From the NCBI GenBank assembly GCA_963777605.1, contig CAVZRV010000013.1, positions 128,001-192,000 on the forward strand: 64,000 nucleotides of DNA, written 5' to 3'. Positions 1-64,000 of the stretch are shown one piece after another; position 1 is the first letter of the stretch; each line of letters opens with the position of its first letter. Source of the DNA: an uncultured Acidobacteriota bacterium (GTDB lineage Bacteria; Acidobacteriota; UBA6911; RPQK01; JAPXNP01). Both the position numbers and the translations under genes were made by a program. A model generated the notes under the pieces. That model did no database searches. It had not been told where the DNA came from and saw only the letters and a list, made by a program, of their open reading frames with translations.

Positions 1-780
1 CAGTTGAGCGAGCAGCACTGCGGACTGGAGTTCGGAAAGGCGATAGTTGACCGGCATCGCGTAGTGGACGTACCAGGACTCTCCTTCTTTCCGTCCGCAA
101 CTGCGGTACATGATGCAGCGCTCGGCGTAGTCCGGATCATTGGTGGTGATCATGCCGCCTTCCCCGGCGGTCATGGACTTGCTTTCCTGAAAGCTGAAAG
201 TCGCCATGTGGCCAAGCGTCCCGATCTTCCGTCCCCGGTAGACGGCGCCATGGGCATGTGCCGCATCTTCGATTACGCACAGGTTCTTCGGCCGGGCAAT
301 CGCCATGATCCGGTCCATGTCGCAGGCAAATCCGCCAAAGTGAACCGGAATTACCGCTCGGGTCCGATCGGTGATGGCCGACTCGATGGCGGCCGGGTCG
401 ATGCAGTGGTTTTCGTAGAGAGTGTCTACGACCACCGGTACCGCATTGACCTGGAGGACAGCACTGAGCGTGGCAATAAAGGTGAGGGCCGGGACGATCA
501 CCTCGTCGCCGGGACCGATGCCGGCGGCGCGCAACGCTATTTCCAGGGCGACCGTTCCGTTACAGCACGCGATGCCGTAGCGCGCCCCGTGATAGGCCGC
601 AAAACGGTCCTGGAGGAGTTCGGTCTTGGTGCCCGGATCGGCACCCCGCATTCCGGAAAACCAGCGCCGGCTTCGAACGACTTCTTCGAGAAGTTGCAGT
701 TCGCGGTCGTCAAATACCGGCCAGGGGTGAAATGGACGAGTACGGCAGGGAGTGCCTCCGTTGACGGCGAGTTGGCCCAT
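1..780 (-). CDS. DegT/DnrJ/EryC1/StrS family PLP-dependent aminotransferase (3' end runs off the window)
   Basis: Manual translation from ATG at 780 (AGGAGG upstream): MGQLAVNGG...CCNGTVALEIALRAAGIGPGDEVIVPALTFIAT...FSFQESKSMTAGEGG (PLP-lysine motif). Absent from the ORF track; ORF 4..816(+) is its antisense shadow. Confidence 0.9.
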   Translation of the reverse strand, partial: MGQLAVNGGTPCRTRPFHPWPVFDDRELQLLEEVVRSRRWFSGMRGADPGTKTELLQDRFAAYHGARYGIACCNGTVALEIALRAAGIGPGDEVIVPALTFIATLSAVLQVNAVPVVVDTLYENHCIDPAAIESAITDRTRAVIPVHFGGFACDMDRIMAIARPKNLCVIEDAAHAHGAVYRGRKIGTLGHMATFSFQESKSMTAGEGGMITTNDPDYAERCIMYRSCGRKEGESWYVHYAMPVNYRLSELQSAVLLAQL

Positions 781-868
781 TGCTCTCCTCCTTCTTCTCG
801 AATCGACCCGGTTTGACCCGGGAGATTTCAATCGGAATCGCGACCAAGTTGCGCTAGCATACCACCCC

Positions 869-1624
869 GTGGTCTTGAAGAATCGAGGAGAACGGGGGAA
901 ATTGTCAATCATCGTGCCGGTTTTCAACGAGGCCCCGGCGTTGAGGCGTTCTGCGGAACGCCTTTTTGCCGCGCCTTGCCCGGTCGAGCGCGAGTTCGTT
1001 TTCGTCAACGACGGATCAAGCGACGAGAGTCTGGCGATTCTCGCGGAACTCCAGGAAGCGCACCAGGTGCGGATCATTGACCTCGGGAGCAACCAGGGGA
1101 AGGGAAGTGCCGTGCGCAGCGGAATTGACAACGCCTCCGGCGACTGGATCCTGGTTCAGGACGCCGACCTCGAATACGACCCCTGTGACATTCCCCGCCT
1201 CCTCAAACCGATCCTGGACGGCCGGGCGGACGTGGTTTATGGAAGTCGCTTCAAGCGCTCGGGGACTCAGGTTCACAGAACCTTCCACTACTCGGTCAAC
1301 CGGGTGCTGACCTTTCTTTCCAACCTGCTGTCTGGCATCTATCTGACCGACATGGAGACCTGTTACAAGATCTTTCCCCGCGACCTTGTCCAGAGCATGA
1401 ACCTGACCTCGAAGAGGTTCGGGATTGAGGTGGAGGTGACCGCTTACCTGGCCCGAACTTCGGCCCGGATCTCCGAGTTGCCGATCCGTTACGCCCCGAG
1501 AGGGCGACTCCAGGGCAAGAAGATCCGCTGGACCGACGGACTCGCGGCCCTCTACCACCTGGTTCGGTTCAACTTTCGCTCCGACCGGGCCTGTTTCACA
1601 AACCTGCCCGAACGCTATCGCTGA
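869..1624 (+). CDS. Glycosyltransferase family 2 (DPM1/ArnC-like)
   Basis: LSIIVPVFNE, VNDGSSD, NQGKGSA, QDADLEY (DxD), VYGSRF, TDMETCYK motifs. Start uncertain. Confidence 0.88.
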   Translation: MVLKNRGERGKLSIIVPVFNEAPALRRSAERLFAAPCPVEREFVFVNDGSSDESLAILAELQEAHQVRIIDLGSNQGKGSAVRSGIDNASGDWILVQDADLEYDPCDIPRLLKPILDGRADVVYGSRFKRSGTQVHRTFHYSVNRVLTFLSNLLSGIYLTDMETCYKIFPRDLVQSMNLTSKRFGIEVEVTAYLARTSARISELPIRYAPRGRLQGKKIRWTDGLAALYHLVRFNFRSDRACFTNLPERYR

Positions 1625-1627
1625 AGG

Positions 1628-1996
1628 CTATCCAACCTTGACGAGGTCGGTGCCGCAGCTGCACTTCCCGGAAGACTGGGAGATCATTTTGCAGGAGCAA
1701 CTGGGGCCGCACCCGCACGTGTACTTGCCGACCCGACTGAAGGTCCGCGTTCCATCCGGGAACTTGAGATCGACCGTAGTGTCTCCCACTTTCTCGACGG
1801 TCACTTTGGCCAGGTCGGTGCCGCAGTGGCATTTGCCGGGGCGGTTGGAGATCGTTTGACACGGGCAGGATGTCCCGCAACTGCAGGCATATACGGTGTC
1901 GCCGGCTTTGAGGTCCATCTTTCCTTGGGTGGGGCTGGCCGGAAGGGCGATGGTTGCCGCGACGAGAGAACAAAAGACAAGCAGATGCTTCCTCAT
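1628..1996 (-). CDS. Secreted Cys-rich putative heavy-metal-binding protein with two repeats
   Basis: Signal peptide MRKHLLVFCSLVAATIALPA; two copies of Y-x-C-x-CG-x2-C-x-C-x2-IS-x3-GKC-x-CGTDL; AAGGAG RBS. Confidence 0.7.
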   Translation of the reverse strand: MRKHLLVFCSLVAATIALPASPTQGKMDLKAGDTVYACSCGTSCPCQTISNRPGKCHCGTDLAKVTVEKVGDTTVDLKFPDGTRTFSRVGKYTCGCGPSCSCKMISQSSGKCSCGTDLVKVG

Positions 1997-2327
1997 ATGT
2001 TTCTCCTTGTGAGAACCCAGGATCGGGTAGATTGAATAACGTTGTAACCAAGTTAGCACACCTGTAGTAAGGGTGCGAGTTATTGACATTCAGATCTGGT
2101 GGCGGAGCTGCACACGGTGGTGGAGCTGATGCCGGAGGCGGGCACCGCCCGGATAGGGCAAGGCTTCAAAGTTCCGGGTTCCCGTGTATTGCCGCTCGTG
2201 AATGGGCTAGACTGTGTTCTTCGTGACGAGGCTGTGGGCTCCAACTCTCCTTGAGTTCTGGCCGCTTGCCGGGACTGGGAGGTGTCGGAAGGTAATACCA
2301 GGTTTTTGAGAAGGGAAAGTACCTGTC

Positions 2328-5300
2328 ATGAAGCGATTCCCCTGTGTCATCACCCTGTTGGCGTTTGCCTCGGCCCTTTTCATTTCCGGGGCGGCCCGGG
2401 CGGAAATCCAGCCGGCGACGTCCCTCTTTCAGAAACCGACAGTCAACGGGACGCAGATTGTCTTTGAGTACGCCGGCGACCTTTGGCGCGTGTCCCGTGA
2501 CGGGGGTGATGCGGTTCGGTTGACGGTCGGGCCGGGTGCGGAGTCAGGGCCCTTCTTTTCTCCGGACGGCAAGATGATCGCGTTTACCGGGCAATATGAC
2601 GGCAGCACGGACGTCTTTGTGATCCCGACCGAAGGAGGAGTCCCCCAGCGCCTGACCTTCCATCCGGGCACCGATACCGCGGTCGGCTGGACCCCGGACG
2701 GTCAGGTTCTGTTCTCTTCCTCTCGGGCCAGCCAGGGGCCCTATCCTCGATTGTTCGTTGCCCGTCTTGATGGCGGAACTCCCAATCCGCTCCCTCTTCC
2801 AACTGGTGAACGGGGATCTTACTCGCCCGACGGGACCCGGATCGCCTATGAACCGCTCGCGCAGTGGCAACCCGAGTGGAAGCGGTACCGGGGCGGCCAG
2901 ACTGACAAGATCTGGATCGCACGTCTGAGTGATTCGTCGGTCGAGATGATCCCAAGGGAGAACTCCAACGACCGTTACCCCATGTGGGTCGGCGACACCG
3001 TCTACTTCGTGTCCGATCGCGACGGCCTCTATTCGCTGTTCGCCTACGACGTGAATTCGAATCGTGTGACCCGGGTGCTGAAAGACGGCGACATGGACGT
3101 CAAGTCGGCAAACGCATGGCGAGGCGATGCGTCGAGCAAACCCGCAATTGTCTACGAACAGTTCGGGACGATTCATCTCTTCGATCCGGCCTCGGGGAAG
3201 GCGAGCAAGGTGAACATTCGCGTTGCCGCCGATCTTCTTGCTGTCCGGCCCCGGCTCGAAAAAGTTGGAAGCCGGATATACAGCGCCGGTGTCTCTCCGA
3301 CCGGCGTCCGGGCGGTTTTTGGGGCCCGGGGGGAGATCGTCACGGTGCCGGCGGAAAAGGGGGATCCGAGGAACATCACCAATACTCCCGGCGTGAATGA
3401 ACGTGACCCCGCGTGGTCGCCCGACGGGAAGTGGATTGCTTACTTCAGCGATGAGAGCGGAGAGTACGCGCTCCACGTCCGTGACCAGATGGGAAGGGAA
3501 GCGGCCCGGAAGTTCCCGCTCCCCGCGACCTTCTACTACTCTCCTGTCTGGTCTCCCGACAGCAGGAAGATCGCCTTCACCAATAAGAAGCTGGAGCTCT
3601 GGTACCTGGTCGTTGACGGGGGAGAGCCGGTCCGGGTGGACAGGAACCCTCTTGGGATCAACGAGGACATTCTCGATCCGGTCTGGTCTCCGGACAGCCG
3701 CTGGATCGGCTACATCCGGCACCTGGACAACCGTCTCAGGGCGGTTTTCCTGTACTCGCTCGAGACCGGTACGGCAACCCAGTTGACCGACGGGATGAGT
3801 GACGCCCGGTACGTGGCCTTCGATCGGGGCGGCAAGTACCTTTATTTCACGGCGAGCACCAACCTTGGTCCTGGATTCAGCTTTGCCGAAATGTCGACCT
3901 TTCCGTTCCAGTCCTCGCGTAGCGTCTACGCAGCCGTTCTGCGCGACGACATTCCGTCTCCGATGGCTCCTGAAAGCGACGATGAGAACGCCGAGAAGGC
4001 GGACGGGAAGAAGACTGGACGGGAAGAAGGACAAAGAAAAGGAAACCGGAGACAAGCCATCCGAGAGTGATTCCAAGACCGGGCAGAAGGGGGATTCGGA
4101 GAAGTCTTCCGGGCAGGAGGGCGTTGAGCCGATCCGCGTGGATCTGGACGGGATCGGCCAGCGGATCCTGGCTCTTCCGATTCCGTCCCTGCACTACGTG
4201 GGCATCGAAGCGGCCCAGGAAGGAGAGCTCTACCTGCTGGAACTCCCGCCCAGAGGACCGGGTGATCCCGAGGGGCCCCAGGGGCTCGCACTGCACAAGT
4301 TCGATCTCAAGAAGCGCAAGGTGGACGAGGTAACCGACGGCCTGAGTGCCTTTGAGATTTCCTCCGACGGCAAGTCTGCTCTTTACCGGAAAGGTGGGGG
4401 AAGGGGCGGGAGCTGGTATCTGTCGGCTCTTTCGGCGTTGTCCAAGGGCGGCAACGCCGGTGCGGGCAATGGCGCCCACGCGCTGAAGGTCTCGGATATT
4501 TCGATCGAAGTCGATCCGGTCGCGGAGTGGAAGCAGATGTACCACGAAGTCTGGCGGGGCGAACGGGATTTCTTCTACGATCCCAACCTGCACGGGCTCG
4601 ACCTCGCGGCGACCGAGAAGGAGTATGCCCGCTACCTCGGGTCGGTCGCGCATCGGAACGACCTCAACTACCTTTTCACCGAGATGCTCAACCAGTTGAC
4701 GGTGGGGCACATGTTCATCCGGGGCGGGGACATTCCCGACCCCGAGTTCATCCCGGGCGGATTGCTGGGCTGTGACTACGAAGTGGCTAACGGGCGATAT
4801 CGCTTTTCCAAGATCTACAACGGGGAGAACTGGAATCCCGACCTGACGGCTCCCCTGACCCAGCCGGGCATCAACGTGAACGCCGGCGAGTACCTGCTGG
4901 CTGTTGACGGGAAGCAGGTTCAGGCGACCGACAATGTTTTCGGCTTTTTCGAAGGGAAGGCAGGCAAGCAGGTTCTGATTCGGGTTGGGCCCAATGCGGA
5001 CGGTAGCGATGCCCGCGACGTGGTCGTGGTTCCGGTGCGGAGCGAAGCGGGCCTGCGCAACCGCGACTGGATCGAAGGAAACCGGCGCCGGGTCGACGAA
5101 CTGAGCGGCGGCCGGCTCGCCTATGTCTACGTTCCCAACACGTCCACGGCTGGGTACGACAGTTTCAACCGCTACTTTTTCTCCCAGACTCAAAAGGAGG
5201 GCGCGGTTATCGACGAGCGTTTCAACCAGGGGGGAGCCCTGGCCGACTACATCGTCGACTACCTGACCCAGCCGATCCTCAACATGATCTACTTCCGTGA

Positions 5301-5715
5301 AGGACGGGACATCCCAACCCCGCTCGGCGCGATCTATGGTCCGAAAGCGATGATCATCAACGAAATGGCCGGGTCCGGCGGAGACGCACTCCCCTGGTAT
5401 TTCAGAAAGAGAAGCGTCGGACCGCTGGTGGGCAAGCGAACCTGGGGCGGCCTGATTGCGTCGTTCCCCGCTCCGCAGTTGATGGACGGTGGTTCCGTGA
5501 CGGCGCCCGATGCCGCCATCTACGGTCTCGATGGCCATTGGGAAGTCGAGAACGTCGGCGTCCCGCCGGACATCGAAGTCGAGTTCGATCCGGCAGCCTG
5601 GAGGCAGGGCAAAGATCCCCAACTTGAGCGTGCGGTCTCAGAGGTCCTGGAGGCGCTCGAAAAGAATCCGCCGAAGAAGTATCAGCGACCGCCGTTTCCC
5701 AACTACCACAAGTAG
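2328..5715 (+). CDS. Tricorn protease homolog (peptidase S41) split by one frameshift near 4015
   Basis: Signal peptide and SPDG-type beta-propeller repeats (2328..4070), then a PDZ-like region and S41 motifs DERFNQGG, AGSGGD, GKRTWGG (3799..5715). Removing one base near 4016 joins the frames (DGKK-TDGKK-DKEK). Confidence 0.88.
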
Positions 5716-5787
5716 GCGGTAGGATAAGCATCCCTGCTTGTTTCCGTGACCGAAGCCGGAGACTGGAGACTGGACAAGGCCGGAGTT

Positions 5788-5822
5788 TGGTTCCTGGTTC
5801 CTGGTTCCTGGTTCCTGGTTCT
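5788..5822 (+). repeat. Heptamer tandem repeat (TGGTTCC)x5
   Basis: Seen directly; related tracts at about 59654, 59850, 61172 and 40731, and a CTGAATT-type tract at 25531-25565. Confidence 0.9.
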
Positions 5823-5909
5823 TGGGGATTTTGGACTGCGAGTTCAATCGGTTGGCTCCAAACACAGAGCCGGGGGTAAGGCAAAGCCGCGCCCCCGGGT
5901 TCGCCGAAT

Positions 5910-6160
5910 TCACCACAACCCTGGCACGAGGCGATACCGGACCCGCTCGGCATAATCGGAAAACCCGGGAAGTTCCCGCTGCAGGAGCCGATCTTCCAGG
6001 GACGTTCGAACCAGGAGGGTCACCAGCGTTGCCGCGATCGGGAGAAAAGCCCAAACCGAGTTCAACAGAATCGGCATCGCGGCGATGGCGAGCCCGAACC
6101 CGACGTAGCCCGGATGGCGGACCCACTGGTAGCGTTCATCCAGTCCAAGTTTCTTCGTCA
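5910..6160 (-). pseudogene. C-terminal fragment of an isoprenylcysteine carboxyl methyltransferase/PEMT family protein
   Basis: YQWVRHPGYVG, RTSLEDRLLQRELPGFSDYAERVRYRLVPGLW; N-terminal TM region missing. Confidence 0.7.
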
Positions 6161-6259
6161 TGAGATCGCTCCCACGGCCCCGTTTGGTCCAATCCGAACG
6201 GACCTGCGGGGCAACTGGCAACAAGTCATGGATAGCTCCCTTTTGACTCTTTGTCTAGA

Positions 6260-7728
6260 ATGCGAGCGATGTTGAAGTTGGGAGAGTGGGCGCTGCTGCT
6301 GGGGGTGCTCGTGGCCGGAACGGTCCACGTGCGCGGAGAATCTCAAGCGGTCGTCGTTCCGAATGCTTGCCTGCAGGATTCTGCGCAGGCCAAGCCGAAC
6401 CCGGAGTTGGCCGGTGACCCGGGATCGCCCGGGTCTCTGCCCGAATCAGAAGGCCCGGCCGAGGAGACCGGGTCCGAGGAATCTTCTCCAGCGGCAAACA
6501 AGGGTGCAGGGCCGACGTTCCGTTCTCTGGAGTTTCACGGGTTTCTCGACAGTGTCATGCATTTCGAGGAACTCCGGGAGAAGCAGCGCGAGTGGTGGCT
6601 CAACACCAACCGGGCTACGTTCCGTACCTTTGCCACCGTCAACGAGCACCTCGATTTCAAGGTCGGAGTCGTCGGGCGAATGCTGATCGGAACGAAAACG
6701 TTGGACTACGTTCCGTTCATGCCCTGGCACGTTCGGGACGAGTTGATCCCCGACGACCCGGTGAGTGGAAGGCCCGGGACTGGCGATTACCTGGTTGGTC
6801 AAGCCGAAGGGGATCTCTACGTTCAGGAAGCCTACGGAAACGTCAACGCGGGCCGGCTTTTCTTTCGATTGGGGCGTCAGAAGATTGAGACGGGAGTCGG
6901 TTATTCGTATGATCCCACCGATCTTCTCAACCGGAAGAACCCGCTCGACCCGACCTATGAGCCGGACGGATTCGACGCCGCCCGCGTCGGGTTCCGGCTG
7001 TCGTCGGAGTCTGATTTTCAGGTGCTGGTGGTGCCCCGAGGGATTCCCGCGTACCTGGCCCGGTTGGAGAACCGGGCGGAGTCCGGCAAGTTGGCACTTC
7101 AGTTCACGTCGGTGGCAAGGCCCCGGGTGAACTGGAACGCCATGAACACATCCTGCGGGTCTTGACCGTCTGTGGGAGGGGGCCTCAGTCTCCGACTTCG
7201 AGTCCGACTACCGGTGGAACCAGGTTTCGGGAGAGTTCGTCCGCGAAATTCAGGGGACACAAATTTACGGAGAGGCCGGGATCGCGTTCATCCAGGACCG
7301 GCCCGGAAACGATGTCCCGCCCGAATTCATTCGCAACCATCTGCGCTTCCTGGCGGGAGTCGAGCGCACGTTTGAGTCACGTCTCCGTTTGATTCTCGAG
7401 TACATGCGGCAGGGTGACGGGCGGCCCGGGGGCGTTCCGATCGACCTGAACGACATGATGGCGTTCAATGTCGGGGAAACCCTGGCGGCCGACCGGGACA
7501 GTCTCTACGGTGAGGTCTCCTACCCGGTTGCCCGAAAAACCGAGCTGACCTTCAAGTCGCTGGCCGTTCTCAACCACGCAGCCGTCTTCGTCAATCCCTG
7601 GCTCAACTTCGACCTGCGCAGCAACCTGAGGTTGTCGGTCTCCGTCTACAAGTTCTTCGGAACAGCCGGAAGTTCGTACGAAGACGTCGGGATCGGGAGC
7701 CTACGGCGAACTGAGGGCGAGTTTCTGA
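6260..7728 (+). CDS. Putative outer-membrane beta-barrel protein, two frameshifts (about 7150 and 7695)
   Basis: Signal peptide, YVQEAY..FRLGRQKI..G..Y.PTDLLN pattern; correcting two single-base shifts gives one frame ending YGELRASF-stop (C-terminal Phe). Confidence 0.6.
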
Positions 7729-7914
7729 TGGAGTTCCGCCCGCGATCCCTCCTTTGTGTGTCGATATCTTGAATTAATCCTACACATTTAGGATTAAGGG
7801 AGTTAATATAGCCCCCTACTTCGTTTGTCAAAGAAGTATATTCGCATGATCCGGTCCCGCATTCAGGCGCGCCGCGGCTGTCACGGCCACGATCAGCGAA
7901 GCGAGGAGGTAGCG

Positions 7915-10900
7915 ATGTTAAGAAGCTACGGCATTCCTCCCATCCGCCTTGAGTCCCTCTGTCGAATCCTTTTGGTTGCAGCTGTTGGCCTGGCTGGAGT
8001 TGGGGGGCTTCATGCTGCCGACTGGTGGGTTCCCATTGGGCCCCCGGGTGCTCTGGTGACCGATCTCGCCACGGCGACAGAACCCGTGCCCGTTCTCTAT
8101 GCTTCCACGGTGAGAATCCCGTTTGTCACTGGTTCTCCCGTGAAAATCAGCGGCAGCCCGTTCTACCGAAGCTTCGATGGGGGAGAGCACTGGCTCGGGG
8201 GAAGGCTGGCGGCTCGAGACGCCACCTCGGTTGCGGTCGATCCCACGGACGGTTCCATCGTCTACCTGGGAACCAGTCACGCCGGCGTTTTCCGCAGCGC
8301 TGATTTCGGGGAGACCTGGACGGAAGTCAACAACGGTCTTCCGGGCGGGACAATCATATCGGTCGTTGTGGACCCGGCTCGTTCCGCGATTGTGTATGCC
8401 TTGATCTACAATCACGGACTTTTTCGAAGTACCAATGGCGGACTGGACTGGGTGCCTCTCAGCGCCGGACTGCCGAACCTCACGCTCCAAGACTTGGCGA
8501 TTCGCCCCGACTTGCCTTCGACACTCTTCCTGGCCACTTCAGGTGAACCCCTTGTCAGTTTCGATTCGGGCGCCACCTGGACCCCCCGGGGCCCCTTCGG
8601 CGTCGAGCGACTCGCGTTCAATCCCGCCTCCCCCGAAACGGTCTATGCGGCCGGCAAAGAATTGGGCGTCTGCCGCAGTCCGGACCTGGGCGAAACTTGG
8701 AGCTGCTCAACGGACGGCCTGGGTGCTGCCCAGTTCTCCGACCTGGCCGCCGATCCGAATTCGCCCCAGACTCTTTTCGCCGCGTCGTCGGCCGGTCTCT
8801 ACCGGTCTGCGGATGCCGGTGAAAGCTGGGAAGCGGTGAACTCGGGGATTTACGGTCGCAACCCCCAGGCCCTGGTTTGGGATCCGGCCGACAACTCGTC
8901 CCTGTTTGTGGGTATTTTGGGTGGGGTTTTCAAGTCGGCAGACAACGGTGACCACTGGACCGCCTGCAACCGGGGTTTCCAGGGGCTCGGAGTCGATGCC
9001 GTCGGCTTCTTATCCCCTTCAATCCTGCTCGCAGGTACGGAGGCGGGTATTTTTCGCAGCCCCGACTTGGGTGTGTCCTGGGACGCTGCCTTAACCGGGC
9101 TTCCGATTCGTCAAATTTCGGTCGATCCTTCCAGGCCGGGCAGTGTCTATGCGTACGGGGAAGGCCTGTGGCGCAGCACGGATTCGGGATCGTCCTGGGC
9201 TCCCATCGAGTCGGCAACGCAGATTGCGGGAGTGAGCGATGTGGCCGTCGATCCTATTCACGCCGGTAGCATCTATCTGGCAACCCACGGTTCGGGGGTG
9301 TTCCGGAGCCTCGATGGCGGTGAAACCTGGGCGCCTTCAAACGAAGGCCTGACGGTCCTCTGGATCGACCGATTGGCCTTCGATCCCGAGCATCCCGGGA
9401 CGCTTTGGGCGGCCACCAACGGTGGCGGAATCTTTCACTCGGAGGATCAGGGAGAGAGCTGGACCGCCTTCCTTCCACCCGAGGAAAACCTGTGCCCTAC
9501 CACCGAACTGATCGTGGCAGATTCCAACCTCTACACCGTACACTGCGGGGGCTACCTCCAGTGGAACTGGCCCCATTTCAATTCTGGTTCTCCCGGCGGC
9601 TGGGATCTCCTGGGCTTGAATGACGGTGCCTACGTCTTCCGGGCTGCAATCGATCGGGCGAACTCTTCAGTGTTGTACGCGGGCGGTTATCGGCAGCTCG
9701 ATTTTGGTGACATTGGCGAGCTCACTCGGCCCAGTGTCTGGAAAATCAAGGGTGCCGGAGGGGACCCCGAGTCCCTCGACCTGGAATTGTTGGATGCAGG
9801 TCTACCTGGTCCGGGAACGGCGCTGTCGCTGTCGCAAGGAAGCGTGATGACGGTTCTGCCTCTCGAAACCCCCGTCCCCCTGTTTGGTACGCCAGACGGC
9901 TTGTTCGCCCTGCGCGAAGTTGGCGTTGAACGCGTGTTTGCCCAGTTTGGCTACGGCGAGAACGAGTTGAGCAGCCGGCTTCTCCTGTTTAATCCGGACC
10001 CGGCGAACGATGTGCATGTTGCCGGGTTCTTCCGGGATGACGGCGGGGAGGTGCTCCCGGTCGAAGAGGAGAGCGGGCCGATGACGGCGGAAGACCTCGT
10101 AATGGACATTCCCGCCGGCGGATTCAGTTCCTTTCAGACGGCTGGCTCGGGCTCGCTTCGGGTCGGATCTGCTGGAGTCTATTCGACCCTCCCGGTTCAG
10201 GGAGCGATCTTGCTGGACAGCCCCCGGGGAATGGCAGGTGTTGCGGCGGGAGAATCGTCAGCGGGCGGGTTCGTGGCCCCGGTTGAGCGCCATTCGGCCG
10301 GCGGTCTCAACTCCGGAATCGCGGTTGCCGGGCGGGCGAAGTCGGAAACCCGGGTGGATTTGACTCTGCTGGGCGTGGACGGGAGCGAGTTGGCAAGGGC
10401 TCAACTGGTGTTGCCGCCCAACGGCCATCTTGCCCGGTTTATCAACGAGATCGATTGGGATGAAACGGTGGATCTATCAAACTTCCAGGGACTGGTGAAG
10501 GGGCTTCCGACTGACGCGGTGTCGGTGACGGTGATTCAGACGACTTCCGGGGAATATGCGACCATGCCGGTCATCCCCGTAGCCGGCGAATCCGCTCAGC
10601 CGGTCGGGGAGGGAACCACCGAACTCCTGTTCGCCCAATTCGGAAATGGACGTGAAGGCGAAACGAACGTCAGCAGCCAGATCCTGCTGGTCAATCCGAA
10701 CGACCAGTCTGCGGTCACGGCAGAGGTCCTCCTGCTCGACGATCAAGGGCTCCCAATCGCAAGCAGTTCCGTTGGAGCTGGACGAGGGCTCGCGAGCCAG
10801 TTTCTTATCCCGGCGGGAGGAATGGGTGTCCTCCAAACATCCGGTGAAGGCCCGCTGACGACCGGTTCGGTCAAAGTCGTCGCCGACCGGCCGCTTGGAG

Positions 10901-11307
10901 GCGTGGTTCGCTACGGGGGCAGTATCGGGGTCGCTGGAGTCGGGGAAAGTCCAATTTTGACGGACGGTTTCATGGCTCCGGTTAAGACCAGTTCTGAACT
11001 CGAGGTTGATACCGGCTTGGCCCTGATGAATCCGGGGGACGTCCCGCTGGAAGTGTCGATGGAACTTTTCAATGGGGCCGGCTTGAAGCTGGCAACGGTG
11101 GAGTTGTCCGGCGAAAATGCGATCGCCCCGAACGGGCACAAGGCCGTTTTCGTCACCGAACTGGATTGGGCGCCGACCGTAGACTGGACCGCTTTCAACG
11201 GCTACATCCGTGCCACGACATCGGGACCCGTAGCCGCCACAATCCTCCTCGTCCGCCCCAACCAGCTCGCGACCCTCCCCGTTGCCCCGATCCCCGGAGG
11301 TTCCTAA
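7915..11307 (+). CDS. Large secreted BNR/Asp-box (YCF48/sortilin-like) beta-propeller protein with two tandem C-terminal FAQFG domains
   Basis: GAGGAGG RBS; many S-x-D-x-G-x-T/S-W repeats; two ~220-aa repeats starting VFAQFGYG and LFAQFGNG. Confidence 0.8.
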   Translation: MLRSYGIPPIRLESLCRILLVAAVGLAGVGGLHAADWWVPIGPPGALVTDLATATEPVPVLYASTVRIPFVTGSPVKISGSPFYRSFDGGEHWLGGRLAARDATSVAVDPTDGSIVYLGTSHAGVFRSADFGETWTEVNNGLPGGTIISVVVDPARSAIVYALIYNHGLFRSTNGGLDWVPLSAGLPNLTLQDLAIRPDLPSTLFLATSGEPLVSFDSGATWTPRGPFGVERLAFNPASPETVYAAGKELGVCRSPDLGETWSCSTDGLGAAQFSDLAADPNSPQTLFAASSAGLYRSADAGESWEAVNSGIYGRNPQALVWDPADNSSLFVGILGGVFKSADNGDHWTACNRGFQGLGVDAVGFLSPSILLAGTEAGIFRSPDLGVSWDAALTGLPIRQISVDPSRPGSVYAYGEGLWRSTDSGSSWAPIESATQIAGVSDVAVDPIHAGSIYLATHGSGVFRSLDGGETWAPSNEGLTVLWIDRLAFDPEHPGTLWAATNGGGIFHSEDQGESWTAFLPPEENLCPTTELIVADSNLYTVHCGGYLQWNWPHFNSGSPGGWDLLGLNDGAYVFRAAIDRANSSVLYAGGYRQLDFGDIGELTRPSVWKIKGAGGDPESLDLELLDAGLPGPGTALSLSQGSVMTVLPLETPVPLFGTPDGLFALREVGVERVFAQFGYGENELSSRLLLFNPDPANDVHVAGFFRDDGGEVLPVEEESGPMTAEDLVMDIPAGGFSSFQTAGSGSLRVGSAGVYSTLPVQGAILLDSPRGMAGVAAGESSAGGFVAPVERHSAGGLNSGIAVAGRAKSETRVDLTLLGVDGSELARAQLVLPPNGHLARFINEIDWDETVDLSNFQGLVKGLPTDAVSVTVIQTTSGEYATMPVIPVAGESAQPVGEGTTELLFAQFGNGREGETNVSSQILLVNPNDQSAVTAEVLLLDDQGLPIASSSVGAGRGLASQFLIPAGGMGVLQTSGEGPLTTGSVKVVADRPLGGVVRYGGSIGVAGVGESPILTDGFMAPVKTSSELEVDTGLALMNPGDVPLEVSMELFNGAGLKLATVELSGENAIAPNGHKAVFVTELDWAPTVDWTAFNGYIRATTSGPVAATILLVRPNQLATLPVAPIPGGS

Positions 11308-11465
11308 AAGCCGAATGTGGAGTGCGGACAGCGAAAGCTTCCACTCTAGAATTTGCCTGCACGTCCCTGGGTCACCGGAGTCTGGACATCCCTGGATCAG
11401 CGCCGGAGGCACAGCGGAATGATGGATTAGCACCGGAGGCACTGCCAAAATTGGTGGAATCAGCA

Positions 11466-11732
11466 CCGGAGGTGCGCCCGAAAATAGCCCAGGGTTTCAA
11501 CCCTGGGTCCGGGGGCAGCAATCGAGGAGAAAGTCCCGGAGGGACGACCGAACCGTCATGTTTGCTACCCCTCCTGCGACCAACCCCTCATGGACCTGCT
11601 CCTCGTGGAACCGGGAATCGAAAGGGACGACGTAACGCGTACCTCGGCCGTCCCTCCGGGACTGGGGACGGGGTAATCGGCCGACGATGACCCAGGGTTG
11701 AAACTTGGGCTATTTTCGATACGTCACTCCGG
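11466..11732. repeat. REPIN/MITE-like nested inverted repeat
   Basis: Outer arms 11479-11509 and 11689-11718; inner arms 11532-11551 and 11644-11663 (1 mismatch). Confidence 0.8.
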
Positions 11733-11852
11733 GACTCCGGAACAACATACGCCCTCGCGGACGCCGGATCAACCATGAACTCCGGATCAAGGGATGCCAA
11801 TTGGGTTGTGATTTCGTATGCTTCCTTCGTAATTTCCTGGGAGAGAGCAACA

Positions 11853-12737
11853 ATGACGCAGTTGGACCTTTTTGATCGAGACAGGGTTATGCGGGAGGAG
11901 ATTCGGTCGGCTTTGGTGGGGCTGGATTTTCGCCGTGCCGGGGAACTTTGCCGGCAGTACGCGGAAATTCCTGGAGCCGCTTCCCTGGAATGGGAGCTGG
12001 ACGTGTTGCACTTCGTCAAGCGGCATGCCCGGAGGCGGTTGAGCCTGGAGGCCGGCGTGAGGCTCTGGGAGGACTTTGAGTCGTCCCTTTTCTTCGGCAG
12101 GATTCCCTCCGTTTATGCTCTGGATCTCGAGAAGAGCTACTTCTCCCGGCTGCTGGCCGCAAACCGGACACTGTTCGATTCGACCAACTCCCCGGAGCGG
12201 GCCCTACTGGCACCGCTTTACATGAGAGCCGGCCAGGCGAAGAACGCCCGGCGCCTGATCCAGAAGGAGATCGAAGAGAACGGTGAAAACTGGGAACTTC
12301 GTCTCCTCCTGGGCAATTGCTTTCTGAGTCTGGGAGAGCCGGTTGCGGCGCGGGTTAACTACACCTGGGCGGCATTGTGCGGACTGCCCGAGACGGCGAT
12401 CGGCGAAGTTGAGGATCCAGACTTCGTGAGGCTCCTCCGGTCAGGGGTCGCACCAGGATGGGGTTTCGCCGAAGCCGCGGCTGAAGGCGTTGTCCGAGTT
12501 CCTCGATTCAAGTCTCGGGATGACTTCGAATCTTTTGTTTCCGAATTCGTCGATCGGATCGAGGGAAACCCGGACAGTATTTCACCGCCCTGCCGGTTCG
12601 CGGTCTGGCTCACCCTCAGCGAGAATCGCCGATTCTGCACCGACGGCCAGTTGCAGGCGGCCCGTCGCCGGCTCAAGGAACTCAACCCAAGACTGCACGC
12701 CGTCCACATGAACCGGCTCAATGCCGAAGGGGGATAG
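11853..12737 (+). CDS. Hypothetical TPR-like helical protein
   Basis: Long ORF with GGAGAG RBS; TPR-like segment LLLGNCFLSLGEPVAARVNY. Confidence 0.65.
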   Translation: MTQLDLFDRDRVMREEIRSALVGLDFRRAGELCRQYAEIPGAASLEWELDVLHFVKRHARRRLSLEAGVRLWEDFESSLFFGRIPSVYALDLEKSYFSRLLAANRTLFDSTNSPERALLAPLYMRAGQAKNARRLIQKEIEENGENWELRLLLGNCFLSLGEPVAARVNYTWAALCGLPETAIGEVEDPDFVRLLRSGVAPGWGFAEAAAEGVVRVPRFKSRDDFESFVSEFVDRIEGNPDSISPPCRFAVWLTLSENRRFCTDGQLQAARRRLKELNPRLHAVHMNRLNAEGG

Positions 12738-12933
12738 GCCGTACGAATTGGCCCGAAAAGGCCGGCCGTCGCGATCGGTTGCGAGGCGCCATTTGAATTC
12801 AGGAATTGACCCCGCAGAGGTCGGATGATTGCCGCCCGGGTGCAAGCGCAGCACGACCCTGTACATAAACGGCAGGGCCCCATCTGGAGTGCGGAAGCGA
12901 AAGGTTCCGCTTTTGAACGAACGACAAAGGCCC

Positions 12934-13254
12934 ATGAGTGAACTGAAAGAAGAGATCAGGAAATCGGCGGCTAGGCGGATCCTCTTCACCGCCCACTCCG
13001 TTCGGCAGATGTCTCGGCCGGAGAGGATGATCAACTCGTCCGAGGTGAAGCGGGTCATCGCGGAGGGAGAAGTCATCGAAGACTATCCGTCCGATCCGCC
13101 CGGTCACAGTTGCCTCCTGCAGGGCAGAGGGAAGAGGGATCGAGCGGTGCATGTTGTATGCTCGCCGAAGGAAGACTATCTGGCCGTGATTACGGCTTAT
13201 CTTCCGAATCCCGAAGAGTGGGAGCCCGGGTTTCGGAATCGGAGGAAGAAATGA
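12934..13254 (+). CDS. DUF4258-family putative toxin
   Basis: FTAHSVRQM, GEVIEDYPSD, SCLLQG, VHVVC, VITAYLPNPEEW. Confidence 0.8.
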   Translation: MSELKEEIRKSAARRILFTAHSVRQMSRPERMINSSEVKRVIAEGEVIEDYPSDPPGHSCLLQGRGKRDRAVHVVCSPKEDYLAVITAYLPNPEEWEPGFRNRRKK

Positions 13255-13463
13255 AATGCATTCATTGCGGCGGAGAAGTGCGCCGCGGACGGGCACCGTT
13301 CCAGATCGACCGGGAAGGGTACGTCCTGACACTTCAGGCGGTGCCGGCCTGGATCTGTGGTCAATGTGGAGAGGCATATTTTGAGGATCGCGAAGTCGAT
13401 TTCATCCAGGAGGTGATCCGGTCGATGGATACAAAAGCCCGGAATCTGGCGGCATCCGCTTAG
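13251..13463 (+). CDS. YgiT/MqsA-type zinc-finger protein (putative antitoxin)
   Basis: MKCIHCGG...VPAWICGQCGEAYF; ATGA overlap with the toxin stop. Confidence 0.8.
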   Translation: MKCIHCGGEVRRGRAPFQIDREGYVLTLQAVPAWICGQCGEAYFEDREVDFIQEVIRSMDTKARNLAASA

Positions 13464-13494
13464 CAGCCTTTGCGGTTGAGACCTGAAACCCGTT

Positions 13495-13836
13495 ATGCAA
13501 CTAGATACACTCGACAAGAAACTCAACGACATCTACGCCGGCCGAGTGGTCCGCAAGGACCTCCTCCACCGGGTTAAAAAGGGCACTAACATTCCGTCTT
13601 TCGTACTGGAGTTCCTGCTGGCCCGATATTGCGCGAGCGACGATCCGGACGAGATCCAGGCAGGGATCGATGCCGTCTTCGAGACGCTGCAGAAGCACTA
13701 CGTCCGTCCGGACGAGTCGAACAAGGCCCAGTCCCACGTCCAGCAGAAGGGGAAGCACAAGTACATCGACAAGCTCCAGGTCCGCTGCGTGGAGCGGGAG
13801 AAACGCCACTGGGCCGAGATGGAGAACTTCGACTCC
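13495..13836 (+). pseudogene. brxL: N-terminal fragment of BREX Lon-like protease BrxL
   Basis: LDKKLNDIYAGRVVRKDL..NIPSFVLEFLLARYCASDD..YVRPDE matches the BrxL N-terminus; similarity ends after about 114 aa. Confidence 0.75.
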
Positions 13837-13990
13837 GCAGTTGGAGGGCGACAAATCACCTTACGCCGAAGGTCATCGTCAGGCTTTCCGCACCAAAGGC
13901 CCTTCAAAGCGCGCGAAGGAACTGATTCGTCGGGTCAAAGCAGCAAAAGCGAAGAAATACTGAGCCGGCGACCGCACTCGGCAGCTGGTA

Positions 13991-14587
13991 CTAGGACTTG
14001 GCCGGCTTGAAATTCTCCGGGATTGTGCCGAGCAACCCGAGAAGGTTTTCAAGTGTTCTTGCCATCCATTCGTTCAGTTCGGGCCAGGTTTCAAGCCTGA
14101 AGATCTGGGATGGTCGTCTCAGGCTGAGGAGGCTTCCTTTGCTGTCTTTGGGGAGCCAGACGACTTCACCGAGCGGAGAGAGTTGCTCTTTGAGCTGACT
14201 GCGAAGCCGATCGTCGATCCGGTCGAACCAGGATTCAGCGCCTGGCCCTGTCAGGCGCACCCAGATTCCGGAGGTGCCGCTGAGCACGTTCCAGAGCACC
14301 AGCCGAATCGGACCCGGACCGGGGATCTCCTTTCCAATGCTTCGATTAGAGGGTTTGCCGAGCTTGATAGAAGGGTCCCGGTTGGCCATGTACTCGTGGA
14401 ACTGCGTCCAGAACCGCTCATGGAGGGCCGCGGCGTTGACCCGCGGTCGGGCCGAGTCATCTCCCCAGAACGACGAATGAGTGAGGCGGCATGTGGATTC
14501 GTGGGATGTAGACTCGATTGCCACCCTGGCGCGTCCATGGCATGCGCGCGGCGATAGCAGGAAGATCGTAGACCATGCCGGTGTCAC
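13991..14587 (-). CDS. DUF4268-like domain protein (start uncertain, possibly a fragment)
   Basis: ERFWTQFHEYM...WPELNEWM pattern typical of DUF4268. Confidence 0.5.
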   Translation of the reverse strand: MTPAWSTIFLLSPRACHGRARVAIESTSHESTCRLTHSSFWGDDSARPRVNAAALHERFWTQFHEYMANRDPSIKLGKPSNRSIGKEIPGPGPIRLVLWNVLSGTSGIWVRLTGPGAESWFDRIDDRLRSQLKEQLSPLGEVVWLPKDSKGSLLSLRRPSQIFRLETWPELNEWMARTLENLLGLLGTIPENFKPAKS

Positions 14588-15174
14588 GGTTGACCACTTG
14601 GTATTCGGGGTTCAATTGCAGTCAGAGTTTCAACCTGGTCTCAGCCATGTGTTACTTCCCGGCGGCCGCCTTCCCGTTGAAGCGAGTCATCATCCATTGA
14701 AGGGTCGATGCGACTGTCCCCTGAATGTTAAGGCGTGACATCCAATTCTGGTCGATGATGCCAAAACGCGCAATGGACTCCGCATTGATCCACAAGAGTC
14801 AGAGCACCGTCGCGAAGACCGAGTTGGGACCTGCCGGTTACCCGGTTCGACTACACTCCGGGTATCCGGCAGGTGATCGAGTCGAAGATTCTCCATTATT
14901 CGGCATCAGCAGGATCTTCTCCTGTCTCTTTTCTTGGCTCGGGAACATGCAACTCGATCCCAAAGTGGACGGTGGACCAGACCGGGCCGCAGGCCATGCC
15001 TCCGGTTGTCAGTGAGAGGCAGAAACGCAGGGATTACGGGCCGTTCCAGCTCAGACCAGAGGAGTGCGGGGAGAAGGCATGAACCTGGGTTAATGCGGTC
15101 CAAACCCAGTTTGAGGATGTGAAAGAAGCGGCGCCGGCTCAAGGGACTCAACCCGAGACTGCACGCCGTCCACC

Positions 15175-15540
15175 CTAACTTGGCGTCTTTGCCACGGATT
15201 TTAACTCCCGATCCACGAATCCGGCGAACCTTGTCGCCGCGATGAGGACCGCGGCGATGTCGGCTGAGGCGAGGCGGAAGGTGGAGGGGTGGGCGAAGGA
15301 GTTGCCGCAGGTTTGGAGGAGCTTCAGGTGGGAGAACATCCAGGGGCGGGAATCGATCTGGAGATCGTAGGCGAAAACCCGTACATGCTTCAGCCCGGGT
15401 GCAGTATCCACCCAGCGGCGGATCAGGTTGAGAGTTTCGTCGGCGGCATCTTCCGGCGGGATGCCCTGGTCTCCGGTGCCCAAAAGGGGCAGGGAGACGG
15501 ACTCGACTCCGGGAGGGCAGTGTCGAAGCAGAGATTCAGA
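15175..15540 (-). pseudogene. C-terminal part of a Macro-domain protein
   Basis: In-frame SVSLPLLGTGDQGIPPEDAA..LKHVRVFAYD; frame starts directly after a TGA at 15541-15543. Confidence 0.6.
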
Positions 15541-15542
15541 TC

Positions 15543-15872
15543 ATGGTGGGGATTCGGGGCCGGGCGCTCGAGCATGCCGACCAGGGGCGCTGGGAAGATG
15601 CCGCGGTCCTGCTCGGCCAGTGCGTCGAGGTGATCCGGGGCTTCGGAATTGACGATCCCAGGATCCAGTCGGAGATCGAAGAACTCGAGGAGATGGCCCG
15701 AAACCTGCGTTTCCGGGGAGAGGAGTACTACTCGCCGGTGGTCCGCAAGCGTGCCTTTTATGCCTCGGAGCTGGCCTCGAAGGGACGCTTCGACCAGGTG
15801 GCTTCGATGAGGATCCGGCGTTCCGAGGACTACCTGGATCCGGATAGAATCCGAAGAAACCGGCGAAGATGA
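15543..15872 (+). pseudogene. C-terminal helical tail resembling vWA-domain proteins
   Basis: RALEHADQGRWEDAAVLL..EIEELEEMA resembles recalled vWA-protein tails; no RBS or vWA core present. Confidence 0.4.
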
Positions 15873-16041
15873 TTCAGTTCAGAGACTGAAGGGCGAGTGA
15901 TACTTTGCCGACAAAGAGGGAGGAGTCGAGTGGATACCGTCCGCCTGGAGGCAAAAGGACTGTTCGGCAGAAGTACGGACGATTCCGGAGATCGAAGGGG
16001 GAGTCCTTGGCAGAACGAAGACAGATTGGAAGGAGAACTGA

Positions 16042-17115
16042 ATGAGTGATCCGGGGCTGGAGATACTGCAATTCGTATACGACTCGGCGAAGATCGACTC
16101 GGAGTGGTCGGTTTGGGAAGATCGAAGCTTTACCTGGTGGGGCGGGGGGCTCGCCCAAAAAGTCTGGGCTGAAGAGGCCCATGACGACGATGGAATCGTC
16201 ATTTACCGGCTGCATGCTCGAACGGACTGCGTCCGGAGTTTCGATGAAGGCGTTTGCAATGAAATAATGCCTGAGTTGCTGCCATTGATCTCTCCACTTT
16301 GTGGTCCGATTCTTGACCCGGCGGATTTAACCAGGATCAAACTGGCTTCAAGCATGATCGTGCACGAGGAAAGCTCTGAGTGGATCAAATCCGTCTTCTC
16401 CTGGGCGGTGGCCGTCCAGGCGGCGGAGGCGCACGCGCTGTGCCCGACGATGGCCGATCTGTTATCCGGAGAACCGGATTATTCCAGCCACCCGAAGTCC
16501 GGTTCTCGAGGCGAGTTGGATGACATGCTCAATATTGTTTCGGAGACCGTGCGTCCGCAGGGTGAATCCCCATGTACCTTTGTTGGGCCTGAAATGGAAC
16601 GCGTCGGGGCGATGCTGCAGCGGCCTCCCTGCGTGTTGGCAACCAAGGATGAGGACGGAATCACGGCAGAGTACCCGTTTGGGGATGCCACCAGTCTCGT
16701 GGAAGTGGTGCCCGACACTCACCCGCGCCTGGGGAACGGCTTACGGATCTGTGTCCAGTTGCCGTTCCTCGTATCCGACGAAGACGATCCCGACGGTGAG
16801 ACCCTCTCTTTCCTGCGACTGAATCGCCAGGATTTTGATCTCCCGCTCGGGGGATACTTCCTGGGCACCTGGGGGAGCATGCCCAACGGCTATCTCTCCC
16901 ACAACTCCTTCTTCCCGAACGTCTTATATCGACCCGGGATCCTCACGAACCTGGTTCTGGGAACGTTCGTTCGGGTCAAGTGGATTACGGAGAACATTTT
17001 CGAGCTCCCCTTGATGGAGAATTACGATGCGGCCTCGCAGCGGAGGATGGAGAAGCTCGAAGAACTCGCGGGGGATCCCGACGCCTTGATGCGATTGCTT
17101 GGCGGGGAGGAGTGA
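16042..17115 (+). CDS. Conserved hypothetical protein (possibly tandem YbjN/T3SS-chaperone-like domains)
   Basis: 357-aa ORF with AAGGAG RBS; fold is a guess. Confidence 0.65.
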   Translation: MSDPGLEILQFVYDSAKIDSEWSVWEDRSFTWWGGGLAQKVWAEEAHDDDGIVIYRLHARTDCVRSFDEGVCNEIMPELLPLISPLCGPILDPADLTRIKLASSMIVHEESSEWIKSVFSWAVAVQAAEAHALCPTMADLLSGEPDYSSHPKSGSRGELDDMLNIVSETVRPQGESPCTFVGPEMERVGAMLQRPPCVLATKDEDGITAEYPFGDATSLVEVVPDTHPRLGNGLRICVQLPFLVSDEDDPDGETLSFLRLNRQDFDLPLGGYFLGTWGSMPNGYLSHNSFFPNVLYRPGILTNLVLGTFVRVKWITENIFELPLMENYDAASQRRMEKLEELAGDPDALMRLLGGEE

Positions 17116-17158
17116 GGACAAGGGCGCGCCGACTGGGAATCGGCGTTGACGGAGGGGA

Positions 17159-18168
17159 ATGAGCAAACGGCAATTGGAACCGATCGAACGACTCTCCTAC
17201 GAAGCCACAAGGCTGTTTCGAGAGCACCCACCGGTGATTCGCGACCGCAACAAGCAGGTCGTTTTCGAAATTGCCTGCCCGGAAGGATCGCGGCACCGTG
17301 GAGAGATTGTCTACTCCCGTTGGATATCGATGCCGGTTCCGGCCCAAATGGATCCAGTGCGGGCCGTTTCACGAGTTGAGGCCAGCAAGTCAATTTACGA
17401 TTACGGACCGGTTGCTCCTGGCGCGGTGGAGTGGCATGTAAACTTTGCCGATTCGGAGCTGTTCGGCTTTTACGCGACAGGACTTTTTGCCCAGGACGAA
17501 CTGCAGGTGGCCGAGCATCCGATCCTGGGCTCCCTTAAGGAGGCTCTCCGGGCGTCGAATCGACCAAGACCTCACAGTCGAGGTGGGACGCCCGACCCCG
17601 ATTCTCATCTCGGGTGCGGAGCGGCGCTGCCGGGTGGCGATCGACCCGAATCCTGACGAGGGGCGCCCGTTTGGACTCTATGGCAACCGGTTCGCGCAGG
17701 CCCCCGAGGACGCCGTTCGCGGGGCGACTGCCCGGATCGATCCGCCGACGGTCAGCAACCTGGTCTGCATTGCCGCCCCGGCCTGTGGCTTGGGGAACTA
17801 CTCGCGCGAGCAGATTCAGTTCATTATGGAGACGGCCTACACGGGTTTTCGGGCGGCCGTTCTGGAATCGGGGCGAGCTCACGGAGACGAACGACCGGTG
17901 GTTGTCCACAGCGGGCTTCTGGGGTTGCGGCGCCTTCGGGGGGAACCGGGTGCTGATGGCTACTCCTCCAGGTTCTTGCCGCCGAAGCTGCTGGACTGTG
18001 AGCCGACTTGTCTTTCACACGGTCGATGCTGCGGGGTCCGCGAAACTGGCGGAGGCCTTGGAACTGATTCAGTCGCGGCCGGCGACCGAACGCGTCGAAA
18101 ATACCGAGGCTCTGGTTGACTGGATTCTCGGTCACGGCTTCCGGTGGGGAATCAGCGACGGCAATTGA
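17159..18168 (+). CDS. Poly(ADP-ribose) glycohydrolase (PARG)-like protein, frameshifted
   Basis: WHVNFAD..LFGFYATGLFAQDE (QEE-type catalytic loop), CIAAP, AYTGF, GFWGCGAFGGN across three overlapping frames. Confidence 0.75.
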
Positions 18169-18236
18169 GTAGCCGCACAAAGCCACGCCGGGAATGCTGA
18201 AGGGGGCCCGAACATTACCAGGTCTCAGCGAGTCGT

Positions 18237-19004
18237 TCAGCCAACTGTCGAATGCAGGCGGGAACCATTCCGATGATTGAGTTGGCCGGCCGGGATTTTG
18301 TCTGCTCCCCATCGGGCCCCTCCGATGGAGCCCACCAGTACCGGGCAGTAATTGGCCGGCCCGGCAAACTCCAGGGAGCTTTCCAGTGCCTTCTCGAAGC
18401 TTTCGGCCCGATCGAGGAAATGAACGGCGGCGGCGAAGACCTGCGGAGCAAAGCCACCCCTTGAGAGTTCATTCCTCGGGAATCCGAGACGCCCGCCGGG
18501 CAAGGCCACAGGAGGGATCCTTCCCAACGCAACTCCCCAGTCGAATCCCCGGATCAGTCGTCGACACAGTTCGGCAACTGCGGCCGAGACCTCTCCGGCA
18601 ATCGGCGAGTAATGCGTCAGTCGCGCTTCCTCCCGGGCAAAATCGGCAACCTCGGTATCTGTGAGGAATCCGGCTGCAGCCAGGACGGAGGCCCGGTGGG
18701 CGGGGTTGCACCCTCCGGTCAGGCCGCCCAGATCGTCGTCCGTTCGTCGTGCTGCCTCGACACGATCGATACCCTGTTCGAGATAATGGAAGACCCGGGT
18801 GAACACCTCCCCGGTGTCGAAGGCATCGGTATGCCACCAGTCGAGGTACCGGTTGAACAGGTCGTCCGGATCAAAAGCGCTTCGGCTCAGGAGAGTCTTG
18901 GCGACGAACGACGCCATTCGGATCGGCCCGCCGTTTCGGTCTCCGGCAGCAAGTCCAAGAAGCAAGCCCTGGGCGCGGTTTCGGTATTCATCGCGAAGAT
19001 TCAT
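18237..19004 (-). CDS. ADP-ribosylglycohydrolase (DraG/ARH) family protein, divergent
   Basis: GLLLGLAAGD, YLDWW..AFDTG, EARLTH, VGSIGGARWG. A late frameshift may extend the true end to 18215. Confidence 0.8.
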   Translation of the reverse strand: MNLRDEYRNRAQGLLLGLAAGDRNGGPIRMASFVAKTLLSRSAFDPDDLFNRYLDWWHTDAFDTGEVFTRVFHYLEQGIDRVEAARRTDDDLGGLTGGCNPAHRASVLAAAGFLTDTEVADFAREEARLTHYSPIAGEVSAAVAELCRRLIRGFDWGVALGRIPPVALPGGRLGFPRNELSRGGFAPQVFAAAVHFLDRAESFEKALESSLEFAGPANYCPVLVGSIGGARWGADKIPAGQLNHRNGSRLHSTVG

Positions 19005-19039
19005 CGGAAAAGGATAACCTGGAAGGTCGCGCTACGGTG

Positions 19040-19071
19040 AACCTGGGTTGAAGATGCTTAACCTGGGTTGA
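19040..19071 (+). promoter_or_regulatory. Putative upstream activator sequence: AACCTGGGTTGA x2, 20-bp period
   Basis: Exact 12-bp direct repeat of a pseudo-palindrome at 19040-19051 and 19060-19071, about 110-140 bp upstream of the predicted start site. Confidence 0.55.
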
Positions 19072-19153
19072 TGACTTCGTATATGTTTTTGGAGATGATC
19101 GACTCGATAGGTAATCTATTAAATGCAATGACTTAGCCGAACATCGCATCGAG

Positions 19154-19170
19154 TTGGCATGGCTCCTGCA
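19154..19170 (+). promoter_or_regulatory. Sigma54 (-24/-12) promoter
   Basis: TTGGCATGGCTCCTGCA has exact GG-N10-GC spacing and lies upstream of an operon encoding a sigma54 activator; predicted +1 about 19181. Confidence 0.8.
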
Positions 19171-19180
19171 GTAGATGCTC

Positions 19181-19263
19181 TCGGGTCCGGGTGAGAGCGG
19201 CGGTTACCCCCAGAAACCATGCGGGAGCTGACCTCCTGCAGGCCGCTTTCTGCCCGGGCCGGA
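19181..19263 (+). ncRNA. Candidate structured RNA or leader (three-way junction)
   Basis: Stems 19184-92/19252-60, 19193-201/19242-50, 19202-05/19215-18 and 19220-27/19233-40 fill the gap between predicted +1 and the RBS. Confidence 0.5.
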
Positions 19264-19276
19264 ATGGAGGAGTGTC

Positions 19277-20227
19277 ATGCAGTTTCCAAAATCAGTCTTG
19301 AATCCGTTGACCCTGGGCGAGCCGATGACAAGTGATGCGCTCACGGTCTATCCCGTCCTGGGTGCTTCCGAAAGTGCCATCCAGCTGTTCGATCTCGACG
19401 AGGCCCTTGCGCAGGGTTGGATCGAGATCGGCGAGGTTTCTGAATCGGGAAACGTCCCCGAATTAGGCGTGATCAACCAGTCGCCCCATCGGGTCATCCT
19501 CTTTGACGGGGAAGAGCTCGTCGGGGCCAAGCAGAACCGGATCGTCAATGTCACGATCGTGGTCGCTCCCTTTGCCAGGCTGAGGATCCCGGTGTCGTGC
19601 GTGGAGCAGGGACGCTGGCGGTGGCACAGCCGTCACTTCGACGCGGGCGAATTTGCCTACCCGAGCCTGCGACGGGACAAGTTCGAGCGCGTCAGTCAGA
19701 ACTTGGAGATGCGGCAGGGATTTGCCGCCGACCAGGGGATGATCTGGCACGACATTGCCGCCAAGTCCGCCCGCATGGGCGTTCACAGCGAAACCGGCTC
19801 GATGCGGGACATCGGGGCGCGGCATTTCATTGATGACCGCCAGATCCAGAAGGAGATCGCGCACCAGCCCCGCCAGGTCGGCTATCTCGCCTTCATCCGG
19901 GACGGCTTCGCCGGTGGCGACATCTTCTCGTCGTCTGAAATCTCGGCGCGGAAATTTTACAAGCTGGTCCGGACATATTACCTGGACTCGCGCGATCCTG
20001 AAGCCGAGTTCCGCCCGGTCCCGGCCGATGAAGTGATGGGTCGCATCGGGAGCAGCGCGGTCGAACCGGTCGAGAGCATCGGGGAGGGAAGTGACTTCCG
20101 ATTCCGTCAGCGCGACATCCAGGGATCGCTGACCCAGGTCGGTGAGATACTGGTCCACCTGGCGGTTTTCCCCGTTGTCCGGGATGGCTTCCGGCGGCCG
20201 GCACGACCGCATTTCCGGGTTGACTGA
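19277..20227 (+). CDS. ARPP-1 (DUF6569) family protein
   Basis: DGEELVGAKQNRIVNVTI, IPVSCVEQGRW, DQGMIW; GGAGGA RBS. Confidence 0.85.
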   Translation: MQFPKSVLNPLTLGEPMTSDALTVYPVLGASESAIQLFDLDEALAQGWIEIGEVSESGNVPELGVINQSPHRVILFDGEELVGAKQNRIVNVTIVVAPFARLRIPVSCVEQGRWRWHSRHFDAGEFAYPSLRRDKFERVSQNLEMRQGFAADQGMIWHDIAAKSARMGVHSETGSMRDIGARHFIDDRQIQKEIAHQPRQVGYLAFIRDGFAGGDIFSSSEISARKFYKLVRTYYLDSRDPEAEFRPVPADEVMGRIGSSAVEPVESIGEGSDFRFRQRDIQGSLTQVGEILVHLAVFPVVRDGFRRPARPHFRVD

Positions 20228-20311
20228 AACCGAAATTCGCCATAGCGTTCCCGGACGAGCCCCTTCAGATCAGCGGAGGGGCCCGGGAGCGCTCAGGGAA
20301 AGGATTTGGAA

Positions 20312-21916
20312 ATGCCACGGACTGCACAAGGAACACTGCTCACCTTCACCGGGTTCCATGACCCCTATTCCGACGGACCCGTCGAAGGAAGCCGCCAGCC
20401 GGGCCCGATTCTGAGCCTGCTCGGAGAGCGCTCGTTTCGCCGGGTCATCCTGTTTTCAACCCCGTCCACCGTGGAAGTGACCGAAAAGACGAGGGAAGCC
20501 ATTGCCGAAGAAGAGCCGGATGTACAAGTCGCGGTTCGGCATCTCGAGCTGCCCGATCCGACCGACTATTCGTCCATTCTCCAAGAACTGCGTCGAAGCC
20601 TTCGGGATCTTGCCGCCTGGAAGCTGGGAGACGTCTTTATTGCCACGGCCTCCGGCACCCCTCAGATGCACGCCTGCTGGATCCTGCTCGTGACGTCCGG
20701 GGAACTGCCGGGTCGCCTCCTTCACGTTCGCCCACCCCGGTTCGTCAGCCGCGACGCACCCATGGTTACGGAAGTCGATCTCTCGGAGCCGGAGTTCTCC
20801 CCTCTGGTGCTCCGGGAGAGCAGCCATTTCCGTGACGTCGGCGCCGATGAACTCGACATGGAGGAGCCGTTTATGTCGGCGTTGGCCCTGCCGAGCGCAC
20901 CTTCGATTGAGCGGTCTCGCGTAGACCGGGTGATCGAAGCCACCTCGCGGCCCGAACCTGACTTGGCGGCAATTTGCGAGCAGGAAGGGATCGTCGGGGA
21001 TGATCCCGGAATGATCGATGCCGTGAGGCGGGCGGTGACCGTTGCGCCTTACGATGAGCCGGTTCTCATTTTCGGCGAAAACGGAACCGGCAAGGAGTTG
21101 ATTGCCAGGCTGATCCACCGGACGAGCCATCGTTCGGGAGGCCCCCTGGTTTCGGTGAATTGTTCGGCGATTCCGGAGGACCTGGCCGAGAGCATCCTGT
21201 TCGGACACAAGAAAGGTTCGTTTACCGGAGCCATTCAGGATGAGCAGGGGAAATTTCGGTTGGCCAATGGAGGCACGCTCTTTCTGGACGAGGTTGGAGA
21301 GCTTTCCTTTGCGATTCAGGCCAAGTTACTGAAGGCGGTTGAATATCAGGTAATTGAACCGGTGGGGGAAGGTCGAGAAAGCACAGTCGATATCCGAATT
21401 GTGACGGCGACGAACCGAAACCTGTGGGATATGGTCGGGTCTGGATCGTTCCGTAAGGACCTCTACTATCGGCTGGTCGGGGCGCTGGTTGAGGTGCCGC
21501 CGCTTCGATCACGTCGCAGTGATATCAGCAAGCTGGCGATTCATTTCCTGGAGGCGTTCTCACGACGGTACCGGACGAGGCGTCAGTTTACTACCGCGGC
21601 GTTGCGTCGCCTGCAACATCACGATTGGCCGGGCAATGTCCGCGAGCTCGGGCACGTGGTTCGGGCGGCCGCGATGCTGGCCCACAGCGGGAAGATCGAA
21701 GCCGACGACATCGAACTGCTGGCCCGAAAGCCCGACCACGATCTTCCGGAACCACACGACGGTTTTTCGGTCGAGAGGTATCTGGCCGAGGTCCGCCGCA
21801 AACTGTTCGAGCGGGCTCTGGAAATCAGTCAAGGCAACCAGGCCGCCGCGGCACGCCTGCTCGGCGTCAGCGGAGCCGCGGTGTCCAAGTTCGTGAACAA
21901 GGAACGGCCCGCGTAA
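20312..21916 (+). CDS. RtcR-like sigma54-dependent activator: CARF-like N-domain, AAA+ and Fis-type HTH
   Basis: LLTFTGFHDPY..GPILSL..DPTDY..ASGTPQMH (CARF-like); GENGTGKE, FGHKKGSFTGA, LFLDEV, WPGNVREL, NQAAAARLLGVS. Confidence 0.88.
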   Translation: MPRTAQGTLLTFTGFHDPYSDGPVEGSRQPGPILSLLGERSFRRVILFSTPSTVEVTEKTREAIAEEEPDVQVAVRHLELPDPTDYSSILQELRRSLRDLAAWKLGDVFIATASGTPQMHACWILLVTSGELPGRLLHVRPPRFVSRDAPMVTEVDLSEPEFSPLVLRESSHFRDVGADELDMEEPFMSALALPSAPSIERSRVDRVIEATSRPEPDLAAICEQEGIVGDDPGMIDAVRRAVTVAPYDEPVLIFGENGTGKELIARLIHRTSHRSGGPLVSVNCSAIPEDLAESILFGHKKGSFTGAIQDEQGKFRLANGGTLFLDEVGELSFAIQAKLLKAVEYQVIEPVGEGRESTVDIRIVTATNRNLWDMVGSGSFRKDLYYRLVGALVEVPPLRSRRSDISKLAIHFLEAFSRRYRTRRQFTTAALRRLQHHDWPGNVRELGHVVRAAAMLAHSGKIEADDIELLARKPDHDLPEPHDGFSVERYLAEVRRKLFERALEISQGNQAAAARLLGVSGAAVSKFVNKERPA

Positions 21917-22504
21917 TCGGAGTGCGTCTGAAGCCTCGCGAGTGAAGAAGGCGACGCCCGCGGCTACGTTCGGTGACTGTGGGAGTGAACCGAGCGCAAA
22001 AGGCAACCTGGCAGGTTGCGCGACCTGGCAGCCTGGAAGGCCGGATTACTCTCGCAACCTGGAAGGTTGCGCTGAGTGAGGGGGTATGGCGGAGAGGGTG
22101 GGAGACTCCTGATGCAACACTGGAAAAAGCACTTAACCTATTTATAATCAATGGATAAAGGAAAAAATGAGCTGTTTGAAAGTTGATCGGTTTTGGCCTT
22201 TTTTATGCATGTGATGCAGCGTTTGACGCAGTACTGGTGCGGCTTTCCAGAGATTCGGACTGTTGCGACGCTCGGAGGCAAAACGGCGGAGAGGCATTTC
22301 TCTTCCGCCAAAAGTCCGCGGAAACCCAGGCAGACTCAGCGTTTCCCGTTTGCCAAAAACCCTCTCCGCCATCTTTTTCGGCTCTTACGACTTGACTGAA
22401 TTGCATCATTTGATTGCGCATTCAAGTCGTTTAGTTTCGTCAAGTCGGCACGACAGCTGAGAAGGGAACGCACAGCAATCCCCTTGATGTAATGATTCGC
22501 CGTT

Positions 22505-22870
22505 TGCCGAGCTATCTCGTTTTGGCGGATTCCCGGTTTTGCGTTCTGTTCGCGGTCGATTTAGAGGAAAATAATGTTCGGGTCGTGACGGCATATCGCC
22601 CGGATCCCGATGAGTGGACCGAAGACCTGAGAACAAGGAGAACCAAGAAATGAAGTGTCGTGTCTGCGGAAGTCATCTGGAAGCCACGACGACAGACCTC
22701 CCGTTCAAAGTCACGGAACACACGATCGTGATCCTCAAGAAGTTGCCGGTGGCACAGTGCAAGCGATGCAGCGAATATCTGATTGAAGACACGGTCTTGA
22801 AAGAGTCGAAGAACTGTTCTCCAAGGTAGACACATCAGCTGAACTTGAAATCATCCCATTCGCTGCGTGA
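22505..22870 (+). pseudogene. Degenerate second DUF4258/YgiT-type pair
   Basis: Toxin 3' half LPSYLV..NVRVVTAYRPDPDEW-stop; MKCRVCG..AQCKRCSEYLI from 22650 with a frameshift near 22803. Confidence 0.7.
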
Positions 22871-23174
22871 TTCAAGGAATCGAGCCAACACCCAGTCGGG
22901 GGCTGCTGGGCTCCCCGGCACGTCTCTCTATCTCTGAAGTAGTGGTGATCGCCCCGTTTGTCGATGCAAAATTTGAGGCCTTCTGTCCGATAAATTGATT
23001 TGTCCATTAGTAATGGACATGCAATATTAGTGGACGTTCGCAGGCCTTGGCCCGACTTGACTAGCCACGAGCAGGCAACCTCCAATCGAGGGATTTCCGT
23101 CCGTGGATGAGCCACGGTTGAATGGCTGACAGAGGGCTCTCGACGCGGCGAATTGGCCGATTTACGATGCGTCT

Positions 23175-23760
23175 ATGCCTTACCAAACCATCACTTTTGA
23201 TCGCGAAAAGTTGTACGAGGAAGTCTGGTCGATGTCCGTCTCCCAGTTGGCTCCGAAGTACGGGTTCTCGGACGTCGGACTCGCCAAAATCTGCGAGAAG
23301 CTGAAGATCCCGAGACCCGAGCGGGGTTACTGGGCCAAGGTGCAAGCCGGGAAGGCAATGGGTGTTCGCGAGCCCTCCGAATCATGGACACCACGCTCAA
23401 GGCGCTGGAGGAACGTGGATTTGCGATGGTTCTCCGGGAAACGGAACGTGAAGGTCAGAAGTGGGAAACCCGAGTCTAGGTACTCGGGGAGAGTATTGGG
23501 ATCCGTCTCCGCGAGCGCTATCAGCAAGTCCGAAACGAAGGAAAGAACGCTTATCCAAGAGTTGAGCTGAAACGGACCGGCATCCTGGAACTCACCTATG
23601 GATACAGCTACTCGGAGACGGGGTGCCGGGATGGAAAGAAATCGCTCGAAGAGCAGCTCAATGCCTTCATGATCAAACTCATCAAGCACCTAGCAAAACG
23701 ACGAGGCGAATCGATTCGAAGTCAACGTGAGGAAGAGATCGAAGAACAGCGGCGGCAGTA
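23175..23760 (+). pseudogene. Fragmented mobile-element-associated HTH-like protein
   Basis: REKLYEEVWS..LAPKYGFSDVGLAKIC..IPRPERGYWAK, then broken frames (KKSLEEQLNAF). Confidence 0.55.
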
Positions 23761-23819
23761 TTGAACCGCCATCAGATGTCCAAAGTGTTCTGCTTCTTAG
23801 ATCAAGAGCCCCTTACCTC

Positions 23820-25370
23820 TCACGGTTCATGAACTCCGATGGATGGTCTTGTACCAGTCTTCAGTTCCTTGCCCCAGAAATCCTGGCCGCCGTTTTCCGC
23901 AATTGGTACACCCGCCCCAATCGCCGGAGACCCTGGTGCCAGTTTATAGCCCTCAACGCTTTCGAAACTTTTAGATCCCTTGCCCGGATCAACCAGTTTT
24001 GGGTCGTTTATCATGGCTCTCCATGCCTCAGGAATATCCTCGAAATTGCCTTTCAGCATATTCGCCTCGAACACAATGTTGTTTGATCCCCCAAAGCCCG
24101 GTTCAGTGATGAAGGTACCGTCATCAGCCTCACCTTGCTTTCTCCTGAGGCCGAATCTGTTCCGACCCATACCGTCCGAGTAGAAGATATTGTTCTGGAT
24201 AGCCACACTGGATGGCCATATACTGCCTTCGATAGTCCAGAGGAAGAGATAGGCGTCGATATCCTCCCCGATGTAGAAGAGATTATTATAGATTTGAACG
24301 TCCCGGGTCCGGCCGGCCACGTGAAACAGGCGAGCCTTGTCATTCTGACTGATGTTGTATCGAACAACCGTGTCGGAATTATCGCCGCACATCAACATGA
24401 AACCACCGTCGTTGTCGTGAGAATAGTTATACTGGAAGGTCGTATTGTAACAGAAACCATCGGTGTCGAATGCCTGTCCATCCTTGGTTCCTTTAACTCC
24501 GCTGACTTCATTGAACTGGATCACTGTATTGTCACAATTCCAGGGCCAAATCCCGGCGGCATAGTCATCACACCTTTGACGGGCGCCTTCAACCACGTTG
24601 TATTCGACGACTGCACCATCACATGACCAGATTTTGATCGCATCACCGCCGATATCCAGCAACCTGTTTTTGCGGATTACCACGTTCAAACTCGGGTACC
24701 ACTCCTCTCCACGTCCGCTTGGATAACCGGAGTATCCGCAAATGCCGTTGCGATCGGTACGTTCCAGGAGGCAGCCTTCGATAAGGAGGTCATCAAAACG
24801 GCTCAGCTTCTCTTTACCTCCAATCTGCCAGGTGATCCCATGCCCTTCACCTGAATCACGCTTTATCAGGGAGCCATTCACATCGTGGACGTGTAGATTT
24901 CGGAGGTGAATATGGTGCATGGTTCCAAAGTTCCAGGAGCGCAAACGGACTCCGTAACGGAGTTCTTCTCGCGTGGGTCCCTGATTGGTTAGCTGAAGGT
25001 TGTTCAACTCCCAGTACTCCTGGTTTTCGAGTAGTAAGGCCTCGGAGAACTTGCCCTCTGCAGCAATAACCGGCTTTTCCCCGGTGTCATACATATCAAC
25101 GAGGACAGGCGCTTCCATTGAACCGGAACCTTTCGGGCTCAATCGCCCTTGATACGCCGTTCCGGCCTGGATAAACAGACGGTCCCCGGGACCAAAAACG
25201 AAAGCATTGACTTTGTTGAGACTCTTCCAGGGACTTCTTTCGGAGAGTCCGTTGTTGCGGTCATCCCCGTTTGCACTGCTCAGATAATATGTTCGTGGCT
25301 GTTCCGTACAGGCAACAACCACAAGGGTCAGAGCTGCGATAACCAAAATCGAATATAGTTGTGATCTCAT
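23820..25370 (-). CDS. Right-handed parallel beta-helix (pectate lyase-like) lipoprotein
   Basis: Lipobox-like VVAC, TYYLSS.NGDD.NNG.S..SPWKSL, DGQAFDTD, QYNYSHDNDGG. Confidence 0.8.
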   Translation of the reverse strand: MRSQLYSILVIAALTLVVVACTEQPRTYYLSSANGDDRNNGLSERSPWKSLNKVNAFVFGPGDRLFIQAGTAYQGRLSPKGSGSMEAPVLVDMYDTGEKPVIAAEGKFSEALLLENQEYWELNNLQLTNQGPTREELRYGVRLRSWNFGTMHHIHLRNLHVHDVNGSLIKRDSGEGHGITWQIGGKEKLSRFDDLLIEGCLLERTDRNGICGYSGYPSGRGEEWYPSLNVVIRKNRLLDIGGDAIKIWSCDGAVVEYNVVEGARQRCDDYAAGIWPWNCDNTVIQFNEVSGVKGTKDGQAFDTDGFCYNTTFQYNYSHDNDGGFMLMCGDNSDTVVRYNISQNDKARLFHVAGRTRDVQIYNNLFYIGEDIDAYLFLWTIEGSIWPSSVAIQNNIFYSDGMGRNRFGLRRKQGEADDGTFITEPGFGGSNNIVFEANMLKGNFEDIPEAWRAMINDPKLVDPGKGSKSFESVEGYKLAPGSPAIGAGVPIAENGGQDFWGKELKTGTRPSIGVHEP

Positions 25371-25640
25371 TAATCCTCCCAGGGATTTGCCGACCTGCGG
25401 GCGGATAGAGCTTTGTCGCAAGTCAGCGCGGGCCCCCCGGTTCGACGGGGATCATTCAATGGGTGAAACTCACAGATATCGAGGCCTCTGGAATCCTTTA
25501 TTCTTTGTTCTATATTCTTTAATCCGACTCCTGAATTCTGCATTCTGAATTCTGACTTCTGTTCTTGAAGTTTCGGATCAGTAGATCAATGTTGTCCTCC
25601 CGAACATATTGGTTTCATGGCCATCCGGTTTTTCCTGGAC

Positions 25641-26630
25641 TTAGTTCCTGCCGTTGAGAACGCGCATTCCGGGAGGTCGGGACATCATTTCCTCGATGAG
25701 TTCGGCCATCTCGTCAGGCCGGAGTCTTGGCAGAACCAGGTGATGGTTCGCCCGGTCCACCCGGGGATTCCAGACAACCTGGCCGTCCGACTTCCGCTCC
25801 ACGCTTCCGGAATCTTCGATAGTGAAGAGTTCTGGTCTGATCACAAACAGAACAGCTACCTGGTCCCAACTGGAGCGACCTTCTGTGATCGCTGTCCCAT
25901 TTCCCCACAGCCGATAGGCTTCACGGACAGGATTCGATTCAGGAGTGAAAGGCAGCAATCGATGCCCTGTTAGAATGTCTTTTCCGGCGGGTGAAATGTA
26001 AAACGGCTTAAACCATCTTTCGAGTAGTTCTTTGCAATAGGCAGACATTCCCATTTCCTGGAAGTTCCATCCTCCCATTCCCATGGCTACCCACCTTTTC
26101 ACCTTGCTTCGCACCAGTTCTTCACCCTTGGAATCGCGCAAGAGATGGACTAGGCCATGCGGATGCCCGACAGTGCAGATCGTTACGCTCTGATTCGGCT
26201 GCGACAAGAGAATGGACTTGTAGACATCAACAAGATCGGGAGCTTGGTCCACAATGTCATGACCAAAACGTTTTGTGTCCCTGGCGATTTGTTCGGTGTA
26301 AGAATTATGATGATCTCCTACATCGGTACCCTGGTACTGACCGAGAGGGAGGTCGCCCCGCCCATAATAAGTGTTAATTGCGTCGCACGTCCCGACCCCA
26401 TAACGGTTCTTCCCGCTGCTGAAAACAACTCCCAGGATTTTCACTTCGCCTGCATCTGCCAGGGAATGCAGCACAGCCAGCGCGCCGGCATCATCGCAAT
26501 CGGAACCCATATCCGTATCGAATATCACTGCAGGAACATCCGTCTCGGCCCCATTCAGGCCCATCGGGCAGAAAAGCAGAAGCATCAGAATAGTTGATGT
26601 AAACAGATAAAATCTATCAAAAGAATTCAT
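25641..26630 (-). CDS. Secreted nucleoside hydrolase (IUNH-like) family protein
   Basis: VIFDTDMGSDCDDAGALA, RSSWDQVAVL; signal peptide. Confidence 0.8.
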   Translation of the reverse strand: MNSFDRFYLFTSTILMLLLFCPMGLNGAETDVPAVIFDTDMGSDCDDAGALAVLHSLADAGEVKILGVVFSSGKNRYGVGTCDAINTYYGRGDLPLGQYQGTDVGDHHNSYTEQIARDTKRFGHDIVDQAPDLVDVYKSILLSQPNQSVTICTVGHPHGLVHLLRDSKGEELVRSKVKRWVAMGMGGWNFQEMGMSAYCKELLERWFKPFYISPAGKDILTGHRLLPFTPESNPVREAYRLWGNGTAITEGRSSWDQVAVLFVIRPELFTIEDSGSVERKSDGQVVWNPRVDRANHHLVLPRLRPDEMAELIEEMMSRPPGMRVLNGRN

Positions 26631-26984
26631 AACTCACTAGTAGGCGATATTTTTGAAAGAGTCAAACAGAAAAGTGCCGTCTATGAGAGGAGTATCTTTC
26701 TCCCCTGGCCCTGACTCAGAAGGAACCGACAGATCGTCTCGGCTGTGATGTGAAGGTTATCAACACCGAGTACTTTCGCATCCGGTCCGGCGCCGTGACC
26801 GACCTCTTCTACAGCCGAGTCTCCGGCCGCCGCATCAAGACCGCCGTCTTCGTCAGCCCGCCGCTGCTTTTCAGCAAGGGAAAGAAGCACTACATGACGA
26901 TGTCTGAGCTCAACACTGCTGCAGCTGGATTTTGGCAACTCCGTTGGATATCTCTCGATTCCTTTCGTCGGCCCCGTTAATGTC

Positions 26985-27233
26985 GTGACGGGCAAGTGGG
27001 CGGAACGGGACTTCAATCGAATGCTTGCGGAACTGACGGCGATTGCAGGAGGTTTACCCTACTCTGCCGACTCTGCTACAGCATTACCCTATGATCGAAT
27101 CGTGGCCTCGAGAGAGGACGTTCTCTACCACGCGTTTACGTATCTACGCCACGTTCTGACGACGGACGATCCTGGTGAGCAGCTCCTCCCAGCCCTGCGA
27201 TCCATTCTTGCCGACCCCCATCGGAAGCTGTAG
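26985..27233 (+). pseudogene. Possible DUF2357 (McrBC-associated nuclease N-domain) fragment
   Basis: DFNRMLAEL..LPY..LYHAFTYLR..LRSILADPHRKL resembles DUF2357 from memory. Confidence 0.4.
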
Positions 27234-27599
27234 CAGACCCGGCAATGAGTCGGATGGGTGTCTGAGAGGGAGAGGGGTACGGCATGGGCCAGATGTCGCT
27301 GGAGCCCGAACTTCCTGAATGGCGGATAGCTCTTGGTGCCGACCCCACTGTCCGGGGATTTCTCACCAAAAGCGACTGGGAAAGATGTCTTTTCTGGTCA
27401 CTGTTCCGGAGCAACTGTCTCGTGAGCGCAATTCTCCATCGTGGCTTGCGACGTTGCCTTCCGCTTGCCGACGGTCACTGCTGACTGATTCATGGGTGGG
27501 TTCACAAACCCTATATTAAGTACCTAATAAAGGGGTCATGGACCCAGTTGGTAGATTGCCGGCACCTCGAATGCCCTAGGCCACTCCTTGTGAATTCGC

Positions 27600-28145
27600 T
27601 CAGTCTGGGACTTTGAGCGTCTCCTGATTCTCGGCCACAAAACCACCCGGGCTCCAGTGATAGGTCGTCCGAACGAACTGGGTGGCGCAGCAGTCTCCAT
27701 TGCTCCCCTCCGGCGAGTTGAGATCCACTACCAACTTCCCGTTCTTGACTCGAATACCTCTCAGGCCTCCATCCGCCCGGTCGCCGGTATTGAAATACCA
27801 AAGCGGATCCCGCTTTCCGTCGTGGAGGCTGTAGATGTAAACCAGTTGAGGAGCCGCCGAGCCCCCTGTCGTGATGTCCATTGTCAGCACGGCTTCATCA
27901 TCCCCATCACCAGTCAGATCACCGTATATGACGGCCTTCAGAGTGACCGGCATGTTCGAAAGGGATCCATCCGCACGCCGCTCAATGGGGATGGTTCCGT
28001 CGGTCAAGGTGAAGGTTCTGACCGGGGAATTTGGAATCATCAATCCCTCAGTCCAAGGGTAGGTGCAGTTCTCCCAATCGACGGAATGGATGTCCGCTAT
28101 CGCTGTCGCGCCCAGAAGCCAGATCGCCAAGAAAAGGAACTTCAT
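27600..28145 (-). CDS. Secreted hypothetical protein
   Basis: Signal peptide MKFLFLAIWLLGATAIA; YGDLTGDGDDEAV and DCCA motifs; GGAGG RBS. Confidence 0.7.
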   Translation of the reverse strand: MKFLFLAIWLLGATAIADIHSVDWENCTYPWTEGLMIPNSPVRTFTLTDGTIPIERRADGSLSNMPVTLKAVIYGDLTGDGDDEAVLTMDITTGGSAAPQLVYIYSLHDGKRDPLWYFNTGDRADGGLRGIRVKNGKLVVDLNSPEGSNGDCCATQFVRTTYHWSPGGFVAENQETLKVPD

Positions 28146-28158
28146 CGAAGCCTCCACC

Positions 28159-28413
28159 TCACTGTAAGCGATCCACCTCCAATAATTCTATGCCCCTGCG
28201 ATACTCCCGGATCCATTCATCAAGGTGGATGGGACGCTTCCCGCAGCACTTGGTGATGGCCTCTTCGATCTCCGTTGGCTCGAGGCGGGTATCTCCTTGT
28301 TTGAAAGCCTCGAGGATGAACTTCTGGAACTTGCGCTGGTGGAGTGGATGGGGCATGGCCCAGTCGACGGTGCGGGCAAAGGCTTCGAGCTTCTGAAGCG
28401 TGGCCGGGTGCAT
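28159..28413 (-). CDS. Small hypothetical protein
   Basis: MHPATLQKLEAFA..HPLHQRKFQKFI, co-oriented with the downstream gene. Confidence 0.45.
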   Translation of the reverse strand: MHPATLQKLEAFARTVDWAMPHPLHQRKFQKFILEAFKQGDTRLEPTEIEEAITKCCGKRPIHLDEWIREYRRGIELLEVDRLQ

Positions 28414-28754
28414 GGTTGACAATATACACCTTTTCTTCACCTATGTGAACCGCCTCTTTCTGCATTGACTCGCCTTCGTGGCAGCGGTAGCCTCAACCAG
28501 TAGTCATGCCTGTAAAACGCCTGTTTGCACTTCTCTTCCTGTTGTCCTGCCTGTGTGCGAGTGCGTTCGCCCAAAGGCCTGTGGAGCTGGAGATATTTCT
28601 GACATCGGTTCAACCGACGCAATGCAAAGATGTCCGCGAAGTGGACTTTCGAAATCGGGTTTATGCCATCCATGACTTCGGCATGGGCTTCGTGGAGCTG
28701 AAGGACGGAAAGTGGGAGTTCAGCCCTCATACGATCACTCCTCCTCTGGCCAGT

Positions 28755-28935
28755 TCACCCGGAGATGGTGCTTTTGGAGACGCCGAGCCTCTCGGCAATC
28801 GCGCGGATCGAGTGACCTTCCTCCCGGAGTTTGAGGACCACCTTGGGCTTGATACCTGAGCTGGGACGGCCGAGACGCTTGCCCTGACTCTTGGCCCGCT
28901 CAAGGCCCATCACGACCCGTTCCCGGATCAGGGAT
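28755..28935 (-). pseudogene. C-terminal fragment of a serine recombinase (resolvase/invertase)
   Basis: SLIRERVVMGLERAKSQGKRLGRP..HSIRAIAERLGVSKSTI; catalytic domain absent. Confidence 0.8.
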
Positions 28936-29100
28936 GTATTTCCGGTGGCCAAATTCGTCGGTGCAGACGGCGTAGTAGTAACCGGTGCTCTTGCGGAGGT
29001 AAATGTCGGCACTCACAGCCAAAATCGTAGCTCTCGGCAACGATTTTGCAACTATTTGATTGTTTGGCTGTAAGTTGTGGATTTTGAATGAGTAAAGATA

Positions 29101-29190
<90 letters not shown>

Positions 29191-29223
29191 ACAACCGTCA
29201 TATACATCCCCGCATCCGGGATA

Positions 29224-29316
29224 CGGAGGAGGTGGGATTCGAACCCACGTGCCAAGCTCATCACCTGACAACCCGATTTCGAGTCGGGCCCGTTACGACC
29301 ACTTCGGTACTCCTCC
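29224..29316 (-). tRNA. tRNA-Ser(CGA)
   Basis: CCCGA-CT-CGA-AA-TCGGG, long variable arm, no encoded CCA. Confidence 0.96.
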
Positions 29317-29542
29317 GCACTCAGCCTGGAAGCATAGCATTAAAGCCTTCTGACGGGGCCAAGTCAAGCGGGCCGGGGGATTGGGAGCACTGGAAGAAAG
29401 GGATGAAGGTGAGGGACTCGAAGTCTTCAGGAATGGGACAATTTGACGAGCGCTGCATATCCAGGGCGCCCACGTTCCTCCAAATCCGAAACCTTCCAAC
29501 CCCGGGCAAATCTGGTATAGTCTCCACTGGTTTATTTCTTGT

Positions 29543-29645
29543 CAGGTTTCGGGCCCTGTGCAACGGTCCCCCCGAACCATGTCAGGTCCGGAAGGAAGCA
29601 GCATTAAGGGGACCCGATCGTGTGCCGCAGGTAACCCGAAGCCTG
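29543..29645 (+). ncRNA. ffs: Signal recognition particle RNA (4.5S)
   Basis: TCAGGTCCGGAAGGAAGCAGC core inside a long hairpin, upstream of dnaX. Confidence 0.95.
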
Positions 29646-29694
29646 TCCTTCATGACTCTTCTCGGGTTCGGGCTGAAGTCGGTACCAGATCAGC

Positions 29695-31425
29695 ATGAGT
29701 TATCAAGTCATTGCCCGAAAATGGCGTCCCCAGAGTTTCGATGAGACGGTGGGGCAGGAGACCGTCACTCGCACCCTCCGGAATGCGCTCTCGACCGGCC
29801 GGATCGCCCACGCTTTTCTGTTTTCCGGAGTCCGCGGAGTAGGCAAGACCACGACCGCCCGAATCCTGGCCAAGGCGCTCAACTGCCATCGGGGGATCGG
29901 TGACCAGCCCTGCAACGAGTGCCCGTCCTGCCTCGAGATCACGGCCGGAAACTCGGTTGACGTGCACGAGATAGACGCAGCGTCCAACCGCGGAATCGAC
30001 AGTATCCGGGAGCTTCGTGAAGGGGTCCGCTACGGAACCGCTCGAGACCGTTTCAAGATTTACATCGTGGACGAGGTCCACATGCTGACTAACGAGGCGT
30101 TCAACGCCCTCCTGAAGACCCTGGAAGAGCCCCCCTCTCACGTCAAGTTCATCCTTGCTACCACCGAGTTTCACAAGATTCCGGCGACGATTACATCACG
30201 GTGCCAGAAGTACGATTTCAAGCCGATCCCCTTTAAGGCGATTCAGGAGCGGATCAGGCTGATTTGTGAGTCTGAAGCGGTCAAAGCCAGTGAGTACGTG
30301 ATCGGAGTGGTTGCCGGCCTGGGCCAGGGGAGCATGCGGGACGCCCAGTCAGCTCTCGACCAGTTGATCGCATTTGGAGGCAAGGAGCTTCGAGACGAGG
30401 ATGTCAAAGCCCTGCTGGGTGTCGTCGATCAGAGTGTTGTGGCCAACCTGATCGATGCGGTTCGCCTGAGCGATCGTTCCCGCCTGATTCAGGGAATCCA
30501 GGAACTTGCCGAATCGGGTATTTCACCGTCGATTGTCTGCACAAAGGTGATCGAACGGGTCCGCTGCCTTCTGGTCTGCAAGGTTGCCGGTTGGGATCCG
30601 GTCCTGCTCCAGCTTCCGGACAGCGAGCGGGAAAGCCTCCTTGAGCAGTCGGAGGGTTTTTCGGAGTTGGACCTGATCCGGTTCTACGATGTTCTGAATC
30701 GGACGCTCTCCGATCTCCGCTATCACTCCCAGCCGAGTGTCCACCTCGAAATCGCACTTCTGAAACTGGTTGAGGTGGGGCAACTGAGCCGCATCGAAGA
30801 CGTCCTGCGAGAGATCCGTTCGGGTGGAGGCGGGAGCCGGGATACTTCCTCCTCACCGGGCCGGCGAGCCAGGTTTGAATCTCCGCGTCCCTCGATTGCC
30901 GGAAGACGACAGCGTGACACTTCAGCGTCCGCCGTCGATACGGCCCGCCTCACCACGCCGGAGACGCGACCGGAGTCGAGTCCTTCCGCAACTCGTCCCG
31001 TCGAGAAGGTGTCGCCAGCCCCAAATCGCGAGCGGGAGGGGGATGATGCACCGGCCGGCGGGAGTGCGCCGTCCATGAACCTCGGGAACGGTCCGCTCAC
31101 GGTTCGTACCCTGATGGGGGGATTGAAGGATCGCTTCAACTCGCTCTACGCTCAGCTTCAGACTGCGTCCGACATCCTCTATTCGGACGGCCGGCTGATG
31201 GTTCGATTTCCGGCCGGGGACCAAATCCATGCGTCGATGCTGGATCGCGGACGGCTGTCGGCAGCTTTTGCTAGTATTCTCGGTTCGAAACCCGAGGTTG
31301 ACGTGGAGGTTGACGAAAACTCGGATGTGGAGGAGCCGGCCAAGGCTCCGACCGAGGATCCGAGGGTCCGGTCCTTTATCGACAAATTCCCGGGTAAAGT
31401 AGTAATTCGCAAACTGGAAGGCTAA
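29695..31425 (+). CDS. dnaX: DNA polymerase III subunit gamma/tau
   Basis: ARKWRPQSF, GVRGVGKT, Cys zinc module, DEVHML, SRC. Confidence 0.97.
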   Translation: MSYQVIARKWRPQSFDETVGQETVTRTLRNALSTGRIAHAFLFSGVRGVGKTTTARILAKALNCHRGIGDQPCNECPSCLEITAGNSVDVHEIDAASNRGIDSIRELREGVRYGTARDRFKIYIVDEVHMLTNEAFNALLKTLEEPPSHVKFILATTEFHKIPATITSRCQKYDFKPIPFKAIQERIRLICESEAVKASEYVIGVVAGLGQGSMRDAQSALDQLIAFGGKELRDEDVKALLGVVDQSVVANLIDAVRLSDRSRLIQGIQELAESGISPSIVCTKVIERVRCLLVCKVAGWDPVLLQLPDSERESLLEQSEGFSELDLIRFYDVLNRTLSDLRYHSQPSVHLEIALLKLVEVGQLSRIEDVLREIRSGGGGSRDTSSSPGRRARFESPRPSIAGRRQRDTSASAVDTARLTTPETRPESSPSATRPVEKVSPAPNREREGDDAPAGGSAPSMNLGNGPLTVRTLMGGLKDRFNSLYAQLQTASDILYSDGRLMVRFPAGDQIHASMLDRGRLSAAFASILGSKPEVDVEVDENSDVEEPAKAPTEDPRVRSFIDKFPGKVVIRKLEG

Positions 31426-31452
31426 CAGTCCGCCAGGGGGAGTAGTTTTTTC

Positions 31453-31755
31453 ATGAATCCGAAACAAATGCAGAAGATGCTGCGCCAGGCCCAGGAGATG
31501 CAGCAGCGTATGGAAGAAGAGATGGGCCAGATGGCAGTCGAAGGTTCGAGCGGCGGGGGGATGGTAACCGTCGTTATCGACGGCAAGAAGAATCTGAAGT
31601 CCGTGACGATCAAACCTGAGGCGGTCGATCCCGACGACGTGGAGATGCTGCAGGACATGATCGTGGCCGCCGTTCAGGACGCGAGCCGCAAGGCGGACGA
31701 GAGTCTCAGTTCCCAGTTGGGCGGCCTGACCGGTGGCCTGATGGGCGGCATGTAA
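31453..31755 (+). CDS. ybaB: YbaB/EbfC nucleoid-associated protein
   Basis: QAQEMQ, GSSGGGMV, DVEMLQDMI; synteny with dnaX and recR. Confidence 0.95.
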   Translation: MNPKQMQKMLRQAQEMQQRMEEEMGQMAVEGSSGGGMVTVVIDGKKNLKSVTIKPEAVDPDDVEMLQDMIVAAVQDASRKADESLSSQLGGLTGGLMGGM

Positions 31756-31788
31756 CGTCGTTCAGAAGCGGCGGATTGGAGAACTGAC

Positions 31789-32385
31789 TTGTCGGACAAA
31801 GACCCGATTCAGACCCTGGTCGATGAGTTTCGCAAGTTGCCGGGCATCGGTCCGAAATCTGCGCAGCGAATCGTATTTCACCTGCTCAAACGCCCCGACG
31901 ACACCTCGAGAGCCTTGGCTGAGGCGATCATCAACCTGAAGGCGCGATTGTGCCTGTGCAGCGTCTGCAACAACATTTCCGATGTGGATCCCTGCCGGTA
32001 TTGCCGCAACGAAGAACGCGACCGCACGGTGATCTGCGTCGTCGAGGAGCCCTTTAATATCCTTTCTATAGAGAAGAGCGGCAGCTACCGGGGCCAGTAC
32101 CATGTGCTGCACGGCGCCATTTCGCCGATCAATGGGATCGGCCCGGAAGAGTTGAAGGTCAAGAACCTCTTGACCCGCCTTGCCGACGAAGAGGTCAAAG
32201 AAGTGATATTGGCGACCAACCCGACTGCCGAGGGCGAGTCTACGGCCGTCTATTTATCCAGGTTGATCAAGCCTTCAGGCGTGAAAGTATCAAGAATCGG
32301 TTTGGGTATTCCGATGGGCAGCGACATCGAGTATGTCGACAGCCTGACGATTTCCCGCGCCCTGTCGGGCCGCAGCGATTTCTGA
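31789..32385 (+). CDS. recR: Recombination mediator RecR
   Basis: LPGIGPKSAQR, C4 zinc finger, YHVLHG, ATNPTAEGE. Confidence 0.97.
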   Translation: MSDKDPIQTLVDEFRKLPGIGPKSAQRIVFHLLKRPDDTSRALAEAIINLKARLCLCSVCNNISDVDPCRYCRNEERDRTVICVVEEPFNILSIEKSGSYRGQYHVLHGAISPINGIGPEELKVKNLLTRLADEEVKEVILATNPTAEGESTAVYLSRLIKPSGVKVSRIGLGIPMGSDIEYVDSLTISRALSGRSDF

Positions 32386-32551
32386 TCGGGTCGGGCAGCC
32401 GATCAGGTTACGAAAGAGCGTTACCGGGAGGGTTTGGCCGGAAGTGATCCGAACCGCAAAAATGGTACCGACGCGAAGGTTCCGTTTGTTTCATTAAGCA
32501 AACTATCTTCGCGTTCTTCGTGACTTACCGGCCCAAGACTGAAATTCCAAG

Positions 32552-32977
32552 TTACCGCGGCGTTGGATCGGGCGGCGGCTCAACCCATGATTCGCCGTCG
32601 GGGGAGAATTCTTTCTTCCAGATTGGAACCTTCTGTTTCAGCGTATCGATAATGTACCGGGATGCGTCGAAGGCAGGGGCTCGGTGGGCGGAAGAGACTG
32701 CGATGAACACGCTCGAGTCTCCCACCTCCAGGCGGCCGATACGGTGGACGATCGCCACGCCTTCGAGAGGCCAGCGTTCGAGGGCCTCCCGGCGGATCGC
32801 TCTCATGACCTCCAGGGCGACCGGAGGGTGGGCCTCGTAGTAGAGGTGCGTCACCGATTTGCCGGCCGAATGGTTGCGGACCCTTCCGTCGAAGGTGACC
32901 ACTGCACCGGCGGCGTCGGATGCGACTGCGGCAAGGACTTCTTCCTGGTCGATGGCCTGTTCCGTCAACTCGATCAT
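32552..32977 (-). CDS. moaE: Molybdopterin synthase catalytic subunit
   Basis: GAVVTFDGRVR, HRIGRL, SAHR, LKQKVPIWKKE. Confidence 0.95.
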   Translation of the reverse strand: MIELTEQAIDQEEVLAAVASDAAGAVVTFDGRVRNHSAGKSVTHLYYEAHPPVALEVMRAIRREALERWPLEGVAIVHRIGRLEVGDSSVFIAVSSAHRAPAFDASRYIIDTLKQKVPIWKKEFSPDGESWVEPPPDPTPR

Positions 32978-33234
32978 CGGGCACCTCCGCTCACGGGGGG
33001 ATAAAAGGCCACTTCATCGCCTTCGGCAACCCGGGTATCCCGGGATGCCAGTTTCTGGTTGACGGCAATGCCGACTTGAAGCTGGTAGCGCGCGAGGCCG
33101 GGAGTTTCCGCTGCCAGGCGTTCGAAGACCTGCCCGGCGGTGAGATCGTCCGAACCGGAAGCCGGCATCGCGAGTGACAGTTCCCCGGCACCCACGACCT
33201 CCCGAAGCGATGCGAACAGCAATACGCGAATCAT
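32974..33234 (-). CDS. moaD: Molybdopterin synthase sulfur carrier subunit
   Basis: LFASLRE, AVNQ, GDEVAFYPPVSGG followed by AR. Confidence 0.93.
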   Translation of the reverse strand: MIRVLLFASLREVVGAGELSLAMPASGSDDLTAGQVFERLAAETPGLARYQLQVGIAVNQKLASRDTRVAEGDEVAFYPPVSGGAR

Positions 33235-33309
33235 TTCCTCAATTATAGGGGAGTTGACGGTGCAACCTGTCGTTGTGTCCAGGCCCGGGTGGAGGTACCA
33301 TGAGGGCAG

Positions 33310-34599
33310 ATGAAACGCCTTTTCTTACTGGTCCTGATGGCTCTTACACTGTCCAGCGTGCAGGGCGAGATCCTGAAGGTTGACATTGATGGCGTGATCG
33401 ACCCGATCACGGCGGAATTCATCCAGTCGTCGGTAGATGAGGCTGAAAAGGTCAACGCCGAATTCCTGCTCATTCAACTTCAGACGCCCGGCGGGCTGGG
33501 CATCTCTATGCAGCAGATCGTTCAGACGATTCTGAATTCCAAGGTTCCGATCGTCTGCTATGTCGCACCCAAGGGAGCGCATGCCGCATCGGCCGGGTTC
33601 TTCGTCCTGCTTGCCGCCGACGTCGCCGCGATGGCACCGGGAACCAACACGGGTGCTGCCCACCCGGTCTTTCCATTCGGGATGGAAAACGATGTCATGC
33701 TCGAGAAGGTCAAGAACGACGCGCTGGCCAGCCTGAGAAGCATCGTGAACCAGCGGAACCGGAATTACGAACTGGCCGAGAAGGGCGTGGTTGAAAGTAA
33801 GTCATATACGGCGCAGGAAGCGCTCGATGGCCACCTGATCGATCTGATCGGCGACTCCCAGGAAGACCTCCTCGCCAAGCTGGACGGCAGGGAAATCAAG
33901 CGGTTTACGGGAGAGACCCAGATTTTGAGAACGGCGGGCGTTCCGGTTCGCGTACTCGAGATGGGTTATCGGGAGCGACTCCTGTCGGAGATAGCCGATC
34001 CGAATTTCGCTTTGATTCTCGGAGTGGTTGGCCTTCTCGGGCTTTATTTCGAGTTCACCCACCCGGGGATGGTCGTGCCGGGTGTCGTCGGGGGGATCTG
34101 TCTGCTACTGGCCCTGTTGGGATTCTCCCTCGTCCCGATCAGCATCATCGGAGTTCTGCTGATCATCCTTTCGATCGGACTCCTGGTTGCCGAAGTCAAG
34201 GTACAGGGATTCGGAGTACTCGGTCTCGGAGGAATCATTGCCATGGTTCTTGGAATCCTCTTCCTGATTGACAGCCCGTACCCCGAGTTGAGGATCGGTC
34301 TTTCGATCGCACTCGCGGTCGCCATCCCCTTTGCAGTGATCTTGGTTTTCCTGCTTCGACTCGTGATCCGATCTCACCAGCGGAAGGTGACTACGGGGGA
34401 GGCCGGGCTGGTCGGGATGATCGGGCAGGCAAGAACGGAAGTCGGACCGACTGGTGGCGGTACGGTGTTTGTCGCCGGTGAACTGTGGCGGGCAACAGCG
34501 GGTAGTGCGATTGCTCCGGGATCAATGGTCCGGGTGGCCCGGGCTCGTAACCTCGACCTGTTCGTTGAACCTTGGACCGGGGGCGACAACTTTGATTGA
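33310..34599 (+). CDS. nfeD: NfeD-family membrane-bound serine protease
   Basis: TPGG, AASAG, PGTNTGAAHP, TM block, C-terminal GELWRA OB-fold. Confidence 0.92.
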   Translation: MKRLFLLVLMALTLSSVQGEILKVDIDGVIDPITAEFIQSSVDEAEKVNAEFLLIQLQTPGGLGISMQQIVQTILNSKVPIVCYVAPKGAHAASAGFFVLLAADVAAMAPGTNTGAAHPVFPFGMENDVMLEKVKNDALASLRSIVNQRNRNYELAEKGVVESKSYTAQEALDGHLIDLIGDSQEDLLAKLDGREIKRFTGETQILRTAGVPVRVLEMGYRERLLSEIADPNFALILGVVGLLGLYFEFTHPGMVVPGVVGGICLLLALLGFSLVPISIIGVLLIILSIGLLVAEVKVQGFGVLGLGGIIAMVLGILFLIDSPYPELRIGLSIALAVAIPFAVILVFLLRLVIRSHQRKVTTGEAGLVGMIGQARTEVGPTGGGTVFVAGELWRATAGSAIAPGSMVRVARARNLDLFVEPWTGGDNFD

Positions 34600-34708
34600 A
34601 TCTGAAGCAGAGGTGGAAGCCGGCCGGCCGGGTTGACTTGAAAGCGATTGAAAGGCTGGCGGACTTGAACATTGTCCTGGACTGAGCGGTCCGGAGGGGA
34701 GGGGAGAA

Positions 34709-35476
34709 ATGATTACACCAACATTCATCATCGTCGGAATCCTGGTGCTCTACCTGTTTTCGGTGATCAACATCCTGCGTGAATACGAACGGGGCGTGGT
34801 CTTTCGGTTGGGGCGTCTGCTTCCGGAAGCAAAAGGTCCCGGCCTGGTTTTGGTATTCTGGCCCATAGATCGCCTGGATAAGGTCAGTTTGAGGACGGTG
34901 GCCATGGACGTCCCGGCGCAGGACGTCATCACCCGCGATAACGTGACGGTCAAAGTGAACGCGATCGTTTACTTCAGGGTACTGGACGCCAACCGGGCGA
35001 TCGTGAGCGTGGAGAATTACCTGTACGCGACTTCGCAGTTGGCGCAAACTACACTGCGGTCGGTCCTGGGTGAGGTGGAACTCGATGATCTCCTCAGCCA
35101 GCGGGAAGTTTTGAACGCACGGCTGCAGAACATCCTGGACGAGCACACCGATGTCTGGGGCATCAAGGTGTCGATGGTCGAGATCAAAACGGTTGACCTG
35201 CCGACCGAGATGCAGAGGGCCATGGCCCGGCAGGCTGAGGCCGAGCGGGAACGGCGTGCAAAAGTCATTCACGCCCAGGGCGAGTTCGAGGCAGCGCAGC
35301 GATTGCAGGAAGCGGCGACCGTGCTGGCAGTGGAGCCGATTGCCATCCAGTTGCGCTACCTGAGTACATTGACTGAAATTGGCCTTGAACAGAATTCAAC
35401 GATCGTCTTTCCCATTCCGATTGACCTGCTGACACCCCTGCTCGAGAAGCGGCAGCCGACAGCTAAGAAAGAGTAG
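34709..35476 (+). CDS. Stomatin/slipin (SPFH) family protein
   Basis: [41 protein letters not shown]. Confidence 0.95.
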
Positions 35477-35490
35477 AAGAGTCGTTTCCC

Positions 35491-36126
35491 ATGAAGCCAG
35501 TCTTTCAGGCCCGTCAGGCCTTTGCACTTTACGCAGTTTTGCTGCTCTGTTTTGCCGGACTCTACTTTGCCGGACTGGAATTCGGCCAAGGGGGAGAGGC
35601 GGCCTCGCCGGAACGGCTTGCAAGTTCTCCTGCCGTCCCGGCGGGCGCCCCTGCCGGAGCGCCCGTTGAAGTTTACGACGATCTCGGGCAGCTTGGGGAC
35701 AAGTCGGCTGGCGGGCAGCCGGAGACGGGTACCGTGGAGACGACGGCCGCGGAGGCCGCAAAGAGCGGGGGAGTTTCCGTCCCGGCAGCCCGCGAGACCA
35801 GTCCGCCACGGCCGACGACCCAGGGGGAGCGGTCCGCCCAGAATTCCAGGAGTGCCGTGAAGCCGGAACCTGCGACAAAGGCTCCTGCGGGAGAAACGCG
35901 CTATACGATCCAGGTAGCCGCGCACTCGAAACGGGAAGAAGCGGAGCAGACACTGCTTCGACTGGAAGACAAGCAGTTTATCGGGCGGATACGGCCGCCC
36001 CAGGGACCGGGTGACACGTACTACCGGGTTTGGGTAGGGGATTTTGGATCTCGCGAGGAGGCCCGGACCATGGAAGACCAGCTGAAGGCCGCGGGCTTTC
36101 TGACGTACCTGCGAAAGATCGAATGA
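35491..36126 (+). CDS. SPOR domain membrane-anchored protein
   Basis: N-terminal TM, low-complexity linker, YTIQVAA..YYRVWVGDF.SREEA. Confidence 0.88.
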   Translation: MKPVFQARQAFALYAVLLLCFAGLYFAGLEFGQGGEAASPERLASSPAVPAGAPAGAPVEVYDDLGQLGDKSAGGQPETGTVETTAAEAAKSGGVSVPAARETSPPRPTTQGERSAQNSRSAVKPEPATKAPAGETRYTIQVAAHSKREEAEQTLLRLEDKQFIGRIRPPQGPGDTYYRVWVGDFGSREEARTMEDQLKAAGFLTYLRKIE

Positions 36127-37637
36127 AGATTGCCGCGCTCGGTGGGCTGGTCTCGGGCATCCTGTTGTGCCTGGCCTTCCCGGGTTTCTCGTGGTTTCCT
36201 ATCGCCTGGTTTGCCCTGATTCCCTACCTGTACGTCTGCGTCAAGCGCTCCGGGGGATGGAAGGGAATTTTGCTTGCCCATCTCCTGTTCTGTTCCGCCT
36301 TCTTCGGCGGGCTCCTCTACTGGATTCCAGGAGTCCTGATTCACTACGGATCGCTACCGCCCGCACTCGGCTGGACGGCACTGTTTTTGGTCGTCTTGTT
36401 GCTGGCCTTGATTTCGGCGTCTTTTCCCATTCTCGTCGGATGGACCGCGCAGTGGTCCAGGGAAAGTGCCGCTTTCGCCGCCGCCGGCTTCTGGATCCTT
36501 TCGGAGTTGTTGAGAAACAAGCTTCCGTTCGGCGGCTTTCCCTGGGGCAGTGTCGGCTATTCCCAGCTGGGTTATTCATGGGTGATTCAGTCTGCCGACC
36601 TGGGAAGTGTTTATCTCGTATCCGGGCTGGTCATACTGGTCAATGCCGGGTTGCTGTCGGCGGTCTGGTTGCGGCGCTACCGTTTGACGGTTGTCGCGGT
36701 TGCAATGTTCGGGCTCGCCAACCTTTACGGGTTCTACCGGATTAATGTCTGGAATCCGAGTCCCGCCGGCAGTATCACGGTTGGAGTCTGCCAGGGCGAC
36801 ATCGGGCTCAAGGATGACCTGGAGCACTACGCCGGAAAGTACTTCAAGACGCTCCCCCGCCTCTTTGAAGAAGCTGCGGGACAGGGTGCGCGTTGGGTCA
36901 TTTTCCCCGAAGCGCAGAACCCGTACCGCTTTGAACGGGATTTCTACTTCCGGGAATTCTGGTCGGCCAAGGCGAGGATCCACGGTACGTATCTTCTTTT
37001 CAATAACACGACGTCGGGCGAAGCAGGGTACTACAACAGCGCTTTGCTGTTGGACCCGCAGGGGGATATGGTCTACCGCTACGACAAGAGTCACCTGGTG
37101 CCATTCGGAGAGTACCTCCCGCTGTCGGGACTGTTTGGAACCTTCTCGGCACTCGTGGCCGAAGTGAGTAGTTTTAGCGCGGGCGAGCCGGGTGACGTGG
37201 GAAAAGTGGGTGACATTCCCTTTGGGACGCTGATCTGTTTCGAGGGGATCTTTCCCGAATTGGCGCGCGCTGCGGTCGATCGCGGCGCACTGGTCCTCGT
37301 CCAGATTACGAATGACGGCTGGTTTGGAAATACGGCGGCCCCGGCGCAGCATCTCCAGATTGCAGCCGTTCGGGCCATTGAAACGCGACGTCACCTGATC
37401 CGGGCGGCAAACACCGGGTACAGTGCATTTATCTCTCCGTGGGGCGAAATCGAGGAGCGTACCGAGCTGTTCAAGGAGACCGAGATTGTTCGGACGATCC
37501 AACCCGCCACTAACACCACGCCCTTTCTGCTCTTCGGCTACTGGCCTGCTTATCTGGTTATAATGGTGTCACTTTCAATGGCCGCCGCGGCCCGATACGC
37601 GGTTCGTGGGCAGGCCGCGGAGGAAGAAAGACATTGA
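36123..37637 (+). CDS. lnt: Apolipoprotein N-acyltransferase
   Basis: GGFPW, FPE, YDKSHLVPFGE, ICFE, TNDGWF, RAANTG. Confidence 0.95.
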   Translation: MKIAALGGLVSGILLCLAFPGFSWFPIAWFALIPYLYVCVKRSGGWKGILLAHLLFCSAFFGGLLYWIPGVLIHYGSLPPALGWTALFLVVLLLALISASFPILVGWTAQWSRESAAFAAAGFWILSELLRNKLPFGGFPWGSVGYSQLGYSWVIQSADLGSVYLVSGLVILVNAGLLSAVWLRRYRLTVVAVAMFGLANLYGFYRINVWNPSPAGSITVGVCQGDIGLKDDLEHYAGKYFKTLPRLFEEAAGQGARWVIFPEAQNPYRFERDFYFREFWSAKARIHGTYLLFNNTTSGEAGYYNSALLLDPQGDMVYRYDKSHLVPFGEYLPLSGLFGTFSALVAEVSSFSAGEPGDVGKVGDIPFGTLICFEGIFPELARAAVDRGALVLVQITNDGWFGNTAAPAQHLQIAAVRAIETRRHLIRAANTGYSAFISPWGEIEERTELFKETEIVRTIQPATNTTPFLLFGYWPAYLVIMVSLSMAAAARYAVRGQAAEEERH

Positions 37638-38762
37638 ACGAAGATATCCAGTTGCAGTTTCAGGATTTAAAGGATAGGACCAACCAGCTCTGGGGGTATC
37701 TTTGACATAGAAGGCAAACAGGCTGAGCTGGCGAAGATCGAGGTTCACATTTCTCAGCCCGGTTTCTGGGACGACCCGGAAGGCTCCCAGCAGATTCTCA
37801 AACGGCGAAGCCGGTTGCAGAAGAGCGTGGCTCTCGCTGAGTCCTGCCGCACGGCCCTGGGTGACCTGGGTGCCCTGATCGAGCTCCAGGAGGAAGGGGA
37901 AGAAGTCGGGGATGAGCTGGGCCGGGAATTGGGCCGGCTGCAGTCCCAGATCGAGCGGACCGAAACCCAGACCCTGTTGTCGGGTGAAAACGACGGGCTC
38001 AGCGCGATCGTGACCATCCACCCCGGCGCCGGGGGGACGGAGAGCCAGGACTGGGCGGAGATGCTGTTTCGCATGTACTTGCGTTGGGCGGAAGCGCACG
38101 AATATCGGACAGAAGTGACCGACTACCAGGTTGGCGAGGAGGCGGGCGTCAAGTCGGCGACCTTCTTGGTTGAAGGCGATTCCGCTTATGGGTATCTCTC
38201 GGCGGAGATCGGAGTCCACCGGCTGGTGCGGATCTCCCCGTTTGACGCGGGCGCTCGCCGCCACACCTCCTTTGCGTCGGTTTTCGTGACCCCGGAGATC
38301 GAAGACGACGTCGAGGTCGAGGTCGAAGAGAAGGACCTGAGAATCGACACGTACCGGTCATCGGGTGCCGGAGGACAGCACGTCAACGTTACCGATTCCG
38401 CGGTTCGAATCACCCACCTGCCGACGGGCATCGTAGTCCAGTGCCAGAATGAACGTTCCCAGCACCGGAACCGCGAAGTCGCCATGAAGATCCTCCGTTC
38501 CAAGCTCTACGAGCTGGAACTCGAGAAGCGGCGTGCCGAACTCCAGGGAATTGAAGACCAGAAAGCCGACATAGCCTGGGGAAGCCAGATCAGGTCGTAC
38601 GTGTTGCATCCATACCGGCTGGTGAAGGACCATCGAACTAAAGAAGAGCGAGGAGACGTTGACGGGGTGCTGGATGGCGACCTCGACAAGTTTATCACCG
38701 CCTATCTCAAGCAGAAAAGCCGACTGAAACAGCAATCGCAGCGCCAACTATCGGAGGCCTAA
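37634..38762 (+). CDS. prfB: Peptide chain release factor 2 with programmed +1 frameshift
   Basis: TTG start 37634; GGGGG-TAT-CTT-TGA-C at 37692-37706; SPF and GGQ motifs in the +1 frame. Confidence 0.97.
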
Positions 38763-38763
38763 G

Positions 38764-39474
38764 GTGACGCAGCCCGATTTTGCCGTCGAGAATCAGTCGC
38801 CGCAGGATTTGAAGCAGGAGGCTCTCCTGATCCGGGAGCGGTTGCGGGAGGCCCGGAAGTCGGAACGTGAGACTGGATTCCCTTCCGGGAGACGATGGCT
38901 CTTTGGGTTTTGCATCTTCGGAATCCTCGGAATCGCCCTGGTTCTGCTTGGCTCAGACGAGTTTAGGCGCCGCGCGGTAGACCCGGTGGCTGGTATCCTG
39001 GCGAGCAGAAGTTCGCCCGAAAACCAGGTTTTCGAGCTTCCGCCGCCGCCCCCGGTTGCAACCGAGACCAAAACCGGCTCGGCCATTCAGTTCCAGGGTG
39101 GCACCATCAGCTTCAGCGACGAAGGGTTCCAGGGGGTTCTTTACGCGGATACCGATCCCACCCTCGAATCGAGCGACTCGGAATCTTCGAAGGATCAAGG
39201 CTTCGTTCCTCCTCCGAAATCCCCGGAATCGGAGAAGGCTTTTGCGCTGCTGCAGGAGAAGTCTCCGGTTGCAGCCCAGATCGTTTCCGGAGAGAAAGAG
39301 GGCTACACCTTCAAGGAATGGGCTCCGGTCAAAGCCGATCCTCCCGTCTTTTTCATCGACCTGGTCGTGAATCGGACCGAGACTGGAAAAGACCTTCATT
39401 TGGTCTGGGAAATCAAGATGGACGCGGAATCCGTCACGCCAATGAGCCAGGCCGCACGTGACCTCGCCAAATAG
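38764..39474 (+). CDS. Hypothetical single-pass membrane protein
   Basis: 236-aa ORF directly after prfB with one TM segment. Confidence 0.65.
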   Translation: MTQPDFAVENQSPQDLKQEALLIRERLREARKSERETGFPSGRRWLFGFCIFGILGIALVLLGSDEFRRRAVDPVAGILASRSSPENQVFELPPPPPVATETKTGSAIQFQGGTISFSDEGFQGVLYADTDPTLESSDSESSKDQGFVPPPKSPESEKAFALLQEKSPVAAQIVSGEKEGYTFKEWAPVKADPPVFFIDLVVNRTETGKDLHLVWEIKMDAESVTPMSQAARDLAK

Positions 39475-39907
39475 ACATTTTCGATTTGCGATCTTGGGGT
39501 GGTGTTGCCGAAATCGCCATCGGCGCCAAATCTGACTCGTCTCCGCGCCCAATCCGTCGGCGAGCGCACGAAGCCCCCGGGCAAAGCCTCCGGCGGAGGC
39601 CAAACCCCTATCCCCATCTAGTATTAACGAACGTGTGGGAAAAAGTGCGAAGAAGCCGCGGAAAGAACGTGAAAGAGGCGCCGTTCGGAGGGTGAGGAAG
39701 CGAAGGGACCGTGTGGGAGAAAGGATGCGCAGACGATCCAGGGAGAGACGGTTCCTCCTTCGGAGTTTGGGCAACACACCATTGGATTTGTGATTTCGTA
39801 TGGGGTGCGGGTCGTCAATTCCCGCTTCTCGCTTCTCGATTTCCGATTCCAATACGGAACCCCGAAACTCCAGAACCCAAACCCGTTCGAGTGCCGGCCG
39901 GCAGACT

Positions 39908-40486
39908 TCAATCGGTTCCTGCCGACAACCGGTCGAGCAAATGGATCAAATTGGAATCCTGAATCTGTTCCCGGGCGGATGTCTTGAACTCACTCAGGTC
40001 GAGCGGGAAAGTTCGCTCATAGGCCGCGGCCTGGAAAGCCATTTCGAGCTTGTCGATCTGTCGGACGAAGCGGGCTTCGGGCGTTTCGCCGGCTTCGTAT
40101 TCATGCCAGAGATCGAGGATTCGATCCCTCGACGAGAGGAGGCAGGCGACGCGCTGGACACCCTTGCTCTCCAACTCGTGTTTGGCTGCCGATGACACTT
40201 CGTCCGCCGGCGTGAGATCTCCAGCATCTATCTCCCCCAGTTCGTGGACCAGAGCCAGTTCCAGTACCCGGAGTCTGTCGAGGGCCTGGGGGGAGTCCTC
40301 ACTCAAAAGAAGAGCCAGAAGAGCGGTTGCAAAAACGTGTTCGGCGACGCTTTCACAGTCTTCCCGGGAGACCCCACGAAGCAGCCAACCGCTCCGGAAC
40401 AGTTTCTTCAGGGCAGTCATCTCGAAATAGAACGCAAGAACTCCCTGCTCCGAGGCTTCCGCGGTTGAGGGTTTCTTCGAGTTCAT
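39908..40486 (-). CDS. HD-domain hydrolase (YfbR/HDDC2-like)
   Basis: LKKLFRSGW, ESVAEH, VHELGE..GD, DKLEM (HD reads HE). Confidence 0.88.
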   Translation of the reverse strand: MNSKKPSTAEASEQGVLAFYFEMTALKKLFRSGWLLRGVSREDCESVAEHVFATALLALLLSEDSPQALDRLRVLELALVHELGEIDAGDLTPADEVSSAAKHELESKGVQRVACLLSSRDRILDLWHEYEAGETPEARFVRQIDKLEMAFQAAAYERTFPLDLSEFKTSAREQIQDSNLIHLLDRLSAGTD

Positions 40487-40495
40487 CGGGCTATC

Positions 40496-40708
40496 TCAAA
40501 ACTGTCGGTCGAAGTGCTTGCTGTCCAGTGGAGAACGGGATACCCAGCCCGGCGAATCCTGACGGTGGCTGAACAGGCGCCGGAGCAGGGCGATCGGCAG
40601 AACCAGCAGGTAGAAGGACAGGATAATGATCAGCGAAGTGTTGATCGTCCCAATAAAATGACCGACACGCTGGAATCCCAGCCACAAGATCTGGATGCCC
40701 CGTTTCAT
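40496..40708 (-). CDS. SxtJ-like small membrane protein
   Basis: GHFIGTINTSLIIILSFYLLVLPIALLRRLF..FDRQF, downstream of the carbamoyltransferase. Confidence 0.7.
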   Translation of the reverse strand: MKRGIQILWLGFQRVGHFIGTINTSLIIILSFYLLVLPIALLRRLFSHRQDSPGWVSRSPLDSKHFDRQF

Positions 40709-40894
40709 GGTTATGACTCTAACGGAAAATGGTTCCGGGTTCCGGGTTTCGAGGTCGGGAGGATTGACTCATCGGTGTTTTCCTGACCATCACGTGAAAG
40801 TATCTCCAAATCAAAAATCAAAGATCGTAGATGCTCCTAGTGTCCTGGCACGTATCCGGGGCTCTGAAAGCGTCATATGATGCGTGACAGGATA

Positions 40895-42622
40895 CTAGAG
40901 TCCGCACGGCTGTTCTTCCTTGCGCAGCACGTGGTTGCCGATCACGAGCAGATCCATCCCTGTGCGCATGAAGCAGTTGTAGGCATCCGCCGGAGATTCG
41001 ACAATTGGCTCACCGCGCACATTGAAACTCGTGTTGAGGACCAGCGGGCAGCCGGTCCGGCGGGCAAACGCCTCAATCAGGTCGTAGTAGCGTGGGTTCT
41101 GGCGGCGGTTGACGGTCTGGATTCGAGCCGAACCGTCAACGTGGGTAATTGCCGGAACCGACGATCGCTGCTCAGGTCGGACGGATGCGACCAGCAGCAT
41201 GTATGGACTGGGATGCTCCAATTCGAACACCTCCGCCGTCCGGTCTTCCAAAACGGAAGGGGCGAACGGCCGAAAGGACTCGCGATACTTGATCCTCAGG
41301 TTGACTTCGTCGAGCATGCCGGGTCGTCTCGGGTCGGCCAGAATGCTTCGGTTTCCGAGTGCCCGGGGACCGAACTCCATCCGGCCCTGAAACCACCCCA
41401 CGACGGCGCCGTCGGCGATCCGCTGAGCCGTATAGTCGAGGAGCTCGCCGTCGCTCATCGACTCGCTTCGAGCCCCAACCCCGGAAAGAAAATCGGCAAC
41501 TTCAGGATCCCCATACTCGTTCCCGACCAGCGACCACTGCTGCCGATCGTCGCCCTCCTCCGCCATGATGCGAGGGTTGTCCAGGTATCGGTGCCAGACG
41601 GCGAGGGCAGCGCCAAGCGCTCCCCCCGCGTCGCCGGATGCCGGCTGGATCCAGATCCGATCGAAGGGAGTTTCGCGGATGATTCGCCCGTTGGCGACAC
41701 AATTGAGTGCGACGCCTCCGGCCATGCAGAGATTCCTTTCCGACGTCTGTACATGCAGGTGAGAAGCGGTCTGAATCATGACGCGCTCGGTGACTCGCTG
41801 GATCGATGCCGCCATATCCTTGTGGAACTGGGTAATCGGGTCATGCTTTCCCCTGACCGGCTTGCCCCAGTAATCGCAGAATCGTTGGGAAGCCATCCGC
41901 AGGCCGGTCTCGAACTCAAAGAACCCCGGGTTCAGCGTGAATGCCCCGTCATCCCGCAGTGAAATCAGGTCCCCGAGAATCCGTTCCGCGTACAGCGGCT
42001 TGCCGTACGGAGCCAAGCCCATCAACTTGTACTCTCCCGAGTTCACCTTGAAGCCCAGGTAATAGGTGAACGTGGAATAGAGCAGTCCCAGGGAATCGGG
42101 GAATCGAATCTCGTGGGTCAGCTGGAGCTGGTTCCCGGAGCCTTGCCCGAGTGCGGTCGTGGTCCACTCACCGACGCCATCGACAGTATAGATCGCGGCA
42201 GAGTCGAACGGTGAAGCGAAGAATGCCGACGCCGCATGGGATTCATGGTGCTCGGAGAAGAGAATGGGGCCTTCGTAGTCGAGTTGCTTGCCGAGTCGAT
42301 CCTTGATCCACAACTTCTCCTTGGTCCAGACGGGGATTGCCTTGAGATAGGACCGCAAACCGCGGGGACTGTTGTGGAGGTAGGTTTCGAGGAGACGGTC
42401 GAACTTCGCGAAAGGCTTTTCGTAGAAGACGACGTAGTCCAAGTCCGAAATGGCACACTGTCCTATTCTCAGGCATTCCCGAATGGCCTTCGCGGGGAAC
42501 TCGCTGTCGTGCTTCTTGCGCGAGAAACGCTCCTCCTGGAGGGCCGCGGTGATCCTGCCGTCCGTCAGGAGGGCCGCCGCGCTGTCGTGGTAGAAAGCCG
42601 AAATCCCGAGGATGCGGGTCAT
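40895..42622 (-). CDS. O-carbamoyltransferase (NodU/CmcH family)
   Basis: ILGISAFYHDSAA, EHHESHAAS, GGVALNC, EFGPRALGNRS, NTSFN. Confidence 0.95.
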   Translation of the reverse strand: MTRILGISAFYHDSAAALLTDGRITAALQEERFSRKKHDSEFPAKAIRECLRIGQCAISDLDYVVFYEKPFAKFDRLLETYLHNSPRGLRSYLKAIPVWTKEKLWIKDRLGKQLDYEGPILFSEHHESHAASAFFASPFDSAAIYTVDGVGEWTTTALGQGSGNQLQLTHEIRFPDSLGLLYSTFTYYLGFKVNSGEYKLMGLAPYGKPLYAERILGDLISLRDDGAFTLNPGFFEFETGLRMASQRFCDYWGKPVRGKHDPITQFHKDMAASIQRVTERVMIQTASHLHVQTSERNLCMAGGVALNCVANGRIIRETPFDRIWIQPASGDAGGALGAALAVWHRYLDNPRIMAEEGDDRQQWSLVGNEYGDPEVADFLSGVGARSESMSDGELLDYTAQRIADGAVVGWFQGRMEFGPRALGNRSILADPRRPGMLDEVNLRIKYRESFRPFAPSVLEDRTAEVFELEHPSPYMLLVASVRPEQRSSVPAITHVDGSARIQTVNRRQNPRYYDLIEAFARRTGCPLVLNTSFNVRGEPIVESPADAYNCFMRTGMDLLVIGNHVLRKEEQPCGL

Positions 42623-43773
42623 CGCTCGAGTGACTCCTGCTGGTCCGGCCCGGCACCGTCAGAGCCCTGGTTCTCCCGGGGTGGGAACATTGCGGCGAGG
42701 CGTCGAGCCAGAGCCTGTCCGACAGCCTGGTTCCCGTCTTCGGTCAGGTGGGCAAAGTCGAAGAACATCGTGCTTCCGCCCGCCTCGCGCAATGGGGGCT
42801 CCATGTCGATCCAGTTGATGCCGGACTGCCGGGCCCACTGCCGGGCCCGTTGCAAAAGGGCCTGCGCCGGTTCGGTATAGCCCGCCACGTTCTCGAAGAC
42901 GTAGCGCGACGGCATCAGCATCAGGAGAAACGGCATATCGTGGTTTCGCAACAGTTCTGCCATTCCTTCGATGGATCCCTCCAGGTGGCTCCACCCGATT
43001 TCGATCCGCTCCGGAGTCAGGAGGACCTGGTCAAATCCCAGGGAATAGAGAACCGGGGACGCCGGAGGCTGGTCTTTCTCAAAACGGGAGTAGAGGTTGA
43101 GCAGCCGTCGGACCAGCACGGTGTATAGGTAAGTGCGCTGGAGTAGCCGGTTACTGGTTGTGTAGGTGCCGAGCAGGTTGCCGTCCCAGCTGACCTGGTA
43201 GCGTCCTCCGACGACTGCATCAGGTCCGGTAGATGTCTGGCCTTTCCAGCGAAGGAGGGCCTCGTCGCTCAGGTCATTGCAGAGTTCGATCTCCACGATG
43301 ACCAGGTTGGGCGACAGTTCCAGCCCTTCGTGTTTGAGGTAAACACAGTAACCCGAGGGACTGAACCCCTGCCCACCAGCATTAATTATGCGGGACCGGG
43401 TGCCAGGAAATTCGCTTGTGAGTATCCGTTCGGCTACTTTGGTGTAATGTGCCTTGGCTTCGACCCCGAGGCCGAAACCGATCGAGTCTCCCAGCGAGAG
43501 AACCCGGAATTCGTCCGGTTCCGGTTTGGTGGGAAAGTCTTCCTCATCCCGAAACCCGAAACGGTTGGTGTGAAAGGGCACTCCCCAGAAGACGCCGGAA
43601 TAGTTCGGTTTCAGTCGAGCCGGGGTCCAGTCGGTCCGAACAACGTGGTCGCGCTTCTCCGAGGATTCGGAGAGGCTGCTCCAGCGCAGGGCGAGTTCCG
43701 TGGCGACCAGGACTACGGTCCCGATCACGGCGAAGAGTAGCAGGGTGAGCAGGTAGAGCTTGGCTTTTTTCAT
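42619..43773 (-). CDS. SGNH/GDSL hydrolase-fold membrane-anchored protein
   Basis: LGDSIGFG, INAG, CND, DFAH. Confidence 0.85.
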   Translation of the reverse strand: MKKAKLYLLTLLLFAVIGTVVLVATELALRWSSLSESSEKRDHVVRTDWTPARLKPNYSGVFWGVPFHTNRFGFRDEEDFPTKPEPDEFRVLSLGDSIGFGLGVEAKAHYTKVAERILTSEFPGTRSRIINAGGQGFSPSGYCVYLKHEGLELSPNLVIVEIELCNDLSDEALLRWKGQTSTGPDAVVGGRYQVSWDGNLLGTYTTSNRLLQRTYLYTVLVRRLLNLYSRFEKDQPPASPVLYSLGFDQVLLTPERIEIGWSHLEGSIEGMAELLRNHDMPFLLMLMPSRYVFENVAGYTEPAQALLQRARQWARQSGINWIDMEPPLREAGGSTMFFDFAHLTEDGNQAVGQALARRLAAMFPPRENQGSDGAGPDQQESLER

Positions 43774-44786
43774 CAGTGTTTTCGGGCGACGATAGTGAAA
43801 AAGCCCCCCTCGGAATCGGGTTGCAGGGCCATCGACCACTCCTTGAGCCGGCTTTCCAACGGTCCACCGGGCTGGTCGGATTCGAACAGGCGCTCGCCCG
43901 AGGTGAGCGGATCAAAAAAGCGCGTGTTCGGGATCGATCGGACGAATTCCAATTCGGATTCTGGCAGCCAGTGGTGAACCTCCCGGATGGTGTGTTTGGA
44001 TTCGTGAGGGTTCTGGTACTGGTCGGCAAACCACGCGGCCCAGCGCCCTTCGCCAACCAGGCGGCGCCGGAACCTTGGGTCGAGAAAAGCCACCTTCTGG
44101 CCAAGAAGCCGAAACACGGTTCTGCGAAAGTCGGTCGCCAGGCGGCCGTACTGGTGATAGAGGCCGAATATGAAGTGGCCGCCGGGTTTGACGAGTCGCG
44201 CGAGTCGTTGGAGTCCACCCCTTGGGTCGGCGGTGTGGTGAAGGACGCCATTGCAGATGACGCAGTCAAAGAACCCGTCTTCAAAACAGGGCTCGAACAG
44301 GCTCATCTGTAGAAAGAAGACCCGGTCGAGGTGATGACGACTGCGAAACTGCTCGGCGAGATTGAGTGATGCGGTCGAAAGGTCGGTTCCGATTACCGTG
44401 CGGTGGGCAATTCCAAGGAAATTGGTCAACTGGCCCGTGCCGCAACCGCAGTCGAGAACCCGCGCGCCGAACGGGATCTGCTCGTCCAGGAGGCGAGCAA
44501 AGACGCCTTCGCGCGCCTTTTCGATCAAAGAGGCGACGTCCTCAAATCCTTCGTAATCGGGAAACGGATGAGACTCGTAAAAGCTTCTGATGCGACCGGT
44601 GACATCGCTGCCGGTCTCGGGTTCGGGTACGAAGAGCTGGGGGATGCCTCCTTCGACGGGGTAAGCTCGGGAGCAGTGCGCGCACGACAGAACGTCTTCG
44701 TCGATGCGCGGCACGAGACCGCAGCGGGGGCAACGAAGGATTCTCAGCAACGGTGTCAACCGGGAGAACGTCGCGAAATTTTCCAA
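43773..44786 (-). CDS. Class I SAM-dependent methyltransferase with N-terminal Trm112-like zinc ribbon
   Basis: LRCPRC..CAHC..YPVEGGIP; VLDCGCGTG; NGVLHH. Confidence 0.88.
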   Translation of the reverse strand: MENFATFSRLTPLLRILRCPRCGLVPRIDEDVLSCAHCSRAYPVEGGIPQLFVPEPETGSDVTGRIRSFYESHPFPDYEGFEDVASLIEKAREGVFARLLDEQIPFGARVLDCGCGTGQLTNFLGIAHRTVIGTDLSTASLNLAEQFRSRHHLDRVFFLQMSLFEPCFEDGFFDCVICNGVLHHTADPRGGLQRLARLVKPGGHFIFGLYHQYGRLATDFRRTVFRLLGQKVAFLDPRFRRRLVGEGRWAAWFADQYQNPHESKHTIREVHHWLPESELEFVRSIPNTRFFDPLTSGERLFESDQPGGPLESRLKEWSMALQPDSEGGFFTIVARKH

Positions 44787-45026
44787 CCCGCCGATTCTAG
44801 CATCAACCGGCCTGGCGACGAGGTGCCAACAGGGGGCTCGGAAAGCGGTTAAGTGCTTTGGATTGCCTTCCTTCAGCGAGCGTCGCGCACCGTCTGGTGG
44901 GAGGGACTGGACGACTATCAGACCGTCGGGGAAAGGGGTAAAAATGAAATTATTTTTTGGCGGGGGATCGAGGAAATCATGGGTATACCTCGCGCCATCA
45001 ATTAGTTAGGGCGGTTTTTGAGCGAC

Positions 45027-45055
45027 TTGAACAAGCCGTAGGGAACCCGTATAGT
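45027..45055 (+). promoter_or_regulatory. Sigma70-type rRNA promoter
   Basis: TTGAAC-17 bp-TATAGT; boxA-like TCTTTGACAA at about 45110 and again at about 46834. Confidence 0.7.
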
Positions 45056-45181
45056 TAGCAACTCACGGCAGAAAAAGCCGATGAGGGCTTGCAGAAAAGC
45101 AAGCCGAGATCTTTGACAACCGGAACGAGACAGGCGGAAAACAGCGCGAGAACCGGGAGTAGGACTAACTACTTAAGCAAT

Positions 45182-46693
<1,512 letters not shown>

Positions 46694-46905
46694 CAGGTGC
46701 GATAAAATCTACTCCCCTCGCGTTGTCGCCTTCTCGTCCGGTTGTCAAAAATCTTTAAGCGATGTTGAACTCGATCGTGCCGATAAGGTACGATTAAGTT
46801 TCGACCCGAGGTCACGAGAGAACGTGGCCAGGTTCTTTGACAATCTGGAGTGTACAGGGCAAATAGTCACAAGTTTACCCGGGAATTGCGGAAAGGCAAT
46901 TTCTA

Positions 46906-49867
<2,962 letters not shown>

Positions 49868-49988
49868 TAGAATTTGCCTTTCAGGCGAATCCAGGGTCTT
49901 GTGGCTGCCCTGACACTCCAGATTGCGTTTCGACTGGAGTCATTTCATGAGAACGAGATGACTCCAGTCGAGGCCGGAATTCTCGGTT

Positions 49989-50106
49989 TTCCGGCGATCG
50001 TAGCGAGGGGGAAACACCTGTTCCCATTTCGAACACAGCAGTTAAGCCCCTCAGCGCCGATGATACTGCACTGGTGACGGTGTGGGAAAGTAGGTCGTCG
50101 CCGGGA
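49989..50106 (+). rRNA. rrf: 5S rRNA
   Basis: CCGGCGA/TCGCCGG terminal helix, CCCATTTCGAACAC, GAAAGTAGGTC. Confidence 0.97.
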
Positions 50107-50114
50107 TTATTTAG

Positions 50115-50146
50115 AAGCCCCCGCCGAGTGCGGGGGCTTTTTTTTT
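50115..50146 (+). terminator. Rho-independent terminator of the rRNA operon
   Basis: AAGCCCCCGC/GCGGGGGCTT stem followed by a T-run. Confidence 0.92.
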
Positions 50147-50281
50147 GTAGCGCGGTCCGCCGAGGGAGCAACCACTTGGGGGTGTGCCTGGCCGGAGCGC
50201 TCATTGGAGGGATGTCTCCTGTTGGTGCCGCATGAACCCCGACAGAGCATTCGTATATACTAAATTTTTTCGAAATCCGCT

Positions 50282-50788
50282 ATGGAAGTGACTGGCGAAC
50301 AGATTATTGCAGCGCGAGTGCTCCGGGAGCTGGTGGGCGCCGGTACGGTAGCACTAGGTCCCGGGATGCCCGAGGCCTTGATTCCGTACATTACCAATGG
50401 AACGCGGTGGTTCAAGCTCGGGAAGGAAGAATTGCCCCCGGACGGCGTGGACGTCGTCGTTGTTGAGGCTCTCGAAGTCTCCGAGGTCGGCGATGTAGCC
50501 GTACCAGCTTCGACCCACCTGGAAGGTTGCAATGGGCGACGCTGGGTGGTGGCATCACCGCTTGCCCACAATAACGGGAATCCACTGATTGTAAAGGAAT
50601 GCCGTTTCCCGGTTGGGAAAGAGCATTGTGTTGAACTGGTGGTCACCGACCTGGGTGTGATTGAGGTCGGAAGGGTCGGATTTGAGCTCACCGAGATTGC
50701 CCCCGGTTTCTCCTCTGATGACGTGCGGCGCCGCGTTCGCGCCAGTCTTCACGTCGCCGACAACCTTGATTTGATCCGCACTGTGTAG
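50282..50788 (+). CDS. Degenerate CoA-transferase beta-subunit-like protein
   Basis: TVALGPGMP, ALEVSEVGD, LIVKECRFP, VVTDLGVIEV, LTEIAPG; SENG segment absent. Confidence 0.7.
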   Translation: MEVTGEQIIAARVLRELVGAGTVALGPGMPEALIPYITNGTRWFKLGKEELPPDGVDVVVVEALEVSEVGDVAVPASTHLEGCNGRRWVVASPLAHNNGNPLIVKECRFPVGKEHCVELVVTDLGVIEVGRVGFELTEIAPGFSSDDVRRRVRASLHVADNLDLIRTV

Positions 50789-51065
50789 CGCAATCGTTCC
50801 TGACAGCAGCGAGATCAAAGGCTCGTCTCAGAATTCTGAGGTGTGGCCTTTGCGGACTGGCCAATCTTGTGGTGATGGGAGACGAGGCCGTGAAGCAGCC
50901 TAAAAGGTGGTTCTGCGGCCCGAAGGTGGCGGAAGCGTCCCTGCTGCTTGCGGCGTAATGGACATAGCTCCGGCGTTTGGCCGTAAGCTTTGCGCGTCAG
51001 AAGCCGGCGGTTGACCGGGGTCAGTGCCGGCTCCTCTGATCGTCAGCTCGGGACGGTCTTCCAGC

Positions 51066-52499
51066 CTAATAGCGGTAGTGATCCGGCTTGTAGGGTCCTT
51101 CGACCGAGACGCCGATGTAATCAGCCTGTTCTTGGCGGAGAGTCGTCAGCCCGACTCCGAGCTGTTCCAGGTGAAGGCGGGCGACCTTCTCGTCCAGGTA
51201 CTTGGGGAGCACGTAGACCTTGCTTTCATAGCGGTCGGAGTGGACCCACAGTTCGATCTGGGCGAGGACCTGGTTTGAGAAACTGTTGCTCATCACGAAG
51301 CTGGGGTGGCCGGTTGCATTCCCGAGGTTGCAGAGGCGCCCCTCGGACAGAATGATGATTGCGTTCCCCGAAGGGAAGTGCCAGAGATCAACCTGGGGCT
51401 TGATGTTTTCCTTGCGGGTTCCCGGGAGCTTCTCGAGTCCGGCCATGTCGATCTCGTTGTCGAAGTGCCCGATGTTACAGACGACCGCTTTGTCTTTCAT
51501 CTGAGCCATCTGGCTGGCGAGGATAACGCCGCAGTTTCCGGTGGCCGTAACGAAGATGTCGGCCTGGTCGACGACGTCTTCGAGGCGAAGAACCTGATAG
51601 CCTTCCATGACGGCCTGCAAGGCGCAAATGGGGTCTACTTCGGTGATGATCACGCGGGCACCCTGGCCCCGCAGCGCTTGAGCGCATCCCTTGCCGACTT
51701 CACCGAAACCGCAAACGACCACGGTCTTGCCGCCGATCATGATGTCGGTGGCTCGGCAGATCGCATCCGGGAGGGAATGGCGGCAACCGTAGATGTTGTC
51801 GAATTTCGACTTGGTCACACTGTCGTTGACGTTGATCGCGGGGAAGAGAAGGGTCTCTTTCTTGGCCCGTTCATAGAGGCGGTGGACTCCGGTGGTCGTT
51901 TCTTCGCTGACACCCTTGATGTTTTCAACCATGCGATGCCAGTACTGCGGATCCTTCTGGAGCTGGGACCGGATCAAATCGAGAATAATTTGCATCTCGC
52001 GAATGTCGGAGCTGGCCGGATCCGGCAGGCTGCCGTCGGCAGCGAAGCGCTCTTCCGCCTCAAACCCGAGGTGAATCAGGAGGGTTGCATCTCCGCCGTC
52101 GTCTACAATTACGGTCGGACCTCCGTCGGAGAAGTCAAGCGCTTTGAATGTGCACCACCAATAATCTTCGAGAGTTTCGCCTTTCCATGCGAAGACCGGA
52201 ATTCCGGCCTTGGCGATGGCGGCCGCAGCATGGTCCTGGGTACTGAAAATGTTGCAACTGGCCCATCGGACGTCCGCTCCGAGGTCCGCCAGCGTCTCGA
52301 TCAGGACAGCGGTCTGTATCGTCATGTGGAGGGAGCCGGTGATCCGGGCACCCTCCAGCGGTTTCGAGTCGCGGTATTCCGCACGGATCGACATCAGACC
52401 CGGCATTTCGTGTTCGGCGAGTTCAATTTCCTGCCGGCCGAATCCGGCAAGGTTAATATCTGCAACTTTGTAATCGGTTGCCAAACTGGTCACTGCCAT
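51066..52499 (-). CDS. ahcY: Adenosylhomocysteinase
   Basis: [50 protein letters not shown]. Confidence 0.98.
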
Positions 52500-52566
52500 A
52501 CTTTTTCTAATCCTCCCAACTAATGGTCGCGAATCAAGATAACACAGAAGCATTGGCCCTGCGGTT

Positions 52567-54015
52567 TCACGACGGCAGGCTGATCTGCTGGGTCCGCCGC
52601 GCAATTTCCCGGAGCATGCCGCGAAAGATCAAGGCGTGAACCGGATAAAGGATGTACCAGTAAAGGCGTCCGGCCAGGCCGAGGGGGTCGAAGATGGCGG
52701 TCTGGCGGATTTCGGCCCTTCTTCCGCTGTCTTCGTTAACCTCAAATTGCAGCCAGGCTCTCCCTGGTACCTTCATCTCCGCCCGCAAGCGAAGGAGCCG
52801 GTTCGGCTCGAACGCTTCGACACGCCAGAAATCGAGGGCGTCACCTGGAAGGAGTTCCACCGGATGGCGGCGGCCGCGCCGCATTCCGGGGCCCCCTACA
52901 AGGAGATCCAGGAATCCCCTCAGCGTCCAAAGCCAGTTGGCATAGTACCAGCCGTTGTGGCCTCCAATTCGCTCTACGGGTTCAAAGGCACGACCGATGG
53001 AAACCGGGACGGTCGCTGTTCGAGAATCGAAGATTCGACCACCGGGAGCCATTCCCCCGTAGGCCCTTGGTTCGCCCGCAGAAGATAGGGCATCGGACCA
53101 CCGGGTTTCCGCGTACTGCCGGTCTTCATTGGCAAGGGCCCGACTGATTGCGAATCGAATTCCAGTTGGGCGGACCGAAAAGACCTGGAGCGCACGCGAA
53201 TCTTCCACCACCGTAGAATGTTTGACACTCTCGATCAGCTTGCGCCCGACTCGAGCGTAGATGGGGGTGACCAGTCCCAGCCAGAGGCTGGACAGTCGCA
53301 GGCTGAGCACCGGAACCGGAAGGATCCAGCGACGGAGTCCGCGTTGTCGTGCGTACTCCCGCATGAGCTCGCCATAGGACACGCGATCGGCCCCCCCAAT
53401 TTCATAGATTCCGGAAGCACTGAACGGAAGGTCGAGCGCCTCGACGAGGTAGCTGATCACGTCCTCGATAGAGATGGGCTGGGCCTGGATCCGGACCCAA
53501 CGGGGAGTGACCATCGCGGGAAGCTTGTCCACGAGCGCGCGGATCATTTCAAATGAGAGACTTCCCGACCCGATGATGATGGACGCCCTGAGTTCGAAGG
53601 TGGGAATTCCCGAGTCAGCAAGGATTCGGCCGACATGTTGCCGGCTGCGCAGGTGAGCCGAGAGCGTGTCTCCTCGCCCCAGTCCTCCGAGGAAGATGAT
53701 CCTCGAAACCCCGGCTTCGCGCGCCGCCCGCGCGAAATTCTCGGCAGCGAGCCGTTCCTTCTCTTCAAAATTGCGTGAAGACCCCATCGAGTGAACCAGG
53801 AAGTAGGCCGTTTCGATATTCTCCAGGCCCCGACGAACAGCGGGGTAGTTCAGCAGATCTCCTTCCACTACCTGGGTTCCCGGCGCAGTTCGAGCCAGGA
53901 GACTCTCAGGTTGGCGGCTCATGCAACGCAGGTGGCGTCCCTGCTCCTCGAGCACTCTCCTCAACCGCCCTCCCACGTAGCCGGTAGCCCCGGTCAGCAG
54001 TATCGCGTTTGTCAT
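52567..54015 (-). CDS. NAD(P)-binding oxidoreductase with C-terminal DUF2867 (YbjT-like)
   Basis: [40 protein letters not shown]. Confidence 0.9.
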
Positions 54016-54186
54016 CGGATTCCTCTGAGTTATGAATCGTGTTAACTCGTGTCCCTGGCCAGAATTTTACGAAATTTTGTAGGTGGACAAAAAGTGGACA
54101 AAATATAGATAAATATGGAACCTATGTGTTTCGAGACGCATATATAGGTGCAGATGAAGATTATCAACAGGAAATGGATGGAGAAG

Positions 54187-54690
54187 ATGAAAATGATTCG
54201 AAAGATTGGATTCCTTGTTTCGGTATTTCTTATGGGCTTGGCGTTTGCTGTGGCACCCGTAAGCGCTTCCGGCGCTGCCTCGGACGTGCAATCAAAGGAT
54301 ATCGTTGACACGGCCGTCTCCGCCGGCAGTTTCAAGACGCTCGTGCAGGCAGTGCAGGCAGCCGGACTCGTGGACGTCCTGAAAGGCGATGGTCCCTTCA
54401 CGGTGTTTGCTCCGACCGATGAAGCGTTTGCCAAGTTGCCTGCCGGAACGCTCGAGAGCCTGTTGAAAGACAAGGTGAAGCTGACCGCGATCCTGACCTA
54501 TCACGTGGTTCCTGGAGAGAAGTTGGCTTCGGATGTTGTGGCTTCGACCGCTCTCAAGACGGTTCAGGGTCAGTCCTTGAAGGTCGACACTTCGGACGGT
54601 GTCAAAGTGGGCGGCGCCAATGTGGTAAAGACCGACATCCTTTGCAGCAATGGTGTGATCCACGTAATCGACAGCGTGGTTCTCCCCTAG
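54187..54690 (+). CDS. Secreted fasciclin-domain protein
   Basis: [34 protein letters not shown]. Confidence 0.95.
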
Positions 54691-55008
54691 TAATCAGAAC
54701 CTCCCTGGGTTTGCATAGGACAACCGCCCTGGTTGTTTGATCAACGCGGCGCCCGGCTCTCTTGACCGGCCGGGTGCCGCCCCACTCCCTCCATCGCTAA
54801 TCCAAGTCTCGCTAGTAACAACCGAGGACATCCTTCCACGCTGTCGCGTGGGTTGGGCACCGCAGCCGGATGGTTCAGTGGCTCGGGAAACAGGCCACTG
54901 CCTGCCCTGCGGGAGAGACTTCGATCGCGAGACACCCTGCGGGGACGCTTGTCCTACGCCCGGGCTCCGGGTACTATCGGCTGAAACCGTACGATAATCG
55001 GAGTCCAC

Positions 55009-56502
55009 ATGCATGACCATGAAGCGGGTTTAGATACGATGAATTTCAGCGGATTCCTGCAATCCTTGGGGAGGGGCGAGGCGCGGGGAGTCAGCCGGCT
55101 CTACCTGGGAGCCGTCACGGCATTCTTTCTCCTCGGCGTGTCGCTCGCGGCACTGTTGCGCCTCGAACTCCTTGGCAGCGACGGGGGCATCCTTGGACCG
55201 GTGAATTTCGAGCGTCTCACGTCGATGCACGGGATCATCATGCTCTTTCTGGTCGCATTTCCGGCCATTCCGGGTGTTCTCGGCAATCTGCTCCTGCCCG
55301 ATATGCTGGGAGGGGGTCGACTGGCTCTACCCCGCCTCAACCTCGCCGGGTTTTCCTTCTACGTGCTGGGCGGCCTGCTGTTGATTTCGGCGTTACTGAA
55401 CGGAGGAATGGATGGGACCTGGATGATGTTGCCGCCCTTCTCGGTTCACGAGGCGGGAGGAAACCTGGTGGGCCTTCTCGGAGTGGCCCTGGTCGGCGTG
55501 TCGCTGGTTTGCCTCGCACTGGTCTTCCTGGTGTCGTTTCACCGGGTGCGGGCAGAGGCCTGGGGTCGTCTTCGGCCATTCGCCTGGTCTGTTTACTGTT
55601 CTTCGCTGGTGACCCTCCTCTGTTTCCCGCTACTGATCGGCCTGGTCCTGCTGCTGGCTGCCGGACACCTGCTGGGTGGCTCGATTTTCGACATTGCAGG
55701 CGGGGGCGACTCGGGACTTTATCGAACCTTGTTTTGGATCTTTGCCAGGCCCGCTTTCTATGCCGTGATCCTTCCGCCGTTGGGCGTGATATCGGAAATT
55801 CTGGACAGCCGTCGTGGTCTCCAGTTCAGCGGAGACCGGATTCTCTTCGGCTCGATGGGAGCGATTTCCGTGTTCGGCCTGTTCGGAGCAGGAGCCCACT
55901 GGATGACGGTCGGGTCGTCCGGCCCGGTGGTCCTGATGTCCGGATTGCTCAACGTCCTGACCGTGATTCCGTTTTTCCTGATTCTGATCCGCTGGCTGCA
56001 GATTCTGCTGGCCTGTCGTGATCAGTGGGGGGCGCCGCTGATGTTTGCGCTCGCGAGTATCCTGCTCGCACTGATTGGCGGCTTGTCGGGGCTCATTCTA
56101 GGAGAGCCGGGAGCGAATCCGCACATCCATGCGACCCTCTTTGTGGTCGGCCACCTCCACTTTCTGCTGGCCGGAACGGTGCTGGCAGCTTACCTCGGAG
56201 GGTTGCACTACTGGTGGCCGGACCTGGCCGGCCGGTCGTTTTCAGAGGGAATGGGCATTCTCGGGGCCCTGTTGCTATTCGTAGGAGTGAATGTCACCTT
56301 TTTGCCCCAGTTCGCCGCCGGATTTGCCGGTCTTCCCCGCCGACTGGCGGATTACCCGCCTGAATTCGGCGGGTACCAGGTGCTTTCTACGGCCGGGATG
56401 AGCCTGTTGGTCATTGGCTATCTGATGCCGATGGTCTACCTCGGGTGGAGTCTTCGTTTTGGCGAAAAGACCCGGGATCGACTGTTGCGGGCGCGGGCTT
56501 GA
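55009..56502 (+). CDS. Orphan, degenerate heme-copper oxidase subunit I-like protein
   Basis: MHGIIM, PRLN, GGD..LY..LFW, H.T.FVVGHLH and GLPRR are retained; HPEVY reads RPAFY and HH reads HW. Confidence 0.8.
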   Translation: MHDHEAGLDTMNFSGFLQSLGRGEARGVSRLYLGAVTAFFLLGVSLAALLRLELLGSDGGILGPVNFERLTSMHGIIMLFLVAFPAIPGVLGNLLLPDMLGGGRLALPRLNLAGFSFYVLGGLLLISALLNGGMDGTWMMLPPFSVHEAGGNLVGLLGVALVGVSLVCLALVFLVSFHRVRAEAWGRLRPFAWSVYCSSLVTLLCFPLLIGLVLLLAAGHLLGGSIFDIAGGGDSGLYRTLFWIFARPAFYAVILPPLGVISEILDSRRGLQFSGDRILFGSMGAISVFGLFGAGAHWMTVGSSGPVVLMSGLLNVLTVIPFFLILIRWLQILLACRDQWGAPLMFALASILLALIGGLSGLILGEPGANPHIHATLFVVGHLHFLLAGTVLAAYLGGLHYWWPDLAGRSFSEGMGILGALLLFVGVNVTFLPQFAAGFAGLPRRLADYPPEFGGYQVLSTAGMSLLVIGYLMPMVYLGWSLRFGEKTRDRLLRARA

Positions 56503-56536
56503 TATTTCTAACCGATCGATAGAGGGAGCGTGGGTT

Positions 56537-57295
56537 TTGAAGCTCAAGGATAAAGTCGCGATTGTGACCGGTGCGAGTAGTGGAATGGGGCGAGCCATCG
56601 CGGAGCGCTTCGTCAGAGAAGGTGCTGCGGTAGTTCTTTGTGGACGAGACCGTCGAAAAGGGGAAGCAGCCCTCGAGGAGATCACTGCCGATGGTGGGGA
56701 GGCTCGCCTTGTCTGTGGGAGTGTTGCGGAGCCGGAGGTCAACCGGGAACTCGTGCGGACCGCCGCAGCTGAATTTGGCGGAATCGACATCCTGGTTCCG
56801 AATGCCGGACTGCTTGGGCTGGGCTCGGTCACGGGTGTTGATTGGGATACCTGGCACGAGACGATCAACGTCAACCTCAACGGTGTCTTCTATCTCCTCC
56901 GCTACGGAATACCGGAACTCCAGAAGCGGTCCAGCGGGGCAATCGTCGTCACTGGTTCGATTGCCGCTTACAAGGGATTTCCTAACCACGCCGCCTACTG
57001 TGCTTCCAAAGGTGCACTGGTGCCGTTCGTCAAACAGGTAGCCGTTGATTACGGCCCGGACATCCGGGCCAACATCATTTGCCCGGGACCGGTTGACACT
57101 CCGCTCATATGGGACTCGGCGGCAGCGTTTCCGGACCCCGAGAAGGCGGTCTCGGATGTCGCTGAAAAGACCTTGATGAAGCGCCTGGGGACGCCGAAGG
57201 ACATTGCCGACCTGGTGCTTTTCCTGGCTTCTGATGAGTCGGCCTGGATCACTGGGGCCGCCTTAACGATCGACGGCGGCGTGACCTGTTTGTAG
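56537..57295 (+). CDS. SDR-family oxidoreductase
   Basis: TGASSGMG, NAG, YCASK, ICPGPVDT, IDGG. Confidence 0.93.
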   Translation: MKLKDKVAIVTGASSGMGRAIAERFVREGAAVVLCGRDRRKGEAALEEITADGGEARLVCGSVAEPEVNRELVRTAAAEFGGIDILVPNAGLLGLGSVTGVDWDTWHETINVNLNGVFYLLRYGIPELQKRSSGAIVVTGSIAAYKGFPNHAAYCASKGALVPFVKQVAVDYGPDIRANIICPGPVDTPLIWDSAAAFPDPEKAVSDVAEKTLMKRLGTPKDIADLVLFLASDESAWITGAALTIDGGVTCL

Positions 57296-57379
57296 GTTTC
57301 TGAAATCTCCAATCAGGGTTACGGGTCAACCCGGCTGCCACCGGCACCCTTTGATCAGCGACCGCATCTTTAACTGTTA

Positions 57380-59650
57380 ATGAGTAATGAAGCTCCTGAG
57401 AAAGCCGAACTGCCGGAAACCACGACGGAAACACTGGCGATTACGGGAATGACCTGTGCCAATTGTGTGGCGGCGCTCGAGAAAGGCCTCAACAAACTGG
57501 ATGGAGTGGTTGACGTCTCCGTGAACCTGGCCTCGGAACGGGCCCAGGTCTGCTACCTGCCGGAGCGACTCGGCCACGAAGACCTGGTGCGGCAGGTAGA
57601 ACGTGTCGGCTACGGGGTTGTGGATATTCCGGACGAGATGGCCCCGGGAGCCCTTGACCTGGAACGGGAGGCCCGAGAGACCGAGGTTCGGCGTCAGGAG
57701 CGCTACTTTGTTGTCGGTGCAATTCTGACCGCACCGCTGCTCGCACTGGGCATGGCGCGCGATTTTGGTCTTCTTGGACTCTGGGCACAGGAATCCTGGG
57801 TCAACTGGCTTTTCTGGGGACTGGCGACGCCGGTGCAGTTCTACGTGGGGCGCCAGTACTACGTAAACGGCTGGAAGTCTCTCCGTAACGGCTCCGCGAA
57901 CATGGATGTTCTCGTGGCCCTCGGGTCGAGTGTGGCCTATTTCTTTTCCGTTGTCGTGACTCTTGGACTGGCTTCGGGACACGTCTACTTCGAAACCTCG
58001 GCGGCAATCATCACCCTGATTGTGACCGGCAAGTTGCTCGAGGCCCGGGCCAAGGGGAGGACCAGCGAGGCCATCAAGCGCCTGCTGCGCCTCCAGCCCA
58101 AACGCGCCCTCGTCGTTCGTGCGGATGTGGAGGTTGAAGTCCCGGTCTCCGAAGTGCGCCGTGGCGACCTGATTCGGGTCAAGCCGGGCGAGAGTTTCCC
58201 GGTTGACGGAGTCGTTCTGGACGGGACAACGTCGGTGGACGAAAGCATGATTTCGGGCGAGAGTCTGCCGGTCTCCAAGCAGACCGGTGATCGTCTGATT
58301 GCCGGAACCCACAATCTCGACGGATCGATACTTTTTCAAACCGAGGCGGTCGGGCATGACACCGTTCTGGCGCAGATTATCCGCCTGGTGGAATCGGCTC
58401 AGGCGAGCCGGGCCCCGGTCCAGCGGATCGTGGATCAGGTCGCCGCGGTTTTCGTTCCGGTGGTCGTTGCGTTGGCGATTCTGACTTTCGGAATCTGGTA
58501 CCTGCTCGGCGCCGGGTTTGTGCCTTCGTTGATCCGTCTCGTTGCTGTCCTGGTCATTGCCTGCCCCTGTGCCATGGGACTGGCAACCCCGACGGCAATT
58601 ATGGTCGGGACCGGACGGGGCGCCGAGTCCGGGATCCTGTTTCGGAGCAGCGAGGCATTGGAGCGAGCCCATCGCCTGAATGCCCTGGTCCTCGACAAGA
58701 CCGGGACTGTGACTGAAGGACGTCCCGAAGTGACCGGTTTCGTCGTTGATCCCGGTGTTGTGAAGGAGGATATTTTGCGCCTGGCCGCAGCGCTCGAGCA
58801 GCGCTCCGAGCACCCTATCGCGCAAGCCGTGGTGCGGGCCGCGGAAACCGTGGGCGGGAGCCTCCCGTCCCCGACGGAATTCCGCAATTACAGTGGGCGG
58901 GGCGTCGAAGGAATGGTAGAAGGTCAGTCCCTCTGCATTGGAACGCGGGAATTTCTTGAAGGGAAGGGAATCGACCTGCACCGCCTGGAGCGGGAATGGG
59001 CGGAGCTTGCTGGAAAGGGGGAAACCGTTGTCGGAGTTGCTATTGAGGGAGGCCTCGTCGGTCTCTTCGGGCTTGCCGATGCGCTTCGCCCGGAAAGTCC
59101 CGGGATTGTTGGCGAGTTGAAGGAGATGGGCCTGAAGGTGTTCCTGGTGACCGGTGACAATCGGGCGACAGCCGAGGCCATCGGCGCCAGACTCGACGTC
59201 GACGGTGTCGAAGGGGAGGTGCGTCCCGAAGGCAAGGCTGAATACGTCAAGCGTCTCCAGGAAAGTGGTCTGCGCGTGGGTATGGTGGGAGACGGAATCA
59301 ATGACGCTCCAGCCCTCGCCCAGTCCGACGTCGGAATCGCCATGGGAACCGGAACCGACGTGGCCATTGAAGCGGCTGACGTCACTTTGGTCGGCGGCGG
59401 GATTGCCTCGGTCCCCCGGGCACTTCGGCTCAGCCGCGCGACCATGAGAACGATCTGGGAGAACCTGACTTGGGCGTTCGGCTACAACGTCATCCTGATT
59501 CCGGTTGCCGCCGGCGTTCTTTCCCCGTTCGACTGGGCCCCCGAGTTTCTTCGCCACCTCCACCCGATCCTGGCGGCCCTGGCGATGGCCCTGAGTTCGG
59601 TCAGCGTGGTCACGAACTCCCTCCGGCTCCGCCGGAAACGACTGGGGTAG
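57380..59650 (+). CDS. copA: Copper-translocating P1B-type ATPase
   Basis: MTCANC, YFET, CPC, DKTGT, SEHP, GDGINDAP, YN, MALSS. Confidence 0.95.
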   Translation: MSNEAPEKAELPETTTETLAITGMTCANCVAALEKGLNKLDGVVDVSVNLASERAQVCYLPERLGHEDLVRQVERVGYGVVDIPDEMAPGALDLEREARETEVRRQERYFVVGAILTAPLLALGMARDFGLLGLWAQESWVNWLFWGLATPVQFYVGRQYYVNGWKSLRNGSANMDVLVALGSSVAYFFSVVVTLGLASGHVYFETSAAIITLIVTGKLLEARAKGRTSEAIKRLLRLQPKRALVVRADVEVEVPVSEVRRGDLIRVKPGESFPVDGVVLDGTTSVDESMISGESLPVSKQTGDRLIAGTHNLDGSILFQTEAVGHDTVLAQIIRLVESAQASRAPVQRIVDQVAAVFVPVVVALAILTFGIWYLLGAGFVPSLIRLVAVLVIACPCAMGLATPTAIMVGTGRGAESGILFRSSEALERAHRLNALVLDKTGTVTEGRPEVTGFVVDPGVVKEDILRLAAALEQRSEHPIAQAVVRAAETVGGSLPSPTEFRNYSGRGVEGMVEGQSLCIGTREFLEGKGIDLHRLEREWAELAGKGETVVGVAIEGGLVGLFGLADALRPESPGIVGELKEMGLKVFLVTGDNRATAEAIGARLDVDGVEGEVRPEGKAEYVKRLQESGLRVGMVGDGINDAPALAQSDVGIAMGTGTDVAIEAADVTLVGGGIASVPRALRLSRATMRTIWENLTWAFGYNVILIPVAAGVLSPFDWAPEFLRHLHPILAALAMALSSVSVVTNSLRLRRKRLG

Positions 59651-59653
59651 GGC

Positions 59654-59752
59654 GTTCCTGGTTTCTGGTTCCTGGTTTCTGGTTTTGCCGGAGTAATTCA
59701 GGCAGCCTGCCTGGGATGTTTTCCGGGCAGCTTGCCCGGCGAATACATTCTC
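59654..59752 (+). repeat. ~100-bp dispersed double-hairpin repeat, copy 1
   Basis: Heptamer tract, GAGTAAT, CAGGCAGCCTGCCTG, CCGGGCAGCTTGCCCGG, ACATTCTC; same order at 61172-61272. Confidence 0.8.
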
Positions 59753-59934
59753 GAACCTGAAACTTCGTCAACATCGCTCAAGAGATTACCGGTGGCCTGA
59801 CTTGTCTGGTCCCACAGAATGTTACCCATGATCCTGACGGAGCCCTGCACCCCAGAAACCCGGAACCACGGAACCCGGAACCAGAATCTCCCCCGCAAGA
59901 ATCCTGTATCTTAGAAAAAACAGGAGGTTTTTCT

Positions 59935-60135
59935 ATGGCACAAGTTTGGGATGTTGTATGTGGAATGAAGGGAACCACGGAGAAGTGGAAATCCGTGTCG
60001 GAATATAAAGGAAAGCGTTACTACTTTTGCTGTGACGGCTGCAAGGGAGCATTCGAACGGTCGCCCGACTATCACTTGGGAAACTTCGCCGAAGAGCATC
60101 CGAACGAGGCGGCAACTCCCTCGGAAAGTAAGTGA
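59935..60135 (+). CDS. YHS-domain protein
   Basis: DVVCGM..YKGKRYYFCCDGCK..F..SPD.; AGGAGG RBS. Confidence 0.9.
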   Translation: MAQVWDVVCGMKGTTEKWKSVSEYKGKRYYFCCDGCKGAFERSPDYHLGNFAEEHPNEAATPSESK

Positions 60136-60180
60136 ATCCTGTGCGGCGATGAGGCGCAATCAGAGAGGAAGGAGACGCGG

Positions 60181-61129
60181 ATGACTGGTCCCGTGGTCCA
60201 CACCGTTCGAGGCCCGATTCCTGCCGATATGCTCGGTCGGACCCTCATGCACGAGCACCTGCTCGTGGACTTCGTCGGGGCCGGCCGGATCGGGCCCGGG
60301 CGATACGATCCCGACGAGGCATTCAAGGTACTGTTGCCCTATCTCAAGGCATTGCGCGACCAGGGTTTCGATGCCTTCGTGGAATGTACCCCGATGTACC
60401 TGGGTCGGGATCCGGAGCTCTTTCGCCGACTTTCGGCAGCTTCCGGGCTTCACCTCCTGACCAACACGGGCATGTATGCGGCCGGCGAGCGCGCCGGGTG
60501 AACCCGAACCCTACCTGCCCAAATACGCGTTCGAGCTGTCGGCCTCCGAGTTGGCGGGGACGTGGCTGAAGGAGTGGTACGAAGGGATTGCGGGTACGGG
60601 GATCCGACCGGGATTCATCAAGACCGGAGTGACTCCGGGCGGTTCACTTCGGCCGATTTCAGAAAAGATCATTCGAGCGGCGGCACATACCGTTCGCCGG
60701 ACGGGACTGGCGATGGCCTGTCACACCGTGGAGGGAACCTCGGCCATGAGGATTCTCGAGATCTTCGCCGAAGAGGACGTTCCGGCTCACCGCTTCATCT
60801 ACGTCCATGCTCAAGGTGAAAAGAGACCGGAGCTACCATCGAAAGGTCGCCGCGGCGGGTGGATGGGTTGAACTGGACGGAATCGGCCCTCAAAGCGCCG
60901 ACCTTCACGCCGACGCCGTCATCGAACTGCTCGAACAGGGTTATGAGGACCGGATTCTGCTCAGCCAGGATGCCGGCTGGTACCGTCCCGGAGAGCCGGC
61001 GGCGGCGAGATCCGCGGTTTTACTTACCTGTGGGACGAATTCGTCCCGCTGCTCCGGCGACGGGGTGTTCCCGATGAGACCATCGACCACATCCTCGTCC
61101 ACAACCCACGAGAGGCTCTGGCCGTCTAA
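60181..61129 (+). CDS. Phosphotriesterase-related amidohydrolase, three frameshifts
   Basis: HTVRGPI, LMHEHL, LGRD, GFIK, CHT, YVH, LLSQDAG; after correction ends HNPREALAV-stop. Confidence 0.8.
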
Positions 61130-61171
61130 ACCGAACCCGGGGCGGGGCTGACTGCAACTTCATCTGGCTCA

Positions 61172-61272
61172 GTTCCTGGTTCCTGGTTTCTCGGTCCTGG
61201 AGGGAGAGTAATCCAGGCAGCCCTGCCTGGTATGGCGGCCGGGCAGCTTGCCCGGCGGAAGTGAACATTCTC
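61172..61272 (+). repeat. ~100-bp dispersed double-hairpin repeat, copy 2
   Basis: Same blocks as 59654-59752. Confidence 0.8.
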
Positions 61273-61550
61273 AATCCAGGATACCGTCACTTCTTTGAGG
61301 GTAGCGACGCAGGTGAGTCGGATTTTTTGGGGCGGTGCGACACGTCGCACGACTTGCTCATTCAGGTAGGCACTCCCATCTTGGGGAGGATCCAGACTTG
61401 AAGAGCAAGCCAGAGGCCGATGAAAAGAACAACCAGTATGAGATCGCCAAACTCCATTTGAAACTATCCTCGGTTCTTTCGCTTCTTTAGATAATACCAT
61501 TCAATTACCGAACCAGAATTGCAAGATTTGTTCAGATAGGAGCCAATGCA

Positions 61551-62060
61551 ATGAGACTTTTCGTACCAGTGGCGGTGTTCTCGGTCTTGATGATGTCATT
61601 GTGGAGCGCGCCGGGAGTGGGAGATCAGGCGCCCGATTTCAGCCTCAAAGGTTCGGACGGGAAGACTTATCATTTGTCCGATTTCCGCGGCAAGATGCCG
61701 GTTGTGCTGGCGTGGTTCCCAAAAGCCTTCACCGGTGGCTGAACGCTGGAATGCAAATCGCTGCGTGACAGCGGTCAGGAACTCAAGGACCACAACGTTA
61801 CTTACTTTGCCGCCAGTGTGGACGATGCCGAGACCAACCGGAAATTCGCCGAGTCTCTCGAACTCAACTACCCCATCCTGAGTGACCCGAATAAGAGTGT
61901 CGCCGCATCTTACGGCGTTCTCAATGACTCTGGAACCTACGCACAACGCTGGACCTTCTACATCGACAAGGACGGCAAGATCGCCCGCATCGACAAGTCG
62001 GTCAAGCCCGGATCGAGCGGCAGCGACCTGGTGGAGAGCCTGAAGTCCCTCGGCTGGTAG
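61551..62060 (+). CDS. Peroxiredoxin (BCP/PrxQ-type), probable selenoprotein with UGA at 61740-61742
   Basis: FPKAFTGG-(TGA)-TLEC continues in frame to [18 protein letters not shown]; hairpin at 61757-61775. Confidence 0.9.
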
Positions 62061-62223
62061 GACCAACCTGCCAGGTTGTCCTGTGGACTGGGCACGATCG
62101 TCGGACGATTCACCGGCTCGAAAAGCAAGCCTGTGGCAGGCTCCCGCTCGGGAGGTTCCGACCCCGAGGCAGGCGAGGACACTTGTTCAGCGCAGGCAGC
62201 GGTGTGCGCGTTAGAATACAAGC

Positions 62224-63045
62224 GTGACCAAGACATTTCTGGAGCGGATTGCTCAGGTTGAGCTGGATCAGGTGAATTCGGTTTACGGACCGGTACGCAG
62301 CTGGCGGGTCGGGGCATCTTTGGGCATCGATCTTATCTGTGTCAACTCGGTCTGTTCCTTCAACTGCGGCTACTGCCAGTTGGGGACAATCCAGGTTCCC
62401 GTCAACGATCGTCATCTTTTCGTGCCGACAGAGAAGGTCCTCACCGACCTTTCCCACAGTGCCTGGCGAGACGCTGACGTGATTACTTTCTCGGGCAGCG
62501 GCGAACCGACACTCGCGCTGAACCTGGGCGAAGTGACTGAACGAATCAAGGAGGTCACCGAGAAGCCGACCCTGGTATTGACCAATGGAACACTCCTGCA
62601 TCGGGAAGATGTCCAGGAAGAGCTGTGCCGTTCCGACCGGGTCTTCGTCAAGCTGGATGCGGTCACCGATGCCACCTTCAGACGGGTGAACCGTCCGGTC
62701 GATGGCGTGAGTCTGCCGGAGATCATCGAGAGCGTGGTGGCTTTTCGAAAGCGCTACCAGGGCTATCTCGGCATCCAGAGCATGTTCGTGCACTCGACCC
62801 GGGACCGGATCGACGACTACGTTCGAGTTTTCTCTCGAATCGGACCCGACGAGATCCAGGTCAACACTCCGACCCGGCCCTATCCCGAGTCCTGGCACCT
62901 GGCCAGCCGGGGAAGTCACGATGGCGTGGACTATCCGGCTCACGATCTCAAACCGGTCAGCACGGAACGCCTCCGCGAAATTGAAGCCGAGATCGCCACC
63001 CACCTTCCCGGAGTCCTGGTCCGGGGAGTCCGGCCCAGAGATTAG
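62224..63045 (+). CDS. Radical SAM protein
   Basis: VYGPVRSWR.G.SLGIDL, CSFNCGYC, SGSGEPTL, TNG. Confidence 0.9.
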   Translation: MTKTFLERIAQVELDQVNSVYGPVRSWRVGASLGIDLICVNSVCSFNCGYCQLGTIQVPVNDRHLFVPTEKVLTDLSHSAWRDADVITFSGSGEPTLALNLGEVTERIKEVTEKPTLVLTNGTLLHREDVQEELCRSDRVFVKLDAVTDATFRRVNRPVDGVSLPEIIESVVAFRKRYQGYLGIQSMFVHSTRDRIDDYVRVFSRIGPDEIQVNTPTRPYPESWHLASRGSHDGVDYPAHDLKPVSTERLREIEAEIATHLPGVLVRGVRPRD

Positions 63046-63201
63046 CAGCCGTTGCGCCGGGCCCCGGGGCCTGCCCCCGACACGATTCAACAGGTTCCCT
63101 TTCTGGCTTGAAACGATTCGCGCAGGAAGTGCGGGGAGTTGCGGGGTGCGACGGGAAGGAAATCGCCGCAACTTTTGCTATACTACGCCTCTCCCGAATC
63201 C

Positions 63202-63278
63202 GGGCGGTTAGCTCAGCTGGTTAGAGCGCCGGTCTTACAAACCGGAGGTCACTGGTTCGATCCCAGTACCGCCCACCA
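63202..63278 (+). tRNA. tRNA-Val(TAC)
   Basis: GGGCGGT acceptor stem, CCGGT-CT-TAC-AA-ACCGG, GGTTCGATCC, encoded CCA. Confidence 0.97.
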
Positions 63279-63285
63279 TTTAAAA

Positions 63286-63615
63286 TCAACAACTTACAGC
63301 GATTCGGAAAAGCAGTACGGTCCAGGCGTAAGGGCAGGGTAAAGGCATCGCCCATAAAGGCCCCCTCAGCGGCCCGTGACGGCGTTTTGTTTCCCCCCGG
63401 CCTAGCACCCGCTCGAACTCCGCTTCCGGCACCGCAGCATACTTCTGGGCACGGCTCGAGAGCTTCTTGTCGATCCCGGCTTCGGCCAAGGTGGGGCGGA
63501 CCTCGGTTCCCGGAGAGTACCGAGCTTTCATAGCGTCGCCACCGGTCGCCAACCCCACCGTCTGCTTCTGGAGTGCGATCAGTTCACCCAGGCGGCGCTC
63601 GGCACGGAACTGGAA
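63286..63615 (-). pseudogene. Phage-derived protein fragment
   Basis: RAERRLGELI..QKQTVGL..PTLAEAGIDKKLSSRAQK resembles N-terminal regions recalled from phage (often MT-A70-linked) proteins; frame begins right after a stop. Confidence 0.55.
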
Positions 63616-64000
63616 TCACTGGAAAAGCCCGAGGCCGAAGAACGGAAGAAATCTAGCCAACTTCAAGGAAAGAACTCTGACGGGGATCCCATCTTCGGTG
63701 GCGGTACCGTACCACCACCGAAGAAAAGAGGAAGAACCCGCGACATCGTGGGCGCTGCGGTGGGTATGGCCCTGGAGGCCGGGGGGGACGGCGTCACCAG
63801 GGCCGGCTTGCCGGTTCGCTGTCGGCAAGGTTCATAAATACCGAATCGCGAAGGTGTCTCCGGGCAATTCCGGCACCCACGGCCATGCTGCCAGCAACTC
63901 GGAGTCGCTCGGTTCCCGCACTGCCTTCGGTTCATGCTGGAGTGCGAGGGCAACCTGGGCACGTTGACGTTCACGTTCTTCCCATTGATCGTGCGCCATC

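Follow-up and report, generated by a model that had tools for sequence, protein, structure and literature searches.

A CARF-domain sigma-54 activator beside ARPP-1 in a soil acidobacterium: a candidate self-activating pair among eroding defence genes

Gene content of the locus

The window, a stretch of 64,000 nucleotides from a soil acidobacterium, contained all seven pieces named in a preliminary description of the locus, at or near the positions given there: a Macro fragment, a vWA-like tail, a 357-aa protein, a PARG-like gene, an ARH/DraG-like gene, ARPP-1 and a CARF-AAA+-HTH activator. ARPP-1 (19277-20227) and the activator (20306-21916) were intact and adjacent. The breakage of the PARG-like gene, the antisense orientation of the ARH-like gene and the missing canonical metal ligands of its product had not been mentioned. 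The assembly has a contamination of 5.68% and holds a near-identical variant contig, C37, so a local mis-assembly is possible; only two 151-nt pieces from a single DNA sequencing run could be placed on this stretch. The GC content fell from 0.62 to 0.51-0.54 past about position 22000.

Upstream of the locus lay a 171-aa N-terminal fragment of a BREX BrxL Lon-like gene (13495..14010, plus strand; PF20442 BrxL_N, E 6.3e-34), which matched positions 2-112 of the 698-position PADLOC BrxL model (E 3.6e-45) and is a defence-island remnant. A C-terminal fragment of a DUF4268/PADLOC PDC-S11-like gene was found on the minus strand at 13991..14587 (PF14088, E 1.7e-5; PDC-S11, E 7.9e-6, profile positions 174-304 of 318). 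A DUF4258/MqsA-like pair occupied the same 8 kb as the neighbours of the ARPP-1 locus.

The Macro fragment (15175-15540, minus strand) gave a Pfam Macro match of only E 0.067 when searched alone. Comparison with C37 showed 97-98% nucleotide identity to positions 4552-4706 and 5024-5175 of that contig, with the intervening 317 nt of C37 missing. The C37 counterpart is a 188-aa N-terminal ORF with 92 relatives besides itself, the majority about 340 aa long; a profile built from 35 of these matched macroH2A1.1 (E 1.3e-10) and the Macro protein TTHA0132 (E 7.8e-10), and DUF4145 was present in 5 of the 35. In the window ORF the last portion of the Macro region runs directly into the last portion of the DUF4145 region. 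The ORF is a deletion remnant of a two-domain Macro + DUF4145 gene, and the family profile bears out the identity first proposed. The vWA-like piece (15491..15872, plus strand) was likewise identified from C37. Its positions 15491-15820 were 91.5% identical to C37 6835-7162, the end of an intact vWA ORF (L119:5712-7214; PF00092, E 5.9e-16), and what is left is a 3' tail from which the vWA domain has been deleted.

The 357-aa protein (16042-17115, plus strand), described before as an unknown, proved to be a real ORF with 23 homologs, two alpha/beta domains and no matching Pfam family in the profile search. Its AlphaFold2 model had a pLDDT of 90.9, and VIA-align returned 2plg_B with Z 11.3 and an rmsd of 2.9 over 129 residues, T3SS chaperones or YbjN-family proteins filling 18 of the top 19 rows. 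On this model the N-terminal domain has the T3SS-chaperone/YbjN ("TY-chaperone") fold. Homologs in 10 other loci had none of the other locus genes nearby.

The PARG-like gene (17159-18168, plus strand) is present but broken across three frames. Comparison of the DNA by eye showed that the frame shifts two or more times, around 17545-17575 and around 17905-17915, with a short out-of-frame stretch near 17955-18005, and tblastn of an intact ortholog gave segments in frames +1, +2 and +3 at 57%, 62% and 46% identity. A one-frame ortholog (L017:3600-4598) matched PF05028 at E 2.8e-13, and human PARG structures were matched at E 4e-7 over the GxWGCGAFGG stretch. The window copy retained the motifs GFWGCGAFGG and an acidic FAQDE, the latter presumably comparable with the QEE motif of canonical PARG. 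A canonical PARG (PF05028) in one open frame was found in the related genome G010, where the gene is intact, and not in the window.

The ARH/DraG-like gene (18237-19004, minus strand) encodes a divergent 255-aa member of the ADP-ribosylglycohydrolase family (PF03747, E 6.9e-24) and points away from ARPP-1. PDB alignments showed AGPANY in place of GGDADT and about 35 residues missing at the N-terminal metal-ligand region; both replacement motifs were unchanged in homologs that share 47% and 49% identity. The family assignment held, for a minus-strand gene whose product is without the canonical metal ligands. The gene was absent between PARG and ARPP-1 in G010, and its homologs elsewhere had unrelated neighbours.

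Between 11.7 and 26.6 kb the scanned ORFs yielded no regulator of the Nudix or WYL kind and no rhodanese-phosphatase or other phosphatase. In the interval 11.7-24 kb no ORF matched a calcineurin-like, HD, HAD or rhodanese-phosphatase family of Pfam, and the scan of the locus and its surroundings revealed neither an ART nor a sirtuin.

The activator, ARPP-1 and their regulatory sequences

Pfam and PADLOC searches identified the 536-aa activator (20306-21916, plus strand) as a CARF-AAA+-HTH protein of RtcR_PspF2 type. It matched Sigma54_activat (PF00158, E 4.6e-62), RtcR (E 1.3e-9; 38.2 bits, above the cut-off of 23.1) and HTH_8 (E 3.1e-4; 20.8 bits, just below the cut-off of 22), and its match to the ZraR structure 1ojl extended to residue 523. 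With a GAFTGA-type loop (GSFTGA), Walker A GENGTGKE and Walker B LFLDEVGE in the translation of its AAA+ domain, and with its C-terminal HTH, the protein is a bacterial enhancer-binding protein. The PADLOC profile RtcR_PspF2--CARF_AAA_HTH (PDLC01995) was matched at E 9.8e-124, residues 10-532 aligning with positions 3-477 of the 481-position profile, and this full-length match assigns the protein to the known RtcR_PspF2 family.

The AlphaFold2 model of the N-domain (residues 1-185) had a pLDDT of 87.2. Its best Foldseek match was Csm6 (6tug, E 2e-7, probability 1.00), followed near the top by Cam1, Can2, Card1, Csx1, Cad1 and the ring nuclease Sso2081; there were 74 matches at E <= 0.001, and among the matches listed all were CARF proteins. 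PADLOC gave CARF1 (5.4e-13) and Csx1/Csm6 (9.7e-10). Foldseek, PADLOC and Pfam RtcR agree on the CARF fold that the preliminary description had staked its reading on, and the N-domain has the Rossmann-like fold of the CARF superfamily.

Identity with RtcR itself was rejected. NCBIfam NF038308 scored 324 bits against a cut-off of 650 and matched only residues 210-524, and the activator, the sole RtcR-domain match in the genome, is not beside rtcA or rtcB. The genome has rtcB on contig C10, behind an archease-like ORF and with no activator beside it, which bears out the earlier view of an RtcR-like activator without a link to rtcAB. A genome search showed that rpoN is encoded; neither Cas10 above the cut-off nor Cas1 was found.

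HsdR lay downstream of the activator in 38 of 76 related loci. The RtcR_PspF2 family mainly regulates restriction-modification, most members standing beside type I restriction-modification genes, and this link has already been published (PMC4012209). In a quick tree the ARPP-linked activators formed their own long branch outside a 64-row, mostly restriction-linked clade (SH-aLRT 100 and 98). The activator of G010 was frameshifted.

ARPP-1 (19277-20227, plus strand; 316 aa) matched positions 2-297 of the 297-position profile PF20208 at E 7.3e-77. Residues C108 and Q111 (IPVSCVEQGRW) were invariant in three family-f1 proteins and are in line with the conserved Cys and Gln stated for ARPP in PMC9503650; the protein is an intact member of the ARPP-1 family. 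ARPP-1 was followed by the activator in all three ARPP-1-bearing genomes (G000, G006 and G010) among the 16 family-f1 genomes searched. On a short contig, L060, the two adjoined on opposite strands, and metagenome contig L131 carried a second, unrelated RtcR-like activator, then TGGCACGACGTCTGCA, then ARPP-1. The pair did not occur in the remaining 76 of the 80 activator loci, nor this type of CARF activator in any of the 80 nearest ARPP-1 metagenome loci; the pair was found only in a few Acidobacteriota, with one analogous metagenome contig. Elsewhere ARPP-1 was paired with WYL (23 of 72 metagenome loci) and, in related Acidobacteriota, with Nudix-NrtR (3 of 3 genus-g12 loci scanned), in agreement with the other ligand-sensing regulators of ARPP in section 3.8 of Iyer et al. 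2022 (PMC9503650).

A candidate enhancer (UAS) of two AACCTGGGTTGA palindromic sites, 20 nt apart, lay at 19040..19071. The exact 12-mer occurs four times in the 6.7-Mb genome, two of these at 19040..19071; the 19-mer is also in G010, inverted, and the sites are collinear with paired sites 3' of the stop codon in related activators. A sigma-54 -24/-12 promoter pattern, TGGCATGGCTCCTGCA, followed at 19155-19170 (plus strand), 107 nt upstream of the ARPP-1 start codon. The window contained 19 matches to the pattern where 21.9 were expected, which is no enrichment, so a single match is not significant alone; nevertheless, G010 has TGGCACGAAGCCTGCA, of the TGGCAC-N5-CTGCA type, at the same relative place before ARPP-1, and the window promoter aligns with the promoter column of the RtcR_PspF2-family cassette. 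The matching promoter proposed earlier is supported on these two grounds and not by the pattern itself.

The family cassette, defined here by our own unpublished criterion as paired AACCNNGGTT sites with TGGCAY-N5-YTGC about 85 nt beyond them, is a fixed arrangement directly past the activator stop: two AACCNNGGTT palindromes, then a sigma-54 promoter about 110 nt on. In the 76 related loci, patterns of the TGGCAY-N5-TTGC type had 55 plus-strand matches 0-199 nt past the activator stop (one locus gives two) and none on the minus strand. AACCNNGGTT was present in 39 of these loci; the 10,577 nt surrounding the stop codon contained 47 sites, the remaining 823,461 nt 19 sites. The window enhancer and promoter matched the family cassettes column for column, AAGATGYTT spacer included, but the cassette lay upstream of ARPP-1 and not downstream of the activator. 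The upstream region of ARPP-1 was compared in two genomes, the window's and its relative G010, and both had the same cassette there, which makes a single self-activating ARPP-1/activator unit probable. The 78 nt that separate the two genes showed no terminator-like site; since enhancer and promoter precede both, the autoactivation suggested earlier is plausible.

Two GCAACCTGG(C/A)AGGTTGC palindromes (AACC-N5-GGTT) stood at 22004..22069, 88-153 nt past the activator stop, with no match to the sigma-54 promoter pattern beyond. Possibly they represent a degenerate or altered version of the cassette normally present downstream.

Proposed mechanism and alternative readings

We consider it modestly probable that the core of the locus is a two-gene, sigma-54-dependent, self-activating unit, and the whole a sensor-plus-ARPP-1 module in an eroding defence island, not an intact ADP-ribose-reversal operon. 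The layout would be enhancer (two AACCTGGGTT palindromes), -24/-12 promoter, ARPP-1 and RtcR_PspF2 activator. The CARF domain would bind a signal of damage or infection that derives from nucleotides; the analogy with RtcR makes RNA ends carrying a 2',3'-cyclic phosphate the likeliest ligand. Cyclic oligoadenylate produced by Cas10 is an unlikely one, as the genome yielded neither Cas10 nor Cas1. The activator would then assemble on the palindromes and open the promoter, ARPP-1 and more activator would be made in a positive feedback, and ARPP-1 would process ADP-ribose-type adducts or their products. This presumed activity follows the published prediction of a Cys/Gln enzyme acting on ribose moieties (PMC9503650).

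ARPP-1 is the sole gene besides the activator behind the promoter. The PARG-like gene lies upstream of the enhancer, and the ARH-like, 357-aa, Macro and vWA genes are not behind the promoter either; as these flanking genes are also partly decayed, a sensor-plus-ARPP-1 module is preferred to an intact operon. The earlier idea of an RtcR-like sensor coupled to ADP-ribose reversal is retained for ARPP-1 and given up for the upstream PARG, the antisense ARH and the Macro and vWA remnants. The ARPP-1/activator pair recurred in G006 and G010, and PARG adjacency in one other genome, where the order PARG, ARPP-1, activator was repeated (G010); in the loci surveyed elsewhere, neither ARPP-1 nor the activator had ARH, the 357-aa gene, vWA or Macro beside it. 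The link to ADP-ribose is weaker than first proposed.

The position of these neighbours could also mean that ARPP-1 and the activator are self-contained among unrelated defence debris, with no ADP-ribose-reversal system at all. The BrxL and PDC-S11-like fragments and the DUF4258/MqsA-like pair in the same 8 kb fit such a picture, as do the unrelated neighbours of ARH-like and 357-aa homologs elsewhere and the lack of any neighbour gene behind the promoter. We find it rather unlikely, because five families of the ARG-centric systems in section 3.8 of PMC9503650 (ARG, Macro, vWA, TY-chaperone fold and ARPP) stand within 4.5 kb and PARG, unlisted in that section, is a sixth ADP-ribose-related gene, so many being improbable together by chance, and because the PARG to activator order returns in G010.

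Another reading is one of nucleic-acid-end repair, modelled on RtcR and RtcAB and with the same sensing of cleaved cyclic-phosphate RNA by the CARF domain. The substrates of ARPP-1 would then be RNA or DNA ends, damaged or ADP-ribosylated, in place of proteins, and the unit would answer RNA/DNA damage and not reverse protein ADP-ribosylation. We consider this reading unlikely. The RtcR-family CARF domain and the nucleic-acid-targeting systems beside the activator's relatives speak for it, but RNA ligase, cyclase and nuclease are all missing from the unit, rtcB lies elsewhere with no activator beside it, and the neighbours belong to ADP-ribose hydrolase families. Least probable, and very doubtful, is that the activator once drove downstream defence cargo, lost at the GC break near 22.1 kb, with ARPP-1 an incidental upstream neighbour. 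HsdR downstream in half of the related loci, the promoterless palindrome-like repeats at 22004-22069 and the GC drop would suit this history; against it stand the complete cassette upstream of ARPP-1 in two genomes, the absence of downstream restriction-modification cargo in G006 and G010 as well, and the separate long branch of the ARPP-linked activators.

Comparison with known systems

Under the preferred reading of a self-activating sensor-plus-ARPP-1 module, a type of switch that usually controls anti-phage restriction genes is here wired to a predicted ADP-ribose-processing gene. The ARG-centric loci (Iyer 2022) and the RtcR-like defence regulators (Makarova 2014, Bell 2024) are both systems predicted in the literature, and we read the pair as a variant of the two.

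The ARG-centric ADP-ribose-countering systems are a computational prediction (Iyer, Burroughs, Anantharaman and Aravind 2022, Viruses 14:1977; PMC9503650, section 3.8), described with a Nudix-HTH or WYL-HTH negative regulator in about 42% and, in about 55%, a phosphatase of the rhodanese-phosphatase, calcineurin-like, HD or HAD type coupled to them. The main text of that paper mentions neither RtcR nor sigma-54. As in those systems, ARPP, Macro, vWA and a TY-chaperone-fold protein are grouped here, and a ligand-sensing transcription factor adjoins ARPP. The flanking TY-chaperone-fold protein, PARG-like and ARH-like genes and vWA and Macro-DUF4145 remnants match their accessory parts, vWA and Macro as remnants only. 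On an ARG gene without a coupled ART or sirtuin the observations point both ways: the locus has a PF03747 member, of the ARG/ARH family, and the scanned ORFs revealed no ART or sirtuin, but this member has AGPANY for GGDADT, is without the N-terminal ligand region, is antisense and is absent from the G010 locus. The locus differs further in being controlled positively by a CARF sigma-54 activator, which probably also activates itself, in place of a Nudix or WYL repressor, in the lack of such a regulator or a phosphatase among the ORFs scanned, in the decay of several parts to pseudogenes or remnants, and in its eukaryote-type PARG-like gene.

RtcR-like CARF-NtrC-HTH regulators accompany loci of the restriction-modification and CoCoNuT kinds (Makarova 2014, PMC4012209; Bell et al. 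2024, PMC11090510). The present activator shares with them the full-length PADLOC match, the CARF motifs LTFTGFHD and SGTPQMHACW, the palindromes and the promoter type. Their cassette and cargo are usually 3' of the activator; here the cassette precedes both ARPP-1 and the activator, which would therefore be part of the transcription unit that it controls, with ARPP-1 as cargo in place of restriction genes. The RtcR-rtcBA operon of E. coli and Salmonella has the same CARF, sigma-54 AAA+ and HTH architecture and also feeds back on itself, since RtcA produces the RNA ends that induce it (PMC11090510), whereas the activator described here is not an RtcR equivalog and is not beside rtcA or rtcB. 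In the two-gene modules of ARPP with WYL or Nudix (NrtR-type), ARPP-1 is likewise paired with a one-component ligand sensor; here that sensor is a CARF domain, and its output would pass through sigma-54 and ATP hydrolysis and not through direct repression.

The activator, ARPP-1 and their genomic setting

The locus carried an RtcR-like CARF/sigma-54 switch, and ARPP-1 was its sole demonstrated cargo. The genes listed in the preliminary description were all recovered. Its interpretation, an RtcR-like sensor coupled to reversal of ADP-ribosylation, was half right: the switch was real, but the ADP-ribose-hydrolase genes lay beyond the reach of its promoter, were poorly conserved neighbours and were partly broken.

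The sigma-54 activator gene (20306-21916, plus strand) was intact, with Pfam matches to Sigma54_activat (4.6e-62), AAA_lid_14 (3.2e-20), RtcR (1.3e-9) and HTH_8 (3.1e-4), and its product was a full-length match to the PADLOC model RtcR_PspF2--CARF_AAA_HTH (E 9.8e-124). The N-terminal domain also matched the CARF-HEPN and Csx1/Csm6 models of PADLOC, and the protein fell under the NCBIfam RtcR equivalog cut-off (324 bits vs 650). A structure model of residues 1-185 (pLDDT 87.2) gave 74 structure matches at E <= 0.001 and matched the CARF domains of Csm6, Cam1, Can2, Card1, Csx1 and Cad1 (best E 2e-7); the CARF fold, on which the preliminary description had made its reading depend, was therefore found. 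The closest related records were titled uncultured Acidobacteriota.

The assembly (6.73 Mb, 53 contigs, 96.73% complete, 5.68% contamination) contained rpoN and a single rtcB, the latter on another contig behind an archease-like ORF. No second RtcR-domain match was found in the genome, and neither Cas10 above its cut-off nor Cas1 was found there, which upheld the proposal of a switch with no tie to rtcAB or CRISPR. Across the window (contig C13, 128001-192000), GC content stood near 0.60 as far as 22 kb and dropped to 0.51-0.54 between 22 and 28 kb. The remainder of the window held ordinary housekeeping genes (DNA polymerase III tau/gamma subunit, recR, lnt, prfB, AdoHcy hydrolase, cytochrome oxidase subunit I and P-type ATPase). 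The prfB (RF2) ORF (37815-38762, plus strand) began at position 36 of the PCRF profile, in keeping with the programmed +1 frameshift that is usual for prfB. A tricorn-type protease occupied two overlapping plus-strand frames, a PD40 beta-propeller part (2328-4070) and a Tricorn C1/PDZ/S41 part (3799-5715), owing either to a frameshift in the gene or to an indel introduced in assembly.

ARPP-1 (19277-20227, plus strand) was intact (PF20208, E 7.3e-77) and patchy in distribution, being present in 14 of 61 related genomes including this one. Within family f1, 3 of the 16 genomes searched (this one included) had ARPP-1, and the activator was directly downstream in all 3. In three genomes of genus g12, ARPP-1 was divergent from a Nudix-NrtR regulator. 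There were at least 559 metagenome relatives of ARPP-1, and 72 of the 80 nearest had a callable ARPP ORF; an HTH-WYL-WCX regulator adjoined ARPP in 23 of these 72, and the CARF type of the window activator occurred in none of the 80. Contig L131 carried an RtcR-like activator of another kind (RtcR E 1.3e-4, slightly short of the cut-off), then TGGCACGACGTCTGCA, then ARPP-1. From the WYL, Nudix-NrtR, CARF and L131 pairings, ARPP-1 habitually stands beside a ligand-sensing regulator, with at least two occurrences of a CARF/sigma-54 version. A second, degraded and inverted ARPP-1/activator copy at 13.6-15.6 kb, suggested by weak tblastx matches, was rejected, as tblastn with five related proteins gave a best E of only 0.09.

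The activator family and its enhancer-promoter cassette

A CARF-domain scan of the genomes of 185,579 species gave 150 relatives, from which the best 80 loci were kept; 76 of these had a callable activator ORF, and the neighbourhood and cassette counts rest on these 76. The 80 kept loci were spread over many phyla, and a quick tree placed near-identical activator proteins in different phyla, as expected of mobile islands. Among the 76 loci drawn from these best 80 of 150 relatives, HsdR lay downstream on the same strand in 38 and HsdM or HsdS in 34, a small unknown protein came first downstream in 43 (two types, in 30 and 13 loci), and smaller sets carried vWA or AAA_15/DUF3696. This agrees with Makarova 2014 (PMC4012209), which describes RtcR-like regulators as "often associated with R-M systems", and with Bell 2024 (PMC11090510), in which RtcR homologs head defence superoperons. 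The first gene after the sigma-54 promoter of the family, ahead of HsdR or vWA, encoded a protein of about 108-124 aa in 30 loci and one of about 159 aa in 13 others (examples L081:9582-9956 and L046:9502-9981), and these small proteins had no match in Pfam, PADLOC or NCBIfam. BrxL_N was upstream of the activator in 2 of the best 80 loci of 150, both from Gammaproteobacteria (L095 and L102, 5943-6278, about 1.7 kb upstream), and the family may also accompany BREX. ARPP-1 adjoined the activator at E <= 1e-12 in only 3 of the same 80 loci (G010 and G006, the family-f1 relatives, and L060), all Acidobacteriota. A fourth candidate, L034, was not counted because its E 0.001 match sits inside the activator gene itself.

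A search for TGGCAY-N5-TTGC-type promoters (GG and GC required, <= 2 mismatches) found 55 plus-strand matches 0-199 nt past the activator stop codon across the 76 loci, mostly at +99 to +120, and no minus-strand match in the same interval. Of the occurrences of the motif AACCNNGGTT, 47 fell within the 10,577 nt surrounding the stop codon, usually as a pair about 21 nt apart, and 19 within the remaining 823,461 nt of these loci.

In the window, the corresponding elements lay upstream of ARPP-1: a candidate enhancer of two AACCTGGGTTGA sites (palindrome AACCTGGGTT) at 19040 and 19060, followed by the sigma-54 promoter TGGCATGGCTCCTGCA at 19155. The alignment with the canonical cassettes of the family extended from the sites across the AAGATGYTT spacer and over the promoter. 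In G010 the identical 19-mer, inverted, and TGGCACGAAGCCTGCA stood ahead of ARPP-1, and no clear AACCNNGGTT pair was seen in the intergenic region of L060. Because no terminator-like site was seen in the 78 nt that separate ARPP-1 from the activator, the activator probably lies within the transcription unit that it itself switches on; with the cassette upstream of ARPP-1, autoactivation, raised earlier as possible, is now rated probable. On the 3' side of the activator, the AACC-N5-GGTT repeats (22004-22069) alone remained, just ahead of the GC drop, and no sigma-54 promoter was found downstream of the activator in the window. An TAACCTGGAAGGTCGCGC element at 19016-19033, near the ARH start, resembled repeats at 22053-22069.

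The exact enhancer 12-mer had only four copies in the genome. The copy on contig C29 had no promoter nearby. The copy on C37, another contig of this assembly (7.6 kb), was 124 nt before TGGCACTCCTCGTGCA and a gene for a PEGA-domain secreted protein; the half-site pair core ATCAACCCAGGTTAAC was at L119 1692-1707, TGGCACTCCTCGTGCA at 1816-1831 and the PEGA ORF at 1879-2628. The activator may have a second target at this site in the variant haplotype, and the segment with the enhancer copy and the PEGA gene was deleted in the window. An extra AACCTGGGTTAA site was present at 15082-15093, within a window-specific insert.

Genes flanking the switch

Contig C37 (L119 1-7602) matched window 11341-15894 as a mosaic of 91-98% identity that differed in its insertions and deletions; it may be a strain variant assembled alongside, or else a second copy. 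C37 kept an intact vWA gene (PF00092, 5.9e-16) and about 2 kb absent from the window. The final 330 nt of that gene corresponded to window 15491-15820, so the vWA-like tail of the preliminary description was identified as such, the window holding the tail alone. The Macro call on the window's own open frame reached only a Pfam E of 0.067. On the minus strand of C37, a 188-aa ORF shared its C-terminal third with window ORF 15175-15540 and had 92 relatives besides itself, mostly of about 340 aa. A profile of 35 relatives matched macroH2A1.1 (1.3e-10), TTHA0132 (7.8e-10), PARP14/15 macrodomains and AF1521, and 5 of the 35 members had DUF4145 in the C-terminal half. By these comparisons, ORF 15175-15540 is a putative internal-deletion product in which the end of a Macro domain is fused to the end of a DUF4145 domain. 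The same stretch contained a BrxL N-terminal fragment (13495-14010, plus strand), a PDC-S11/DUF4268 fragment and a DUF4258/MqsA-like pair. The stretch with the Macro, vWA, BrxL and PDC-S11 pieces is an eroding defence island, and the decayed neighbours show how islands of this kind erode. The DUF4258-like ORF and MqsA/YgiT-type zinc-ribbon ORF (12829-13463, plus strand), 98% identical to the C37 pair (DUF4258 E 1.2e-22 there), are likely a toxin-antitoxin pair.

The 357-aa ORF (16042-17115) had no Pfam family and 23 homologs at 33-41% identity. Its AlphaFold2 model was confident (pLDDT 90.9, pTM 0.90) and produced no Foldseek match at E <= 0.001. VIA-align against 48,161 chains placed the YbjN-like 2plg_B at the top (Z 11.3, rmsd 2.9, 129 residues), and 18 of the 19 highest rows were T3SS chaperones (VecA, SicP, SigE, ExsC, SycN-YscB and others) or YbjN-family proteins, aligned in every case on residues 1-142. 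The N-terminal part accordingly has the TY-chaperone fold, which Iyer et al. (PMC9503650) attribute to proteins accessory to ARG-centric systems. The C-terminal domain (about 170-320) had only matches of Z 6-8 (Atg10, frataxin and others). The family was present in 11 of 401 Acidobacteriota genomes, its own included, and none of the other genes of the window locus was near its homologs in the 10 loci fetched. No sigma-54 promoter or palindrome was seen before the gene (15873-16041).

The PARG-like call on the window's own open frames had a Pfam E of only 0.059. The ortholog in G010 (L017) was a single frame of 332 aa (PARG_cat_C E 2.8e-13) that matched human PARG structures (E 4e-7), and it aligned to the window as three segments in frames +1, +2 and +3 (57%, 62% and 46% identity). 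When the DNA was compared by eye, single-base length differences were seen near 17545-17575 and 17905-17915, and a stretch of about 45 nt near 17955-18005 read better in another frame. As assembled, the window copy is therefore a pseudogene. A local assembly error could also account for the breaks, since the tricorn-protease gene looks split and the variant contig C37 exists; uninterrupted ORFs of up to 1160 aa near the gene count against a generally error-rich assembly. A DNA sequencing run that contained 8% of the sampled words placed only two 151-nt pieces, at 18400-18711, and was uninformative on the PARG frameshifts and on expression; no RNA run with these words was listed. The pattern of breakage was opposite in G010, where the PARG-like gene was intact and the activator ortholog was split over two frames (L017 5920-6930 and 6858-7520).

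The ARH-like gene of the ADP-ribosylglycohydrolase family (18237-19004, minus strand) was intact (Pfam 6.9e-24). Relative to Thermus 2cwc and DraG 2woc, its metal-binding GGDADT was replaced by AGPANY, and about 35 residues were absent from the region where ARH enzymes have their N-terminal Thr-Asp-Asp ligands. The replacement motifs GGP-RMA and FAGPANYCPVLVG were invariant in two homologs (47% and 49% identity). The gene therefore belongs to a divergent but conserved subfamily and is not a decayed one. This subfamily was rare (4 of 401 genomes including this one), its members elsewhere had unrelated neighbours, and no ARH-like gene lay between PARG and ARPP-1 in G010. A minus-strand candidate promoter for the gene, CGGCTAAGTCATTGCA at about 19125-19140, differed from the consensus at 3 positions and would have the enhancer on its downstream side. 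The role of the protein at the locus is uncertain.

Comparison with published systems

We infer, rather than observe, the CARF ligand, the ARPP-1 chemistry and a role against phage or toxin ADP-ribosylation. A broader reading, which we consider unlikely, is that the RtcR_PspF2 activator and its cassette form a portable infection-sensing sigma-54 switch, rewired with ARPP-1 into a positive-feedback loop in which the substrate or product of ARPP-1 belongs to the chemical family of the CARF ligand, that is, ribose cyclic-phosphate species such as 2',3'-cyclic-phosphate RNA ends and ADP-ribose 1'',2''-cyclic phosphate. If it were true, a single alarm signal derived from ADP-ribose would be read by each of the sensors beside ARPP, whether CARF, WYL or Nudix. 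On this reading ARPP-1 may also work on the CARF domain itself, or by way of it, as RtcA and RtcB are reported to do with RtcR. A CARF sensor in place of WYL or Nudix beside ARPP-1 narrows the ligand search, the two-gene unit is small enough for transfer to a model host, and the enhancer motif and promoter position defined across the 76 loci can be used as they stand to design a reporter for all activators of the family.

The WYL and Nudix pairings with ARPP are already in Iyer 2022 (PMC9503650), whose main text mentions neither RtcR nor sigma-54. No paper linking ARPP with RtcR or sigma-54 was found in the literature searched, the supplements of PMC4012209, PMC11090510 and PMC9503650 being outside that scope. 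The locus is a new variant combining two published, predicted systems, and two predictions meet in one small bench-testable unit: that RtcR-like CARF activators turn on defence genes, and that ARPP and ARG loci counter ADP-ribosylation.

Follow-up and report, generated by a model that had tools for sequence, protein, structure and literature searches.

A conserved three-way-junction RNA, most likely a structured mRNA leader, between a sigma-54-type promoter and the ARPP-1 gene of an Acidobacteriota operon

The 64,000-nucleotide window analyzed here, a stretch of DNA from an uncultured Acidobacteriota bacterium (GCA_963777605.1 CAVZRV010000013.1:128001-192000), carries a gene for ARPP-1 followed by a gene for an RtcR-like sigma-54 enhancer-binding protein, with a divergent ADP-ribosylglycohydrolase (ARG) gene on the other side of the intergenic region (Table 1). 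Within that region, the span from the predicted +1 of a -24/-12 promoter to 2 nt before the ARPP-1 Shine-Dalgarno (SD) sequence is occupied by a three-way-junction RNA element, whose properties and possible roles are described below.

Table 1. Features of the ARPP-1 locus, with positions counted from the first nucleotide of the window
Feature	Position	Strand	Evidence or detail
ADP-ribosylglycohydrolase (ARG) gene, divergent	18237-19004	-	Pfam PF03747, E 6.9e-24
Two copies of AACCTGGGTT	19040-19049, 19060-19069	+	Candidate upstream activator sites for the CARF enhancer-binding protein
Sigma-54 type -24/-12 promoter TGGCATGGCTCCTGCA	19155-19170	+	Predicted +1 at 19181
Three-way-junction leader RNA, whole element	19181-19263	+	Fold -51.0 kcal/mol; covariance model R1, 100 bits
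Stem 1, 5' arm	19181-19192	+	Partner 19252-19263; G.G mismatch 19183/19261
Stem 2, 5' arm GAGAGCGGC	19193-19201	+	Partner 19242-19250
Hairpin 1	19202-19218	+	GGUU, 9-nt loop, AACC
Hairpin 2	19220-19240	+	UGCGGGAG, loop CUGAC, CUCCUGCA; 8 bp
3' arms of stem 2 and stem 1	19242-19250 (stem 2), 19252-19263 (stem 1)	+	Bulged U at 19251
SD sequence GGAGGAG (19266-19272) and ARPP-1 ATG (19277)	19266-19279	+	Sequence
ARPP-1 gene, 316 aa	19277-20227	+	Pfam PF20208, E 7.3e-77
CARF-AAA+-HTH sigma-54 enhancer-binding protein gene, RtcR-like	20306-21916	+	Pfam Sigma54_activat 4.6e-62, RtcR 1.3e-9, HTH_8

The activator matches the PADLOC profile RtcR_PspF2--CARF_AAA_HTH over its full length (9.8e-124). It is not RtcR proper, as its score against the NCBIfam equivalog NF038308 is 324 bits and the cut-off is 650; the rtcB gene of the same genome lies on a different contig from the ARPP-1 operon. 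The ARG gene has a weak match, below the cut-off, to the NCBIfam DraG model. Genes for RNase E/G and RNase III are also encoded in this genome. A similar arrangement, in which an ARG-type gene and ARPP-1 are wired to a CARF-AAA+-HTH sigma-54 activator, was observed both in the window (18237-21916) and in another Acidobacteriota metagenome-assembled genome (G010, contig C2; locus L048, 3600-7520), where a PARG-like macro-fold gene stands in the place of ARG. ARG-centered ADP-ribose conflict systems with ARPP have been described by Iyer et al. (2022, PMC9503650). Within the literature searched, this is the one paper in which the ARPP domain appears. The systems resemble the present operon in combining ARG (PARG in G010) with ARPP, and differ in that the passages of that paper drawn on here give Nudix and WYL proteins as the regulators and are silent on RNA elements, in contrast to the CARF-sigma-54 activator and structured leader found here.

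ARPP-1 has a patchy distribution: of the 16 genomes in the window's family, 3 have a close copy, and of the 3 in G010's genus, 1 has the gene, a pattern that is usual for accessory or defence-type genes. More broadly, the PF20208 family occurs in 14 of 61 relatives, and a relative of ARPP-1 in 36 of 401 genomes sampled across the phylum. Elsewhere in the window, a 171-aa ORF (13495-14010, plus strand) matches only the N-terminal ~110 residues of the BREX protein BrxL (Pfam BrxL_N, 6.3e-34; PADLOC BrxL, 3.6e-45, against profiles of ~680-700 positions), and it looks like a truncated BrxL remnant or a stand-alone N-terminal domain.

The promoter call rests on context and conservation, because the -24/-12 motif by itself is no rarer in the window's genome than chance would give (32 observed versus ~27 expected). 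That context comprises the GG -24/GC -12 spacing, an adjacent activator gene, a pair of upstream repeats, and the presence of rpoN in the genome. More specifically, the only place in the 6.73-Mb genome where a AACCNNGGTT pair occurs within 60 nt is upstream of the leader, and the matching upstream place in G010 reads AACCCAGGTT. The AACCTGGGTT repeats are likely upstream activator sites, which the CARF enhancer-binding protein would bind. No sigma-70-like promoter was found in 18900-20400. In addition, among the 32 motif sites of the genome, only that of the leader has so strong a structure downstream: at the other 31, the best fold is -32.6 kcal/mol and none has a z score below -2.0.

The element itself is built on stems 1 and 2, whose 12 and 9 pairs form a near-continuous helix of ~21 bp with one bulge and one mismatch, and this helix is capped by a three-way junction with 2 unpaired nucleotides and two hairpins. 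Its minimum free energy (MFE) lies far below that of dinucleotide shuffles (mean -35.65 kcal/mol, sd 3.4; z -4.51), none of 200 being as stable, and below that of random 83-mers from the same genome (mean -23.4, sd 5.7), none of 300 of which reached -51. No competing alternative to this fold was found. The inner domain folded alone is also unusually stable (z -3.79, 0 of 200 shuffles as good). The G+C content of the leader is 70%, compared with 45% in the rest of the intergenic region. The opposite strand of 19181-19263, when folded, gave an ordinary -37.0 kcal/mol (z -0.38, with 66 of 200 shuffles equal or better). This strand asymmetry of 14 kcal/mol, together with four G-U pairs in the plus-strand fold, points to a structure that exists at the RNA level on the plus strand.

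These results agree with much of what a first-pass annotation of the same DNA had proposed from the sequence. The helices, bulge, and hairpins it described were recovered exactly in the sequence and the computed fold; its claim of RNA-level structure on the plus strand is upheld by the z scores of the two strands, and stability beyond that of shuffles, the lack of which it had said would refute the proposal, was found. It had also remarked that no U-tract is present, and indeed neither a terminator with a U-tract nor any other terminator was found in 18900-20400, nor was any obvious processing signal seen past the leader.

The translation start appears to be left accessible by this structure. 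When the whole 96-nt UTR was folded, the SD sequence was unpaired both in the window and in G010, and the SD pairs with the start of the coding sequence no better than shuffles do (z +0.5). Folds of longer, read-through transcripts behaved differently in the two genomes. That the SD is sequestered, either by early coding sequence or in read-through transcripts, was therefore rejected as an explanation, since the pairing is at shuffle level and the genomes disagree. A leader peptide was likewise rejected: the leader has one AUG (19219), which is not in the ARPP-1 frame and does not occur in G010.

G010 provides the sole homologous leader (G010:C2; loci L048 and L130). Its ARPP-1 is 67% identical to that of the window, and its gene order runs PARG-like gene, promoter TGGCACGAAGCCTGCA, 79-nt structured leader, ARPP-1, activator. 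In G010 the activator gene is broken into two overlapping reading frames (L048, 5920-6930 and 6858-7520), either by a real frameshift or by an assembly error; the G010 leader and ARPP-1 are intact. The register is common to both genomes, in that the structure begins 12 nt past the C of the -12 GC and stops 2 nt short of GGAGG. In each, the -24/-12 motif predicts a +1 at which the 5'-terminal helix would start. The G010 leader has an MFE of -54.4 kcal/mol, with its own three-way fold at -53.0, and an 82-nt stretch that adds three flanking bases reaches -54.5 (z -4.75). The inner domain of G010 folded alone gave a z score of -2.44, with 5 of 200 shuffles as good.

We aligned the two leaders by hand, fitting the alignment to the structure, as MAFFT misaligns the 3' arm of stem 2. 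At the 32 positions paired in the window, 29 standard pairs are found in G010. Fifteen pairs differ between the genomes in this hand alignment. Of these, 6 carry changes in both partners, divided equally between stem 2 and hairpin 1, 6 in one partner, always by way of G-U, and 3 are lost at helix ends. In hairpin 1 all four pairs are altered and pairing is retained, whereas in hairpin 2 the strand GCGGGAG is invariant and 6 of 8 pairs are kept. Where stem 1 of the window has its G.G mismatch, G010 has a C-G pair. Neither sequence nor length is shared by the hairpin loops as a set (9 and 5 nt in the window, 4 and 5 nt in G010), and the unpaired junction nucleotides (A/U and G/CG, window/G010) are conserved at neither position.

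Conservation is unevenly spread along the element. In the MAFFT alignment (A2), the outer arm blocks are identical at 14 of 17 positions (19181-19197) and 14 of 15 positions (19249-19263), with hardly any sequence change in stem 1 and the GAGAG/UCU portion of stem 2. By subtraction, only 17 of 51 columns (~33%) are identical across the inner stretch (19198-19248), against 36 of 98 columns (37%) for the unconstrained spacer and 46% for third codon positions; as the pairs are retained, the fold appears to have persisted even though the inner sequence diverged as far as neutral sites. This pattern of divergence does not depend on the hand alignment. For that alignment, RNAalifold yielded -46.2 and a structure conservation index (SCI) of 0.88, with 0 of 500 column shuffles as good, and the unfitted MAFFT alignment yielded an SCI of 0.44, with 9 of 500 shuffles as good; because the hand alignment was fitted to the structure, the true SCI lies between 0.44 and 0.88. 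Collectively, the comparison is suggestive of a fold conserved with compensating changes, in a set of two sequences that is below the size of a statistical covariation test. The first-pass annotation had pointed to homologous leaders as a check on its proposal, and the single one available, which makes two sequences in all, does show compensatory changes.

The sequence TGCTCTC just upstream of the predicted +1 (window 19174-19180; L048 4777-4783) is identical in both genomes as well, and it could pair with GAGAG, the invariant sequence in stem 2. Were the true start a few bases upstream of the predicted one, TGCTCTC could form an alternative 5' hairpin that competes with stem 2.

The element could in principle be a feature of the DNA. 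According to this reading, which we consider improbable, the element has no RNA function and is a GC-rich inverted repeat in DNA (an operator or a cruciform) or a relic insertion, similar in two genomes through recent common ancestry. The four G-U pairs and the strand asymmetry of the window speak against it, although in G010 the two strands are close in stability, with the minus strand at -50 (z -4.33). The element is known from two genomes of one family only, its 5' arm lies in the initially transcribed region, and GCTCTC just before +1 is conserved too, all as a DNA-level constraint or a relic might have it, but the helices survive 6 double and 6 single changes at the low inner identity given above. 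The arms, which are 59 nt apart, are unlike those of an operator, and the single-copy state of the element does not fit a repeat family.

Regarding copy number, the 141-nt stretch containing the leader occurs once in the window's genome. We built a covariance model (R1) from the leaders of the window and G010, which score 100 and 74.6 bits, respectively, and found that among 150 related genomes it matches the window's genome (G000) and G010 alone. A repeat or MITE identity of the leader was rejected on these two grounds. R1 had no match over the best 80 metagenome ARPP-1 loci, and over 90 further loci (80 from genomes and 10 of CARF activators) it matched L130, which is the G010 locus, and weakly L144; the latter match (24.8 bits, E 0.13) was rejected as chance, as it lies inside open reading frames and has a z score of -1.6. 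A single-protein scan of genome contigs revealed no further homologue.

Two alignment-based scans, one over metagenomes and the other over a single genome of each species, kept their best 80 loci, and across these 160 ARPP-1 loci the leader was found at G010's own locus alone. The loci are distant from the window: top ARPP-1 identity among the best 80 metagenome loci is 46%, and among the best 80 genome loci the contig of G010 alone exceeds 46%. Upstream DNA was shorter than 150 nt at 7 of the 80 metagenome loci and 2 of the 80 genome loci. A strict -24/-12 regular expression matched 1 of the 80 metagenome loci (L060), and a relaxed one 17 of the 80 genome loci, where inspection by eye revealed the leader in L130 and a credible promoter in L151. 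The relaxed expression applied to 30 loci gave 5 matches, with the leader at that of G010 only. Another genome, G006, encodes an activator and an ARPP-1 that is 58% identical, and its contig starts inside ARPP-1, so the leader is not part of the assembly. No description of this leader was found in the literature, in searches aimed at the proteins. The leader is a genuine RNA structure, conserved and not catalogued before, that is known from two genomes only.

Related operons offer a view of how general the element is. Three further ARPP-1 operons (G045, L060, and L151) have a -24/-12 promoter and an adjacent sigma-54 activator without the leader element. The leader of G045 is ~15 nt long, that of L060 is 58 nt (-6.8 kcal/mol, z +0.24), and that of L151 is 50 nt (z +0.48). 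The activators of G045 and L060 match the RtcR/CARF Pfam model, and the L151 activator has no CARF match. Since other ARPP-1 operons with sigma-54/CARF activators have such short, unstructured leaders, the element is an optional, lineage-specific one.

Looking beyond ARPP-1, we detected the CARF domain in 6 of 401 phylum genomes and the CARF profile in 9 of 137 class genomes, so that such activators are rare in this sample. At four distant CARF-activator promoters (L223, L225, L226, and L228), the first 85 nt are not unusually stable (z +0.25 to +1.1). The last of these, L228 (G000:C6:7589-9200), is a second, more distant CARF-sigma-54 activator in the window's own genome (profile E 4.6e-28); its reading frame has one in-frame TGA, and a -24/-12 motif directly past the stop is followed by a short unstructured leader. 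This layout of activator then motif is also found in G031 and G499, and G445 has a -24/-12 motif, on the minus strand, immediately outside one end of its activator ORF. Family searches of the genes downstream of the distant CARF-activator promoters gave nothing informative.

One more distant case does have a structured leader. In G088, whose activator is 53% identical in the best-matched CARF-domain stretch, the CARF activator faces a sigma-54 motif, TGGCATCATGATTGCA (L216, G088:C162, 1140-1248, minus strand). The first 78 nt from +1 adopt a three-armed fold with a 12-bp hairpin (-23.5 kcal/mol, z -2.95, 1 of 200 shuffles as good), and upstream sites (AACCAGGGT) resemble the repeats of the window. 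This leader precedes an unrelated 157-aa gene and then a DEAD/ResIII helicase; it has no evident sequence similarity to the element of the window, and R1 does not detect it. The G088 leader offers at most a hint of a recurring theme.

Comparison with known RNA classes produced no assignment. An Rfam 15 scan of 18000-20500 at E values up to 10 returned four matches (E 6-7.6), all far below their gathering scores, in line with the earlier impression that the element is not a known family. Riboswitches and self-cleaving ribozymes both frequently use three-way junctions, and a small-molecule sensor would be plausible given the ADP-ribose-type chemistry of the operon, as far as this is set out in the passages of PMC9503650 used here. 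Nevertheless, either class is very improbable for this leader and already close to refuted: the two unpaired junction nucleotides both differ in G010, leaving neither a pocket nor a catalytic core, and neither an alternative fold, nor a terminator, nor an Rfam match accompanies them. A riboswitch was rejected for lack of a conserved pocket and a terminator, with the SD free and without any SD-sequestering pairing above shuffles, and a self-cleaving ribozyme because it has no Rfam match and no catalytic core at a two-nucleotide junction. The self-cleavage that the first-pass annotation had suggested assaying thus loses its footing, as 2 unpaired junction nucleotides leave no space for a catalytic core.

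The same annotation had drawn an analogy to Y RNAs, and had proposed that the element partners ARPP-1, serves as a decoy substrate, or supplies the CARF ligand. In this scenario a free ncRNA would be released from the transcript, as a Y-RNA-like or tRNA-like partner, as a decoy, or as a bait that yields a 2',3'-cyclic-phosphate ligand for the CARF domain. The idea draws on real precedent. The Salmonella Y RNAs YrlA and YrlB, according to the part of PMC7790460 consulted, belong to an RtcR-controlled rsr-yrlBA-rtcBA operon. Like YrlA/YrlB, the leader has paired 5' and 3' ends, a long end stem, and a sigma-54 promoter under a CARF-domain activator; the paired ends and compact fold would resist nucleases, and the CARF activator of G088 also faces a three-armed sigma-54 leader. 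Unlike YrlA/YrlB, which form a separate gene between coding genes, it lies directly before the first gene, no Rsr/Ro60 gene was found in its genome, and the searches gave neither a tRNA-like module nor an Rfam match.

More specifically, a search of the window's genome, which is 96.7% complete, with PF05731 (TROVE) gave 0 matches, and control genomes were matched. Neither a tRNA nor a tmRNA was detected in 18900-19500 by ARAGORN, whose design does not extend to partial tRNA mimics, and no 7-nt anticodon-like loop is present among the leader loops of the window or G010. A Y RNA identity was accordingly rejected for the lack of a TROVE/Rsr gene and of a Y RNA model match in the Rfam 15 scan, and the broader analogy is unsupported on these grounds, with no tRNA-like gene in the ARAGORN output either. 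Release of an ncRNA is further disfavored by hairpin loops that vary in size and sequence between the window and G010, by the failure to find a terminator or obvious processing signal downstream, and by the absence of the element from G045, L060, and the four distant CARF-activator promoters. The sister operons with a ~15-nt leader (G045) and an unstructured 58-nt leader (L060) particularly weaken the proposal of an ARPP-1 partner, decoy, or CARF-ligand source, and we regard a released ncRNA as having only a small chance of being correct.

A variant in which the leader is a dedicated sensor or bait RNA for an ADP-ribose conflict system under CARF control has, in our estimate, a slimmer chance still. 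Here, phage attack would lead to cutting or modification of leader RNA made at a basal level; the fragment produced, with a cyclic phosphate end or with ADP-ribose attached, would be the ligand that turns on the CARF activator, and ARPP-1 and ARG would then act on such RNA ends.

We conclude that the most likely identity of the element is a structured leader of the mRNA, specific to its lineage, rather than a novel RNA that stands alone. The first-pass annotation had left the choice between an ncRNA and a leader, and the leader is the half that we favor. The structure is strand-specific, unusually stable, and fills the 5' UTR. As to its function, we tentatively favor, at somewhat less than an even chance, a cis-acting 5' leader of the sigma-54-dependent ARPP-1/activator mRNA that shields the 5' end and stabilizes the induced transcript. 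The start site, the transcription, and every functional step of this model are inferred.

In the proposed mechanism, the CARF enhancer-binding protein would fire the -24/-12 promoter, and transcription would begin at ~19181. The first 83 nt would then fold co-transcriptionally, with the transcript's 5' end included in the closing helix and the SD, 2 nt downstream, left free. With the closing helix starting at the first nucleotide as predicted, the triphosphate-bearing 5' end would be held in a base pair, and its burial in a helix may protect the mRNA from 5'-end-dependent decay of the RppH and RNase E/G type. Such shielding would give a longer or larger burst of ARPP-1 and activator after induction. 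Additionally or instead, the ~21-bp helix of stems 1 and 2 may serve as a processing or protein-binding site.

Protection of mRNAs from RNase E-dependent decay is a classic role of 5'-terminal stem-loops, and those of ompA and papA are known to stabilize bacterial mRNAs. As in these, the helix of the leader would lie at or near the first transcribed nucleotide, upstream of a free ribosome-binding site, and the leader is proposed to be cis-acting. Unlike them, it is a three-way junction of far greater size, at 83 nt and -51 kcal/mol, in which the closing helix is nearly invariant and the 5' end is a predicted one. RppH requires unpaired 5' nucleotides, according to the part of PMC3997798 used here, which also cites papers on mRNA stabilization by 5' stem-loops. 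Given this precedent and the presence of RNase E/G and RNase III genes in the genome, stabilization of the induced transcript is the function we favor. Several considerations weigh against this model. The start site is a predicted one, from a motif that is no rarer than chance, the comparison spans two sequences, and the minus strand of G010 is nearly as stable as the plus strand. A simple hairpin would suffice for plain 5' protection, and the size of the fold and its near-invariant stem 1 suggest specific recognition; moreover, the leader is not a general need, as the related operons of G045, L060, and L151 manage without the element.

For the same reasons, near-invariance of stem 1 and fold size, the main rival to 5'-end shielding is binding or cleavage of the leader by a protein, whether RNase III, ARPP-1, the activator, or another, which would provide post-transcriptional feedback on a self-activating operon. 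We rate this as unlikely, though it deserves consideration ahead of the other alternatives. The arms are near-invariant (14/17 and 14/15) while the inner helices covary, which would fit sequence-specific recognition, yet two sequences cannot part sequence constraint from a short divergence time, and the 5' arm overlaps +1 to +17, where a DNA-level promoter constraint could conserve it. In the modeled fold, the 12 + 9 bp helix spans about two helical turns, a length that would suit an RNase III substrate, and RNase III is encoded in the genome. The rnc and pnp leaders of E. coli are processed by RNase III. The present leader resembles them in having a 5' UTR helix of ~20 bp that could determine the fate of the mRNA and in belonging to an autoregulated operon; it differs from them in its bulge, its mismatch, and a junction cap rather than a loop.

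Taken as a whole, the favored reading, that of a structured leader on an mRNA, makes this an element of an ordinary kind. The importance of the finding would be much greater only if the leader were a trans-acting partner or the source of a CARF ligand; were the sensor or bait reading true, the operon would carry its own alarm substrate. To our knowledge, almost no work on such leaders has been done in Acidobacteriota, and the practical value is modest, as a clean, compact, and testable leader for mRNA 5'-end protection or RNase III control in this phylum. The operon shows that ARG/ARPP systems can be wired to CARF-sigma-54 activators. If 5'-end shielding is its role, the leader would make this ARPP-1/activator operon, which is probably of a defence or repair type and autoregulated, another bacterial operon that tunes an inducible response through the shape of the mRNA 5' end.
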